In this document: one piece after another, positions 1-64,000 of the stretch
Position numbering within the stretch: position 1 is the stretch's first letter
Layout of the letters: every line of letters starts with the position of its first letter
NCBI GenBank assembly: GCA_030704615.1
Contig: CM060733.1
Span: 33,232,001 to 33,296,000 of the forward strand
Origin: Takakia lepidozioides
Lineage: Eukaryota > Plantae > Bryophyta
Length of the DNA stretch: 64,000 bases
Reading direction: 5' to 3'
The notes under the pieces: generated by a model
Databases searched by the model: none
Seen by the model: only the letters and a program-made list of their open reading frames with translations
Told to the model about the DNA's origin: nothing
Translations under genes and position numbers: made by a program

Positions 1-1425
1 TAGGAGTTTGAGTTTTTGCCTTAGCTGTATTAGTCCACCATTTGCTCTTCTTCCAATTTGTCTTCTTGGAGTAACTATATTCCATCTTTCAGTCTTGAAG
101 ATATTGTTGTTCTCTGAAACTCCTCCTTATATAGGCAGTCCAACTCTTCTTTCAGTGCAACATGCAAGTACCCATAAATACCCAAATATATCAATTTGAT
201 AAAAGGGTTCAATGGTAGGTTGACACCTCTCCTTCCATCTATGTCAATACCAATATTGAATCCTTGTTGAATATATCATTCTTCTAAACGCTTTACCAAT
301 TAATATAATTGGCTTTATCAATCCACAAGACATAATAAGCCTTGCCCGATATATCATTGGTTATATCAATCCATGGTCAATCTAAGCATCACTCACATTG
401 GATAAAGCACTAAATCAACCGCGATTCATCTTTAGCACTGCTAAGTTAATATCCTGGTCTAAAACCATTATGTCCAAGAGGTGGAGATAGAGGTACCTAA
501 TAGCTACTCTCTCCTAGTGCTTGCTAGGCAACGACATATAGGGGTCTAAGTATGCAAGCAATATACCATATGGCACAACAAGGCCATATCTAAACTACGT
601 TCAAAGTAGAAGCTGGGCTTAGTCCCATACATACTTACAGACATAATATTAGAAGTTACTTGTCTTGTTTATACTAAATGTTCTTTTAGCTGTCCAAGAA
701 AACGTTATGACTTCAATAAATTTTGTTTTATTTTATTTCTTGTTTCTTAAAACATGAAAGACTTGCTACCTCCCTCTTACCCAAAACCAAAGGGGGGGCG
801 GTGCCTCTGAAAATTGAAATAAAGTTTGAAAATAAAACTTAAATCAGTTGTAACTTGTAGCAGTTCATTATGCTACTTTATATTGTTGAAGCCAAAATCA
901 AAGTTTGTCATGACGACTTGCATGGACTCAATTTCTAAGCATACCTCTAGGTCTTATAAGACTCATAACCCTAAAGACATCACTAACTAAGTTTTAACTT
1001 CCATTGTTTAAGCTGCTTCTTTATGCGCGACCACTGCTAGTTACCAAGCATTCATGGTCTTAAAAGAAGCTAATGTTGTTAGGGGGAGGGACATGAAGCT
1101 TGCCTATATAACTTATAGCTAACTTTAGGAACCGTTCACGAAGCAAACACCATTATCACGAGCCTTGAGCTAGCTACCTAGCTAGAACAAACCTAAAACG
1201 GCGATTGGCTCTCTTGCTTTGGCAAAACATGAGAGGAAGGTGAGAGAGGGGCATGACTCAGCACAACACACCAATCGGTGCCTTGACACGGTGTAAGGTC
1301 CTTTGACCACATTTTCTCCATTGACTTCAATATGATGCAAAGTCTCTCTCTGCAAGAGAGCCAACAAACATTTTTGATGCATGCCTCACTTTTGCACAGC
1401 TGTGCATGTGTTCATATGCAGTAGC

Positions 1426-1863
1426 TTAGCTTGGTGGTGATGGATCAACTACTATGATTTCCTTCGCCTTTGTCGAGGGTATCAGGTCCATCATGACCTT
1501 ATAAATACAATCCTCCTCTATGGGGATATTGTAACCCCACTCAACGTATTGACCTTCGTATGATCGAGAACCGATAGTCTTGTAAGTTCTCAATATAAGT
1601 TTGTCTACAAAACCAAGAAGAACGTGCAACACAATAGCTGCAGCTTGTATATCTTCATCTTGGGTATAAGCAAACTGTAGTTCTGCTAACTCCACAGTCA
1701 TGGTCCGTGTATGGCCCATCTCCTCATAGCACCAGCAGTTGTCCTGACCTCGATAGCTCTCAAGATTTGAGAGCACTTGTAATTGGAGGTCTTGGCTATC
1801 CATGCCTTCAAGAAAGATCAAGCCTTTGTTCACCATTAGTGTTATACTGTAAGAATAGTCCAT
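1426..1863 (-). other. Unassigned 145-aa ORF in repeat-like DNA, possibly TE-derived
   Basis: Open ATG-to-stop frame with protein-like composition. No motif recognised. Confidence 0.2.
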
Positions 1864-3617
1864 AAAGAGGCTTCACACAATATTCTGCGACAAGATGATG
1901 TGGATGCTGCAAGACCAGGCACAATATAAAGGTTACTACACTGAAGCTGGTTAGATCTAGCTGAGAGCAGAAGAAAACCCAGAGATAGATAGAGAAACAT
2001 GAGTACACTTAAGCTTGCAGATGGAACGTTATCTAGCTGGTACGTCTAGAGCAGAATCGCTGAAGCTGATAGACAGATAAATAGATAGATAAAGAGAAGC
2101 AGTGGCCACTAGTTGTAAGGGCCACTAGTTCTCCTTAAGGCTGCTGCCTCTTTTGGGGTTTGGGCCCTATACAAATCTAGACATGCGCCTATTTCAGGCA
2201 ACAGAAGAGTTTTCTAGTTTTGATTTGTCGGCTATAAGACTTTAAGGGATGATGGGATGGGATAAGGGATAATTACACGATGGATGTGAGGTGGATTTCC
2301 TTGAAGTATCTGTGTATGCAACAGTTGGGAGATCAAGGTTAATATGTTATACTCCAAATCAAACATTCTAGGATCTACCCTAGACTAAAAAGCAAAGGAT
2401 GACGCCTCTGGAAGACGCCTTATAAATTATGGTGTCTCCCCAGATCAAAAGCATAGAGCGTATCATGGCAACCTTGGAGCAAACAATGGAAGAGGGTGCT
2501 GGACATAGCGCCCAAAAGCTTCACCCAGAAATCTGCGGCCAATAAGATAATGTGACGCATGAATATAGATATTACTACACGCGAGAGTGAAGCTAGTTCG
2601 AAATTTTGAACATACGTGTACTTGAAGATGGAACAACGTTAGGCAGACCTGTAGAGCAGAAGGGACAAAAGAGGAACAGTGCTGGTGTTATATGGAGCTC
2701 TGCAAAAACGACATTCTATGAGACTTTTCTTGAGACTAAAGTTCTTTTCTTTCGAAAAAGGGACTGCGCCCCAAAATAGCGCCCGAATGCTTTTCCGTTT
2801 GTTTCGTTCACTAATAACAGAGAAGAAGTATAACGAAAAGAGAGCATAGATATTGTTCTTTCGATCTGCAGGCTCTGATCCGCTACGGTATGATCTTCAT
2901 ATTCGACATGTCTCTGGTTCACAAATTGCAGCGCAGCAGCAGCAGTTTAGCATAGCATATACTGAGCATATACTATTTCTCTGCTCTAGTACGGAAGTGA
3001 TCTAAAGGAGGGAGGACAGCGCTGAAGCAGTCTTTAATTTCGTTCCTCGATTCTCTGTGCTTACTGTTGTCTGGGAGGAATTTGTAATGCGAGGTTTTTC
3101 TGTTCAAAAGATTGTATCAACTCTGTAAAGTACTGTGCATGATCGGCTGATCAGCCGCATTGTTGACGTGAATTGGGCATAGAGCTCGTTTCGTTTCTCA
3201 TGATTGTGGAGGTGATTAGTGACGGACGAGGAGGTCAAGACAAGACTATTCCTATCAGGCCTGCCGGGTAACATCAAACTGGAGAGGGAGATGATGTACA
3301 ACTTGGTTCGCACGTACGCGGGCTATGAATCTCAAGCCAACTTAAGTACTCCGGACACGGCTACCAGATATCCGTCTATTGTCTTCAATTGTAAGTAGTA
3401 ACAGGAGGAAGGAGATGCAAGGAAAGGGAACACGGTAGGAAATCGAAAGTCAGTTGCTGTAATGGACGTTTGATTGTTTTGTCAATGAGGGGGCAGTTGC
3501 CAGATGTGGATGGGACTTCAATGTCCAGTGAGAGTCAGGCTAGTGTCCTCAGTGAAGCTAAGAAGTGGAACCGCTGATTTATAGTTGTTAACTTGCATGA
3601 GCGATCCATGTTGCATC

Positions 3618-3645
3618 AAAAAAAAAAAAAAAAAGAAAAAAAAAA
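3618..3645 (+). repeat. Poly(A) tract, probable 3' tail of a retroposed (non-LTR) insertion
   Basis: About 28-nt A run with one G after gttgcatc. No TSD identified. Confidence 0.4.
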
Positions 3646-3839
3646 TCAGGTTTCGCAGGCAAAGCTTCAAGAATTGCGCCAGAATTTCGAGAAATAGATG
3701 GCTTGTGAGGCGGCGTAAATTTCCTCCTGAAATTTAGGGCCGATTCTGATAAGAGGTAAAAACAGGGTGAAATGTGTTGAAGAAGGTGCCTTCATTACCA
3801 GTGCCTGAGTTTATCATTGTGCCGCTGCTCCTGCGGCTT

Positions 3840-4480
3840 CTAGTTGACCATCTACCCATGCAGGTTTCTTGTAGCTATTGATCCATCTGGTACATTTCCA
3901 GCTTTGGTGATGCAACCATGCACCTCTTTGCCCTTTTCCAGGGCTGCCAGGCTTGCACACGCACTGCAAACGCACACAAACATGATGTGGTCGAACTTCA
4001 CCCTTTCCCCCATCATTTGCTTTCAGGTCTCCAAAGCCCCATCGCCCCTGCTCTGCACACCCTGCAAGCATCGCATTCCACAACACCACATGTTGAACAC
4101 TCCCTTGGCATCCTCAATGGTACCACATTTGGCATACATGGCCACCAGAGAAGTGTTCAGGATGACATCTGGAACAATTGCAGATTTGATCATGTCACCA
4201 GGGATCTCTTTGCCCTTTTCCAGGGCTGCCAGACACACTGCAAACACACACAAACCTTATGTCGGCGGCCTTCACCCCTTCCCCCATCATTCCCTCATAG
4301 GTTGGAGCCACCATCCCGCACCCCTGCTGTGCATACCCTGCAACTATCGCACTCCACGACACCACATCTCGTTCAGCCATAGTGTTGAACACTCCCTTGG
4401 CATCCTCGATGCACCCACATTTGGCATACATGTCCACCAGGACAGGGGCAGTGTTCAGAATGACATCTGGTAATCTGACA
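3840..4480 (-). pseudogene. Degenerate PLS-class PPR gene fragment
   Basis: Frameshifted pieces such as DVILNT..VDMYAKCGCIEDAKGVFNTMAERDVVSWSAIVAGYAQQG and LEKGKEI..DMIKSAIVPD, of the same family as the intact PPR at 9750-12701. Confidence 0.85.
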
Positions 4481-4494
4481 GACATTCACCTTTT

Positions 4495-4760
4495 AGAATT
4501 GTTCCAGCAAATTCCCCAACCCTACTGACTTAGAGGCTGTAGTGTCCAAAGCCATGTCCGTTTCCAGAAAATTGTCTGATGAAAATGAAGTTAGGCAGAA
4601 AACTTCCCTGGACTTGTTTCCAGTCTGTGACATGGGGGAGGACAGCATGGATGACCTCAAGGGTCTACCCACTCTTCTGAAATTTAAACTAAGGGCAGGA
4701 ATCCTACCTTTGAATAGCAAATAGAAGCAGAGAGGAAAGGGAGAGTGCAATTGCACCCAA
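4495..4760 (+). mobile_element. Non-LTR (LINE) 3' fragment
   Basis: gacttagaggctgtagtgtccaaagccatg...gacctcaaggg is nearly identical to 15490-15625, which follows an RT C-terminal fragment. It encodes LLKFKLRAGILPLN. Confidence 0.6.
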
Positions 4761-5679
4761 CTCAACTTATCACACTAGTTCCTATGGTCAATTGCATCTG
4801 CTACACTCTGTAATCTGACAGGCATTCACCTATCTGTTACCTGTTTTTGGATACTTTCCTGTTGTCACATTGGCAGTATCATGTCAAAGTCACTCCAAAC
4901 AAAGATTCACTAAACCAGCTAACTTGCAGAATTCAACATGGAAATTTAGGGCCGATTCTGATAAGAAGGAAAAACAGGGTGAAATGTGTTGGAGAAGGTG
5001 CCTTCATTAGCAGTGCCTGATTTTATCCATTGTGCTGCTACTGCTGCGGCTTCCAGTTGACCATCTGTTTCTTGTAGCTATCCTTCCACAGGGAATCATA
5101 GGTAATCTGGAGCTTGAAATCCGGGCCTCTTGGATGAATCTGGACCCACAATCTATCCCTACACTCCTTCAGCTATCCATGCATGTGTACAAATCGTCAA
5201 TACATCCTCAGCCTTGCTGCAGCTAGCAGCTGACACTGACGCCCTAACCCTACCTAAAGTAACATGTCAAAATCACTCCAAACCCACCATAGATCCACCA
5301 ACGAGCTTCTCCTCATCTATGTTATCTGTTTCTGGATATTTTCCTGCTGCTACATCGGCAGTAACTTGTCAAAGTCACTCCTAACCACCACAGATCCACC
5401 CAATGAGCTAACTTACAGAATTCAATATGCATCTCAGGGCCGATGTACACGGACGTGAAGCCTGCCTGGAAAGGAAGTAGTTTTTCCCCTGCAACATTAC
5501 CTGACTACAGCCACAAGCAGCACACACACAAGAGGTCCGTTTGGGTTCATGGTCATTCAAATCCTCCATGGGTCATGACACAAGGTCAAGGTCGACAATG
5601 TGGTGAGGGCACCTTCTTCTTCAACCTATTTCTGCCTGTTTTACCCTCTCATCAGACTCCACGCTGCTGCTGCTGCTTC

Positions 5680-6280
5680 TAGTTGACCATCTACCCATGC
5701 AGGTTGGTAGTAGATATTGGTCCACAAGGAATCATAGGTAATCTGGAGCTTGCACACCAACGTGATGCAGTTGGGCTTCACCCCTTCCCCCATCATTTGC
5801 TTATAGGTCTCCAAAGCCTCCATCCCATGCCCCTGCTGTGCACACCCTACAAGCATCGCACTCCACGACACCACATCTCGTTCAGCCATAATGTTGAAAA
5901 CTCCCTTGGCATCCTCAATGCTCCCACATTTGGCATACATGTCCACCAGAGCAGTGTTCAGGATGACATCTGGTACAATTGCAGATTTGAAGATGTCACC
6001 ATTGATCTCTTTGCCCTTTTCCAGGTCTGCCAGACGCACTGCAAACCGCACACAAACGTTATGTCGGCGGGTTTCACCCCTTCCCCCGTCATTTGCTCAT
6101 AGGTCTCCAAAGCCTCCATCCCGCACCCCTGCTGTGCATACCCTGCGAGCATCGCACTCGACGACATCACATCTCGTTCAGCCATAGTGTTGAACACTCT
6201 CTTGGCATCCTCGATGCACCCACATTTGGCCTACATGTCCACAAGGGCAGAGACAGTGTTCAGAATGACATCTGGTAATC
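5680..6280 (-). pseudogene. Second degenerate PPR fragment, a tandem duplicate of 3840-4480
   Basis: LEKGKEINGDIFKSAIVPDVILNTALVDMYAKCGSIEDAKGVFNIMAERDVVSWSAM with frameshifts. It shares both junctions (ctagttgaccatctacccatgc; gacatctggtaatctgacag) with the first copy. Confidence 0.85.
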
Positions 6281-6859
6281 TGACAGGCATTCACCTTTTT
6301 GCCTCGGTTGTCCCACCATTGGCTGGGGTCAGAAAAGTATTCATTCCACAGCTTCTCCTCGTCTCAGCTGTTACCTGTTTCTGGATACTTCCCTGTTGTC
6401 ACATTGGCAGTACCATGTCAAAGTCGCTCCAAACTATCAAAGGCTCACTCAACCAGCTAACTTGCAGAATTCAACATAACACGCTGAATGAGTTTTTTGT
6501 TCTGCTGGTAACGTTATTCCTCTTGGTTCCTGCATGACACAATTCTTGATTGAACAGAGGTCTCTTGCCTCTTTATATACCCTTAGTATCCTGAATTAAG
6601 GATTCTTTCTCTTTACCAAGCTCGTGTGATACATAAACAATATCTGCAGACAGGAATGAAACAGCTCGATGTAATAAGGACAGACAACTACCTTCTTGAC
6701 AACCTCCTGCATCAGCATCGGTGAACATGGATTGGGCACTCTATGGCGTATGCGGTGTCCGAAGACCTGCCAGCTTCACAACCAAACTAACTCAGCAAAA
6801 TGCTTACTGCCAGAGACCACCTAGCTTTGTCTGGCTCCATGTGAAGGATGCTTTCACAA

Positions 6860-7145
6860 GACTTGTCCCGGTATGACAAACAACCACATTGGCTGTTTTG
6901 GAGCATGCTGACATGCACTCCTTAAGCACCCCCACTTGAATGGATTCTAGAGACTTAGCCTGGTTGGAGTTATCAACCCATATAGCAGATCCGTACTCCA
7001 AGGCAGGTCTAATAACGCGGCAAAGCAAGGTTTTCTTGACCTCGGAGTTAATCCCTCTGCAGTGAAAATTTTTAGTGAGACTCAGCGCTTTGCCCTTGCC
7101 AGTTTGAACAACTTTTTGGATGTGTGCATCCCAGTTACAGTTGGA
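6860..7145 (-). mobile_element. LINE reverse-transcriptase C-terminal fragment
   Basis: NWDAHIQKV...KKTLLCRVIRPALEYGSAIW..LESIQ matches the non-LTR RT thumb motif (IRP.LEY...W). Inverted copy at 15020-15270. Confidence 0.7.
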
Positions 7146-7919
7146 GAGAGAGAGAGAGAGAGTTTTTACCAAAATGGTTTCCTGGTGGGATGCAGTCTCC
7201 TGTCAGAAAGAGATGATTAAACTAAGGGTGTCATGCGGGATAATTGGGGAAAAACAGAGGCACCAGGAGGCGACCCTATAATCATGAAGCCCCCTTCCCC
7301 AAAAGTACCTATGCGCATTGGACGTCCAGACAGAGACAATCCTGTCATCAAGTACTTTGACCACCCTGATGCTCATTTGAAAAAGCCGATGGCCGGGTGA
7401 TTTTGAGCGGTTCTGTTCTGAACGTGTGGAACGCCCGAAAATTGCAGAGCCACACTAACCATACTTTCCTGCATTGAAGGTAGACATTGATTAACCCCTC
7501 TTCAACTATCTCTAACGCATCCAGATTACGTTTATCCAGGCAAACACACAAGGCAAAGTGAAGGAAGCTAACATTTACTCTTTGTACTGGTGGTGTGCTT
7601 GTTTATTGGTTTGATCCAGATTCAGGCCTTCATGCTGCCATTTCTAGAGCCTGCCCATAGAGTTGTAAAAGTGCAAGATGATGTACATGTTTGAACATTG
7701 TTGTTTAATGTGAAACAGTGGCACAACTTACAAGATGGTGTGCACCAGGGGAAGTCATTGGCAGGTGGCTTTCTTTCACCATCAGATTTGTTTTGATGGA
7801 TGCTACTGCCATTATGGGAATGCTTCACCTTTGTCTTTCTATCCATCTCCGTTGATGTACACTCCACATTTTAGACCCAACATCCTTCATTTGAAGAGAG
7901 CAGAACACACACCTCTGAT

Positions 7920-8660
7920 TTAAGCATTATCCTCACGTAGTCTCTGTTCTTCTTCCATCAGCACTTGTTTCTGTCTCTCCAGCACAAAGACGTTCCAGCA
8001 TGCAATCTCATCTTTATCCTTTGAATATTCCTCAATCTTTTCTTCTAGAAGATGTATCTGTTCCTCGTAGTTGCTGAAGCCATGAATCATGAGGCATCTA
8101 AGTTCAGTCATGATATGGATCCACCTCAGGCAATACTGCAGCTTCTCCTGGTCGTCAGTCGACGACCCAACTCCTTTTGGAGATAAGCCCACCGCTTCTG
8201 GAGATACTTTTTCAATCGCAATCAATAACTCCCCTGGCTCCTTAACCTGGGAAGAAAACAAATACCGACACATCACTTTGTCTACTTGGCAGCACACTCC
8301 TACATCCTAAGACTGCAGGACTGGGACATGTCTGTTTCTGGGAAAGCAGGCCACCTTCAATATGTTTAGCTTTTCACTGGGTAAGTCCTGATCCCCGGTT
8401 GCCCACACAACCTGCTGCTGGCAGGCGGGCAGGCAGTCTACCTGCAAGTCTTGTTGCCATGAGGGATTGACTATCCCCTTCTAGGTAGCCGGGACCAGTT
8501 TACTCAATAAATTAAAAGGATGGTGCCATCTAAATGGATCACAGTAGCCAACAGGTGAAATCAGCTCACCTTCCTGTCAACAGTCTCTTGATCGCTTTGC
8601 GCATCAAGTTTCTCTTGCTCTTCCATGTGGGCTCTTTCTCGCTCAAAATTTGCATAAAAT
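7920..8660 (-). pseudogene. Possible two-exon coiled-coil gene fragment, cut off at its 5' end by a repeat insertion
   Basis: Exon ~8660-8570 (FYANFERERAHMEEQEKLDAQSDQETVDRK|gtgagc) joins in phase 0 to exon 8246-7920 (cccag|VKEPG...EEEQRLREDNA*). Confidence 0.3.
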
Positions 8661-9055
8661 CCCTTGGCTGGGACTTGGAGGAAGTCGGCCGAACTAGCTA
8701 GTGGAGAGTAGAGTTCTTTGACATGGGATGCCACGGTACGGTAACAAACTCCTTTATGTGGGACGCCACAACTTGGATGTTAGTTTCTAAAAAATGGACA
8801 AATCGATGAGGACATCGACTCCCTGTTGGTAGGGGGTGTGTGTTGCGACCCTTTGCCTTGAGGGCGAGGGGTCGGGACACAAGAGGGGGGGGGGGTGCCC
8901 CTGTGGGTTGGGGCAATGTTGGGGCGGTGGCAACAATAGGAACGGGGCTGAAGCATCCTTGAGTGCTCAAGGCACTCAAGGAGGCGGAGGCGCTCACTAG
9001 GTGTATCCTCGCACATTGGGTTGCGGTGGGGGTGGGTACACCAGGAGAGGTGGTC
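8661..9055. repeat. ~400-bp dispersed repeat, an inverted copy of the internal part of the chromovirus LTR (58225-58622)
   Basis: cccttggctgggacttggaggaagtcggccgaactagctagtggagagtagag is the reverse complement of 58568-58622. Similarity continues for about 400 bp. Confidence 0.85.
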
Positions 9056-9749
9056 TACCCTATACACAATTATAGGTTATTAGCAATGGATACCGTGGAT
9101 ACATATACTCTTTTTATAGAGGGAAGGATCAGATGTGTTTCTTGAATGAGTGCCTGTGCTACTGGTTAGATACTTCAGTCCTCTCAGTGCAATCCTTGTA
9201 TGCATTAGTGTGTCATGAGATATGGATTCAGGACTGGAATTGTCCCTGATTACTGTGGAACCTAATTTTGACTGCAGAAGTGGGAGCCCAATTTTCACAA
9301 CTGGAACTCTGTCAAATTCCTTTTTTACAGGGAAACCCTCACAATTTGGGCCCTTTACAGAGGAGGGGGGAAATTAACCCCTTTCATATAAGCCATTAAC
9401 CGCAAATGATCAAGACAGGATCAAGACACCATCCCCAGACCGGCCCGCCATGAAACCACACCAATCCACTCAAATATACTTGTCAGCTCAAATTGGATGC
9501 CTCTTCACACATGGCAAGAGAAGGAATGGGATTCAGCCTCTGTTGGTGCAAAACTCCAAACCCCAACAACACCAGGGCTTTCTGTGATGTGCATGCTACT
9601 GCAATCTGTTTGACGGACTCCTTTGCAAAAAGGTGCATTACACTTGCCTGCTGCTCTGGAATAAATAAATTGTTTCATCCAATGTGATCTATTAACAATT
9701 ATGACCATTCTGCATACAGATGCACTTTCTGTCATGCATGTTGCTCTTT

Positions 9750-12700
9750 CTACCAGTAATCCCCACAAGAACAAATCCCATCTTGGAAGTGGTGGAAGCG
9801 GTTGGCATCGCGTACGACCAGTGCTCGCCCAACAATCTTTGAGATGAGCTTTGTGGCAGTGTGGCAGTCACCACACACCCGAAGGTTCTTCATGATGCTT
9901 ATAGGGGTCCCAGGGGGTGTGCTAATCAGGCCAAAACAAATTGCCAATCTCTCACTATGGTAGCAAAGAGAATTTTCCTTTTGGTCCTCCTTCACATCAT
10001 GCAACACAAAGCGTGTGTCAGGAACGTATCCTGCCTCCTTCATTGGCCCCGACAATCTCTTCAGCTCGATATGGATTTCCTCAATTCTTTGATGCGATTT
10101 GTCGTCCACAATGAATCTATGTAATTGGTTGTCCACTTCAATGCAACTGTGCCCTGGTTCTTTTATTACACCTCTGTCTTCCATCATTTTCCTCACCTTT
10201 GCTGTATCGTCCCACCTGCCAGCCGCAGCATAGATGTTTGATAGCAGCACATAAGTTGCAGCTTCCTCTGGATCCGACTCGAAAAGGGATTTTGCTGCAC
10301 ATTCTGCTAACTCCACATCACCGTGAATTCTGCAGGCATTAAGCAAGGCACCCCACACTGAAGCACCTGGTTTGATTGGCATTTCATTAATTAGGACCTC
10401 TGCCTCATGCAATCGACCTGCACGGCCAAGAAGGTCCACCATGCAGCTAAAATGCTCAACGGTAGGAGTAAGGCCATGAGCCTGACTCATAGAATCAAAG
10501 TAGTGGAGGCCTTCATCCACTAGGCCCACATGGCTACATACAGACAGAACACATACAAAGGTGATACTGTTCGGCTTGAAGCCTTCCTGCTGCATTTGTT
10601 GAAATAGGTCAAGGGCCATCCTACCAAACCCATGCTGACTGTATCCTGCTATCATCACATTCCATGATACCACATCTCGTTTAGTCATAGTTTTGAACAC
10701 TTGATGGGCATCCTTTATGCTCCCACACTTGGCATACATGTCAACAAGACTGTTCTCCACAGTGATATCTGGGTCAATTCCAGATTTGATGATGTCATTG
10801 TGGACCTTTTTGCCCTTTTCCAGGGCTGCCAGGCTGGCACATGCCTTGAGAACACAACAGAATGATACCTTGTCAGGCTTCACCCCTTCCTGTATCATCT
10901 GTTCATACAACTTGAAAGCCTCTCTCCCACACCCATTCTGGGCATATCCTGCAATCATTGCACTCCAGGCGATCACATCACTTCGGTGGGCTGTATTGTC
11001 AAACACTTGACGTGCATCCGTTATGCTCCCACATTTGGCGTACATATTGACAAGGGCCGTCTCCAGAATGATATCTGGTGCAATTCCAGCTTCAATAATG
11101 TCAGCATGGACCTTTTCCCCATTTTCCAGGCCTCCCAGGCTGGCACATGCATTGAGAACACAAATGAACGTGACTTTGTCGGGTGTCACCCCTTCTCTGA
11201 TCATTTGTTCATACATCTCAAAAGCCTCCCTACCACACCCATGCTGAGCATATCCTGCAATCATCGCACTCCATGATACCACATTGGGTTTTAAGCCCTC
11301 CTGTTGCATTTGCTTAAACAGCTGCAGGGCGTCTCCAGTACACCCATGCTGAGCATATCCTGTTATCATGACATTCCATGACACCACATTGCGTTGAGCC
11401 ATGTTGTCAAACATTTGACACGAGTCCTTCATGCTCCCGCATTTGGCATACATGCTAACAAGGGCAGTCTCTAGAATGATATCTGGCGCAATGCCAGCTT
11501 TATTGATGTCAGCATGGACCTCTTTGCCCTTTTCCAGGGCTGCCAGGCCGGCACATGCATTGAGAACACAAATGAAGGTGACTTTGTCAGGTGTCACCCC
11601 TTCCAATATCATTCGCTTATACATCTCAAAAGCCTCAATCCCACACCCATGCTGAGCATATCCTGTAATCATTGTGTTCCATGAGACCACATCCCGTTTA
11701 GCCATATTGTCAAACATTTGACAAGCATCCTTCATGCTCCTGCATTTGGCATACATGTCGACAAGGGTATTTTCCAGAGTGATATTTGGCTCAATTCCTG
11801 CTTTTCTGATATCGCCATGGACCTCTATGCCCTTTTCCAGGGCTGCCAGGCTTGCACATGCCTTGAGAACAGAAATGAATGCGACCTTGTCAGGTGTCAC
11901 TCCCTCCCGCGTCATCTGTTCATACATCTCCAAAGCCTCTCTACCATACCCATGCTGAGTATATCCTGCAATCATGGTGCTCCATGACACCACATTTCGT
12001 TGGCCCATATTATCAAATACTTCACGTGCATTATTCATATTCCCGCATTTGGCATACATAGTAGCAAGGGCAGTCTCCAGAATAACATCTGGCACAAGTC
12101 CAGATTTGTTGATTTCAGCATGGATCTCTCTGCCCTTTTCCAGGGCTCGTAGGCTGGCACAAGCCTTGAGAACACAAATGAATGTGACGTTATTGGGTGA
12201 AGCTCCTTCCCATCTCATTTGGTAATACATCTCCAAAGCCTCCCTGCAATACCCATGCTTCACATATCCTGCCATCATTGCAGTCCATGTAAATACATCC
12301 CGTTCAGGCATTTTATCAAAAACTTGGCGTGCGTTCACCACACTCCCACACTTGGCATACATGTTGACAAGGGTGTTGAGTAGTAAGATGTTTGGCTTGA
12401 ATCCACTTTGAATAATGTGGGCATGCACCTGCTTTCCCTCTTCTAGAACTTTCATCTTGATGCACTTCTGCAAAAGACACACATAAGTGTCGGAGTCTGC
12501 CGGAATGTCCCGTTGGTTCAAATTGTACAGGGCTTCTTTCAGTCGTCCTGCCATACACAGAGTTTTCACATCAACACATTGTGCATGACCTTGTATCATG
12601 GCAGCTATCTCTGCTTTCACCCAAGGAGGGTTCGACAAACCCTCAATCCAAAGGGCCTCCTTTGTGCGCTTATGTCTGAAGTCTGGTGATCTTGGGCTCT

Positions 12701-14095
12701 TCTGTTAAAACGACCAGTGGGCGCTGAGCAGCCATAGCTTCAACCACAGCCTCACCTAGACCCAGCTACAACCAGCAAAGCTCCAAGCATGTACAGGGAA
12801 GAAGCTTGAGAAACCTATTTTCATGCCCTGCTAACAAGGAAGAACAACCTACTGTAAGAACCATGCTTTTGCTGCTTTTTTGAACAAAGAGCACAATTAT
12901 CATTACAGAAGCAAATGGAGGTACCGGAAAATCCACCAAAAATCATCATGCCACTTTCAGCCTCCTTCAAAATCTCCCACAATAAAGATAGCCTCACCTT
13001 GTCAAACCTGTTGTCCCACCACTGTGAAGGATCTGAGAGAAACTCCCGCCAGAGCTGATCTATGCTCATTGTGTCTCCTGCATGCAAACAGAAGTCAAGC
13101 ATAGATCTACAGCAGCTCGTGTAGGCTGAGTCTCATTGCGCAGTGGCATAGTCTCCCCAGTGGGCTTCCCATGGAAGTAATCAACTTGTTTCTCTGTTTC
13201 TCTCCAGAAATGTTCACAGTTTAACTGGCTCCCTATGTGTCCAAATGGCTCCTATGTGTCCAAAATATGCAGAGTGTTATATTATGTGTTTGTTCTGCAT
13301 AGTTTTTTTCATGATCTTTTTGGGTTTTTCAAGGACCTCATAAAGTGTTTCTCTGTCTATCTCTCCTGTTCGCCAGAATTGGGCACAGAACTACAGCAGA
13401 CGTCACATGAGTACATCTCTCTCCCTCTCCAGCTTCTCAAGCTTGGTGCCACTCATGCATACAGACATGTGTCCAAAATTTTCTGGACTGGGGACTAGAG
13501 CAGCAGTGATTTTTAGCATGACCTACATCAATCCTCCACTCCCTGAAATTGGATTCTCTTTGGCTGTGGGCTATATTTGCATGTTCAATTCCATACCCTG
13601 GTAGGTAGAAACCCCACAATTGACTCGGGACTATTTCCTTGAAGGAAGCGTCATAGCCATTACTAGCAGGACCAATCAATAAGTGCATCCCTCTTCTACC
13701 TCATTCTCCATAGGTTAGTGAATGTTGGTTTCCACTTCTCCACAACAATTGAAGGACAACAAGATTGTCAATTCCACTCATGTACGACCATAAAGTAAAC
13801 ATCTAGGACGGTCAAGGACAACATCGAGGCTGTGTTGAGAGAAGCAGAAAATTCTAAGCAAATATGCACGTCTTTTACCTTTCTCCGCTATCTCTGGTGG
13901 ATAGGGAAGCATCGTAGCCACCACTCGCACGGGTCTGGGGCCCGACAATGCCAAACTGGATACCCATATCACCTCCATGTCCTTTAATCTGTTATATGAT
14001 GTGAGGTTTTCCACCAATTCGTCGAATGGAGAAAAGGGGGGCTTTGATATAGCCGATCCCTGCGTGCTCAGGAGAGCTCCGAAGCTCTCCACCAT
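9750..14095 (-). CDS. PLS-class PPR-E1-E2-DYW RNA editing factor (C-to-U type) with an N-terminal OSB-like PDF motif; exons 14095-13879 (tentative), 13077-12998, 12701-9750
   Basis: About 21 P/L/S repeats, E1/E2, PG box (KEPGHSCIE), HSERLA, CGDCH and terminal GDYW*. GT-AG introns in consistent phase join ..WWDNRFDK|KSPRSPDFRHKRTKEALW.. to the main ORF. Exon 1 ends in phase 1, matching the phase of exon 2. Confidence 0.93.
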
Positions 14096-14438
14096 CCCTC
14101 TGCTAGAGACGACGGGAGGGGAAGCAAGAAGAGAAACTTTTACAATCTAACCACCCACATGAGCATTTAAAAGAAACATTCGTTGTCACATCTCTCTTAC
14201 ACTTCACTGGTGCACTTGTCGACGAATTCGAAGGTTAAAGCCAGAGAATTCTGCTGCAATCAAAAGTTCGCGACTACTGTACTTTCGGTTCCTCAACAGA
14301 ACCCAAGTCTTATTAGTAAAGACTACCTACAAGTCTTGTCTCTTTCTTCTCTCTAGATGCAATGGAGTTCTCACTTTCACCACGAGCACAGTTATGTCAT
14401 ACACCTATATAGGTAGAGTGAAAGTGACTTAAGCGTTC

Positions 14439-14446
14439 TAGGGTTT
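14439..14446. promoter_or_regulatory. Telo-box (TAGGGTTT) in the ~550-bp divergent region between the PPR-DYW gene and ZNHIT3
   Basis: Exact reverse complement of AAACCCTA, about 200 bp upstream of the ZNHIT3 ATG. Telo-boxes are common in ribosome-biogenesis gene promoters. Confidence 0.4.
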
Positions 14447-14648
14447 CCAAATCCAAAGGTATTAATTTTACTTGCTTGTTTCCAGGAGTCAAGGCCTGTG
14501 ATTCTACAGCTCCTTTTCAACTGCATCTGGTATATAGTCGGTCTGTAGGTATTCAGGGACGTGCGTACTTTCTTGAAACTGTGGTCGCTCTTTGCGACAT
14601 AATCTGTACTTGCTAAGATTCCTGGTTCAGAGACTCGCCCAGTCGGCA

Positions 14649-14969
14649 ATGGGGCGTCAATGCGAGGTGTGCAAAGATGCTGAATCCAAATACAAATGCC
14701 CTTGTTGCCTTGCACCCTAGTAAGTGTCTTTTCACCTATGTCACGTTGTAGTCTAATGCAGATCTTCCCTCGCCTTGCATGGGTGATATTCGCATTAAAA
14801 TAGAAAAGGTTATGTTCACGTGCTCCTGATTGGCAGTATGTGGTGCCTACAGCCTTGCCCGATTCCTGATGGTAGTAGTACAATGTAATCACCTCTTGCG
14901 CGAATTGTCTCTCTACAGATCTCTTCAATTTCGTCACTCCCCCACCCCTTTCCACTGGACTATATAAGC

Positions 14970-15011
<42 letters not shown>

Positions 15012-18000
15012 CCAAAGACCTCTCTCTCCAACTGTAATTGGGATGCACATATTCAAAAAGTCGTTCAATCTGGCAAGCGCAAAGCGCTGGGTCTGACTAA
15101 ATTTTTCCAGTGCAGAGGGATCAACTCTGAAGTAAAAACAACCATGCTTTGCCGCGTTGTTAGGCCTGCCGTGCAGTATGGGTTGATAACTCCAACCAGG
15201 CTAAGTCTCTAGAATCCATTCAAGTTGGGGTGCTTAAGGAGTGCATGTCAGCATGCTCCAAAACAGCCACCGTGGGTACTCGGGGTGAGTTTGGCATCCC
15301 TTCCTTAAGCTCCCGACGAGATGAATTCAAGGTCAGATGGTGGGTCAGCTGCAACATATGTCTAATATCAGATATTCTTGAAAGCAGGATCGCCCTGTCA
15401 AACAGGCCAAGTCCTGGTGGAAGAGAGTAGAAGAGATTCTCAAGGATCTGAATCTAAGCCCGCAAAGTCTTGAACATGCTGGATAAATCTGACTTAGAGG
15501 CTGTAGTGTCCAAAGCCATGTCTGTTGCCAGGAAATTGTCTGATGAAAATGTAGTAGGCAGAAAACTTCCCTGAACTTGTTTCCAGTCTGTGAGATGGGA
15601 TCATGGATGACCTCAAGGGTTTACCCACCCTCGGCACTAGACAGAAATTTAGACTCAGGGTGGGAAGCCTACCGGCATCAGCCCCTGACGAAGGTAGTTT
15701 CTGTCCCTTTGTGTTCCGCTCAAACTGAGCACAGGGTCAATGGCCACAAGGCTACGGCAAACAACGCCTTATGGGTGCATTCTCTCCCAAAGACCCTATC
15801 ACTGTGGTTCTAGAGTTCGTTATGTGTGATCGACCTAGATAGAAGCTTCCTTTTCTGGACTGCGACACTAGACAAGCCCTTACTGAACAGGCCATCCCTT
15901 ACCTCATTAGTCCAAGTGGTTATAATCCTTCTACCTCAGGAGGGATATAGTGCTTAAGATCTCCAGGAGCAGCCTTGCTACGGGACTCCACTTGGTTTCC
16001 ACACCAACAAACTTCTTGTGCTACTGTAAATAGCATTTAATTAAATTCCTCAACCCTTGAACGTTGTGCTGCTGTCATGTTGCACTGGTCAGTGACAATC
16101 AATGATTGCATATATAGTTAGTGCTTGATCCTTCACAGCCAGGTCATTCATTAGCCTCTGTTAATATGCCAACACTTCGGCTCTGCGACTTCAGACCAGT
16201 TTTATGCCATATTTCTGGGTCTTGCAATCACTGAGTATAAACAGCTTGGTATTCAGATTCCTGGAATCACAATAGCTCCAGCCCCACAGTCGGAAGTGTT
16301 AACTCCACCAACCAGGTGGATTAAAAATGTGACCTTCGACACAAGCACATGTATCGAGCCAGACTTCGTGCACAGTGTCCATAGCCCTAACACTGTCGCC
16401 TCTTGACCTTGACTAGGGATCATGCTTCTAGTTGTAGGTCTATGTTAATCTTCATTGGATGGTCAATTCTCTGCATATGTGCATAGGTGGTACCTCAATC
16501 CAGCTATATAACTGGTGTGTTTTGCGGTTGCAGTTGTTCGGTGGCATGCTACCGGCATCACAAAGGTGTGCCCCCCCGACCCATTTTTTATTTCATTATT
16601 TGTCATCAAGTAGAGGGTTGATTCTCATGAAGTGTATTTGGTATTTGTCTCATGTATACCATGTATGGGGGCATGTGCAGAGACACCATGCTCAAAGCCA
16701 GAGTCTCCAATGCCTTCAAATGGTAATTGCTCCTCTAAAGCAGTATTCCTAGGAAAATGTTTTGAAAACTTTTTGATTTGATAGGCTTTTGGAATTGGTT
16801 GAGTTACAGGTAGAGAAGTTTTATTACTTGATCATAATGGTTATGCTTCAAGCATAGTCATGATGCTCTATAAGAAGGAATATTCTTGTCCATCAATTGT
16901 GCTAGAACATAAACTGCAATCATGGAGTCTCCTCGAATTAATGTAAATGTCCACACTGAAGTGTGTTTGAGAGATCACAGTGCAGTTTTGCCAAAGACAT
17001 TCTCACATAATAATGCAATTAGTCCAGTTCTGTCAAATGTTGGCACGGTTTGTGGATACCTTCTGACCACTTCCTTGAACTTATTATCTGGTAGTCTGGT
17101 GCAATGGGTCCTTGGTGGTCTATAGATCATCATGTTTCATTTAACAGGCTTTTAATCCGCTGGGCATGTAAGAGCAATGTCAACCCAATCAAGATTATAC
17201 AGTTACATGCTACATGTTTGCTTGCACTCTGCAGAGGAATTAGGACAGCCACCACGTGCATTTGAAGAGGACAGTGAGGAGTCTGGATTGAGGTTGCGCC
17301 GATCCCAGCTAGAGGCAATTGGTGCTACCTCTCTCCTTGTATTGAGCCTCTGCCACTTGATTGATTTTAGAAAACCACGATTGGTGGATGAGTTTTTCTT
17401 GAAGCAGTGTGTATTGTGATGGTTTTCCGTGTTAAAATGTATACGCTCTTTCATAGATGTACCGAAGTTAGATTGGTTGAAGGATATGGTTGGTAGTATC
17501 TCATGCCATGGAGTTGACTGTTATGAAATATAACGTATCTGTGGAGATTGCTTGCCAAGAAGCTGGAAAAGCACCAAAAGAAATTCCCACTAGTTGACAG
17601 TCAGGTTCTACTATGGTCTTATGTAAAGATGTTGCTCACTATTGAAAGAACATTATCATCTCCTTTGATCATTGACATATTGAGAATTACAGGCTTCACA
17701 TGTGTAAGGAGCTGCATCCTAGTACATTCCTAGTGACAGTCAAGGAGGGTATATGTGGGTAAAGATACTGGTGATGGGGTGCAGTGGCATCAGATGAAAT
17801 ACGGCGTATGCTAAGAGATCAGGAGCTTCAGAAACTCATCATGAAAATTGATTCTGCTACAAATGCAGAGCAGGTACTCTCTCCATATCTCTCTGTCTCT
17901 CTGGATCATGAATGTCATCTCAATCTGGTTCCTCAAGTCGCTGGCACCATTTTGCAGGAGCTTGACAAGGCTATGGAAGGACCAGCTTTTCAGGAATTCA

Positions 18001-18412
18001 CAGACAAGGTATCCTGCCCTTGTTCAAACCGAGTTAGTGTCAAGACCGTTTAGAGGCCATCAGCAAATCTGTAGGTCAATTGGGCTGTCGTTCGAATTGT
18101 AGATTACCAAAATCAAGAAATTTGTTGTTTGCAAAGGAGCTCTCTTGTATTGTTTCTGTTGCATGTATGGTGAGAGCATTTGCAACTAGTCCTCGTTGGC
18201 TATTGATTGTGCTGTTAATTTGCATTCACAGTATTGACTGGAAGCAACAGTACAATAGAAATGTGACGGAGATGAGATGCACACGGAAAGTGATAGAAAC
18301 ATGACTTGCAAGTTAAACTTTCCTGTTGTCAGGTTTGCCAATGCTTATCCTGTGTGTGCAGATTCTGGGGATTGTCAACCCAGAGGATAATTTTCTTCTC
18401 TCTCAATCTTGA
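14649..18412 (+). CDS. ZNHIT3: Zinc finger HIT domain protein (ZNHIT3/Hit1-like, box C/D snoRNP assembly); exons 14649-14719, 16534-16565, 16681-16722, 17235-17321, 17785-17873, 17958-18008, 18362-18412
   Basis: Spliced product MGRQCEVCKDAESKYKCPCCLAPY|CSVACYRHHK (zf-HIT) ... LEAIVASDEIRRMLRDQELQKLIMKID...ELDKAMEGPAFQEFTDKILGIV (Hit1 C-terminal). All six introns are GT-AG and in phase. Confidence 0.88.
14975..15010. repeat. (CT)n microsatellite
   Basis: Direct reading. Other CT/GA tracts lie at ~7144-7162, 21050-21081, 23870-23896 and 34648-34667. Confidence 0.9.
15020..15630 (+). mobile_element. Degenerate LINE RT/3' fragment inside ZNHIT3 intron 1
   Basis: Homologous to 6860-7145 (inverted) and to 4495-4760. 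Encodes LESIQVGVLKECMSACSKTA..RGEFGIPSL..RR. Confidence 0.7.
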
Positions 18413-19733
18413 ATTACATCGCGTGCATCCTTTGATACGGCCTCAATGTGTACACATTTGGAGAGCAAAATGTCAAAGCAGATTTTTGTGTACGTAGCCA
18501 GGTGTGTGGATTTATTTTGTTTATGTGTGGATATGTGATCCATACTGTTGTGAGTCGCAATAATGGCAACCAGCAATGGGTTACAAGTTAGCTCTCTTTC
18601 ATGTTTCACCTTTTCAGTCTTAGGAGATCAGACATGAGATTTTTTGTGACAGTTGTGTTTTTGCCTTGGTTGTGCAGGTGAGGCTAAGGACAAGGCCCCT
18701 TCCAAGTGGACCTGCATCCCACACCTACATGTGATAGCATGAGCCCCCTTTTTGCCATTCAATTGGATATTGCGCAGTAAAGGAGATCCAAATTCATCCT
18801 TACCAAGTTCCTTTTATAGCTCAATACTGGAACCCTTGACCTTGGGCAGAGGCTAATCTTTGTTGAGAAGCTCACCAGCTTGGTGGTGTGTAGGGCTGTT
18901 GATGAAGACAACTTGCAGTTCATTCAATTCACAAGTGAACACTATGTTTTTGTCTGAGTATTTCTATGTGGGGTCGAGAGAACTGTTTCCCTGCTAAGAC
19001 TACTTATCTGTGTTCTACAAAACAATTATGGTAGAGGTTGCAGATTGAGATTGGAAATCCCTGAGTATGCTTATCAGGCACCTTGCAGCGAACAACACCG
19101 TGCAGTGTGTTCACTTATTATGTGGTTGACATTCTCTCTCAAAATCTCAAAATCCCTGTTCACATGTATAATGACACCCGGTTTGAAGTGCTGGAATGGT
19201 TAGATAGATGTGAGAGAGAAAAAACTATAAACATAGGACGAGGACAAACACTGGCACCTATTGGCACAGCCCAGAAGCGCCGCCTGCCAGTGTCTCCAAG
19301 CCTTCCACCTTCCAGTGTCTCCAAGGTTGATGTACCCCCAACAAGCCTTCCAGAGATAAATGCCAGGAAGGTTGGCCTGGAACCTTTGAGGTTTGCTTCC
19401 TATTTTTCTTCACCCTTGAATATGAGACCACCTGAAACATGTAGTTGGGAGTACCAAATTACATGCAGCAAGCACAAGTTGGGAGCCGCCCTATAGCCGA
19501 TTCTACCTGGTCCTTGTGCTGGACCTTGGCATTTGCTTGAAAAGAATTGGTGCAGTGAATGCTTGCCCCAGGAACATACCATGCTGTCTTCGTGTGATCA
19601 AACTATGTTGCAACAAGGCCTGCTAGGGAGATTCTCTTCAAAAAGATTATCCGCCATGAGCACACACCATAGTGAATCTGCAGGCGAGCGAGCCTCAAAG
19701 AAGGTGAGGACAACTTATCATGACACCCACGCT

Positions 19734-20840
19734 CTAGAACTGGGTATCCTTCACGAGTTTCCTCTTCACAGGAATCTTCTCTTCCGCCTGCTTTTGCAGG
19801 TCCATGAATTCTGCTCCCTTGTTAGCAAACAACCTTCGGAGATTCATCACCGACAGATCTCTGAAGCTGCTCACAGCCAGATCTGCCTGTGTGAGCTCAT
19901 AAGCTGGGTGAGATCCAATGAGAGCAACTGCTTTCATTGTGCAATTGTGCGCTGCAGCAATACCCTGGGGGTCATCTTCAAAAACTACACACTTGGAAGG
20001 GGGGCGATCGAGCTTCACAGCAGCAGAGAGATACCTGTGTGCAATTGAGTCCATGCCATCCTCCTCTGTTACAAATGCTCTAAAGTACTTACAGAGGCCC
20101 ATTCTCTGTAGAACTGCAAGGAGACTGATACGATCCATGGAAGAGGCTATCGCACATGGAACCCCAGCTGTGAAGAGAGCCTCTAACCATGCTCTCAAGC
20201 CTTCCATCGGAGCTTGCACAGTGGCTAATTCCTCAAAATAAAGAGTTACTAGTCTATTCGTCAAGCGAGTTAGTTCACTTTCAGAGACAAGATCTCCCCA
20301 GTCTAAAATCTGTGCAAGAACGCGATCAATACTCATACACAGCATCTGTCTTCGTTTTTTGGAGCTCAAAGGCAGGGTTTTTCCTTCTTCTGCAGCGAGG
20401 CGATTCCACGCCACCATCCGAAGGGCATGAGTGTTGAGCAAGACGTTGTCCCAAGAATAAATCAAACCAAAAGCTTCGTCAGGCTTCATGGCATACCGGA
20501 TTCGTTGCAGTCCTCGTTCGCGCATTCGGTCATTCAAGAAGTCCACATCAACATGAAGGGGTCCTGTTGGTCTGAAGGTTGCAAATCCCTCGCCGTGCTC
20601 TGCACCTATGACTTCTTCAGTAAACAAATTAGCCCCTTTCCTTGCCAGATATCTGCCGCCATCCGCGTCGTTGTTTGAAGCGAACCCTGGTCCTTTACTA
20701 CCAGCCGCCATCACTACCCTCCTCCCTCGCCATGGCTGCTTCTGCAATCTTACAAAAGACACATCTGGTCTGGAACTAGTCAATTCCAAGGCTAAAATTG
20801 AAAACGGGGGAGAAGATGTAGGATGCCCAGCCACATGCAT
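19734..20840 (-). CDS. HAD-superfamily hydrolase, plastid-type (PyrP2-related, At3g10970-like group); intronless CDS
   Basis: MKPDEAFGLIYSWDNV motif I variant, LDRPPSKCVVFEDDPQGIAAAHNCTMKAVAL (HAD motif III/IV) and a transit-peptide-like N-terminus. First ATG is at 20840. Confidence 0.9.
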   Translation of the reverse strand: MHVAGHPTSSPPFSILALELTSSRPDVSFVRLQKQPWRGRRVVMAAGSKGPGFASNNDADGGRYLARKGANLFTEEVIGAEHGEGFATFRPTGPLHVDVDFLNDRMRERGLQRIRYAMKPDEAFGLIYSWDNVLLNTHALRMVAWNRLAAEEGKTLPLSSKKRRQMLCMSIDRVLAQILDWGDLVSESELTRLTNRLVTLYFEELATVQAPMEGLRAWLEALFTAGVPCAIASSMDRISLLAVLQRMGLCKYFRAFVTEEDGMDSIAHRYLSAAVKLDRPPSKCVVFEDDPQGIAAAHNCTMKAVALIGSHPAYELTQADLAVSSFRDLSVMNLRRLFANKGAEFMDLQKQAEEKIPVKRKLVKDTQF

Positions 20841-21044
20841 CTTGTTTCCTTCAAAGAGAGACAAATACACCCCAACCAACTTTCAAGCAACCTCGTATCT
20901 CCTCCCGTAAAATTCTTTCCCTTGCGTAATCTTGTGTCTGTTCACTCTTGACTACCCAACAACTTGAGGTTCACTTCTACTATACTTTCTCTCTCTCGCC
21001 CACTGTCTCAGTCCACGAAGTCCTCAATTTCTGGTCTTCATTTC

Positions 21045-21083
<39 letters not shown>

Positions 21084-22673
21084 GTGCACATCTCATGAGA
21101 CGTTGTCTCATGAATACATCTCTCTCTCCCTCTCTCTATCTCTACTGTCTGGCTTATTATAATCCGCCCTTCACATCCATACTGCTACCCTTCCTGCCAG
21201 AATCGAGACTGGAAACAAAACATCCAGTCTTGAGGATATTTGAAAAACCCAAAAAAGTATGGAACCAATTTCCCCGCATCGCTCGCTCCCCCACCTGTGT
21301 GTCTCTCTTGCACAACAAAAAAGAAGAAGAGACAACAGAAACGAAGAAGAAGAGGGCGGGCGGGCGGTGCCAGCTCTGTAGGCAACGTGAGGGGCCTTCT
21401 CACCTATCAACCAATGGATAGGAGGTACTGCTGCTTTTTATATTTTTGGAGACTGGGGAAAATAGTAAAGATAAAAGTGACTGCTGCCAGCTGCCCTTAG
21501 TACCAAAGGGCCCTTTGCAACGGACCCATTTGACTATCCTTTTATCCAGCAGTGTGTCAAGGGCTGCCAACAGGAGTGAAACAGTGCTTCATAGTGAACA
21601 TGTTGTGAATGTGCCACAGATCGAACAAGAGAGCCATGTGTTACAGCTCTGTCTGCTATGAAGTCAATTGAAGGAAACGATGGGTAACATCATATGGAAC
21701 AAAGCTGCTGCGGAGAAAGCAAGGAATCATTTCAGTACAGATAGGCTCAAAGACAGGTTTCCCTTCTGTGGGCCCGGGACTAGACCCTGAGGTATTTACT
21801 CATTTGAAAGCACAGACGGGAAAGCAAAGAATGAAAGACCCGGTGCCTCATTTATGATTAAACTCCAGAGTTGAGAGTGAGAGAGAGAAGAGAGGTAATG
21901 TAAAACACCAGGTTGAATTAGAAATACAAAACAGGTAATAGCCTTGGGGCAGAAAGAGATCTGGTGTGACTGACTGATCTCATTGAAGCCATAATTCTGT
22001 AAGACAACTGTATTCTCATTTCGGCACTAGAAAGGGGGAGAGGGAGGGGTCCTCTAAATAACAATTAAACAAGAAACTGACACAGAGAGAGATGCTGAGG
22101 CATTGCAGCCATAGTTCTGTGACACATCTGAATTTTGATTTTAGCGCTAGAAGAGAGAAAGGTCATGTCATTCACAAACAAGAACCACAAAAGCAGCAAG
22201 CAGAGGAGAAAAAGAACTGTGGCTCTGAGGCAGAAGGAGCTCCTTCTGCATTACAAAGATGAAGTTTTTGACTGCTAAGTACACTAGCAAGATTGGGAGA
22301 GATACAATGGCACGGTATGAACAGGCACAATAATCCTAATAGAGTTAACGTACTCTCTCTGTGGGCTCTCTGTGCGAGTTACTAAATAGCCCATCGAGAT
22401 AGAAATGTGGTCGTGTGAATAAATATGCATACCCTTCAGTGCTGGATCCTTTACTAGTGCATGAGTCGGGTTTCCCTGTTCCAGCTCTACCTGCAACTGA
22501 ATTGCAGCAGACTCCAACCTGATCGATTATGTTGGATGATGCACAAAGGATGAGGCTTGCAACTCATTTGGAAACACACCATTTGGCCAGTTCAGCTTCT
22601 ATTTTTTTCTTTTAGCTGGAAATTGTGCGTGTTCTAACGGAGATTTTGGTGTCTCTAGCTACCTATCATCTAT

Positions 22674-23573
22674 CTACCTCCGCTGCCTCTTTGTTACGCG
22701 TTGAAGCTCGCTCTCCCTGTCACCCCGGGATCGCTTCCCTGTGCTCTCTGCTCTCTGTCGCTGACGTCTCCTCCATGTTTTTCCATGAAATGGTATGAAA
22801 TTTTCAAATCGCGGCCTCTTCAGCATTCTGTTCTGAAGATATGTCTGTGCATTTAATAAAAATTCCGGTGACTCGCTCTCCTCTCGCAGCCTCTTCCATG
22901 CATCAGAGATGCAAACTTGCAAATCAGCCGTCCCCTTATCATCCGGCTGTTTCTCCCTCACGAACCGCTTCCACGTTCTCTTCAGAACTTGGCCCTCTCC
23001 CCCTGCGATCTCCTCCTTCCTATTTTTTACTATCCGCGTCCTCTTCTCCAGTTGACCCTGCGACTCTTCGTCGTCCTCGCTCGCTTTCCTCTTCTTAGTT
23101 TTTTTATTTCGAGCGTCTGCCCTTCTCCTCCATAACTTCCCCACATTCCGTTCCAGGACCCTCATCTCAAACTCAAACTGTGACCTCTTCTCATCATTGT
23201 CCTCTGCATCTGTCTCATCCTCCCCAGCTTCACCCACCTCCAGCTTCCTTGCCCCATTCGATTCTCCCTCCTCCCATAGCCTCTCTTGCCTATCCTCAAA
23301 ACCCTCTTCATCTCTGAAACCCTCGACCTTTTTCCACCTCTTCTCGTCACTTTCCAGACCCTCCCCCTCTCCCAGTTGCCGCTTCCTGCTCAACGATTGC
23401 AACTCTTGCTTTCTCCCAATCTCTTGCTTCTTACTGGCACCCAGACCCTCATCCGTTCCATATATTTCACTCCATCGTCTCTTACATGAAGATCTGCGAA
23501 CCGCCTGCCTCTTTGCCATCCTGCCGGCCCCATCCTCTGTCTCCCCTTCTGCCAACTCTCTCTTCCGCGACAT
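22674..23573 (-). CDS. Orphan ~299-aa highly charged (R/K/E) protein with repeated NLS-like motifs
   Basis: Long uninterrupted frame from ATG 23573 (MSRKRELAEGE). Repeated SRKR..EGE and KR.W motifs. Divergent from prohibitin. Confidence 0.5.
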   Translation of the reverse strand: MSRKRELAEGETEDGAGRMAKRQAVRRSSCKRRWSEIYGTDEGLGASKKQEIGRKQELQSLSRKRQLGEGEGLESDEKRWKKVEGFRDEEGFEDRQERLWEEGESNGARKLEVGEAGEDETDAEDNDEKRSQFEFEMRVLERNVGKLWRRRADARNKKTKKRKASEDDEESQGQLEKRTRIVKNRKEEIAGGEGQVLKRTWKRFVREKQPDDKGTADLQVCISDAWKRLREESESPEFLLNAQTYLQNRMLKRPRFENFIPFHGKTWRRRQRQRAESTGKRSRGDRESELQRVTKRQRR

Positions 23574-23812
23574 CCCCCCCACATCTGTAATCTGTACCTT
23601 CAAAAACACCCTCAAGCTTCCTCAAACCTCCGCTACAACACTCTATCTCCCTCCATATCTCATTTCCATATCCTCCATTGCGTTGCTCTCTCGCCTTCCC
23701 TCTCACACAAACAGCTCTGCACTCTTCATGCTTGCTTCTTCCTCTATCATTCGTCCAACGTCCGTCTATCGTGCGTCCGTCGTCGTACGTCTATCGTTCG
23801 TCTAATATTCGG

Positions 23813-23828
23813 AAACCCTAACCCTAAA
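23813..23828. promoter_or_regulatory. Telo-box (AAACCCTAACCCTAAA) upstream of prohibitin
   Basis: Exact motif about 140 bp upstream of the ATG, followed by a CT-rich 5' UTR. Confidence 0.45.
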
Positions 23829-23966
23829 CGTCCATCGCCATCGTCTTCCGTGTTTGCCTCCACTGTCTCTTCTCTCTCTCTCTCTCTCTCTCTCTCGCAG
23901 AGAAGGAACTGCGCAGGCAGGAGTGTGTGTGAGAAACGGAACGAGTCCACAGTCTATCGTAGAGCA

Positions 23967-26312
23967 ATGAACCTGAATAATATGAGGAATGTCAAGCTGC
24001 CGTCGGCCGGGCCGGCGGGGGCGCTGGCGAAGCTGGCGGTGGTCGGAGGAATAGGCTTGTACGGGGCGATGAACAGTTTGTATAATGTGGAGGGAGGTCA
24101 CCGAGCCATTGTTTTCAACCGCATTGTAGGCATCAAGGACAAGGTATGATCCCGCTCTCTCGCTATCCTCTCTCTCAGCACGATCCCTGTCATGGGCTGC
24201 ACATGATTTGGAAAGGTAGGGGGGTAATGTAGCAGTGTGACATGAATCGTATGTATAGGAGAGGATGATGTCTGTGTTAGTCCTCGATTCGACACTCAAT
24301 TCCCTGTAACCGGAGTGTGGCTTTATGCCAATGCGTCATGTTTTTCGTACCATACTCTGGTGTCGCATCTGTCGTTGACATTTTTCGTGTTACATCATTT
24401 CCGCGCTTCCTTGCGGCTTTGGTTTGACCGTCACCATAAGTGGATTAATCTGAGAAGTATTTCTGTGTTGTGGCAGGTGTATCCGGAGGGAACACACTTC
24501 ATGATTCCTTGGTTTGAAAGACCAATAATCTATGATGTTCGAGCCAGGCCCAATATTGTGGAGAGCACCTCTGGCAGTCGGGACCTGCAGATGGTATGTT
24601 CAGTTATTTTGGGAGGTTAAGAGCATAGCTCAAGGGGTGTAGGGAGTACAGAAGCATCAGCATGCACAGTTACTGTAATCATCATCTGGAGACTCTAACT
24701 TAGGTGATCACCAGGCTCAAACGCCCCATCCACCACATTCTCAATACAAGTGTAAATTCGAAGTCATTTTGCTCCTGCTCTGTAGGGAAATCTCGGGCAG
24801 AAACTAATGTAGACCACGGGGAACACGTGTATACCTGTGCTGCTTTTGTTTGACAGGTGAGAATTTCTCTACGAGTGCTGACCCGACCCATGGCAGACAA
24901 GCTTCCAACAATCTATCGTCAACTAGGCCTGGACTATGCAGAGCGGGTTTTGCCATCTATTGTTCAGGAAACCCTGAAGGCTGTTGTTGCTCAGTATAAT
25001 GCAAGCCAGCTTATTACCCAGCGTGAGGTATATTTTTTCATTCCTTTACAGAAGCGGATGTGGTAGATTTTGTGTGACTATTTTACACTGCAAAGATTTT
25101 ATGAGCCTCATATTCATCTTTTGAAGAAGTCTGCTATTTTGACCCCGAGCCCAAAAAAAGTGGACTCGTACTGGAGTAAGCACAAACTATGGTGTCTCTT
25201 CACCCTAAATGGCTACTGCCTTCTTTCTGGACCAGAACTCACATGTAACAGAGCCTTCAATGCACTTACTGCCGTCAGCTCTCATCTTGAACAGGGATAG
25301 AGGGGATGAGATAACCAGGGATAGAGAACTATAGCTATAACGAAATGGGCACTATGCGAGTGACTGATCAGTGCAGGATGTTAATGATGTAGAGGTTGTG
25401 CAAGAGGTTTACCGGAAGTATGTGGACTTTATAGCTGCCCAATGGAAGTGGAAATTTTGGGTTCTGCTAGCAGCTTATTACAGTCTTTGGACTGGTGGAT
25501 GAGGATGATGATGTAGGGGTTTTGAAGTAGAGCAAGAGGTTATCAGAAATGGGTCACCTAGAGCTACCCAATGAAACTGAAAATCTTGGGTTCTGCTAGC
25601 AGCTTGTCGCACTCTTATGACACATCTGTGTGTTTGACTTTTGCAGGTGGTGAGTAGAGAGATTCGAAGAATTCTGCTCGAGCGAGCTGCCAACTTCCAC
25701 ATTGCATTGGATGACGTGTCCATCACCAACCTCACATTTGGGCGTGAGTTCACTGCAGCCATTGAAGCCAAGCAAGTTGCTGCGCAGGAGGCTGAGCGCG
25801 CCAAGTTTGTGGTGGAGAAGGCTGAGCAGGACAAGCGCAGCGCTATCATCCGTGCTCAGGTAGTTCTTGGAACTAAACATAATCTGTCAAGGGGGGAGAA
25901 AAAGGGGTGACAAACGCCACATGCCATGCTTCGTCTGTCTTTGACCTTGGTCGCACTTGCAATCCGTACTGCAGTTACAACTTGGAATTTTGTCCTGGAG
26001 TTCAAGTGCTCGTATTGACTGGTTGGGTCCTGCACTTCGAAAAAATATCGTGTATAAGAGAAATCTTTATTGATGTGATGGCTTGGGATGTGGATGCAGG
26101 GAGAGGCAAAGAGTGCACAGCTGATTGGGGATGCAATAAAAGATAATCCAGCCTTCATAACTCTTCGCAAGATCGAGGCCAGCCGTGAAATCGCCAACAC
26201 CATCTCCACCTCTCAAAACCGCGTGTTTCTTACCTCTGATTCTTTACTTCTCAATCTCCAAGATGTTGGTGTTGAAGATGTTGGTATGTCTATGGCAAAG
26301 CACAAGAAGTGA
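23967..26312 (+). CDS. PHB2: Prohibitin, PHB2-type mitochondrial SPFH protein, ~296 aa; exons 23967-24143, 24477-24593, 24857-25027, 25647-25859, 26100-26312
   Basis: [97 protein letters not shown]. Phase-0 GT-AG introns. Confidence 0.96.
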
Positions 26313-27123
26313 ACTCAAAATTTACCCCTGCTGATAAAGTACCTGTCATTACTAGGCAAGATGACAGTGTTACGAAGATTGCAACCTTCCCATGCATGGG
26401 TAAGAAGCTCAAGTGTTGTGAGGTGTAAGATGTATTGCAGACATCTCCTAACTGCTCGGTAAGCTTTCAAAAAAATGGAATGAAATGGAGAGAAATAGGT
26501 GAAGCTGGGGGCATGCACTCTGTAGGTTTTACCCTCCCTAGCTACCCCTCATCCTTGGCCGGAGGAAATGGGGATCAGTTTTGATACAGCTTTTGATTTT
26601 AACTGGAAGGCTATCCTTGGAATATTGGCCAAACATTGCGCAGTGGAACACTGAACCATGGACCGTTGGAACATTGTCCATTGGCACTGGTCGATTGCTG
26701 GGATTAAAATTGCAGTTTGCATCACTATCTTTCGGCTTGAAGAGATTCATAGATATAGTGCGTGCCTAACCTAGGTGGAGTAGGATGGGAGTGACATTTG
26801 CTGTCATGGAACTGCCGTCGAAATCTGCTTTGGAAGCACTGGGCATTGTGATGACAAGATAATAAGCTACACGTTGGTTGGGGTGTTTCCAGTCTTACTC
26901 CTTGTGGGCACTGTGCTCTTACTTCAAAATCATAGGCCATGTCAATCATCAGCCATGCTTATGGATGAGATCTGTGTGCATTCATCGTGCATTTCACTCA
27001 TTCATTCGCAGCACTCATAAAGGAAGATGAAACCATCAGAGGGGTTTTACTTAGAACAGAAGTGTGTGGTACCCAGGGGGGATTTGTTAGACTGATCTCT
27101 TCTTGTTCTACCTCTCAGCCTCA

Positions 27124-27450
27124 TCAGATTGTTTGTTGGGGTCTTAGTTTCTTCTTCCAATCGGTTGAAGTCTATCTGAGATTGTATGTTGGGTTGAGTT
27201 GCTGATTCTTCTGGCTACTCTCAGACTGTTTGTTGGGTTTTCTAGTTTCTTCTTCCAATCTGTTCAAGTCTATCTGAGATTGTATGTTGGTTGAGTTGCT
27301 GATTCTTCTGGCTACTCTCAGACTGTTTGTTGGGTTTTCTAGTTTCTTCTTCCGATCGGTTCAAGTCTATCCGAGATTGTATGTTGGGTTGGTTTCTGAT
27401 TCTTCTCACTACTTTCACTGTTTCACATTGTTTGTTGGGTTTTCAGTTTC
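27124..27450. repeat. Tandem repeat, ~97-bp unit, 3+ copies
   Basis: The unit tcagactgtttgttgggttttctagtttcttcttccaatc...gagattgtatgttgg...ctggctactc recurs at ~27124, 27221 and 27318, plus a partial copy. Confidence 0.85.
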
Positions 27451-27804
27451 TTCTCTTATCCTGTCCAGTCTATGTTAGCCTTCTTCTTCTTCTTCTATCA
27501 AGTCTTCCAGAGGCTTTATCGGGTTTAGTGGAGAGTATATGGGTACTTGTGAATCGTTTATGGGAGTTTGAATATGTCTCCCCATTTCTCCTTTGATCAT
27601 TCTTAGATTGTTTGTTTGACTCTGTGCCTGTTACAGTCTGACTACGAAGTCATCTTTCTCAGTTTGCATTTGTTCCGTAAGCGCTAGCTGGCCTGAGGTT
27701 GAGGGCATCTTCCGCTCTTCGTGCCCCGAATCTTGTCCTCCATCGCTTACTTCGTTGTGTGGGCTCACATATTGTATTGTATTGCGCAAATTCAAAGGAA
27801 GCCA

Positions 27805-30800
27805 ATGCCACAGGCTGCATTGCATGCCACGCAAAATTGGGTGCGCTGCATTCTGCAGCAGGACAGTCTCTGCCCATGCAGGCAAGCTCTGCCCTTGTTT
27901 TACAGTGGCCAAAGAAGCCGTCTATGGAAACCCTTACGGACATTCAGTGTGCACACCTCCGAGTATTCCACCGCGGGCATAAGAGAGGTCAGGACTATCA
28001 CTGCGTATGGAACTTTCGAGTACAGGAATTGTGTTTCCTTATGAGAACTTTGACTTCTAGAGCTTTAGTGAGCGAAAACGAAAACTTTGGACCTTGATCA
28101 TAGCCCAGCCCTGAAAGCTTAGAGGGATCTGGGGTCTAAGTGATTGCTTAGCATTGTTCCCTTCGTTTGGAAGACCATCCTTTGCTTGTATCCTGGGGGC
28201 ATATTAGAATGCATGGCATTGGTTTTTGCACTCTAACGTTTGCTGGATTCCTCTTGAGAACTGAATTGTGCGTCAGGTGGAGAATGAGAACAGGAAAGGA
28301 ATATTGGAGTACCAGGGGACGGTGCCCGATGGCCTTGAAAAGACTCGATTAGACACATGGCTGGCGCGGCAATTGCCACGAGTTAGCAGGGCGCGAGTCC
28401 AGACCAGCATTCGGCAGGGACTAATTCTAGTCAATGGCCAATCCATGAATAAGGTCACCTCCGTCTCATCCACATATAATCTTGAGTTCCAGCAACTAAC
28501 GGCCAAAGTAGGAGGTTTCAAACAATTTCTGGTGGGCAAGGAGTGCCCACTCAGCTTGTAAGCAGGTTGTAGTTCAGGATCTCTCTTCCAGATGGATTTA
28601 ATAGGCAAGAAGGTGCTTTACTTCAAGGATTGTGTACTTTCAAGTGCAAAGACACAAGTACACTTCGATCTGGGCAGCAATAACATATCTCATAGTATGT
28701 TTCAACTGGGTTGGACAGGTGTCATACATAGTGAGAGAAGGAGACCAAGTTGATTGTCAGCTTTCTGGGCCCCAACCAACAGAGGCAGAACCTGAGGACA
28801 TTCCCTTGGATATTCTGTTTGAGGACAAGCATTTGTTGGTCATAAACAAACCAGCTCACATGGTAATTCTTCATAGACTACTTATCCAGTTTCAGACATA
28901 TCAGCTTTCAGGTCAATATTGTGACAATGACAACTGCCTTAAGACACAACTGGTTGCTTTTACAATTGTTTTGTTGTGAGGTATAGATTATGTGTATACG
29001 TCCATCTGGGAGTCCTCAGCAAGCCCCTGCTTCCTCCATTTATACAATCATGTGTTCGTTGTCCTGTGGCCCAAGGTCAACCAACTTGGCTAAAGAATTT
29101 TTCCAACTTCTGCTTTCTATTTGAAAGCTGTGTCTCTTTCTTCCTTTACAGTGGTGCTGCACAGGTGGTCCATCCTGCCCCAGGTCATTCAGAGGGAACG
29201 CTTGTGAATGCATTGCTGCACCATTGTGGCCTACCTGCCATGCGATACATCAGCGGATCAACTCCCAGAGCAGCTCTTGAAGACCATCCAGAGGAACTTG
29301 AGGAACTGCTGGACGACAACGATTTGGAAGTTACAGTGGAGCCACTACCTGCATGGTCAGGGCCAGCACCTGTGATACGGCCAGGCATCGTGCATCGGCT
29401 TGATAAAGGCACTAGTGGGCTTCTTGTTGTGGCCAAGGTATTCTTTGCAATCTGACATGTATCAATGGACTGCCAATGATCAGCCATACAGCCATACATG
29501 AAGAATGCCGAGTTCCATGGGATATCTTCATCATCATGGCAGGGCTTGAGAGTGCTGTATCATTCCTAATAAAATGAGTCTACCACTTCAATTGTCAGGT
29601 TAATAAAAGCACATCGGATCGCTAATATCATTGCTTGATTGAAAATATCCACTTATTGAAGTTCAGTTTCATGCTAGAATTCATTATTTCAGTTGTTGAT
29701 GTGTGTGCATTGGTTTTCAGCATAATGAACGTGGGTGCAGCACCAGGAAACTCATGAGGCTGGAGAGTTGTGTGTTTCTTTCATATTCCCAAAAGAAGCA
29801 CAACCCAAGAAAATGAGTTTTTAGTTATCTCTTACTGTCTAGTAATGCTTCCAGACAGATTACGACCTTGCAAATGTAAATTTTGTATGCATTCACAAAT
29901 TGCTTCATGTTGTTAAGTGGGCAATGTCAATTGTCGTGGGATCTCTGCTGGGAAGACAGTGGGTTGTGTGTCTCATTCTTACATGAAACCCCCGTCTGTC
30001 GTTGTATTTCTTTTTCCCAGGATGAACATGCCCATGCACACTTGTGTGACCAGTTCAAAGCTCGCACAGTCCGCAGATCCTATGTCAGCCTTACCTGTGG
30101 TGTGCCCTTCCTTATGGTTGGCCGAGTGGAGGTACCAATTGGCCGGGACTTACGTGATCGGAAGCGCATGGCAGCAGTTCCTGGTCCAATTGACAGCTCC
30201 AGGGCACGTTCAGCTGCAAGCAGGTAATCACCTTCGCCAGATTATTCTCTCCTCTGTGGGCAACCACAGTGGGAATGGATTTGGAGGATGGGAGATCCAT
30301 TTGTATCATTTCATAGATCTCCAGAAGCAGGAGTTGAATTGTTCTGATTTATGGTAGGCTGCAGCTTGACCGAAGTCTGTGCCTTATGATGATCTTAGGT
30401 GCTAAGAAATTGCACCCCATCTGTTGACTGTTCTGGGGTATTGATGGGGAGATGTTGGTTTGTGGTCCCACAAACGAAATCCGATTGCCAAAGATTTTCT
30501 CATGGCCGAGGAAGAGAAAGTGGCAGCGATCATTTGATCTGAACAGTCCTTCTGGGCAGAGTGGCACTGCATGCCAGTCATGTGAGGAGAGACCCTAACA
30601 CGATTGATTGAAGTCAGGTTTCATGTGCTTGAAGTCCTGGCTCATGGAGGCTCTGCACTTGTGGAATGGCGGCTGGAGACTGGACGCACTCATCAGGTAG
30701 CCTTCTCTTGTTTCTTTTCTACTTGGGGTGAGACCAGGGGGAACACTCCGTAAGAGAGTGCTTGGCCAGTTTACAATCTTCGCATACCAAGATGAATCAG

Positions 30801-31762
30801 ATGAGCACCTTCCTAGATGAGATTTCCTATCCATTAAAGCCGTTCAAGTTGGGGGTGCTCTATTAGGTTTGCCAGTAGAAACTGTGATAACTATATGGCA
30901 ACGAATTCTGTTGGAAAGTGCGCTTGTGGCTTTAAATATGTAGAGCATTTTCCCTTCTCTACATGGCAAATGCAGTACATGGTGCACCTAAATCTTATTC
31001 TGGAGCATTTACTCTCATGTATGTCTGCATGAGTCTCACCTCAGTTAGTCAAAAGACTCATGACTGGTAAATTTTTCACTTCAGTTGTGTGATGCGATGG
31101 TACTCAATGCCATGATGCCCATTGTCCAAGATACTGCTGCCTCCCCTAGGAGTCTGGACCGTGTCTCAGTCTGAGTGTGGCTGATCATCGGAAAAACCAG
31201 CTAAGCATTGTAGGTTTGGTCAATAAATTCATTTCTTGCTTCAGTTGAGGAATGACAATTTGTGGTAGTGGTACAGATAAGAGTGCATGCACAGCATCTT
31301 GGCTATCCATTGTTGGGAGATGAGACCTATGGGGGCACCCAGGGTGCTGCATTGGCCCGCTTGCTACCACGTTCGTCACAAGCCAATCAGGGTACCCTGC
31401 GGCATCTGGTTGCAAGGATACAACGTCCTTGCCTACATGCTCTTACTCTCGGGTACAATGCAAATCTTGGATTGTGTCTTTCACCTGCAAATTTGGGTCG
31501 AGCATTAATGTGGACCAATTGGTAGTATTGCTTGAAGAATGGGCTAAAATACAGTATTTTGGCAGCCCCACTCAGCTCGCAGAAAATGCTCGATGCATAG
31601 AACTGTGGCTGAAAGGTCATAGATTGCAGCTTTAATGTTAAGGAGTGCATGGTTGCTTGTAACAGGTTCACACATCCATGGACACTTGAGGATCACAATT
31701 TCACATGTCCTCCACCCCAGGACTTTGAAGACACATGGAATATGTTGCGTCAGCTTAGTTAG
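27805..31762 (+). CDS. RluA/RluD-family RNA pseudouridine synthase with S4 domain, organellar; exons 27805-27987, 28277-28453, 28719-28862, 29165-29437, 30021-30223, 30618-30696, 31277-31452, 31666-31762
   Basis: S4 RLDTWLA..SRARVQ, EDIPLDILFED..LLVINKPAHM|VVHPAPGH, catalytic IVHRLDKGTSGLLVVAK, LETGRTHQ|IRVH, GYPLLGDETYG, LHALTLG|FTHP. All junctions are in phase. Confidence 0.93.
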
Positions 31763-33878
31763 GTAAGCTGTAAATTGTTTCCAGTACAAAGAACTCTTGC
31801 AAGCAGACAATGAAGACATCTTTACTCCCAGAGCAGCTTTGCACCAAAGCACGGTGCATGTGCCTCATGGTTAATCCATGTCTCCTAAGCATTTTGGTGC
31901 CTGAAACCATGTCGGGTCTACACGCTACTGGTAAATATCCAGGCGAAGTATTGGCCCTCACTAGAGCTACAACACAGGGTGTGCAACAGCTGCTTTGGTC
32001 TTTGTTGAGCTGGTTCTCAATTGCAGTGCGACCCTCATGCACCATGCCCTCAATATTCAGTTAAAGATTGTTCAATCAGACACTTATGATGGTATCCAAG
32101 TATCACTGGACATTATTTGACTAAGATTGGTCAAGTTTTTGGTGGGTTGTGTTTAAGGACATTATGAAGCATCGATCCCTCATCCATGCATCCTCAAATG
32201 TTATCAAGGCAGCAGAAGAGGTCTGATTTCCTGTGACCCCTTCTTTTGTCAGTTATAAGGTGACTTGTTGAAATAGAAATGGGACAGTGAGGCTCATCAC
32301 TTGCTACTGTGGTGACAAAGTAGATCCACGCTGAACTGAAGACCTTCTCGGGGTCTAACATGCAGTGTGTTACATGATATGAAAAGGGAGCAAAGAAGCT
32401 TTCTCTTGGCGAACCTTGTGAACAGCTGGCTATTTCATTTGGGCTTAATCAACAGGTCCCTGGATGCCTAGTATATGAATCAGCAAAAACCTTCAGCTGT
32501 GTAACTGACTGCCACACGCCACCAAGTTAATCACATACATTGCCAAGCAACCAATTGTTGCCGGAAAGCTGACTACTTCCACCACATTGAGGATGGGGTT
32601 TGTTCTTGTGGCTTATTGGTGAAACAAGCAGCATGGCACTTATAAACCCTTCAAACTGAGGCCTTGTTTTTGTAAGCAAAGGGTAGGAACCATTTGCGGC
32701 AATGACTGACTGCACTCTCTATAGTGATCAGAAGTCAAGCATGGTTACTGAACATCAGAGGAGAGCTGTCGAAAGATTGCAGGGAACGGGTGGCAATAAA
32801 GCAGAAAATCATGGCTGGTTGACAGTTTTGCTCCAAAGAAGCGTCAACATTGGGAGCCCCATAACACTCAGCAAGAACGGGTACTCAAGGAAGTGTCATG
32901 CATCAAGAGTGAAATTTTCTCCTGCATTCAGCTCTTTCTTGGGAAAAACTCTCTACCTCTTCTGCCTTATCTGTAGCAAACATTAGTGCACAGAAAGGGC
33001 AAGAGATATGACCTCTATGTATGTCGACCTCCAGCAAATTGTACTACATCCAGAGGTAGAATGCTGATGAAGTTCAGTAGAAACCATTGCATCAGCAACA
33101 TCAAGGACTCTATTCTGCCAATGACAAGAGAAATCAAAGAGAGAAGATGGAAGAGATAGACTTAAAACCCTTAACCTAGAAAGGAACACCGAACTTCCCT
33201 GCACTTGAATTCAAAGCCACTCTCAAAGGGTTAAAAGATATCTTCTACATAAAAAGGTATCTTCGAAACTAGCTTTTCCGTGATGTGAAAGGATGGAAAA
33301 GGCATCTACTAAAAGATATCCACTGCCCACTCACTGACTAGATGATAGAAGTGTATCTTTAAAGCATAGTTTATACACAAAACTTCTGCACAGAGGGTAT
33401 GTCTCACGAGAAGAGAATTTTCTCCTTGTCGCGAAGCACAGAAGAGAGATCTGTAAATGTGGTAAGTAGGAGAGGCGATCTCAAATGAGGTGCGTTTCAT
33501 GGAAACTTGTAACAGTGATGACCATGACAAGTGTTGGCCTTATTATGGAAAGGAGCAGGTCAATGAGATGTATGACTTGTATACGTGTTGACTCGCTGCG
33601 CCTGCTGTGTGGGTGCTGTGTGGGGGTGTCACTTGTCACCGTCGTCCGAAAGTGGTTCCCAGTAGCTTCCCAGGATTTCCATGTCGCTTGCTTTCTCTAC
33701 ATATGTGATCTTTCTCTCACACCTCCTCGTGTTATTTTCGCTTTCCATTCCAGTTCAACTTGTGGGTTCGTTCGAAATCTCATCACTTTCTTCTGAGTTC
33801 TGCAAATCTGAATCTGAGTCACAAGACAAAATTTGCAGGGAGGGTTTACCGAAGGACGGCTTAGTTTCAGAGGCAAAG

Positions 33879-35196
33879 ATGGCACCGGAGGGACAAGAGC
33901 AGGCCACGTTTGCGGCAGGTTGTTTTTGGAGTGTGGAATTGGCATACCAGCGTATTCCTGGCGTTGTTAAGGTATTTGAAAATCTGCATCTGTTTTGGGT
34001 ATGTAACATGTGTTCTTACATATCTGTTGATTTGATGCTTTTGTGGAGTGTCGAGGGAGTTGGATTTTCGTAAAACCTCTACAATCGTCCTCTCTTTTGA
34101 AGACTCTCTGTTAATTGCTATCTCTTTCTTTCAAGGGCGAGAGTAGCAGTGTGGCTTGTTCCTTGCCTTCTAGCATTGGGATCGCAATTCGCAGGGACCG
34201 TAGCCAAAGTTTACAGGGACCGATGAGGGCTTTTGGGTTCTCATTGAACGCCAGAATGATGAGCTTATGCATGGATGATACAGACGTCAGTAGGGTATAC
34301 TCAAGGTACTACCGCAAATCCCAAATACGAACAGGTCTGCAGCGGGAAAACAGGACATGTGGAAGCTGTGCTGGTAGACTTCAGCCCTGCTGAGGTTACA
34401 TATCAGCAATTGCTTGACGCGTTCTGGAAGAAACACGATCCCACTCAATTTAACCGTCAGGTAAGGATTTTGGTTCTCAGAAGATCTCTCTCACACCACA
34501 CATACAACCGAGCTCAAGCAAGTTGGACCATCACTTAATTTTAAGCTTTGAATGAACGGTACGCCAAGTGTTGGATACGTTTGATGTCAAACTTTCTGAG
34601 GGGAGGGTAAGCTCTCTAGGGTTGGTCATACTGAATGGTTGCAAGGGTCTCTCTCTCTCTCTCTCTCAGGTAGGGGAGAGCATGCCCCTAACCCCTGCCT
34701 TCCTAGTTTCGGAAATGTGTATACCGTCTACCGCGTCATACAACTACAGGTAGAAGTGATTACATCATCTCTTCTTATAAGTGTGGCAGGGGATGCAGAA
34801 GGGGCGAAGTATTAACATGGGTTGCCAAACTTCTTGTTCATGATTTCGGATATGCCACATATTTACGTTTGTAGCAAGGCATTGTGGTCACTAACTGAAA
34901 AAAACCAAAGTATCATCTAACACGGGAGGTATGGTGTTGGACAGGGTAATGATGTGGGCTCACAGTACCGTTCAGGAATTTACTTTCACACCCCCCAACA
35001 GAAGGAGCAAGCAATTGCCTCTTTGAAAGAGGAGGAGCAACGGTTGGGGAAGAAAATTGCTACAGAAATTTTACCTGCTACTGTGTTCTACCCAGCTGAG
35101 GAATATCACCAACAATATCTTGAGAAGGGTGGGGGTAACGGAAGAGGGCAGTCAGCAGCCAAGCGATGCAATGACCCTATCCGCTGCTACGGTTAA
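33879..35196 (+). CDS. MSRA: Peptide methionine sulfoxide reductase A, ~173 aa; exons 33879-33971, 34284-34460, 34945-35196
   Basis: [10 protein letters not shown] catalytic motif, [55 protein letters not shown]-terminal CNDPIRCYG*. Confidence 0.96.
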
Positions 35197-35414
35197 GTTT
35201 GATCTCAATTCGAGCTGGTGGTCTCATTGAATCTCTAATAAAACCAGCCAATTCAGTTGTATTTCTACCAAATCCTCGTATTTGGTTTCTGTGCGTTGTC
35301 GTCTCTTCTCCATCGATTTGGCTTCTTCTATCTCTTCAATCCGCCACGATTTGGCTGATTTTACACCAGATCTGAATACTATGGATCTCTAGGCTTGTAC
35401 CTCTGAAGCAGAAG

Positions 35415-35628
35415 GAGATAACATGAAGAAACTTGCAGTTCAAATTTCTTTTGTGTATACATTGTCTCCATTGTCTCCATTCTCCTGTCAAAGACGTGGG
35501 AGTTCACAGTTCCATGTGCACGAGATAATATGAAGAAACTTGCAGTTCAAATTTCTTTCGTGTATAGATTGTCTCCATTGTCTCCATTCTCCTTTCAAAG
35601 ATGTGGAAGTTCACAGTTCCATGTGCAC
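35415..35628. repeat. Tandem duplication, ~107 bp x2
   Basis: gagataa.atgaagaaacttgcagttcaaatttc...gttccatgtgcac repeated directly. Confidence 0.9.
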
Positions 35629-36079
35629 AATTTTTGCGTTGTTTCTATAAGGTAGATGGGAATATGTTGAAAAAGAGATTGTCCCATTTTCCTCTCCATA
35701 GGATTTGGAGGCAGAACATTTGAACCCTCTTACTATGCGTTTGCTGTATAGATGTGTGATGATATAAGATGTAGATCCGATTGTGTACAAGGTGAGGTCA
35801 GGAGAAGTACAAAATTTGTGCCCTTCCTAAAAAGTCCTTCCTCTCCATTTATATGATGGTTGTTGTGAAATAATGGTATCAGTTCTATTGAATAATAATG
35901 GTAATGGTGAAGTAATGGTATCAGTTCTACATTTTTATCAATGTTTGCTTGCTATTGATGCGTCATTTCAGACCATTGGTCTTCCATGAGAGATCACTAG
36001 CGCTCCACCATGAGATCATTATCCTACAGGACTAAAACATTGATGCAACTATTTTATTTGAAAGGTATGCAACATGTTT

Positions 36080-36305
36080 TTTTTTTTTTTTTTGTTAAAG
36101 GGAAACACCTGGAAGTGACAGCTCACAAATCAGGCCCCTTGATAGAGAGGAGAAAATAACCTCTCAGTAACCTCGACGTAAGGCTTTCAGATGCGACAGG
36201 GAAGGGGGAGAAGAGTGTACCACACCCGTCAAGTAGCAGGATTTGACACAGGGTCATCCGGATGGCACTCAGTGCACTTTACCAACTGAGCTATTGACTG
36301 ATGGT
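36080..36305 (-). mobile_element. tRNA-derived SINE with poly(A) tail and 9-bp TSD
   Basis: Minus strand: A-box TAGCTCAGTTGGTAAAG, TGCCA anticodon-like loop, B-box-like GTGTCAAATCC and an A-rich tail. aacatgttt occurs at both 36071-36079 and 36306-36314. Confidence 0.8.
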
Positions 36306-37051
36306 AACATGTTTAAAAGTGATAATAAACTAGGGCTTCGCGTTGCTCCGCACTACTAGCGACGAATTCTGAGAATTATGTTCAATTCTTCACAAAAAGG
36401 GGTGGGTCATCCCCGCGGTGTTACATGTAAAGATCCCGTGTTTTGTTTTTTACTGGAAGAAAAATGGCGGATCTGCATTTCAATGTTCAATTTTCACAAG
36501 CCGCATCAATCAATAACAACATACCCAAATACCCTTACATTCACTATATGAACTTTCAAGCATCCACCATAGGATTGGAAATTGGTGGGTTAAGGCTAGC
36601 TTTTGACAATATTCATGCAAGTTCGTCAAGGGCTCCATCCAAAGCCATACCACGAGAAACAAACAAACATGTCCAAATTTAAGATGTTGAACAAACTTGT
36701 GCACAGGGCTGCCCCTCTCATCAAGCTCATTAAAATTCGTATTCACTTCCATCTTCAAGCTTTGGAGAAGCTCCACCACCCAAACCCAGAATTAGGACAG
36801 CACTCTGATTTCCATCCACTGTCACCAGAATCAGTCAAAAATCACCCCTCCAGGCAAGTGCAATTATGGGCCGACTTCCCACCTATGCCGGGTAGACCCC
36901 ACTATCATTTCCTGTGGATTTATGGCACAGGAAATGCACTCAACAGTACATCATGGTCAATACTTTCGGGAAATGGTGGATGGTGTGAGTAGCTACATCA
37001 CAGATCAATGAATGAAGCAAGACACTCGCATCTTTCCAAGAAGACATCCTT

Positions 37052-37825
37052 TCACCAGTAATCACCACAAGAACAAATCCCATCTTCAAAGTGGTGAAAG
37101 CGGTTAGCGTCCCGTACAACAATTGCTCGGCCAACAATCTTTGAGATGAATTTAGTGGAGGTGTGGCAGTCACCACACACTCGAAGATTCTTGATGAGAC
37201 GGAGAGGCGTCCTAGGGGTCATGTTGATCAGCCCAAAACCAATGGCCAGTTTCTCACTGTGGTGGCAAAGAGAAAATTCCTTTTCCTCCTCCCCACATCA
37301 TGCAATACAAAGCACCTGTCAGGCACATACCCCGCCTCCTTCATCTTCCCAGACAATCTTCTCAGCTCAGCATGGATTTCCTTAATTCTGGGATGCAACT
37401 TGTCATCTACAACGAAGGTGTGCACCCTGTTGCAAACCTCAATGCAGCAGCGACCTGGCTCCTTTTCAACCCCTCTGACCTTCATCATTCTTCTCACCTT
37501 TACAGTATCAACCCACCTGCCAGCTGCAGCATAGATGTTTGATAGCAATATAAGTCGCAGAATCCTGTTCATTCCACTTGAGGATAGATGTTGCCGCACG
37601 TTCAGCCATCTCTACATTGTCATGGATTTTGCAGGCACTAAACAAGGCCTTCCATACCACAACATTTGGATTGATTGGCATTTTATTAATCAGGTCCACT
37701 GCCTCATCCAGTTGTCCTGCACGTCCAAGAAGGTCCACCATGTAGCCAAAGTGCTATACTGTCGGAGTGACACCATGATCTTGAATCAGGGAATCGAAGA
37801 AGCGTCTTCCTCCATTCAGACCTAA
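37052..37825 (-). pseudogene. 5'-truncated, frameshifted PPR-E-DYW pseudogene
   Basis: MVDLLGRAG, E1/E2 motifs, KEPGRCCIEV, AGYVPD and terminal ..CSCGDYW* spread over three frames. Colinear with the 3' end of the intact gene. Confidence 0.88.
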
Positions 37826-38001
37826 CATTATTTTTTATTTTTTTTAAGCCTATCACAGCCGTAGGATTGAAACATGTCATAGTTAGGGTTGTACACAGGG
37901 GGAGACTCTCAACACTCACCTCGCGGCAAGTGTGCGACGCAACTTCTACCACTGTAGAATCACCAGCTTGCCAGTTGGTTTGTTGTATCTTGTGTACAGA
38001 A

Positions 38002-39302
38002 ATGGAAGGTTTGGCTAAGGGCTCCAGTTTCTTTCAATCTCCCGCAGAGTTCAACAATGTAGAAGAGAAGATTCACACAATTGAACAGATTCAAGATGTT
38101 GGATTTCGGCCATTTTCTGCAGCAGCTGGTATAGCAAGGAGGAACATTTTACCAGAGTTGTCACCATTTGATGATCCTTCTAGGTTTGTTGAGGCCGCTG
38201 AGTTCATTGAAGGAAGACATAAAAAAATTACAGTTTGTCAAAAACAAACGAGTTGTAGAAATACAAGTGGATGAGGTATAGATTCTGCCTATTGCTCCAC
38301 CAAAGAGCTGAGTAGCAGCCCCAAGGAAGAAAGCCGCCAAGAAGACATTAGCAAAGGCAATAGTGGTTGAAGATGGAGATGACGATGCCAAAAAAATTGG
38401 GGTGACACCGATGTGGAAGCATTAATTGCGAGGCGAGATGGACCCCGAATTTGTGAAGAATGGCAAAAAGCAAGGTCTGATTATTACCCAAAGCTCCATT
38501 CAATGTTGAAAAGCTCTCAATCTGATTCAAGTTTGGATTTCTATAAGGTCAATTGACATTTACAGCTTCATGTAAAATAATACACCATTCACCAGTAGAG
38601 TCTGTCGAATTCAAATGGGTATTTCAATATTGAAATGGGCCATCTCAACGGTTCAAATGGACATTTCAATATTGAAATGGGCCATTTGGGCTACTCAAAT
38701 GGCCATTTCATTTTTGGTAGCCTTGTCGTACTGCCTTCATGGCCTCCAGTAGAATGGTGCTCTAGAAGCCCAAAATTTTTTGTCTTTTGCCTTGAAAGTG
38801 TTCTAATTTGTTTTTTTCAATCTTGTTTAAATTAGGGGTGGACATGTGGTGTCGTCTTCATGCTCAATTGTTGGCATTGATTCCTGGATTTACAAGGAAA
38901 TTCAACATACTCTTCAAGCAATATAAAGAGGAGAAATTGGCCGATGGGGTCTCGGGCAATGATCGTCATGAGTGTAAATTCTATGACTCAATGGATCAAT
39001 GGTGGCACCAGACAGGGACAGTTTTTAAGCATATTACAACTTCAACCAGTGACACCAATTTACCATGTCAAGGCAGTATAGAGCATATGGAGATTGCTGA
39101 CAATGAGCTGGAAACTGAAAATGAACAAGTGACACCGCCAGCAGCGGCTCCAAAGGGTAAGCAAAAATTCCATGATCAAGCTCTTTTAATGTTTGCTAAA
39201 GTAGTGGAGAATAGCTCCATCATGGTGAAAAATTTCCAAAGTACAAATGCTTTGCTGGAAAGGGTGGACTACCAAATGGACCGCCTAATCAACAAACTGT
39301 AG
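38002..39302 (+). pseudogene. Harbinger Myb/SANT-like DNA-binding ORF, degenerate
   Basis: RKFNILFKQYKEEKLADGVSGNDRHECKFYDSMDQWW is typical of the Harbinger second ORF. Confidence 0.65.
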
Positions 39303-39444
39303 TATGGCACGGCCTATTCATAATCTGATCCGGATGATTCTAGAAAGATACTTTGGACTCGCTCTTCAATTTTACATTGTAAAATGACTTGGCCAACAGC
39401 TCATGAGCTCTCGTAGCCTCGCCCAGCATTTTTTTAATCTTCTC

Positions 39445-40385
39445 TTACTTGTCTTTTCTGGTTTGTGGGCCTTCTTCCGCATTGTCATTGTCACTTGAGT
39501 CTCTCTCTTCATCAATATATCCAACCATTTCAGTTTGTACCACTGGGCACTGTAGTTGTCTCATTTGCTTTATTGCATCATCTGCAATATGGAACATGTC
39601 TTTGTTTTTTAAAATCCCCAAGTCTTTGATTGGCTTCTGTTTGCATTTCGAATTCAGCCTCTTTTGCCCAATCCATGTCGAAGGTTTCACCATGAATAAT
39701 ACATAGATTATGTAAGCAAAGGCACGTAGTGACAACGTCGGGGACATGTCGCAATGGCATGTCAATCCTCTTCAGCAATATCCTCCACCTGCCTTTTAGT
39801 ATTCCAAATGCTCTTTCCACAACCATGCGAGTACTAGATTGAATGAAGTTCCAATGTACTTTTTCTCGGGACAAACCATCTTTCTCACCGTTGAATGGAG
39901 AATAAAACCAAGGGCGCATTGGATAAGCGGCATCACCAATGAACTTATAAGGTAATAATGCTCCCTTCATGGTTCTTCTACCTATGCTGGTTTTCTGAAA
40001 TAAAGCCCAATGATGGGTTCTACCAGCCTAACCAAAGTCATAATCCCAAATCTTGCATTTTGCATCCACCACCCCTTGTAGCAACGCTGAATAAAACCCC
40101 TTACAACAGTAATATGAAACGAGATCATCCGGAGGTGTAATTATTGGTATGTAGCTTCCATCAATTGTTCCAAGTATGTATGGTATACCATGGAGGGCTT
40201 CAAATTCAGCTGAAATTATCTTTATCCGTGCTGAAGATGGTTTCTCAAAAACTAAGGGTCTCAAAAGATTTCTAATTGCTGTACAACATTCTCTCACTAT
40301 AATAGATGATGTATCAATGGCTACCCCATAGGTATCACCACAACCTAATAAGGTATTACCACTACCCAATCTTGATAAGGAAAGA
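39445..40385 (-). pseudogene. Harbinger DDE transposase (DDE_Tnp_4-like), frameshifted
   Basis: LSRLGSG, GTIDGSYIPI, KGFYSALLQGVVD, IGDAAYP, STRMVVERAFGILKGRWRIL, CLCLHNLC. Confidence 0.85.
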
Positions 40386-40768
40386 GGAGGTCCAAGAGTT
40401 AGAGGGGTGTGGAGCTATGAGAGACCCGAGGGTTTCATGGAGCGACATCTTTTAGGTTGTTTTTCAGAGAAGATGTTTCGACAGCGTATGAGGTTAAGTA
40501 CCGCTACTTTCAAATATTTATGTGAAGTTTTAGCTCCTCAAATTAGTAAGAAAGATACAAATATGAGAAAATGTATTTCAGTGGAGAAATTCCCAACGAT
40601 GGTGCGGCTCCGAAGACGGACAAAGCTGCAGGGGAAACTAGCAGCACACCAGTGGAATCTGACGACGACAGGCCTCAGTCCCCTTAGTTACTTTGTTTTT
40701 CGCATTTCGACGAAGCCATCGGCGATAGCCTTGCATTTTCTGCAAATGGAGTTTCCTGGTGGGTTTTT

Positions 40769-41090
40769 ATGGATTCGGACTCGTCGGAAGAAGCATCCGA
40801 GGACGAAGATGCAGCTGCAGAGTATCCTATACATGACTTTGAGGAACTGGACATTGCCGGGGAGGACAAATTGCATTGGATTGCTGCTTCCATGGAGGTG
40901 TTCAACAGAGAAGCTCCGGAGTTTGTTGTGCCGCCGGAAGCACACGCAATAGAGTTGTGCAGTATCTGCCTCCAATGTGTCCAAGTTGGAGAATATATGC
41001 GCACGGTGACAATCTGCGCACACTCATTCCACAGTGCGTGCGTTGAGACTTGGGCTCACCACAATGGCACATGCCCGCTTTACTGCCACA
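40769..41090 (+). pseudogene. Acidic tract plus RING-H2 zinc-finger fragment
   Basis: CSICL...CAHSFHSACVETW...TCPLYC follows the RING-H2 pattern, but Tyr sits at the usual eighth-ligand Cys position. Confidence 0.65.
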
Positions 41091-44000
41091 CTTCACAGAT
41101 ATTCAGCAAAAAGAGAAAGCTATTTGAAAGCTCATTATCCATATCTCTGGGAGAGAGGAATAGACATAGGGGAATCATCTGGACCTCTCACACCATTAAG
41201 GCCAGAGAGTACATCACCCGTTCATTTGCTTTCTTGATAAGTGAACAAGGAAACAGTCTCAATTTGGCATCATCGCCATTCTCATTCTTCACTATACACA
41301 TGTGCTCAAATTGGCTGATGTGTACATCAGGATCCTTTTTTCCTGCATATATTGGAAAATGTGGCTTTGCCTGTGTTGGAGGTACCGCCATCTGTGGCCC
41401 TACACCCTGCCCTCTGACAGGTGCTGGTCCTCCTATAGGTGCTGGTCCTTGAGGACCTGCTGTTGTATACCGGAAGAACCAGATTTGGATGCCACTCCTT
41501 TTTATTCTTTACAAGAAAGATTAAGGGATTTGGTACATGAAGAAGATCAGCCACGAGGGGAAAGATCTGAGGTACATCCCTGGGTTAAAGATTTGACAAA
41601 AATCTTTTATCAGAGTTGGCATGGAACACCAAGAGTAGGAACTCCAGTTTTTGAAACACAAGCCAAAGAAGGAGAGGAAGATGTGGCAGAGCCAACGGAG
41701 AGTTCAAACTCTCCAACACCATTTCAGTTGAGTTATATGAGTGAGGAAGAAGAAATCCAAGAGAAGAACTTGGAAGATAAAACAAAGAGAAGAACTTGGA
41801 AGATGAAGAAGTAGACCCAACAGTTGAGGTTGAGACTACAACCAGGACATCCCAACCTGTTGGACCTGGATCAAGTGGAGCACTTGGATCATAGGCCAAC
41901 ACAGGTGTCGGCTCAGGGGGATCAGGCAGGCAGCTTGGATCTGGCTCTGGGGGGACAGGGAGTGTGGGAAGTAATGCAACTGGAGCTGAGGGTACTGCAA
42001 GTACAGGGGGGCCAGTAGCAGGGAGTGCTCAAGGGATATATGCAAGGTTTCCTAATAATCATTTCTTAACCTGGAATGGCCTAAGTACAGCATTCCGAAA
42101 CAGGTTCAGGACAAGCAAAACTGAGGATGAAGTGTATGGGAGTCTACAACAGTTGAGGCAAAAGAAGCATGAAATTGTTGAAGAATATATGGAGAAAATG
42201 GAGTTAATGATGAAAAAGTTGGCTGTTGTACCAGCACCAGGATTACAAAAGACTTGGTTTGTGAGTGGACTAAGACCTGAATTACAAAAGAAAGTGGATA
42301 TGCTACCCCATAATATAGTAGAGAAGGCATTCGAAACAGCCAACAGAATTGAGCAATTGGGAATGCTCAAGGGAGATAAGAGGGATGATAACGACTCTGA
42401 AGATGAGTCAGATGAGGAATAAGAGCAAGAGCTCAGGAGGAAAAGCAAGAAGAAGGAAAATTTGAAGAGGGACAACTATGAAAAAACATTGGAAGAAATC
42501 TTGAAAAAATATGCCACAGAGGCTGCAACACATTGGAGAAAGGGTGTTTGGTGTGCAAAGTGCCAAAATGAAGGCCATACCACAGCTGAATGTCACATGA
42601 AGGAAAAACACTATACTATCTGTAAAATGGATAACCATTCTACTGAGAATTCTGTTATTACAATAGAATGACAGCTACAAAAGAACCCAGACAAGTGAGG
42701 GTGCATCAAGTGCAACCCCAGCCAATAAGAGACAATGACCAGGACCACTATGGTAGGCCTGGTGGATATAACAATGGTATGGCAGGAAGAGGTAATCCAA
42801 GAGGGAATTACCAAGGCAATCCCAGATGCAACTATCAGGGTAATCCAAGGGGGAATTACCAGCCAGGGAATCAGGATTATAGAAATAATCCCAGAATAGA
42901 CCAAGGGCGAGGACCCAATGGTGAACAACTGTGTTACTATTGTAACCGGGCAGGACATCGCAAAGCAGCCTGTCCATTCTGGATCCTCTTATGTTGGTTC
43001 CCAACATCCGAAGTCCAGTTTCATGAACTGCAAGGTAGGGGAAGTAGATTACTTGAAGCCCCCAAAACAACCTTGCGTTAACGCAAAGCATTTAGTGGGT
43101 TCACCGGACTGTTCTGGGATCTCAGGGTTAAGAGCACCACGATTCTACAGAAGCAGACAATCGCTATGCCACAGGCAGTGCAGCTGCTGAAGGAGCTGCG
43201 ATTGGAAGGATTGTTATGCAAGAAGTGGTCTTTTCATCATCGGGGGTTGATGATCCAATTCATTCAGAACTTTGAGCCTCAAACAAGAGTTATCAAGGTG
43301 AAGGGAGTAGATATAGAGGTTACTCCGCAGTATTTGCAACAACTGTTTGAATTACCAACTGGTCATGTGAACGTGGATGAGCACAGGGCAAGATTGCAAA
43401 TAGAGGATCTGTTCCAAGAAATGAGTTTCTTCAGGACCTAGGGATACACCTGCACCAAGGCCAAGTATCCAGGATTAAGGGAAGTTGGCCAAATACTGAA
43501 CGTTCTGTTTGCCATGAAACAGAACCAACAGTATCTTAGCAGATCTTTCACGGAGGAGGTACTGAAAGCCTTGAGAGGAGAGGATGTAGCTTGGGCGGAG
43601 ATGATGTATGGTCTAGTGGAGGAGATGAAGCGGTTACAAAATACTACTGCTAAGTCCCCGATCATTGTGTCTGGCCCAATAATTGCGCAAATTATCTTTG
43701 ACTCTTGTTTGCTTGATGCACGACAACACACGGTGATGGGAGTGTTTGAAACAGCCACAACTGCAATTGAGGAGCAAGGCTCTTCACAAGGTGAAGTGGG
43801 ATTGGAGGGGTAGCACCAGTCCAAGAGGTAGAAACGGGATGCGACTGTAGTGGCCGATCGACTAGCTACAAGAAAACCACAAGATGATGTTTCCATAGCT
43901 CTTGTGCAGGATGAGGAGCAGCAGCACAGGGGGCTGTTATTGCTGGAGGCATGGCCTTTGGAGAGGAAGGAAGAAGTTACCTCAGTATCACAGCCAGTTG

Positions 44001-45392
44001 ACCCGGTTGCCTCAGGGGTAACTCAGATTGTACATGCTGCCATACCGGAGCCTCTTGTTGGGGAAGGAGAAGGGTTGGACATCCCCACTACAGAGCAGGT
44101 AGTGGCAAAAATTGAGAAGGGTGACCTTCTCTATGAAAACTCTAGCATGGTCGGAGAACCAGTAGTACCAAAGATGAAGAGTCTGACCAAGGGAATCCCT
44201 GCTATGCAAGTCATGCCCAAACCTGTGGCGGAGGTTAAAGGGGTAGAGTACAAGGGGACAGCAGCACCTGTGGAGGATAAGGTTGCTCAGGAAGAAGATC
44301 ATGTGGGATCATGGCCTGACTGGTTTGTGAAACATCAAACTTTGGAGGATCAGGGAGAAAAACAGCAAGTTCTCCATGAAGACCCACAGCAGGCCATGCT
44401 TATGAGTTCCATAAGCAGGACACTTAATTTGTTGGGCACCTATGTGAAATCCCATGTTCCTTCCACATAATTGGCAGCATTGAGGGAGGAGCTCAAACAA
44501 GAGTTTGAGGCAAGAATTGCCACTGAGTGTGCAAATAAGGTGGATGTGGAGTAGGTAACAAGAATTCCACTGGAAGTAAGGCTTCCATACCATAAACTAA
44601 TTGGAATGGTGTATACTTAGTGGTGACTTTATATGAAGTCGTGTATGACCAACTTTGTATCCCAATCTGTTCTGTTTGCATTGACTATCTTAGCCAGGAT
44701 AGTACATAGTATTTTGTTGGTAGCGTCTGCCTGCCCATTACCCTGTGGGTAATAAGTTGTACTCTTCCTATGCACAATCATGAACTCTTTAGTCAATAGT
44801 TCAATGGTCTCACTAATGAAGTGACTTCCCTGGTCACTGATAAATTCCAAGGGACAGCCAAATCGTGTAAGTATGTTCTCATACAGGAACCTTGTTGTGG
44901 ACTTAGCTGTGTTGTCCCTCAGAGCTTTAGCTTCCACCCACTTTGTAGTATAATCAGTGAGTGTGATTATATACTTGTTCTGTGTATTCTTGGCCGGTGG
45001 GTTAATTGGTCCAACAAAGTCTAGTCCCCATTTCTGAAATGGTTCAGTAGGCATCGTAGGATGCAAAGCCATCTTCCCAGATCTCTGCAATGGTCCTAGC
45101 CTCTGACACTCATCACAACTCTTGCAATACTTGTGTACATCCTTGAACAAAGTAGGCCACTAGTAACCTGCAAGTAGTATCTTCTCCAAAATGACCTCCA
45201 ACCACTCCTTTATGAACTTCCTCCAAAACTTTATTTACTTCATGGTGGTATAAGCATCGTTTAAGTACTCCATCAGGGCCTAGCTTATACATTCTGCCCC
45301 CTACCATAATATAAGGTAAAGCCTTGATAGCGATTCTCTTCCTCTGCTCATTACCATAATTAGGTGGGCACTGACCATGAGTAAGGTAGTAT
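41090..45392. mobile_element. Scrambled, partial Gypsy LTR retrotransposon copy (gag, antisense-ORF and integrase pieces in mixed orientation)
   Basis: Segments match 46890-48815 (mostly +), 55740-57330 (inverted) and 51640-52510 (inverted integrase: KWGLDFVGP, SDQGSHF, YYPQGNGQA). Confidence 0.85.
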
Positions 45393-46090
45393 TGTTAGGG
45401 GGCTGCTTGGGACTTAGACGCTTTTACGGGTTCTGTGGGGTACCCTTAATTTTTGCGCAGACTGAGACCAACAGGAGCCTTAGGGGTGGCAGCAGCAGGC
45501 TTTAGGGGGGTTGCACAGCCCGTCACAGCCGCCACAGCCCGACACAGCCAGTCACAGCCCGTCACAGCCGCCACAGCCTTACACAGCCAGTCACAGCTCG
45601 GCACAGCTTAACACAGCCTGTCACAGTACATGGGGAACAGTTATCATTGGCAGGGAATGACTGTGAGGGAACGACATCTGCAGAAGGAACGTGTTACTTC
45701 AGGGATGACGGTTAATTAGTTAGGTGGTTAGAATAGCTTGCGGGCAGATAAGGGGAGCGGCAACGGAAAGAGGACACTTCACGGGGAGCGCTTCTTGGTC
45801 ATGTAGGAGAGGAGATCAGGCAGAGAGCAAGAACGAGAGCACGGAGAAGGAGGAGAGATGAACAATAGATGCTTGTTACATGCAAAGCTGTAGTGAAACT
45901 GTAGGGCGGATTAGAGTCACCATGGCATTGGCCTGATACCTGATAAATCATGATCTGATACTTATTCGATACAAGCACATTGTGTAGAGTGACATGAGTG
46001 AAGCTGTGAAATGAATGCATGATTAATTGGAATTAAATAGATACTGAAGCAATCTGATGCTTCAGTATCAGATAAGGTGAATTGATAACA
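45393..46090. mobile_element. Putative LTR (~700 bp) with TGTTA...TAACA ends
   Basis: Perfect 5-bp inverted termini at 45393 and 46086-46090. It lies directly before the gag region. No PBS or TSD was seen. Confidence 0.5.
45515..45626. repeat. CACAGC-core short tandem array
   Basis: cacagcccgtcacagccgccacagcccgacacagcc... ~10-bp units. Confidence 0.85.
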
Positions 46091-49000
46091 TGAAGGCAAG
46101 AAGGAATACAAATGGGAAGCACAACCATGATTCACTAGCTGTAGGTCATGACTGATTGTACTGAGCGGACTGAGTGCTTAGAAATATCCAACTCTTCTAT
46201 CTTGGAGTTTCCACCTCGGATAGCGAAGGGATGGGTGAGTAAAAGCCGTTCGACATTTGGCGACCATACTGGGGAACTGGGTCATGAACAGCCAGATGTG
46301 ACAGGCATCTGGTGGGATCATGGTGGTTGGAGAATTAAAGAATTTGATGTGAATCAAATTCCCTGTGAAACTGAGAAGGAAAGATTGTCCAAACAATTCT
46401 TTCAGAGGTTCTTGGAATTGCCAGACGGTTGTAAAGAAAACATTCTTAAGAGAGTGCATGATGCTGACCCTGAGTGGGGTCTGGAGAAAGGGGTGATAAA
46501 GATTTATCAGGTGGCCTGTAGAGGAAGAGCACGTTGGTTACCAACACTGGTTTATGTGATAGTGTTGCTATCCATTAAGCCAGTAGAGTTTGAAGGCTGG
46601 GAGGAAAGGAAGGTGAATGTTTATACTCATATGCATGAAGAGCTTGTATTGGTAAAGAATTGGATTCCAAAGGATATTTTGTGGATCAAACTCACACCAA
46701 GAACAGCTTTCTAGACTTGTTTGCCATATGGTTATATGGTAACGGAGACTTCTAGTATAGCCAAGGGTGCATTGAAGCTTGAAAGAAACCCAGGCATATA
46801 CGAGAGATACTACAGAAGAGAGTTTTGGTTATTGCCACATTAAAAAATGAAAGACATGGGACATGAGTGATAAAGAGAAGCTAGACTCCAGAGATATTTA
46901 GCAAAAAGAGAAAGTTATCTGAAAGCTAATTATCCATATCTTTGGGAGAGAGGAATAGACATAGGGGAATCATCTGGACCTCTCACACCATTTTGATCAG
47001 AGAGTACATCACCCATACCGGAAGAACTAGAGTTGGATGCCACTCCTTCTTTTTCTTTGCAAGAAAGATTAAGGGAATTGGTACGGGAAGAAGATCACCA
47101 CGAGGTGAAAGATCTGAGGTACATCCCTGGATAAAAGATTTGACAGAAATCTTTGATAAGAGTTGGCATGGAACACCAAAAGCGAGGAACTCCAGTTTCT
47201 GAAACGGAAGGTGAAGAAGGAGGAGAGGATGTGGCAGAGCCAACGGAGAGTTCAGACTCTCCAACACCATTGCAGTTGAGTTACATGATGAGTGAAGAAG
47301 AAACCAAGGGCAGAACTGGAGAGAGATGAAAACAGAGGGAAGAAATTGGAAGAGGAAGAGTATGAAGAAGTAGACCCAACAGCTGAGGTTGAGACTACAA
47401 CCAGGACATCCCAACCCGTTGGACCTGGATCAAGTGGAGCACTTGGATCACAGGCCAACGAAGGTGTCGGCTCAGGGGGATCAGGCGGGCAGCCTGGATC
47501 TGGCTCTGGGGGGACAGGGAGTGTGGGAAGTAGTGCAACTGGAGCTGGGATACTGTGAATATCGTGGGGCCGTAGTAGAGTGGGAGTGCTCAGGGGCCAC
47601 CACTGGGTGGAAGATCCACCACAACTACAACAGGTCCTCAAGGACCAGCACCAGCAAGGGGGCCAACATCTGTCAGTGGGCAGAAGGTAGGGCCACAGAT
47701 GGCGTTACAACCAACACGGGCAAAACCACCTTTTCCAATATATTCAGGAAAATGGGGATCCTGATGTACACATTAGCCAATTTGAGCACATGTGTATTGT
47801 GAACAATGAGAATGGCGATGATGCCAAGATGAGATTGTTTCCTTGTTCACTTATCAAGAAAGCAAGTGAATGGTATGCAAGATTCCCTGATAATCATTTC
47901 CTAACCTGGAATGGCTTGAATACAACATTCCGAAATAGGTTCAGGACAAGTAAAACTGAGGATGAAGTGTATGGAAGTTTACAACAGTTAAAGCAAAAGA
48001 AGCATGAAACTGTTGAGGAGTATATGGAAAAAATGGAATTGATGATGAAAAAGCTGGTTGTTGTACCAGCACCAGGTTTACAGAAGACTTGGTTTGTGAG
48101 TGGACTAAGACCAGAGTTGCAAAAGAAAGTGGATAGTATGTTACCCCATAATACAGTGGAGGAGGCATTTGAAACAGCGAACAGAATTGAGCAATTGGAA
48201 TGCTCAGGAGAGAGAAAAGGATGATGAGGACTCTGAGGATGAGTCAGATGAGGAAGAAGAGCAAGAGCTGAAAGGAAGAGTAAGAGGAAGGAGAAGTTGA
48301 AGAGGGATAACTATGAGAAAAGATTAGAAGAAATCTTGAAGAAGTATGCCACAGAGGCTGCAACACATTGGAGGAAGGGTGTTTGGTGTGCAAAGTGCCA
48401 GAATGAAGGCCATACCACCACTGAATGCCACATGAAGGAGAAACACTGTACTATCTGTAAAATGGATAACCATTCTACTGAGAATTGTTACTACAACAAA
48501 AGGACAGCAGCTAGAGAACCTAGGCAAGTAAGGGTGCATCAAGTGCAGCCCAGCCAAGAAGAAACAGTGATCAGGACCACTATGGTAGGCCTGGTGGTTA
48601 TAACAATGGCATGGAAGGGAGAGGTAATTCAAGAGGGAATTACCAAGGAATTCCAGAGGCAACTATCAGGGTAATCCAAGGGGAATTATCAGCCAGGGAA
48701 TCAGGATTACAGAAACAATCCAGAACAGACCAAGGGCGAGGACCTAATGGGGAAGAACTGTGTTACTATTGTAATCAGGCAGCCATCGCAAGGCAGCCTG
48801 TCCATTCTGGATCAGACACCAGAATGAGATGAGAGCTCCTGTGAATGAGGGGCCAGTGGTGGCAGCTCACATGGTTAGGCCATGTGTTGTACCAGAAGTA
48901 AGTACAATGATAGTAACGAGAAGCAAAGCCAAACTAATACCTCCAGTAGATGAGGAAGATGATGATAATGAAGATGGCAGTGATGTGCCTGAAGATGATG

Positions 49001-52000
49001 AGGCTTGGAGAGATGAGAAGGAACTGCACAGGAAGTGGCAGATACCATAAGGGAAATGCAGAAGAGTACTGATATTCCTATGGCAGATTCCTCTGATTCT
49101 GAAAGAGAAGAGGAAGTGAGTGAGGATGAAGGGAAGAAAGAAGCTGCAGACATGCAGAGTAATGAAGGGACTTTGGCTGAAGTAATATGCCAGTCCAAAG
49201 CAGAGATTACCATTGGACAGCTATTGGCTGTGGCACCTTATTGTAGACACAGGCTGTATCAAGCAATCAATCGAATTGCCCATGTGACAAGGAACACAGA
49301 CCTGAACAGCAAGGTGACCAGTTATAATGTGAAGCCGGAAGGGCGAGAAACAGTCATGGACTTTGATGATTCTATGCCAGTAATCCAATTGAGAATTGGA
49401 AGCACAGAACTAACTGATGTACTGATAGATGGAGGCTCTGGAGTGAATATCATGACAGACCAATTAAGGCAGAAGCTTGGTCTAAGTAACATGAAGCCAG
49501 CCCAATTTACAGTAACAATGGCAGATCAAAGAAGTGTATAGCCACTGGGATTGATAAGAGGAGTTAAGATACAGATTCAAAGATGATCTTTATGATCACA
49601 GTAACTGTGTTAAAAATGGATGAAGTCATGGAAGCTTACTCCTTATTGTTGGGACGTCCGTGGCTGGCTGAAACAGGCCAGGGTATTCCATGACGGAATT
49701 CACAGTTACTAACTGTGCATGATGGGATGCACAAGATACAAATTACCACTAAGAAATCTAGTAGATTACCTGCTACGAGAAGACCTCGAGGGGTCAGGGA
49801 GTATGACTGGGGGGGAGGACTGGATGAGGAGCAGGAAGCTACCCTGTTCGCTGCACACCCAGAGTGGGAGCAGGTTGTTGAAATGCAGCTGGAAGGCCTA
49901 AGTTGTTTAAAAGGTATCTGTTGTGGTGTAGTGACAACAACACCAATTGAAGGTGAAACAAGCAGTTACCCACCACATTTCTATGAAGAAAGAGAAGGAG
50001 AAATGGAAATCCTAGAGGAACCAGCCACTGTGAGTTTACAGGATGAAGTGGTGACTGGTTGGACAATCACAGCTGATGAGCAGGTGAGAGAAGTGAATGT
50101 GGGAACTGAAGAGGAACGAGGATGGTGAAGGTAGGGGCTGATTTGGAGCCCGAATTCTTTGAGGAAGCTAAGAGTTTGTTCATCAAATACAGAGATGTAT
50201 TTGCTTGGAGCTACGAGGATCTAAAGGGATACCACCTGAGATCTGTCAGCATAAGATTGAATTGGAACCAAGGTCAGTACCAATCAAACAGGCAAGGTAC
50301 AGAATGAATCCCAACTATGCACAGAAGGTTGGAGAAGAGATCAAGAAGTTGGCTGAGGCTAAGTTTATATACCTGATAGAGTATACAACTTGGTTGTCAC
50401 CCATTGTGATAGTTTCCAAGAAGAATGGTAAACTGAGAGTTTGTGTGAACTATAAGAAGTTGAATGCTTGCACGAAGAAAGATCCTTTCCCTTTGCCATT
50501 CACAGAAGCGGTATTGGACACTGTGGCAGGCCATGAGATGTACTCATTCATGGATGGGCTTCAGTGGTTATAATCAAGTGCAAGTGGCAGAAGAAGACCA
50601 GGGAAAGACAGCTTTCATCACAGACTGGGGTGCTTATGCATACAAAGTCATGCCTTTTGGACTTTGTAATGCACCAGCAACCTTTCAGAGAGTGATAAGT
50701 GAATCTTTTCATGAGTATTTGGATGATTTCATGCAGGTGTTCTTGGATGATTTAGTGTGTACAGCTCTAAGAATGAGCACTTGCATAAATTGGAGTTATA
50801 TTTGGCCAGATGCAGGATGAGAGGTCTGGGCTTGAATCTAGAGAAGTGTACTTTCTGTGTGAACTCAGGGGTGCTTTTCGGACACATTGTGTGTAAGAGG
50901 GGACTTCTTGTGGATCCCAGGAAGACAGAGGCCATTAAAGCCTCTCCACCACCAGTAAATGTTAAGAGTCTAAGGAGATTCCTTGGACAAACCAGTTATT
51001 ACAGAAGATTTGTCAAAAGGTATGCACAGATAGCAGCACCATTGAGCAAGCTTCTGAAGAAAAGATGCAGTGTTTGCATGGACAGCTGAATGTCAACAGG
51101 CTTTTGAGGAACTTACATTGTCAGTAACAACTACACCTGTGCTGATTAACCCTCACTGGCATGTAGTATTTCATGTTCACTGTGATGCCTCAGGAGAAGC
51201 GTTGGGAGCGGTGTTAGCCCAAAATGTTACAGGAAATATAGATTCACCTGTGTACTATGCTAGCAGGTTGATGAACAGCGCTGAAAAGAACTATAGCCCA
51301 ACTGAAAGAGAAGCACTGGCAATGATTTATGCAGTCAAGAAATTCAGGCATTACCTATTGGGAAGAAATTTATGTTTTATGTGGATCACCAGGCTCTGAT
51401 ATATCTGGTGAACAAACCTTTGATAAGTGGAAGGATAGCAAGGTGGTTAATAATCTTGCACGAGTTTGAGTTCGAAGTTGTTTACAAGCCTGGCCGTTTG
51501 CATCTTGTGGCAGATCATTTGTCACGCCTAACAACAGGAGAGCCCGCCACAGGAGTAGACGAACAATTACCTGATGCGAGTTTATTTGCATGGAGGTGCA
51601 AGGAAGTGCAGATGAATGGTTAGATTGGCAGTGGCCAATCAGATACTACCTTACTCATGGTCAGTGCACCTAGTTATGGTAAGGAGCAGAGGAAGAGAAT
51701 CGCTATCAAGGCTTTACCTTATACTATGGTAGGGGGGCAGAATGTATAAGCTAGGACCTGATGGAGTACTTAAACGATGCTTGTACCACCATGAAGTAAA
51801 TAAAGTTTTGGAGGAAGTTCATAAAGGAGTGGCTGGAGGTCATTTTGGAGAAGAGACTACCAGTAGGAAGATACTACTTGCAGGTTACTGGTGGCCTACT
51901 TTGTTCAAAGATGTACACAAGTATTGTTAGAGTTGTGATGAATGTCAGAGGCTAGGACCTTTGCAGAGATCTGGGAAGATGGCTTTGCATCCTACGATGC

Positions 52001-53010
52001 CTACTGAACCATTTCAGAATGGGGACTAGACTTTGTTGGACCAATTAACCCACCGGCCAAGAATACACAGAACAAGTACATAATTACAACCACTGATTAT
52101 ACTACGAAGTGGGTGGAAGCTAAAGCTCTGAGGGACAACACAGCCAAGTCCACAGCAAGGTTCCTGTTTGAGAACATACTTACACGATTTGGCTGTCCCT
52201 TGGAATTTATCAGTGACCAGGGAAGTCACTTCATTAATGAGACCATTGAACTATTGACTAAAGAGTTCATGATTGTGCATAGGAAGAGTACAACGTATTA
52301 CCCACAGGGTAAGGGCAGGCAGAGGCTACCAACAAAATACTATGTACTATCTTGGCTAAGATAGTCAATGCAAACAGAACGGATTGGGATTCAAAGCTGC
52401 TGACAGCTTTGTGGTCATACACGACTTCATATAAAGTCACCACTAAGTATACACCATTCCAATTAGTTTATGGTATGGAAGCTTTACTTCCAGTGGAATT
52501 CGTGTTACCTACTATGAGAACTGAATGGGGAAAAAGAATGGAATTGGAAGATTCAATTAAAGTCAGGAAACATGAATTATACCATGTGGAAGAAGTACGT
52601 GCTGATGCAGCTGATAACATGACCAGAATTCAGATGAAGAGAAGGAACAGTTTGATGAAGGCAAATTAAAGACTTTTAAGACGGGAGATTTGGTTCTCTG
52701 GTTGCAGAAGAAGGGGAAGATTAAAGCTTCTAAGCTTAAATCACCATGGAAAGGACCTTATGTCATACAGAAGATGTATGATAACAACACAGCCATGTTA
52801 CAAACCATTAACAAAGAGATGCTGAGAAGAGTCAATGCCAATAAGTTGAAGGGGGTACAGTGGTATCCATGACAAACCATTGCAGCACGATTTGCATGTT
52901 GAAACGCAAAAGCAGTCACGGGCTGCGCCAGTGATACCAACGGAATATGAAGCACTTGTCGCTAAGCTGAGCATATATGACTAGGGCGGGAACTACAGGT
53001 GTTCGTATAC

Positions 53011-53185
53011 CTATCACAGCCCATCACAGCGTGACACAGCCTATCACAGCCCATCACAGTGCCACACAGCCTATCACAGCCCATCACAACGTCCCACAGC
53101 CTATCACAGCCCATCACAGCGTCGCACAGCCTATCACAGCCCATCACAGTGCCACACAGCCTATCACAGCCCAACACAGCCCATA
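53011..53185. repeat. 30-bp tandem repeat (3x10-bp CACAGC subunits), ~6 copies
   Basis: ctatcacagc ccatcacagc gtgacacagc repeated with variants. Confidence 0.92.
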
Positions 53186-53571
53186 CAGATTACATAGTCC
53201 ATAGGGTCAGTGACAGGTGGGCGCGAATTACGTTAGAAAAGTGGCCATCAAGTGAAGAAAAAGTTTGGAGGTCAAACTTGGAGAATGTGCCACGCGGAGA
53301 GGGGAAGACGGGGGCATGTTTAGAAATGGACACGTGGCGGCTAAGGCGAAGCACACCGCGCTGCATCAATTGCAAAAGTGAGTTTTATCATGCAAGAGGT
53401 CAAATCGGGCCGTCAAAGTACCTACCTGGTACAACAACTATTACTAATTGTGGGCCCATTAATGCATTCAGTGCCAGGGTAACAGAATCCTTTTCGAGTT
53501 CAGAAAAGGGAAACCTATGCCACATGTGCTGTCCTATTGGACATTCCAGGTGGAAATGTCCATAGAGGGGG

Positions 53572-54294
53572 GTGGAAATAAGGAATTATCTAAGCAGTCC
53601 ACAGCCAATCAGGAGTGAGAATTACATGCAGGTGGTTCCCTCCAAGAAACAAGAACAAGAAATAGGAAGTGTTATGAGCGGAAGAGTCGGAGTGGCTCTG
53701 AATAGCCAAGCTCTCGACGGAAGGGGTAATCAAAGCACTAGCCTGGTAGCTATGGCAGATGTAACCGATTACACACTCGCTTTACTTCTCACGCAGTGGC
53801 GCAAGGACGGACGCATTGAGAGATTTCCGGTTCCTCAGACCCAGCCATTGCAGACTGCTTGGTCCAGTAGAGACGGATTGGACAATTCTGCACATCCCAC
53901 AATGCGATTCGGAAGAGTGAAGAGACGACACCCTCCCAACAAGTTGAATGAGACTCGGATTGCCAATGCTCTTGGGATGGCTTGCACTATTCAGAGCTCC
54001 GTGGACGTACCCCCACCCGGCCTTGGGCGTGTGTATCGGATGGCAACGGCCGGCTCGGCTGTACGCGACGATGTATACACAATTACGATTGGAGTGGAGC
54101 CGACTTGCAATTGTACGGACTTCTCGTTGATGGAAGCAAAGAAGGGTTCAAAGTATTATCCGTGCAAGCATCTGTATTACATTTACCTGAAGAGGTTGAG
54201 GATGAACGTGACTATTGATGACTTTATTCATGCACCGGCGTTGAGCGTGAACGAGCTGCACAAACTCCTCCTTAGGGATTCCAGAAATCATTGA
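53572..54294 (+). CDS. SWIM zinc-finger protein ORF within the 3' region of the Gypsy element
   Basis: YTITIGVEPTCNCTDF...YYPCKHLYYIY fits SWIM CxC-xn-CxH. The 240-codon frame is open. Confidence 0.7.
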   Translation: MEIRNYLSSPQPIRSENYMQVVPSKKQEQEIGSVMSGRVGVALNSQALDGRGNQSTSLVAMADVTDYTLALLLTQWRKDGRIERFPVPQTQPLQTAWSSRDGLDNSAHPTMRFGRVKRRHPPNKLNETRIANALGMACTIQSSVDVPPPGLGRVYRMATAGSAVRDDVYTITIGVEPTCNCTDFSLMEAKKGSKYYPCKHLYYIYLKRLRMNVTIDDFIHAPALSVNELHKLLLRDSRNH

Positions 54295-54439
54295 TGGGGC
54301 AAAGGGAATCCTCCATATGGATATTTTCAATTGCATTTTGCTATATCAGACTTTTTTTTGCAGTGTAATGAAATGCACCCCAAAACTCCTGGAATGAGGC
54401 AATATTCCATTCAAACTGAGGGGGGGGGGCCATTTCTGG

Positions 54440-54740
54440 AAAAATGGCGCCGAATTTCTCTTTTTGGGGCCGAAAACTGGCTAAGTCCCAACATGCACTG
54501 GTACCTGTGTCTGGGAAATGGCGCCGAATTTCTCTTTTTTGGGCCGAAAATTGGCTAAGTCCCAACATGCACTGGTACCGTGTCTGGAAAAATGGCGCTG
54601 AATTTCTCTTTTTTGGGCCGAAAACTGGCTAAGTCCCAACATGCAATGGTACAGTGTCTGGAAAAATGGCGCCGAATTTCCCTATTTTGCGCCGAAAACT
54701 GGCTAAGTCCGAACATGCACTTGAAAAATGGCGCCGAATT
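54440..54740. repeat. ~73-bp tandem repeat, ~4 copies plus degenerate tail
   Basis: aaaatggcgccgaatttctctttttggggccgaaaactggctaagtcccaacatgcactggtac.. repeated. Confidence 0.9.
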
Positions 54741-55089
54741 ACCTGTCATGAGGGGACCTATAGCCGCGGAATTCGGCACCATTTTTCGCCAGACAGACCT
54801 ATTATCGCGAAATACGTCGCCGTTTTTTCAGGTTACGGACCCTATTACCGCGAAATTCGGCGCCATATTTGCACATGTCGCTGGGAATTGGCATGAGCGG
54901 AAGACGAAATATCATGAGCACAACTGTCAAAACTGCAATTTTCCCTTCAAGGGGCCGAATAATATATTTGTTTTTCCTGACACATTGCATTAAATTATTA
55001 TTTTTTATTGTTTTTTTTATTTCGAAATTTGTATTTCTGCTCATGAAAACCGATTGTCTTACTACTCCGCTCATGCCGCTCATGCTCAT

Positions 55090-57341
55090 GAAATAGCAAA
55101 CCTCCCAGGTGGTTATCCACCAAGTCGTGTGTGGCACCCCTGAGAGTCTGCTCCTCGGTGAGCCTGTACACATCTAACCGCTGCTGTAAAGCCTCCATGC
55201 GCTTCGCATGAGGTTCAACCAAACTCGCATAGGCAGCAACCAGATTATTGGCTTCCTTCTAAGCCTTGTTAGCCACAAAGAGTTTATTTCTATTGACCAT
55301 GACTGTTAATTGCAACTCCAAGATGTACCTCTCTTGGTCAGCCTCAACCTGTCTGTATTGCTTGAAAGTATTTTCATTGCGACAGATTGTATTCTTCATA
55401 TCAACAATGAGTTTCGCCTGCTCGATTATCTTTGCCTCTGCCTTCATATATCTCTCCCCTTGTCTGTTAACTTCTAATGCAGTTTGCTCAAGAGTAGTTG
55501 TGAGTGTAGCACATTGTATGGTCATCCTCTCATGTACTGCCTGCAACTCCGTATGTAGTGCATTCATTTCTTGCAACTTGCCCTCATGCTTCACCTGCAT
55601 TTGGTATAGCTGTTGCTTATGTGCTTCATGCAACTGGTCATACTCGAGGCCGGCTTCAATCAGGTGTTCCTTGGCCAACTGCAAAGCAGCCTTTGTGTCC
55701 TCTAACTCTTGCTGTAACTTGAGATTGACCTCCTCATCTACCTTGTTAGCACACTTAGTGGCAAGTCGAGCCTCAAACTCCTTCCTGAGTTCCTCCTTCA
55801 AAGCTGCCAATTGGGTAGATGGAACATGGGATTTCACATAAGTGCCCAACAAATTAAGTGTTCTGCTTATGGAACTCATAAGCATGGCCTGCTGAGGGTC
55901 ATCATGGTGAGCTTGCTGTTGTTCTTCCTGATCCTCGACAGTGTGATGCCTCACCAACCATTCAGGCCATTGGCTCACCAGATTTTCTTCCTGAACCACC
56001 TCATCCGCCACAGGTGCTGCAGTGTCTTGATATTCTACCCCTGGTACCTCCGTCACAGGTGTGGGTATTACATGCACAGCAGGGTTTTCCCTAGACAACC
56101 GCTGCACCTCTGGAATCACTGATTCCCTTACCAAACCTGAGTTTTCATAGAGAAGGTCACCCTTCTCAATTTCAGCCACGACCTGCTCTGTAGTGGGAAT
56201 GTCCAACCTTTCTCCTTCCAGAGCAATTGGGGGTGATGTCACAGCATGTACGAACTGTGGAACCTCTAAAACAACTGAGTCAATTGGTTGTGGTGGCTGT
56301 GGTATCAAAGTGACTTCCTCTTCCCTTTCCGAAGACTGTGCTTCCAATAATAACAGCTCTCTGTGCTGCTGTGCCCCATCTTGCACAAGAGCTTGGGAAA
56401 CATTATCGTGCGGTTTATGTGAAGCCAGTGGATCCGCCACTATAGTCATACCCTGCCTCTATCTCTTAGACTGGTGTTGCCATACCAGTCCACCCTCACT
56501 GTGTGAAGAGCCCTGCTCTTCAATTGCAGTGGTTTCTACCTCAAACACTCTCATCTCCTTACGTTCCCGAGTATCAAGTATGCAAGAATCAAGAATTATT
56601 TGGGCAATGACTGGACCAGACACAATGATCGGAGACTTAGCAGCAGTGCCCTGGAACCTCTTCATCTCGTCCACCAATCCATTGTACATTAACTCCGCCA
56701 AGCGACATCCTCTCCCCTCAAAGCCTTCAGGATCTCCTATGTGAATGACCTGCTCAAATACTGTTGGTTCTGTTTCATGAAACAGAACGTTCAATATTTG
56801 GCCAACTTCCCTAAGCCCTGGGTACTCGGCTTTGGTACAAGCGTAACCTTGAGTTTTAAAGAAACTCCCTTCTTGGAACAAATTCCCTATCTGCAATCTT
56901 GCCAGGGCTGTGCTCATCCACATCCACATGTCCTGATGGCAAATCAAACAATTGCTGCAGGTACTGGGGAGTAATTTCTATATCTACTCCCCTCACCTGA
57001 GTAACTCCCGTCCAAGGCTCAAAGTTATGAAGAAATTGTATCATGATCTGCCAATGATGCAAGGACCAGTCCTTGCGTAACAGCCCCTCCAATCGCAACT
57101 CCCTTAACAGTTGTACTGCCTGCGGTGCCGCAATTGTTTGCTTCTGCATTATCGTGGTGCTCTTCACCTTGATATCCTCCATTCCCCTCACTCTCTTCAT
57201 TCTAGACAAACAGAAAGGCTTTGTTTGAAACAGCTGAAGGAAAACTTGCAGGGCACAGAGCATGAAGGTATGGTTGGCACAAAATGGAACAGGTAAGTGC
57301 GTGTAAGCCTGTGGGGCTTGCAAGTAACGAGTGAGCAGCAC
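55090..57341 (-). pseudogene. Antisense extra ORF of the Gypsy element (plant-transposon-protein-like N-terminus plus coiled coil), interrupted
   Basis: IQFLHNF..TQVRGVDIEITPQYLQQLFDLP N-terminus and a 396-aa coiled-coil C-terminal ORF (55259-56449). A second copy lies at 43000-44550. Confidence 0.7.
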
Positions 57342-57380
57342 TTCCCTCGAAATGCCGGCAATGTCCTTGCAATTCTCTAC

Positions 57381-59296
57381 TGTGACTCCGACACTCTTGT
57401 CTCCACAATGGGAATGTTGTAATGCTTTACTACAGATGGCTCGTTATGTTGCCGGGGCACGCGCCCTGTGCTCAAAGGAGGTGGCGATCTTGAACGTGCA
57501 GGACTTGCGGTGCTCGACGAGACCTCCTCGGGCAACATCACCGGACCACGAGGGAGCGTGCAAATATTCTTGTCAGCTCGCCATGAATCATCTTCTCCGC
57601 CAGGTGCCTCGTCAAGTCTTCGTCTCACTGGACGGGTATGAACATCTCCTTCCAAATGTTGGCCTCTTCGCAGCAATGGCGTGTCCCGAAGGCCCTCTCT
57701 GTCGCGCACCTCAGTTCGATAAGCTCCCCTTCAAGTCATAGTTACTCGCTTTGATGCGCGCGCCTAACTCCCAACCTGACCGCCCGGGCCAACTTGGAGC
57801 TTCGGCTGCTCACCGGGACATAACGGTCCCCCTTCGCTTCCCACTAAACCCTCCACCTATTTGGGACTAGGAGAATTCCCTTTGGTGATGGCAGTCCGGA
57901 ATAGCTCCCCACTCTTTGGTCGCTTTCCGGCTCGCTCACTTACTCACTAGTTTTTGGTCACCAACGGGCTTGCACCGTTCTCGGGGTCACTACTCCCCTT
58001 ATATATACTTCAGTAGCTGTCCGCGGGGGTTTCACAACCAGCCATGCCATTTTATGGTGAACCACCACGAAAACCCTCGACTCCCGGTGATGAGTCGCGG
58101 TGAGTCTTGGCCCACTCACTACGGCCCCTATGGACCGTGATGAGTCCCAAGACTCCCCACGACTCCCACCACGAGGTCTCCGCCCCCATGGTGAGTCCTA
58201 TGCCACCCCCACTAAGTCCCGCTAAGCTACCACCACCCCTTGTGGAGCCACCCCCACCGCAACCCGGTATGCGGGCTCCACCTAGTGAGCGCCTCCGCCT
58301 CCTTGGGTGCCTTGGGCACTCAAGGGTGCTTCAGCCCCCCATACCTATCGCTGCTGCTGCCCCCACCACAGGGGCAACCCCTCATGTGTCCCGACCCCCT
58401 TGCCCTCAAGGCAAAGGGCCGCGACACACACCCCTACCAACAGGGAGTCGATGTCCTCATCGACTTGTTCATTTTGTAGAAACGAACATCCAAGTTCTGG
58501 CGTCCCACATCAAGGAGTTTGTTTCCGTACCATGGCATCCCATGGCAAAGAACCAAACCCCACACTTGACTCTACTCTCCACTAGCTAGTTCGGCCGACT
58601 TCCTCCAAGTCCCAGCCAAGGGTGGAGCCTCTCCAGCTCCTCCTAGTGCACTCTTCTTGGCCTACTTCAAGGCCAAGGAACGATCCTCCCCGAGGATCAA
58701 ATCGCGTTACTGCAACAACATTGCTTGCGACCGCTCATGATGCCGCTTTTGGCATCACCTTGAGCAAGGGTTCCCTGGAACCCTCTTTGACTAGGAAGAT
58801 AACCTTGAACCAACCGTGCGCCCCAATCACTACAATTGGGTCCGCCTTGGAATGCTGGCCTGAGGTACGGGAACACGCCGAAGCCACACTACGACTTCGT
58901 CCCGAGGCTACACGATTATAGTACGTGAACGGAAGCACGTAGCTTCCGCGTTAGCCCGCACTACAAGGCAACCCCCTCGGTAGCGCAGTTATAGTACGCG
59001 CACGCGCCTGGTGCGCACTAGCACGTGAACTCCCAAAGAAGGCGCAAGTTTCTTTGCCCCTTGGATGGGGGTCACCCGATTTCGGCACTACGCAAACACA
59101 CAATTAACCCAATTTACCTCTCCCACTTTTATAAGCTAGCATGCATTCTACACACTAGCCAACCATACCATGCATCACCATTCCAAACAAAATAGGACGC
59201 ACAACATTTGGAATCCATTTCATTTATAGCACGTTTTGTACAATACAAGTTTTTGCGATTGGATTCCTAAGCTAGCTAAGCCGGGCTAAGCATGCA
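57381..59296 (-). mobile_element. Putative 3' LTR of the chromovirus (~1.9 kb)
   Basis: On the minus strand, PPT GGGGGAGGAAA lies just after the pol stop, followed by TG at 59296. Candidate CA end at 57381. Confidence 0.6.
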
Positions 59297-59330
59297 TTTC
59301 CTCCCCCACGCTCCAAGGTTGATGTCCCCA

Positions 59331-62175
59331 TCAACGCTTCTTCCGCTTTTGAGGTCGCCCTTCGAAAGCTGCAACCGCCTCGGATGCGTTTCCCATTTCT
59401 GAGGCACGCACCCAAGATGCCTCCACATGATGATAGCCCTTCCATTTGACGAGATACTCCGTTTCTCGGTTCCTGAACCTCCTCGACTTAAGTATTGCCT
59501 CCACCTCGTACTCCGGTTCATTTTCATGATCCAACAGCATAGGTTGCGGACGCAACACTTGATGCCGATTCGGACGCGCTTCATCTTTGAAGTAAGGCTT
59601 CAAAAGGGAGACATGGAATACTGGGTGCACCTTGCTGTTTGCCGGCAGCTCCAATTCATACACATCCTCATTCATAACCTTCCGAATGCGAAAGGGTCCC
59701 GCATACGGAGGTACGAACTTCGGACTCACTTCCGGAGGTAGTCGGAAATTCTTGATGTTCAACCAGACCTCTGTGCCTGCCTCAAACTTCACTTCCCTCC
59801 GCTTCCAATTCGCCTGCCTTTCATACCGTTTCCTAGCTTTGGCAATATTGTACTTTGCGAGCTTCAACAAACGCTCGCGTTCTTCCAATACCGCCGCTAC
59901 TGCCGGTTCCTCAACGTCCTGGGCGGCCCAACTTGTCGGCACCAGAGGTGCTTTTCCATAGACCAATACGAAAGGGGAAACTCCCGTTGCGGAGTGTTCT
60001 GTGTTATTATAACAGAACTCTGCCGCGTCTAAGTGTTCCACCCAGTCTGTTTGGTCTGCCGACACGTAATTCCGCAAGATCTGCTTCACTACGGAATTCA
60101 CCCTTTCTATTTGACCGTCAGTCGTAGGTCGGAAGGCGGTGCTCATCTTCAGCCTCGTCCGCATCTTCTTCCAAAGTGCCCTCCAAAATTTACTCGTAAA
60201 CTTTGGATCGCGGTCTGAGACAATATCCTTCGGGACTCCATGATGTTTTAAGACGTGGGCGAAGTAAAGTCGCCCTGTCTCCTGCGCCGTTGCCGTCTCC
60301 TTGGTGGGGATGAAATGGCCCATTTTACTGAACCTATCCACCACCACCATGATTGCATCGAATCCTTTTGACAGCGGCATAGCAGTCATGAAATCCATCG
60401 AGACACTTTCCCAAGTCCCCTCTGGAATTGGCAAGGGTTGTAACAGCCCCGCTTGCTTTTTGTACTCGCTCCGGTTTTGTTGGCATGTGGTGCATGTCTT
60501 GACATACTCCTCTGCCTCCTCCCTCAGTTTGGGCCAGAAATATTCTTTCTTCAAGAGTGACGCAGTGCGCTTGGCTCCACCGTGGCCCGCAAGCGGGCTA
60601 TCATGGCATTCTCTCAAGAGGCTATCTCTGATCCCTCCCTTCGGCACGTAGAGACGTTTTTGCTTATACCGGAGCAGTCCATTTTGCAAGTGGAACTGCG
60701 ATTTACCCCCCTTCCTCAAGTCTTGCATCGCGGACTTTGCCAGCTCATCCTTCCGGCAAGCCTTCCGGATCTTCCTTTGGAGCGCCGTCTCGCCCTTGTA
60801 CACCAACAAGAGCTGTTGCTTTCTACTTAAAGCATCGGCCACCACGTTGTCTCGTCCCGGTTTGTATTGGATATCCACGTCGAACACCGCCAAAGTATCT
60901 TGCCACCTAAGTTGTTTTGGGGACAACTTGGGCTGCGTGGCAAAATACTTCACCGTGACATTGTCCGTGAACACCTTCACTGGGTTGGAACCAACATAGT
61001 GGCGCCAAAGCTCAAGACAATGCACCACCGCCTTCATCTCTTTCTCGTGCGTCGGCCTCCGTCGCTCCACTTCATTCAGTTTCTTACTTTTGTAAGCCAC
61101 TGGACGTCCATCTTGCATCAGTACACCCCCAATCGCGAAGACCGACGCATCTGTATGTATCTCGAACGGACGATCGAACTCCGGGATTTTCAAGACTGGA
61201 GCTTCCGCCATCCGCTGCTTCAATTCAGCAAAAGCTTGGCAACAAAAGGTGTTCCATGCCCAGACTTTAGATTTACACAGAAGGTCTGACAGCGGCCCCG
61301 CAATCTTGGCGAAATTTCTCACATACTTCCGGTAATAGGAGGCGAATCCTAGGAAGGATCGCACTCCCGGGACTGAAGTCGGAGGCTCCTTGTCCAAGAT
61401 CGCCCTCACCTTTCTGCCATCCATTTTGATCCCATCTTGTGTAATCACATGCCCCAGGAACTCCACTTTTGTGACCCCGAATTCGCACTTTGAAGCTTTG
61501 GCATACAGCTTCCCTTCTCGCAATTTCTGGAACACCCTTTTGAGGTGCTCCAGGTGCTCCTCCTTTGTTTTCGAATACACCAAGATGTCGTCGATGTACA
61601 CGATCACAAAGTCATCCAACCACTCCTGGAAAAGGCTGTTCATCAGCGTGCTAAATGTCGCTGGTGCATTGGTGAGCCCAAAAGGCATCACCAAGAACTC
61701 ATATGAACCATACCTTGTCTTGCACGCGGTCTTCTCCTTATCTCCTTCCGCCACTCGAATTTGATGATAGCCGGAGCGCAGATCGATCCGGCTGAAATAC
61801 TTCGCTCCTGCCAACCGATCGAAAAGGTCGTCGATCCTTGGCAAAGGGTACCGGTTTTTGATAGTCACCTTATTCAGAGCCCTGTAATCGACACACATCC
61901 GTAGCGTCCCATCCTTTTTATCTGCAAATAGCACCGGGGCTCCGTAAGGTGACTTACTCGGCCGGATGTACCCCTTTGACATTAGATCCTTGAGCTGAGT
62001 CTTCAGCTCGACCAACTCTCTGTGGCTCAACCGGTAGGGCGCCTTGGTAGGCGGTTCCGATCCCGGTATCACCTCAATCTTGTGGTCAACTCCTCTTCGC
62101 GGTGGCAAGCCGCTTGGTAAATCCTCCGGCATCACATCCTGGTATTTCTCCAAAATCCCCTTGATCCAATCCAGG
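59331..62175 (-). mobile_element. Chromovirus (Ty3/Gypsy, Tcn1/Tekay-like) pol: RT-RNaseH-INT-chromodomain, frame intact, gag/PR missing
   Basis: [50 protein letters not shown] zinc finger, [37 protein letters not shown] chromodomain. Confidence 0.95.
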
Positions 62176-62384
62176 AATGCCTCGGCGTGAGCCTGGTCAC
62201 GTGAGCGCGTGAGCGCGACTGCGCTCACGCCACGTCACCTTGCGCAAATGCCAGGTCACGGGGCTCAGTCCACGTCATCACACGTGGAGGCCGAGTCACC
62301 ACGCACCCAGAAAGAAGTGGAGTGTATTCCCGCGGATTGGCACCCTTTACCGCGGAAACAAGCTGGACGACATAATAAAAGGCA

Positions 62385-62740
62385 TTGAATAAATGATGGA
62401 TGAATGTACAGTTGGATGATAAACAATGGATGAGTTTGAAAAATCTATGTAGATGGATGAATGACGGATGGATAAGAGTAAAATGGATGAATGTATAATG
62501 GATGTTGAGCAATGACAAAAATTCATGACAGGAAGATGCATGACCAAATCTTTTGACGAATGCACAAAGTATATGAAATGAGTGTGGAAGGTTTGTGGGG
62601 TGGATTAAAGAGTACAGAGGATGAATGTACAATGGATGTTGTACAAAGGAAGCTTTCATGAATGGAGCACGCATGAATACAGTGTAGATGAATGCACAAT
62701 GGATATGAGAAGAGTCAGGAAGGTTTGTGAGATGGATTCA
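62385..62740. repeat. Degenerate GGATGA(A)TG-rich low-complexity tandem repeat
   Basis: Repeated gatggatgaatg / tacaatggatg motifs. Confidence 0.65.
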
Positions 62741-63196
62741 TACATATAGCAATTTAAACGAAAGTTGATTCTGTGATTATTATTTGTTCTAAAGGAACAA
62801 CTACGGTAGAGTAAGGGGATTCAACGTTTTCCAGATAATATGAAAATGAATATTAAAAGAATACAGTTCAGTCTGACTCAGAGTCAGTACAATGTATCCC
62901 CTCTTCCTCTGCATCTAAGTCTAAGTATTTTAGAACACCGGATCCACGCTGGATACACCTACGGCTGGCCACTAAAAATCAGGGGATAGGGACTCGGACG
63001 CGTGAAGTGCCATTGCTTCGGCATAAACAGGGAGCAGAAAATTGGAAAGGGGGCTGTCGAAAACAGACTCGCCAGAAATGACTGTATCTCCTGAAGATCC
63101 ACCGCTGGCTTTCCTGAAAGACAGCCTGAAAAAGTTATTACTGTAACTTTGATGTTATCGAGAAATTGAGTATGACTCCCAAAGAGGGTTTAGCAC

Positions 63197-63771
63197 TTAC
63201 TCACATGAAAAGTCGTTGTCGACCTGCTTATCTTCGGGATCGTCATCATTTCGAATATGAATCCGATCAGTCTGTGTGCCTGAAGTGGAGCCAGACAAAA
63301 GGGGGAGGAGCACTGTGTTGTAGAGGTCAGAATCACCCTCCATACCAAAAAGGCTTCTTCCGCCTGCCTTGCATGCGTGGTAAGTTGCTCCTGCACCAGA
63401 CAGGAGAACATAAGCAGTTTGGAGGAGGGGATTTAAGCAGATGAAACTGTTGAAAGGAAACCAATTCGGAAGGGAGAAAACGAACCTGTGGACACAGAAA
63501 GATCGACCACCCGTGCAGAGCGGTGGCTGCATGACTCCAGCAGTATTTGCATGAATGCTGGTGACTTTTCCTTTGCACCTCTCCAGGGAGTGCCATCTGG
63601 TCTCTTCAGAGTCTGACTGGACTGCATGAAGTTGTACAAAATGTCATCGACATGGGGCTCATAGGGGGGGTTGACGAAACAACCCTGGTCAGAAATCTCA
63701 AAGCTGCGGATGGAGGATGGTGTCTTTGATGTGCGAATCCTCCGCAGGCAGATCGCCTCGAACATCCTCGT
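63197..63771 (-). CDS. 3' exons (63771-63486, 63390-63197) of a gene with a beta-class DNA N4C/N6A methyltransferase-like SAM-binding module; 5' part outside the window or unresolved
   Basis: A phase-1 GT-AG intron joins EKSPAFMQILLESCSHRSARVVDLSVST|GATYHACKAGGRSLFGMEGDSDLY, which parallels KP..L..LI...S..GD.VLDPF.GSGTT..AA...GR..IG.E.D..Y. Confidence 0.6.
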
Positions 63772-64000
63772 CTGCCAAAGATAGCAGGTTAGTGTGGTAA
63801 ACACAATCTAAAGTGGAAGTGTGTACATCGGCTATTCAGAACTCTGACACCAAAAAACCATGAATCGTTGATGATCGGTGTCGATCATAAAACATTCTAC
63901 TAGAGTGGAGCTGCAGAGAAAATTGAAACTCATGATCAAAGCATAAGCAGAAGGCAGACGGCATACCAGCTGACCAGGGAAACCCCCTTTCACAAGGTAG

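Follow-up and report, generated by a model that had tools for sequence, protein, structure and literature searches.

An intron-split, OSB-type PDF motif joined in frame to a PLS-class PPR-E-DYW gene of Takakia lepidozioides

PPR-DYW proteins are a model for programmable C-to-U editors and are often surveyed. A locus of the moss Takakia lepidozioides raises the question of whether such a protein carries, ahead of its repeats, the PDF motif of organellar OSB proteins, which bind single-stranded DNA (ssDNA), and of what the motif would do there. Positions below are those of the window, the whole stretch of 64,000 nt that was analysed.

The gene lies on the minus strand and comprises an 80-nt exon (13077-12998), a 296-nt GT-AG intron of phase 0 (12702-12997), and a long open reading frame from 12701. 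An ATG at 13069 starts 24 codons (MSIDQLWREFLSDPSQWWDNRFDK) that extend to 12998 and are followed on the minus strand by GTGAGG, the intron acceptor is TTTTAACAG with its last base at 12702, and the long exon, KSPRSPDFRHKRTKEALW..., is stop-free to 9753, with a stop codon at 9752-9750. The intron falls within the PDF motif, the first half of which (LW.EF.SDPSQWWDNR..K) is encoded by the 80-nt exon, and the second half (K.P..PDFRHK.T.EALW....NPPWV..., 12597-12701) by the start of the long exon. The two pieces stand in different frames, and excision of the 296 nt puts them in frame. Since the long-exon frame is closed upstream by TAA at 12707-12705, and its earliest possible start is TTG at 12638, with ATG absent ahead of the PPRs, translation of the second half of the motif needs the upstream exon. 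The sequence-only reading had spliced 13077-12998 to 12701 with GT-AG borders in phase 0; the restored frame was reproduced, and the start codon was moved from 13077 to the ATG at 13069. Position 13077 is instead the first base past an AG (TGCAG followed by GA), at a conserved acceptor position. The exon-1 and exon-2 pieces were analysed separately.

Downstream of the motif, a PLS-class PPR array of ~22 motifs (10326-12593, minus strand) is made up of P1/L1/S1 triplets, one extra P, and a terminal P2-L2-S2, with Pfam matches at 1.4e-120 (PPR_2) and 3.7e-112 (PPR), and with anchors for 7 P, 6 L and 6 S motifs that recur every ~101 residues. The E1 and E2 motifs are assigned to 10032-10325, where the Pfam E_motif is matched over 63/63 positions (2.8e-20, residues 794-856 of the 984-residue translation), and E2 is probably present, being placed by position between E1 and DYW. 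The cytidine-deaminase domain and stop codon occupy 9750-10031 and match DYW_deaminase over its full length (1-93/93, 2e-43), with the PG box EPGHS, HSERLA (9959-9942), CGDCH (9875-9861), and the C-terminal CSCGDYW. The 983-codon frame is open throughout and every catalytic residue is present. The earlier count of ~21 PLS repeats followed by E1/E2 and an intact DYW domain was borne out by the ~22 motifs, HSERLA and CGDCH found here and by Pfam. By these motifs, the protein belongs to the PLS-class PPR-E1-E2-DYW factors and has the PG/HxE/CxxCH/DYW signature of canonical C-to-U editors.

The N-terminal pieces were assigned with a PDF profile. When all six frames of the window were scanned with it, both pieces ranked in the top three (E 6e-10 and 1e-13), and they are complementary on the profile, the first covering positions 2-22 (36.3 bits) and the second positions 22-56 (48.5 bits). 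A PDF profile for which PPR-borne motifs supplied most of the sequences retrieved chiefly OSB-type proteins, with 1232 representatives at E<=1e-3, and an SSB-like fold was found in 74 of the 147 top matches examined. A PPR-borne PDF query matched a Juncus protein with an SSB fold and PDF at E 1.3e-19, and the second half of the motif in the window is identical to the Juncus OSB motif at 18 of 34 residues. PPR-borne motifs retain nearly all OSB-invariant residues; in a 19-sequence alignment, the window copy departs from two invariant columns (F to L, K to R). Pfam, which has no PDF model, gave no match on either exon piece, and a word search with the exon-2 N-terminus gave no matches; the latter result is uninformative because this copy has words (PDFRH, KEALW) other than the usual ones. 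The PDF module is a homologue of the one in OSB proteins, which bind ssDNA in organelles, as the sequence-only reading had held, and frame, domains and profile halves agree on a motif that is split by an intron and continues in frame into a complete PLS-E-DYW protein. The gene is nevertheless no OSB, since an SSB match is absent, unlike in the Juncus OSB (P0132), where the SSB-like OB fold is matched by Pfam at 1.6e-12.

The intron itself provides evidence on the age of the junction. Its column, after ...WWD.R..K, and its phase 0 are identical in the OSB gene of the angiosperm Juncus and in PPR genes of the liverwort Calypogeia and the fern Adiantum, giving conservation across four lineages, and the counterpart exon in the Calypogeia PPR gene is also 80 nt, with a phase-1 acceptor and a phase-0 donor. 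Because the two-exon module shares this ancient OSB intron, PDF and the PPR gene appear to have been joined as DNA, at an early stage of land-plant evolution. Transcript-like contigs (from runs presumed to be RNA) run over both exons and leave out the intron; contig depth is 831 in the bin 12940-13126, 0 upstream of it and near 0 in the flanks, and within the gene only the intron (12753-12939) has a depth of about 0. Contigs with zero differences match the long exon. Contig joints were placed at 12690, 12692 and 12695 to 12998 (11, 9 and 6 replaced letters, respectively), and the junction at exactly 12701/12998 came from contigs of close paralogues. The proposed junction was recovered exactly in paralogous contigs, and among the contigs listed none spans 12998/12701 with the exact letters of this copy. 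This last result is what would be expected if the upstream piece were a chance match or an unspliced relic, with translation beginning within the long exon, a very improbable reading that is close to refuted: the two PDF parts complete each other in register, the intron has kept its column and phase across lineages, the TAA shuts the frame with ATG absent before the PPRs, and depth is lost in the intron. Chance matching and read-through were ruled out by frame, register and intron conservation, and the locus appears to be an intact, transcribed nuclear gene.

The 5' end is where this copy is least typical. The ATG at 13069 leaves 3 residues ahead of the PDF motif and allows no presequence, and an ATG at 13102 leaves 14. 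Since the 5' edge at 13077 coincides with the conserved phase-1 acceptor, the 12998-13077 exon is probably not the original first exon of the gene. Contig depth, candidate ORFs and homologue leaders were searched for a leader or transit-peptide exon of this copy, and none was found. Leaders of homologues gave no match upstream of the exon, as expected because presequences evolve fast. A candidate leader ORF at 14095-13879 has a fitting phase-1 donor and was rejected as acidic, with no Pfam match and no contig depth. With this negative leader search and no presequence at ATG 13069, import of the copy into an organelle is only presumed. It is conceivable, though unlikely, that the copy is a recent duplicate heading for decay or mis-targeted, having lost its leader exon and kept the PDF exon by descent. 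Its exon begins at a conserved internal acceptor, yet no upstream coding exon was found, two invariant PDF columns are altered, and decayed relatives lie in the same window: an 80-nt paralogous exon at 6374-6295 (minus strand, 42.4 bits, profile positions 1-24), which has an in-frame TGA, intact splice edges (CAG before, GTGAAT after) and truncated PPR fragments following it, and decayed relatives at 3800-6260 and 37066-37600. Against decay of the present copy stand its open 983-codon frame with all catalytic residues, the integrity of both splice sites, the exact-match contigs on the long exon, and three family members (P0031, P0032 and P0122) that are annotated with a start right at the PDF motif.

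The expectation that this architecture would recur in non-seed plants was confirmed. Among the 120 best homologues, a PDF motif was found in 29 of 40 seedless-plant proteins vs 0 of 59 from seed plants; most of the nearest homologues from lycophytes, liverworts and mosses carry it. Contiguous PDF-PPR proteins are annotated in Diphasiastrum, Calypogeia, Sphagnum and Adiantum (cluster names, examined for Physcomitrium editing factors, showed Sphagnum and Diphasiastrum only), and on sequence comparison the gene is a member of a large PDF-PPR family in liverworts, mosses, lycophytes and ferns. This distribution is complementary to that of MORF genes, which are confined to seed plants (PMC13386178), and OSBs are oligomeric (PMC6451138), two observations under which PDF might be a protein-protein or built-in helper module, MORF/RIP-like for the PLS-PPRs of seedless plants, or an oligomerisation module. 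Such a role is unlikely, in that the complementary distribution is a mere correlation across few taxa, OSB tetramerisation has no assignment to PDF, and the invariant Trp/Phe/Lys/Arg pattern suits nucleic-acid stacking equally or better.

An AlphaFold2 (AF2) model of PDF alone was confident (pLDDT 89.9), as was one of PDF with PPR (89.8, with a linker at about 60), which suggests that PDF folds on its own into a compact alpha-beta-beta-beta-alpha unit, attached by a flexible linker and with many invariant Trp, Phe, Lys and Arg residues. A PDB sequence search and fold searches with the model gave no analogue (best Z 2.4), and the structure gave no mechanistic clue. Our preferred reading, to which we give a probability of roughly 0.78, is that an apparently intact, transcribed PPR-E1-E2-DYW gene carries an OSB-homologous PDF module that would most likely serve as an auxiliary binder of single strands on the 5' side of the RNA target. 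The PPR array and E motifs would direct the DYW deaminase to a single cytidine in an organellar transcript, while PDF would bind single strand 5' of the PPR footprint without sequence preference, so that the target, or nascent RNA at the nucleoid, would be captured faster or held more tightly. Binding affinity is set chiefly by the PPRs at the N-terminus and by the 5' portion of the target (PMC13324415). PDF is not needed for catalysis, because RNA is edited in E. coli by PPR56 and by a consensus PPR-DYW protein that have no such N-terminal module (PMC10482289, PMC13324415).

The only PDF biochemistry known, from work on Arabidopsis OSBs (PMC4166229, PMC6451138), is high-affinity binding of ssDNA, with RNA reported as less preferred, and for this reason the preferred reading has to assume that PDF binds RNA. 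The same biochemistry, together with the retention of OSB-invariant residues, favours a tether that would hold the editor on nucleoid ssDNA (transcription bubbles, R-loops, replication or repair intermediates) and couple editing to transcription, in its boldest form with DYW acting on ssDNA. This is distinctly unlikely: DYW domains are known as RNA deaminases, editing in E. coli proceeds without PDF, and a single PDF on a monomeric PPR protein may have a much lower affinity than tetrameric OSBs. Its family-wide extension is just as doubtful, namely that PDF anchors hundreds of seedless-plant PPR-DYW editors to nucleoid ssDNA, coupling editing to transcription or repair, with loss coinciding with the invention of MORF and, at the extreme, with deamination of ssDNA. 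The occurrence of a conserved module of ssDNA-binding proteins on seedless-plant homologues, and on none from seed plants, raises the question of how editing factors found their substrates before MORF cofactors, and of a link between editing and the nucleoid.

The sequence-only reading knew of no functional description of this architecture, and the literature search likewise found no paper on PDF-PPR-DYW proteins, a passing remark in older OSB or PPR work being possible. The fusion is absent from a 2026 kingdom-wide census of editing-factor fusions (PMC13386178); domain-based surveys overlook the module because of the gap in Pfam, and it is lost from gene models that take the long exon's first ATG as the start. 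With OSB proteins, the gene shares the ~50-residue PDF motif, its invariant residues, and the phase-0 intron inside it (PMC4166229, PMC6963530, PMC13393729); OSBs combine a transit peptide, an SSB-like OB fold and 1-5 C-terminal PDF motifs without PPR or deaminase, whereas the present gene has one PDF, N-terminal to PPR-E-DYW, and no SSB/OB-fold match in Pfam. With canonical PLS PPR-DYW proteins (Physcomitrium PPR56, PMC10482289; consensus PPR-DYW, PMC13324415), it shares the PLS, P2-L2-S2, E1/E2 and DYW motifs, whereas the descriptions examined place a targeting peptide alone ahead of the repeats, and the assay constructs lack the native N-terminus, heterologous editing assays so far having used N-terminally truncated proteins. 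Maize PPR4 (RRM and PPR; PMC9459714) and other RRM-PPR fusions (PMC13386178) likewise have a small, general nucleic-acid-binding domain N-terminal to the PPR tract, with the difference that PPR4 is a P-type splicing factor with an RRM domain, whereas here PDF, of a different fold without a solved analogue, precedes a PLS-DYW editor. The MORF/RIP proteins of seed plants, as RNA-binding helpers of PLS-PPRs with the complementary lineage distribution (PMC13386178), may be analogous to the module by inference only, and differ in being separate proteins with no sequence or fold relation to PDF.

The gene, a minus-strand PPR-E1-E2-DYW editing factor with an N-terminal PDF motif (13077-9750), carries the two halves of that motif on separate exons. 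Exon 1 codes from ATG 13069 to 12998 (24 codons, MSIDQLWREFLSDPSQWWDNRFDK) and is followed directly by a GTGAGG donor; the acceptor (TTTTAACAG) has its last base at 12702, and the exon 2 frame starts at 12701 with KSPRSPDFRHKRTKEALWIEGLSNPPWV and stays open for 983 codons, up to a stop at 9752-9750. On the minus strand this frame is blocked just upstream by a TAA (12707-12705) and has no ATG ahead of the repeats, TTG 12638 being the earliest possible start, and the two exons lie in different frames that are joined only by excising the 296-nt intron. The 12998/12701 junction proposed in the sequence-only reading was upheld by these splice signals and the single frame that they produce, and the ATG was placed at 13069; base 13077, the edge given there, is the first after an AG (TGCAG/GA). 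The observation of a split PDF motif fused to a PPR-DYW gene was confirmed.

Two small public runs, stored as contigs and guessed to be RNA, were mapped on 9200-14800. Depth was 0 at 9200-9573, present across the whole of 9574-12752, 0.16 and 0.05 in the intron (12753-12939), 831 and 44 over exon 1 (12940-13126), and 0 at 13127-14061, with zero-difference contigs on 9862-10221, 11064-11161, 11743-11841 and 11928-12094. Contig joints from 12690, 12692 and 12695 to 12998 had 11, 9 and 6 replaced letters, respectively, and one further joint, 12695 to 13004, had 12; each is equivalent to the exact 12701/12998 junction in contigs differing from this copy near the junction. These contigs are spliced transcripts of close paralogues, and splicing at this site is shown at the family level. 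The proposed transcript check of the junction was borne out in part: the exact junction was present in paralogue contigs and this copy's own exons were covered and its intron was not, while no junction contig with its own letters was found among the contigs listed. Many further joints within the repeats were rejected as splices, being cross-matches between PPR paralogues.

The domain order was PDF, short linker, PLS array, E1/E2 and DYW. Pfam matches were PPR_2 (1.4e-120), PPR (3.7e-112), E_motif (2.8e-20) and DYW_deaminase (2e-43, whole model covered); P, L and S motif anchors recurred with a period of ~101 residues, giving about 22 motifs, the last being P2-L2-S2, and the PG box, HSERLA, CGDCH and CSCGDYW were each found. 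The PLS repeats, E1/E2 and intact DYW domain claimed earlier were all recovered, E2 by its position between E1 and DYW, and the product is, by its predicted domains, a canonical C-to-U type editor with no broken element.

Since Pfam holds no PDF model, the link to OSBs (plant organellar ssDNA-binding proteins with an SSB-like OB fold and PDF motifs) was tested via relatives. The closest homologues of the long exon (best 120) reached a top identity of about 50-54%, and this genome's own proteins are therefore absent from the database. A contiguous LW.EFFSDPSQWWDNR..KK.P..PDFKHK.T.E.LW....NPPWV stood ahead of the repeats in 27 of these 120, some of which had two or three PDF copies. When one PPR-borne PDF motif of the liverwort Calypogeia was searched against proteins of OSB-like length, it matched a 286-residue Juncus effusus protein (E 1.3e-19) with a Pfam SSB OB fold (1.6e-12) and then a single C-terminal PDF motif, an architecture that is that of a classic OSB. 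Aligned separately and ungapped to the Juncus motif, the exon pieces gave identities of 10/21 (exon 1) and 18/34 (exon 2), and the residues on either side of the exon junction fell in neighbouring motif columns. With a 19-motif profile, A1, the exon 1 piece scored 36.3 bits (positions 2-22) and the exon 2 piece 48.5 bits (positions 22-56). A census of 1.84 billion representatives with A1 returned 1232 proteins at E<=1e-3 (571 at E<=1e-10). Of the 147 top matches examined, 74 were OSBs, with an SSB-like fold ahead of 1-5 PDF motifs, 8 were PPR proteins, and the remainder were PDF-only arrays or short fragments. Because of the Juncus match, the complementary profile halves and a census dominated by OSB-type matches, the identification of the N-terminal motif as an OSB PDF motif, as first claimed, is solid. 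Separately, seven public proteins of 500-1160 residues (P0134-P0138, P0140, P0147) carried 6-13 tandem PDF motifs, the SSB fold or PPR being undetectable in most; PDF-only arrays are unmentioned in the OSB literature examined.

The intron was compared across genes. A Juncus (angiosperm) OSB gene (WWDNRNSK/GTCAAA...TTTACAG/KNPNYPDF, phase 0), a Calypogeia PPR gene (WWDNRSEK/GTACTT...TCGTAG/VNPRYPDF), an Adiantum (fern) PPR gene with two PDF motifs, each interrupted at the identical column, and the gene in the window (12998/12701, minus) shared column and phase. In Calypogeia the exon for the first half measures exactly 80 nt, and its phase-1 acceptor (TTGCAG/GC) lies five codons ahead of (E/D)xLW; the window exon (13077-12998) is likewise 80 nt, its acceptor-like TGCAG/GA agreeing in place and phase, and the Juncus exon starts one codon earlier in unchanged phase. 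A decayed paralogue (6374-6295, minus) kept the 80-nt unit and two splice signals and has an in-frame TGA. The intron inside the motif is evidently ancient and common to OSB and PPR genes and, since column, phase and the 80-nt unit are shared, the PDF unit is judged to have been transferred between them as genomic exons, not cDNA. In a PDF tree of 351 distinct full-length instances (53 columns; identical duplicates, partial motifs and the window's split motif left out), a branch with support 0.78 set apart 49 of 54 PPR-borne motifs, together with 12 short fragments and zero OSBs, and the Adiantum motifs and those of one further protein lay outside this group. The tree, weakly resolved, fits a single old fusion.

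Because edge 13077 is a conserved internal acceptor, a leader exon was expected. In some relatives 40-200 residues precede the motif (e.g. a Ser/Arg-rich leader in a Sphagnum fragment), and others are annotated with a start at the motif (P0031, P0032, Adiantum P0122). No match was found upstream of this copy using homologues' leaders as queries. A minus-strand ORF (14095-13879; 72 codons, ending AAAG/GTAAAAG, in phase with acceptor 13077) is an unproven candidate; it is acidic, has zero contig depth and no Pfam match. Candidate protein starts are 13069, 13102 or a leader exon, and organelle import is putative. That this copy is a leaderless duplicate drifting toward decay is a rival reading, to be weighed between the null leader search and the unbroken editor domains. 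Further upstream, low-depth exact contigs lay at 14114-14368 and 14437-14719, and two contigs ceased to follow the window at 14719, a break suggestive of an exon edge, either of this gene's 5' end or of another transcript.

PDF-PPR gene debris was seen on both strands of 3800-6374, including the pseudo-exon 6374-6295 (minus), remnants of the second PDF half around 5494-5580 (plus) and 5139-5074 (minus), and a run of truncated PPR repeats at 5644-6051 (minus; PPR_2 2.9e-13). A second E/E+/DYW tail ending CSCGDYW (37066-37600, minus) has stop codons in the deaminase region and is therefore a pseudogene; its surroundings yielded no PDF match, and some 2 kb upstream of it is a fragment of a Harbinger-type DDE_Tnp_4 transposase (39581-39970, minus; 6e-16). 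LTR retrotransposon gag, integrase and RT fragments occupy much of 41-63 kb, including 44632-45150 (minus) and 41964-50573 (plus), with an open Ty3/gypsy pol ORF at 59334-62228 (minus; 965 codons; RT, RNase H, integrase, chromodomain). An intronless HAD-type hydrolase ORF (19737-20879, minus; 381 codons) and single exons resembling RluA-type pseudouridine synthase (28976-29452, plus) and peptide methionine sulfoxide reductase (33681-34070, plus) are ordinary neighbours.

The PDF alone was predicted to fold as a helix, three short strands and a helix (pLDDT 89.9), and a fold search found no solved structure resembling the model. A model of PDF plus PPR reached pLDDT 89.8, with a drop to about 60 in the linking residues, which suggests a tethered independent module. 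PPR-DYW editing in E. coli works without an N-terminal module (PMC10482289, PMC13324415), and the PDF would lie outside catalysis and site choice. N-terminal PPR repeats face the 5' side of the RNA, and that end dominates affinity (PMC13324415); the PDF would most likely act as an accessory single-strand binder at the 5' edge of the PPR footprint, helping the editor to capture its target or nascent RNA associated with the nucleoid. OSB ssDNA binding resides in the PDF, OSBs prefer ssDNA over RNA, and OSB2 binds a 10-nt overhang at about 9 nM (PMC4166229, PMC6963530, PMC6451138), and a less likely rival to the accessory binder is a tether to ssDNA or the nucleoid. MORFs, seed-plant editing cofactors, are restricted to that group (PMC13386178), and a helper or interaction module in their place is another.

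Within the set of 120 best homologues, a PDF was carried by 22/26 from Diphasiastrum, 2/2 from Calypogeia, 4/8 of Sphagnum type and 1/4 from Adiantum, as the guess of recurrence in non-seed plants had anticipated, and by 0/56 from gymnosperms and 0/3 from angiosperms, a seed-plant absence that could partly reflect annotation. No functional description had been known to the earlier reader, and our literature search, with Zaegel 2006 and Gutmann 2020 outside its scope, likewise found no paper joining the PDF motif, domain or motif strings with PPR, DYW or editing; three of the papers searched name the motif in connection with OSB, and a 2026 study of the OSB family makes no mention of PPRs. The motif identity and the architecture, a PPR-DYW editor bearing a module derived from OSBs, are supported. 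A 2026 kingdom-wide survey of editing-factor fusions describes PPR, MORF, RRM and Znf fusions only (PMC13386178); the gene belongs to a large family that appears to be undescribed, and among its members this copy is clean and intact.

Follow-up and report, generated by a model that had tools for sequence, protein, structure and literature searches.

Near one edge of a 64,000-nt stretch of the genome of the moss Takakia lepidozioides (the whole stretch that we analysed, called the window here), an earlier note had read a spliced, beta-class DNA methyltransferase-like module, possibly transposon cargo of ultimately bacterial origin, that could write a mark other than 5mC. The locus raises the questions of whether the gene and its intron are real, whether the gene belongs to a mobile element, and whether a protein of this family could still methylate DNA.

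Gene model

The gene is on the minus strand and has at least four exons and three introns, with its 5′ part running past position 64000:

63967-64000, minus strand: 3′ part of the preceding coding exon, truncated at the window edge and in frame with exon A (contig X8 record 17 joins 63967 to exon A)
63772-63966, minus strand: intron 1, 195 nt, GT-AG, skipped in contig X8 record 17
63486-63771, minus strand: exon A, 286 nt, covering the target-recognition region, motif X with its conserved E-K, and the larger part of motif I, placed by the relatives and the family profile
63661-63672, minus strand: the NPPY of the earlier note, present in 1 of the 27 rows of alignment A6, the window's own
63391-63485, minus strand: intron 2, 95 nt, GTTCGT...TGCAG, phase 1, splitting the glycine codon of motif I, placed by homology
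63201-63390, minus strand: exon B, with the helix after motif I, the strand of motif II and its acid (E-x-D), and an acidic linker, placed by the family profile and hhalign
63126-63200, minus strand: intron 3, 75 nt, phase 2, donor GTAAGT, placed by comparison with the Ceratodon tail
62868-63125, minus strand: last exon, with the conserved tail motifs S-P-x-S-x-F-x-L-P-x-Y-A-E and L-D-x-x-A, placed by blastp extension against Ceratodon P0055/P0057

A phase-0 donor (GTATGC at 63966) closes the upstream partial exon, which in relatives is the exon bearing motifs IV-VIII. The position of intron 1 is occupied in the relatives L002, L007, and L009, and the intron is absent from L001, L010, and L011. 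Exon B was recovered by the family profile (E 2.3e-5) and by hhalign (33 columns, E 3.6e-6). The earlier note's gene end (a stop at 63197-63199) no longer holds: it falls within a GTAAGT splice donor (63200), beyond which an additional exon, from 63125 to 62868, matches the Ceratodon tail. A donor of this type recurs 3′ of exon B in L002, L004, L010, and L011; the acceptor at 63126 was picked on its pyrimidine tract, with 63141, 63114, and 63105 equally in frame. Retention of intron 3 would produce an in-frame TAA from the GTAAGT donor (63197-63200) and a shorter protein without the conserved tail, and the arrangement of an in-frame TAA at a phase-2 donor is also found in L002, L004, L010, and L011.

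The window copy is slightly decayed. A frameshift at a T-run (62974-62978) leads to an early stop at 62972-62974, where the family frame would stop at 62868-62870; family contigs carry one additional base at 62973 in all four runs compared, as a minority of the depth in X1.

Relatives of the gene

Exon A found 33 relatives at E<=0.001 in a search of 1.84 billion cluster representatives, and the family profile matches exon A with E 1.3e-19. Ceratodon purpureus is the sole named source of relatives: P0029 is an annotated protein of 758 residues from this species, and the Ceratodon annotation includes at least four paralogues, whose locus tags (M758_1G310400, 3G218200, 6G158200, 9G084500) name four chromosomes. 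The window model shares 42% identity with L001/P0076 over 119 columns, while L011 is only distantly related, at 36% over 55 residues; in a tree of exon A (23 rows, 95 columns) the window groups with L001 at 92/96, below the starred support level. The window exons alone have no match in Pfam, PDB, PHROGs, or NCBIfam, nor in a word index among longer proteins, and the family profile run against the whole window matched nothing besides the gene itself. Scans of IMG/VR gave no match, and tblastn against phages gave a single match for the methylase domain at E 0.1 and none for the ParB-like exon described below. Two candidate relatives were dropped: L012, which matched by chance and has no family context, and L019, whose score was no better than that of its control. 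L010 and L011 lie on contigs C134 and C58 of G001, in a GTDB cyanobacterial genome bin, yet carry an intron-containing plant transposon gene; the two contigs are likely plant contamination of that bin.

The 95-nt intron

The joined exons align with Ceratodon P0029 over 85 columns without a gap across the junction (41% identity, 72 bits); exon A read through instead of spliced reaches 54 bits against the same protein. A phase-1 GT stands at the matching codon in seven of nine JGI loci, and five of these seven have an in-frame acceptor 81-108 nt downstream by script search; as for the remaining loci, L001 is continuous over the junction and L008 was unmatched in the motif search. Between the window and one family contig, 6 of 11 differences fall inside intron 2, which makes up 95 of 575 nt (binomial P 0.004; 10 of the 11 differences were itemised individually), and of the eight exon differences listed between the window and its family contigs, five leave the amino acid unchanged. 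The T content of intron 2 is 40%, against 23-24% in the exons on either side. In the 27 aligned relatives similarity mostly stops just past the D-x-x-x-x-T of motif I, as expected if the intron is common to the family. Given the gap-free join to Ceratodon, the GT at the same codon in relatives, and the clustering of differences in the intron, intron 2 is, by homology, a real intron.

Thus the in-phase GT-AG join of the two exons in the earlier note is upheld as an open, gap-free alignment to annotated Ceratodon proteins. Its appeal to related copies and transcripts fared unevenly: the matching GT is there in seven of nine loci, but no splicing of intron 2 was seen in RNA, and the sole spanning contig guessed to be RNA, X8 record 17, has intron 1 removed, intron 2 kept, and a 20-nt deletion (the RNA nature of runs X8 and X11 is itself a guess).

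The L001/P0076 subfamily, a cluster of 63 members, is without introns 1 and 2 and has a single frame of 583 residues. With both introns missing from L001/P0076 and intron 1 alone from L010/L011, introns have been lost or gained within the transposon gene family.

The mobile element and its insertion

The methylase-like gene is cargo of a many-copy mobile element that is inserted into a gypsy retrotransposon, which bears out the earlier suggestion of transposon cargo through a sharp element end at 62172, varied flanks, and empty-site gypsy copies. The features that define the insertion are:

59331-62171, minus strand: Ty3/gypsy pol with reverse transcriptase, RNase H, integrase, and chromodomain (Pfam), open to its stop
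62172-62231, plus strand: element terminus, CAGGAATGC read inward, with GTGAGC/GCTCAC subterminal repeats, set by loose ends at 62171/62172
62326-62336, minus strand: subterminal motif, core CCRCGG-N-N-AT, invariant in five of five aligned 3′ ends
62399-62698, no strand assigned: five copies of the 12-nt word GATGAATGYAYA in the 3′ non-coding part of the element, from a word search of the window

The ends of L001 and L009 consist of GCTCAC repeats followed by a short motif, and this pattern, searched on both strands of the window, has a single match, at the upstream boundary of the gypsy pol frame. Contigs of the sequencing runs agree independently with this terminal pattern, placing the element edge at 62172: gypsy contigs depart from the window sequence past 62171 in all four runs compared, and methylase-element contigs from X5, X7, and X6 join it at 62171/62172 with flanks that differ, while one more, from X7, joins it at 62177. 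The 3′ end of the gene lies about 700 nt inward of this element end. The core of the subterminal motif was derived from the same five aligned ends in which it is invariant, and a search with the pattern matched four of seven tails, missing L001; likewise, five of the six matches to GATGAATGYAYA in the window fall in 62399-62698, with 1.6 expected for the entire window, for a pattern that was chosen post hoc.

The X5 (1.75 Mb) and X7 (3.7 Mb) assemblies each contain several variant element contigs and Ceratodon has its several paralogues, so the family is multi-copy. No preference for TA or TTAA appears in the insertion flanks seen. We saw no transposase, second end, or target-site duplication in the window, nor a transposase in the related loci reached; we infer that the element is a cut-and-paste DNA transposon.

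Other features of the window

The window holds further repeats and genes. A frame at 53566-54294 (plus strand) that encodes a SWIM zinc finger by a sub-threshold Pfam match (E 0.002), adjoined by a 74-nt tandem repeat at 54435-54721, is probably another transposon fragment. Copies of a long, unannotated, coiled-coil-like frame, 78% identical, lie at 55259-57443 (minus strand) and 43117-44551 (plus strand), and one of them adjoins an integrase-like frame (44629-45159) on the opposite strand; the coiled-coil-like frame probably represents an additional gene carried by an LTR family. A RING-H2 finger frame at 40688-41452 (plus strand; Pfam E 7e-7) sits between frames that look Harbinger-like by eye and a retroelement gag region. 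Finally, there is an intact-looking PPR gene with a DYW end at 9750-12704 (minus strand), and degraded PPR fragments occur near it, in the vicinity of 3844-6300.

The methyltransferase fold

A search of the ESM Atlas with exon A returned PF01555 clusters in its top three places (0.90), which served as a lead. L001 exceeds the PF01555 cut-off (29.6 vs 26.7 bits), and P0076, its full-length form, spans profile positions 1-216 of 221. A family profile of 12 rows, from which bacterial rows were excluded, matched M1.HpyAVI (2.4e-5), CcrM (E 1.6e-4), and also M.BceJIV-type entries in the PDB. A structure model of L001 built from the family alignment (pLDDT 66, pTM 0.67) was used for the structure search against methyltransferases that the earlier note had proposed, and Foldseek placed CcrM first (E 1.4e-9). 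With VIA-align, CcrM again scored well (Z 16.2), but beta-class enzymes tie at Z ~15-16, N4CMT among them at Z 15.9, and these Z-scores do not separate N6A from N4C enzymes; structural matches from viruses are also beta-class. A single-sequence AlphaFold model of the Ceratodon domain (pLDDT 33) was left out of the fold assignment. The relative L001/P0076 has the permuted Rossmann fold, with motif IV ahead of motif I.

The product of the window gene is therefore predicted to have a beta-class amino-methyltransferase fold, the modelled protein being the relative L001 and not the window's own, and the class named in the earlier note stands on the PF01555 score, the profile matches, and the Foldseek result together. 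A bacterial origin of the methylase-like gene is likely.

Active-site motifs

Motif IV reads D-x-P-(E/D/N/K)-(G/D) in all 27 of the relatives' records where it was located, as 10 different strings, none canonical, from about seven subfamilies by our own grouping; the search pattern would have caught DPPY too. In L010 and L011 it reads D-V-P-E-D, and a profile alignment sets the family D-a-P-e-G against the DPPYN of CcrM. The DPPY or SPPY that the earlier note expected at motif IV was found neither in these 27 records nor in L010/L011, and [DNS]PP[YFW] occurs in 0 of the 108 proteins collected. Thus the second proline and the aromatic residue are both missing in every relative where the motif is visible. 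Relatives have motif IV some 85-100 residues before the start of exon A, so the window's own copy is off the window; we infer that it is altered in the same way. The NPPY in exon A had already been suspected to be coincidental, and this is borne out, since its site falls in the variable stretch that separates motif VIII from motif X and it is not conserved.

Other parts of the active site are retained or changed to different degrees. The first Asp of motif IV, the third-position proline, the motif X lysine, and the motif I Asp are kept in the family, as is the motif II acid (Glu) in the rows that reach motif II, among subfamilies only 30-45% identical to each other. Motif I is divergent in the window (D-L-S-V-S-T), as the earlier note had seen, and the loss of F-x-G extends across the aligned family: the leading Asp is present in 26 of 27 rows, the Phe and usually the first Gly of F-x-G-x-G are replaced, and at position 5, 13 of the 27 rows have Ser and 8 have Gly.

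In beta-class enzymes the aromatic residue of motif IV stacks on the flipped target base (PMC10406627). Loss of the motif IV tyrosine alone (Y107G) inactivates a beta-type enzyme (PMC3036652), and changing SPPY to APPA abolishes the activity of N4CMT (PMC8885841). The active site of the family is thus likely non-catalytic, judging from its motifs, and the earlier proposal that the gene could write a non-5mC mark is not supported, the second proline and the aromatic residue being absent wherever motif IV is visible in relatives. The domain itself appears to be under purifying selection in relatives, as dN/dS for one pair (L010 vs L011) is 0.035 over motifs IV-I, compared with 0.065 for the helical region and 0.15 for the linker.

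The N-terminal part and a palindrome array

L011 is apparently a whole gene, with a first exon, a helical region, a linker, the methylase-like domain, and the family tail. Its helical region is also found in L002, P0076, and Ceratodon proteins. The first exon bears a DGNHR motif, as is typical of ParB/Srx domains; its match to PHROG 1033 is weak (E 0.25), and it has no match in Pfam, NCBIfam, the PDB, or phages. An ESM Atlas search with the N-terminal 260 residues of a Ceratodon protein gave no usable match. By comparison with these relatives, the window gene may have the same N-terminal part, with a helical domain and, on weaker support, a first exon of ParB-like type. Upstream of the L011 gene are four palindromic units of 107 nt; the visible part of the element in the window contains no such array.

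Comparison with known systems

The closest parallels come from algal transposons. The Ectocarpus element Sola1-1_Ec32 has an accessory gene encoding a ParB-like domain and an N4C/N6A methyltransferase, proposed to bind and modify its own element (PMC12477816). By their described features, the two systems share an accessory gene on a eukaryotic DNA transposon, a C-terminal amino-methyltransferase domain of prokaryote type, and, in L011, a ParB-like motif at the N-terminus; they differ in the host (a moss here), in the absence of DPPY/SPPY from the relatives described here, and in the termini, AACCG in Ectocarpus versus CAGGAATGC or GGGGAGTGC in the moss family. In the Plavaka elements of Bostrychia, PAG2 combines PF01555 with SET, and PAG3 combines ParB with a 2OG oxygenase beside inverted-repeat arrays (bioRxiv 10.1101/2025.02.11.637652). 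PF01555 and ParB domains are again cargo and repeat arrays adjoin the ParB gene, as in L011, but the two domains are on separate genes, whereas relatives of the moss family have them on a single gene; no SET or oxygenase domain was found in relatives of the window gene.

The family shares with the bacterial enzymes CcrM (6PBD), M1.HpyAVI (5HEK), and M.BceJIV (8URK) the fold and the motif order IV-VIII, target-recognition domain, X, I, II. Identity is only 15-21%, however, and the family differs in its D-x-P-acid motif IV, its divergent motif I, a motif X of W-R-G-x-x-E-K in place of the bacterial H-P-T-Q-K, its spliceosomal introns, and its long N-terminal extension. Among eukaryotic enzymes, MpDN4MT1a/b of Marchantia and the bdelloid N4CMT also have a beta-class amino-methyltransferase fold, but they are active, low-copy host genes with SPPY, and the moss family is transposon-borne and without it. 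MpDN4MT1a/b are two tandem genes with TSPPY (bioRxiv 2021.02.12.428880), for which the accessible text of PMC8885841 gives no added domains; TSPPY is absent from all the relatives that we examined. The earlier note named the Marchantia N4C enzymes as a known exception among plants; here the top matches, by sequence and by Foldseek, are N6-adenine enzymes of the CcrM/M1.HpyAVI type and not TSPPY-type N4C enzymes. According to PMC4738411, N6A methyltransferases are few in land plants, and a term search of the main text of a preprint on DAM-retrotransposons (10.64898/2026.05.21.726589) found no moss, land plant, or ParB. In the literature searched, which includes few subscription papers, we found no description of a catalytically altered family of this kind in land plants.

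Possible functions

On balance, the gene probably encodes a putative non-methylating accessory protein that docks on the repeats of its own transposon and protects or mobilises it. The N-terminal domain would load onto the element's own palindrome array, of the kind seen in L011, and the methylase-like domain would retain its contacts with the cofactor and DNA and transfer no methyl group; the bound protein could then shield the element from 5mC silencing by the host, or help to hold the element ends. Such a mode may be likened to that of plant transposon anti-silencing proteins, for example VANC of the Arabidopsis VANDAL elements, an accessory protein that counteracts silencing of its own family (PMC12973397), the analogy being functional only. 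If the protein were instead an active amino-methyltransferase that works with D-x-P-acid as its non-canonical motif IV and marks its own element with 6mA or 4mC, this would explain why the catalytic Asp, the third-position Pro, the motif X Lys, and the cofactor-binding acids persist at 30-45% identity, why the complete beta-class fold is retained, and why dN/dS is so low in the domain, and a marking role has been proposed for the Ectocarpus protein (PMC12477816). We nevertheless consider it fairly unlikely, as the base-stacking aromatic residue, whose loss inactivates tested enzymes, is found in no relative, and the F-x-G of motif I is lost. Strong constraint combined with an altered active site would also suit a scaffold, namely an inactive subunit, analogous to METTL14, that dimerises with an active methyltransferase encoded by the element or the host and aims it at the element. 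Beta-class enzymes are indeed dimers (PMC10406627), but no active paralogue occurs among the 33 + 3 + 6 protein matches or loci, from searches that favour close relatives, and the family profile matches nothing further in the window, which leaves this arrangement rather improbable.

From the frameshift near the 3′ end of the window copy, the stops in several relatives, and the 20-nt deletion in X8 record 17, one could argue that the gene is a passenger in decay, which was captured a single time, is copied passively, and does nothing for the element; the persistence of the altered motif, the intron positions, and the element-end motifs in very divergent subfamilies, together with the dN/dS value (one pair) and the silent majority of listed exon differences, makes it very improbable. 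A beta-class fold and introns in a bryophyte might also recall a 4mC writer domesticated by the host, like DN4MT1 of Marchantia. The element end largely refutes this idea, which is extremely improbable for a gene within a many-copy element whose relatives are without SPPY, set against two tandem genes with TSPPY in MpDN4MT1a/b.

Implications

PF01555 matches in moss genomes should not be counted as writers of 4mC or 6mA. ParB-methylase proteins have been proposed to modify their own element in the algal papers, whose accessible text reports no test; the moss family has a strongly constrained fold and a catalytic motif that is changed everywhere it is visible, and it therefore offers a clean test of whether such cargo marks DNA or binds it, for which the annotated Ceratodon copies provide material. 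It is quite unlikely, in our estimate, that land-plant transposons carry a working amino-methyltransferase with an acidic residue in place of the tyrosine, aimed by a ParB-like domain at private palindromes and placing 6mA or 4mC on their own DNA; an active protein would bring new chemistry to the methyltransferases and give land plants a source of marks other than 5mC. As a pseudo-enzyme, the protein would be a candidate for a family-specific anti-silencing or end-binding factor in bryophytes.
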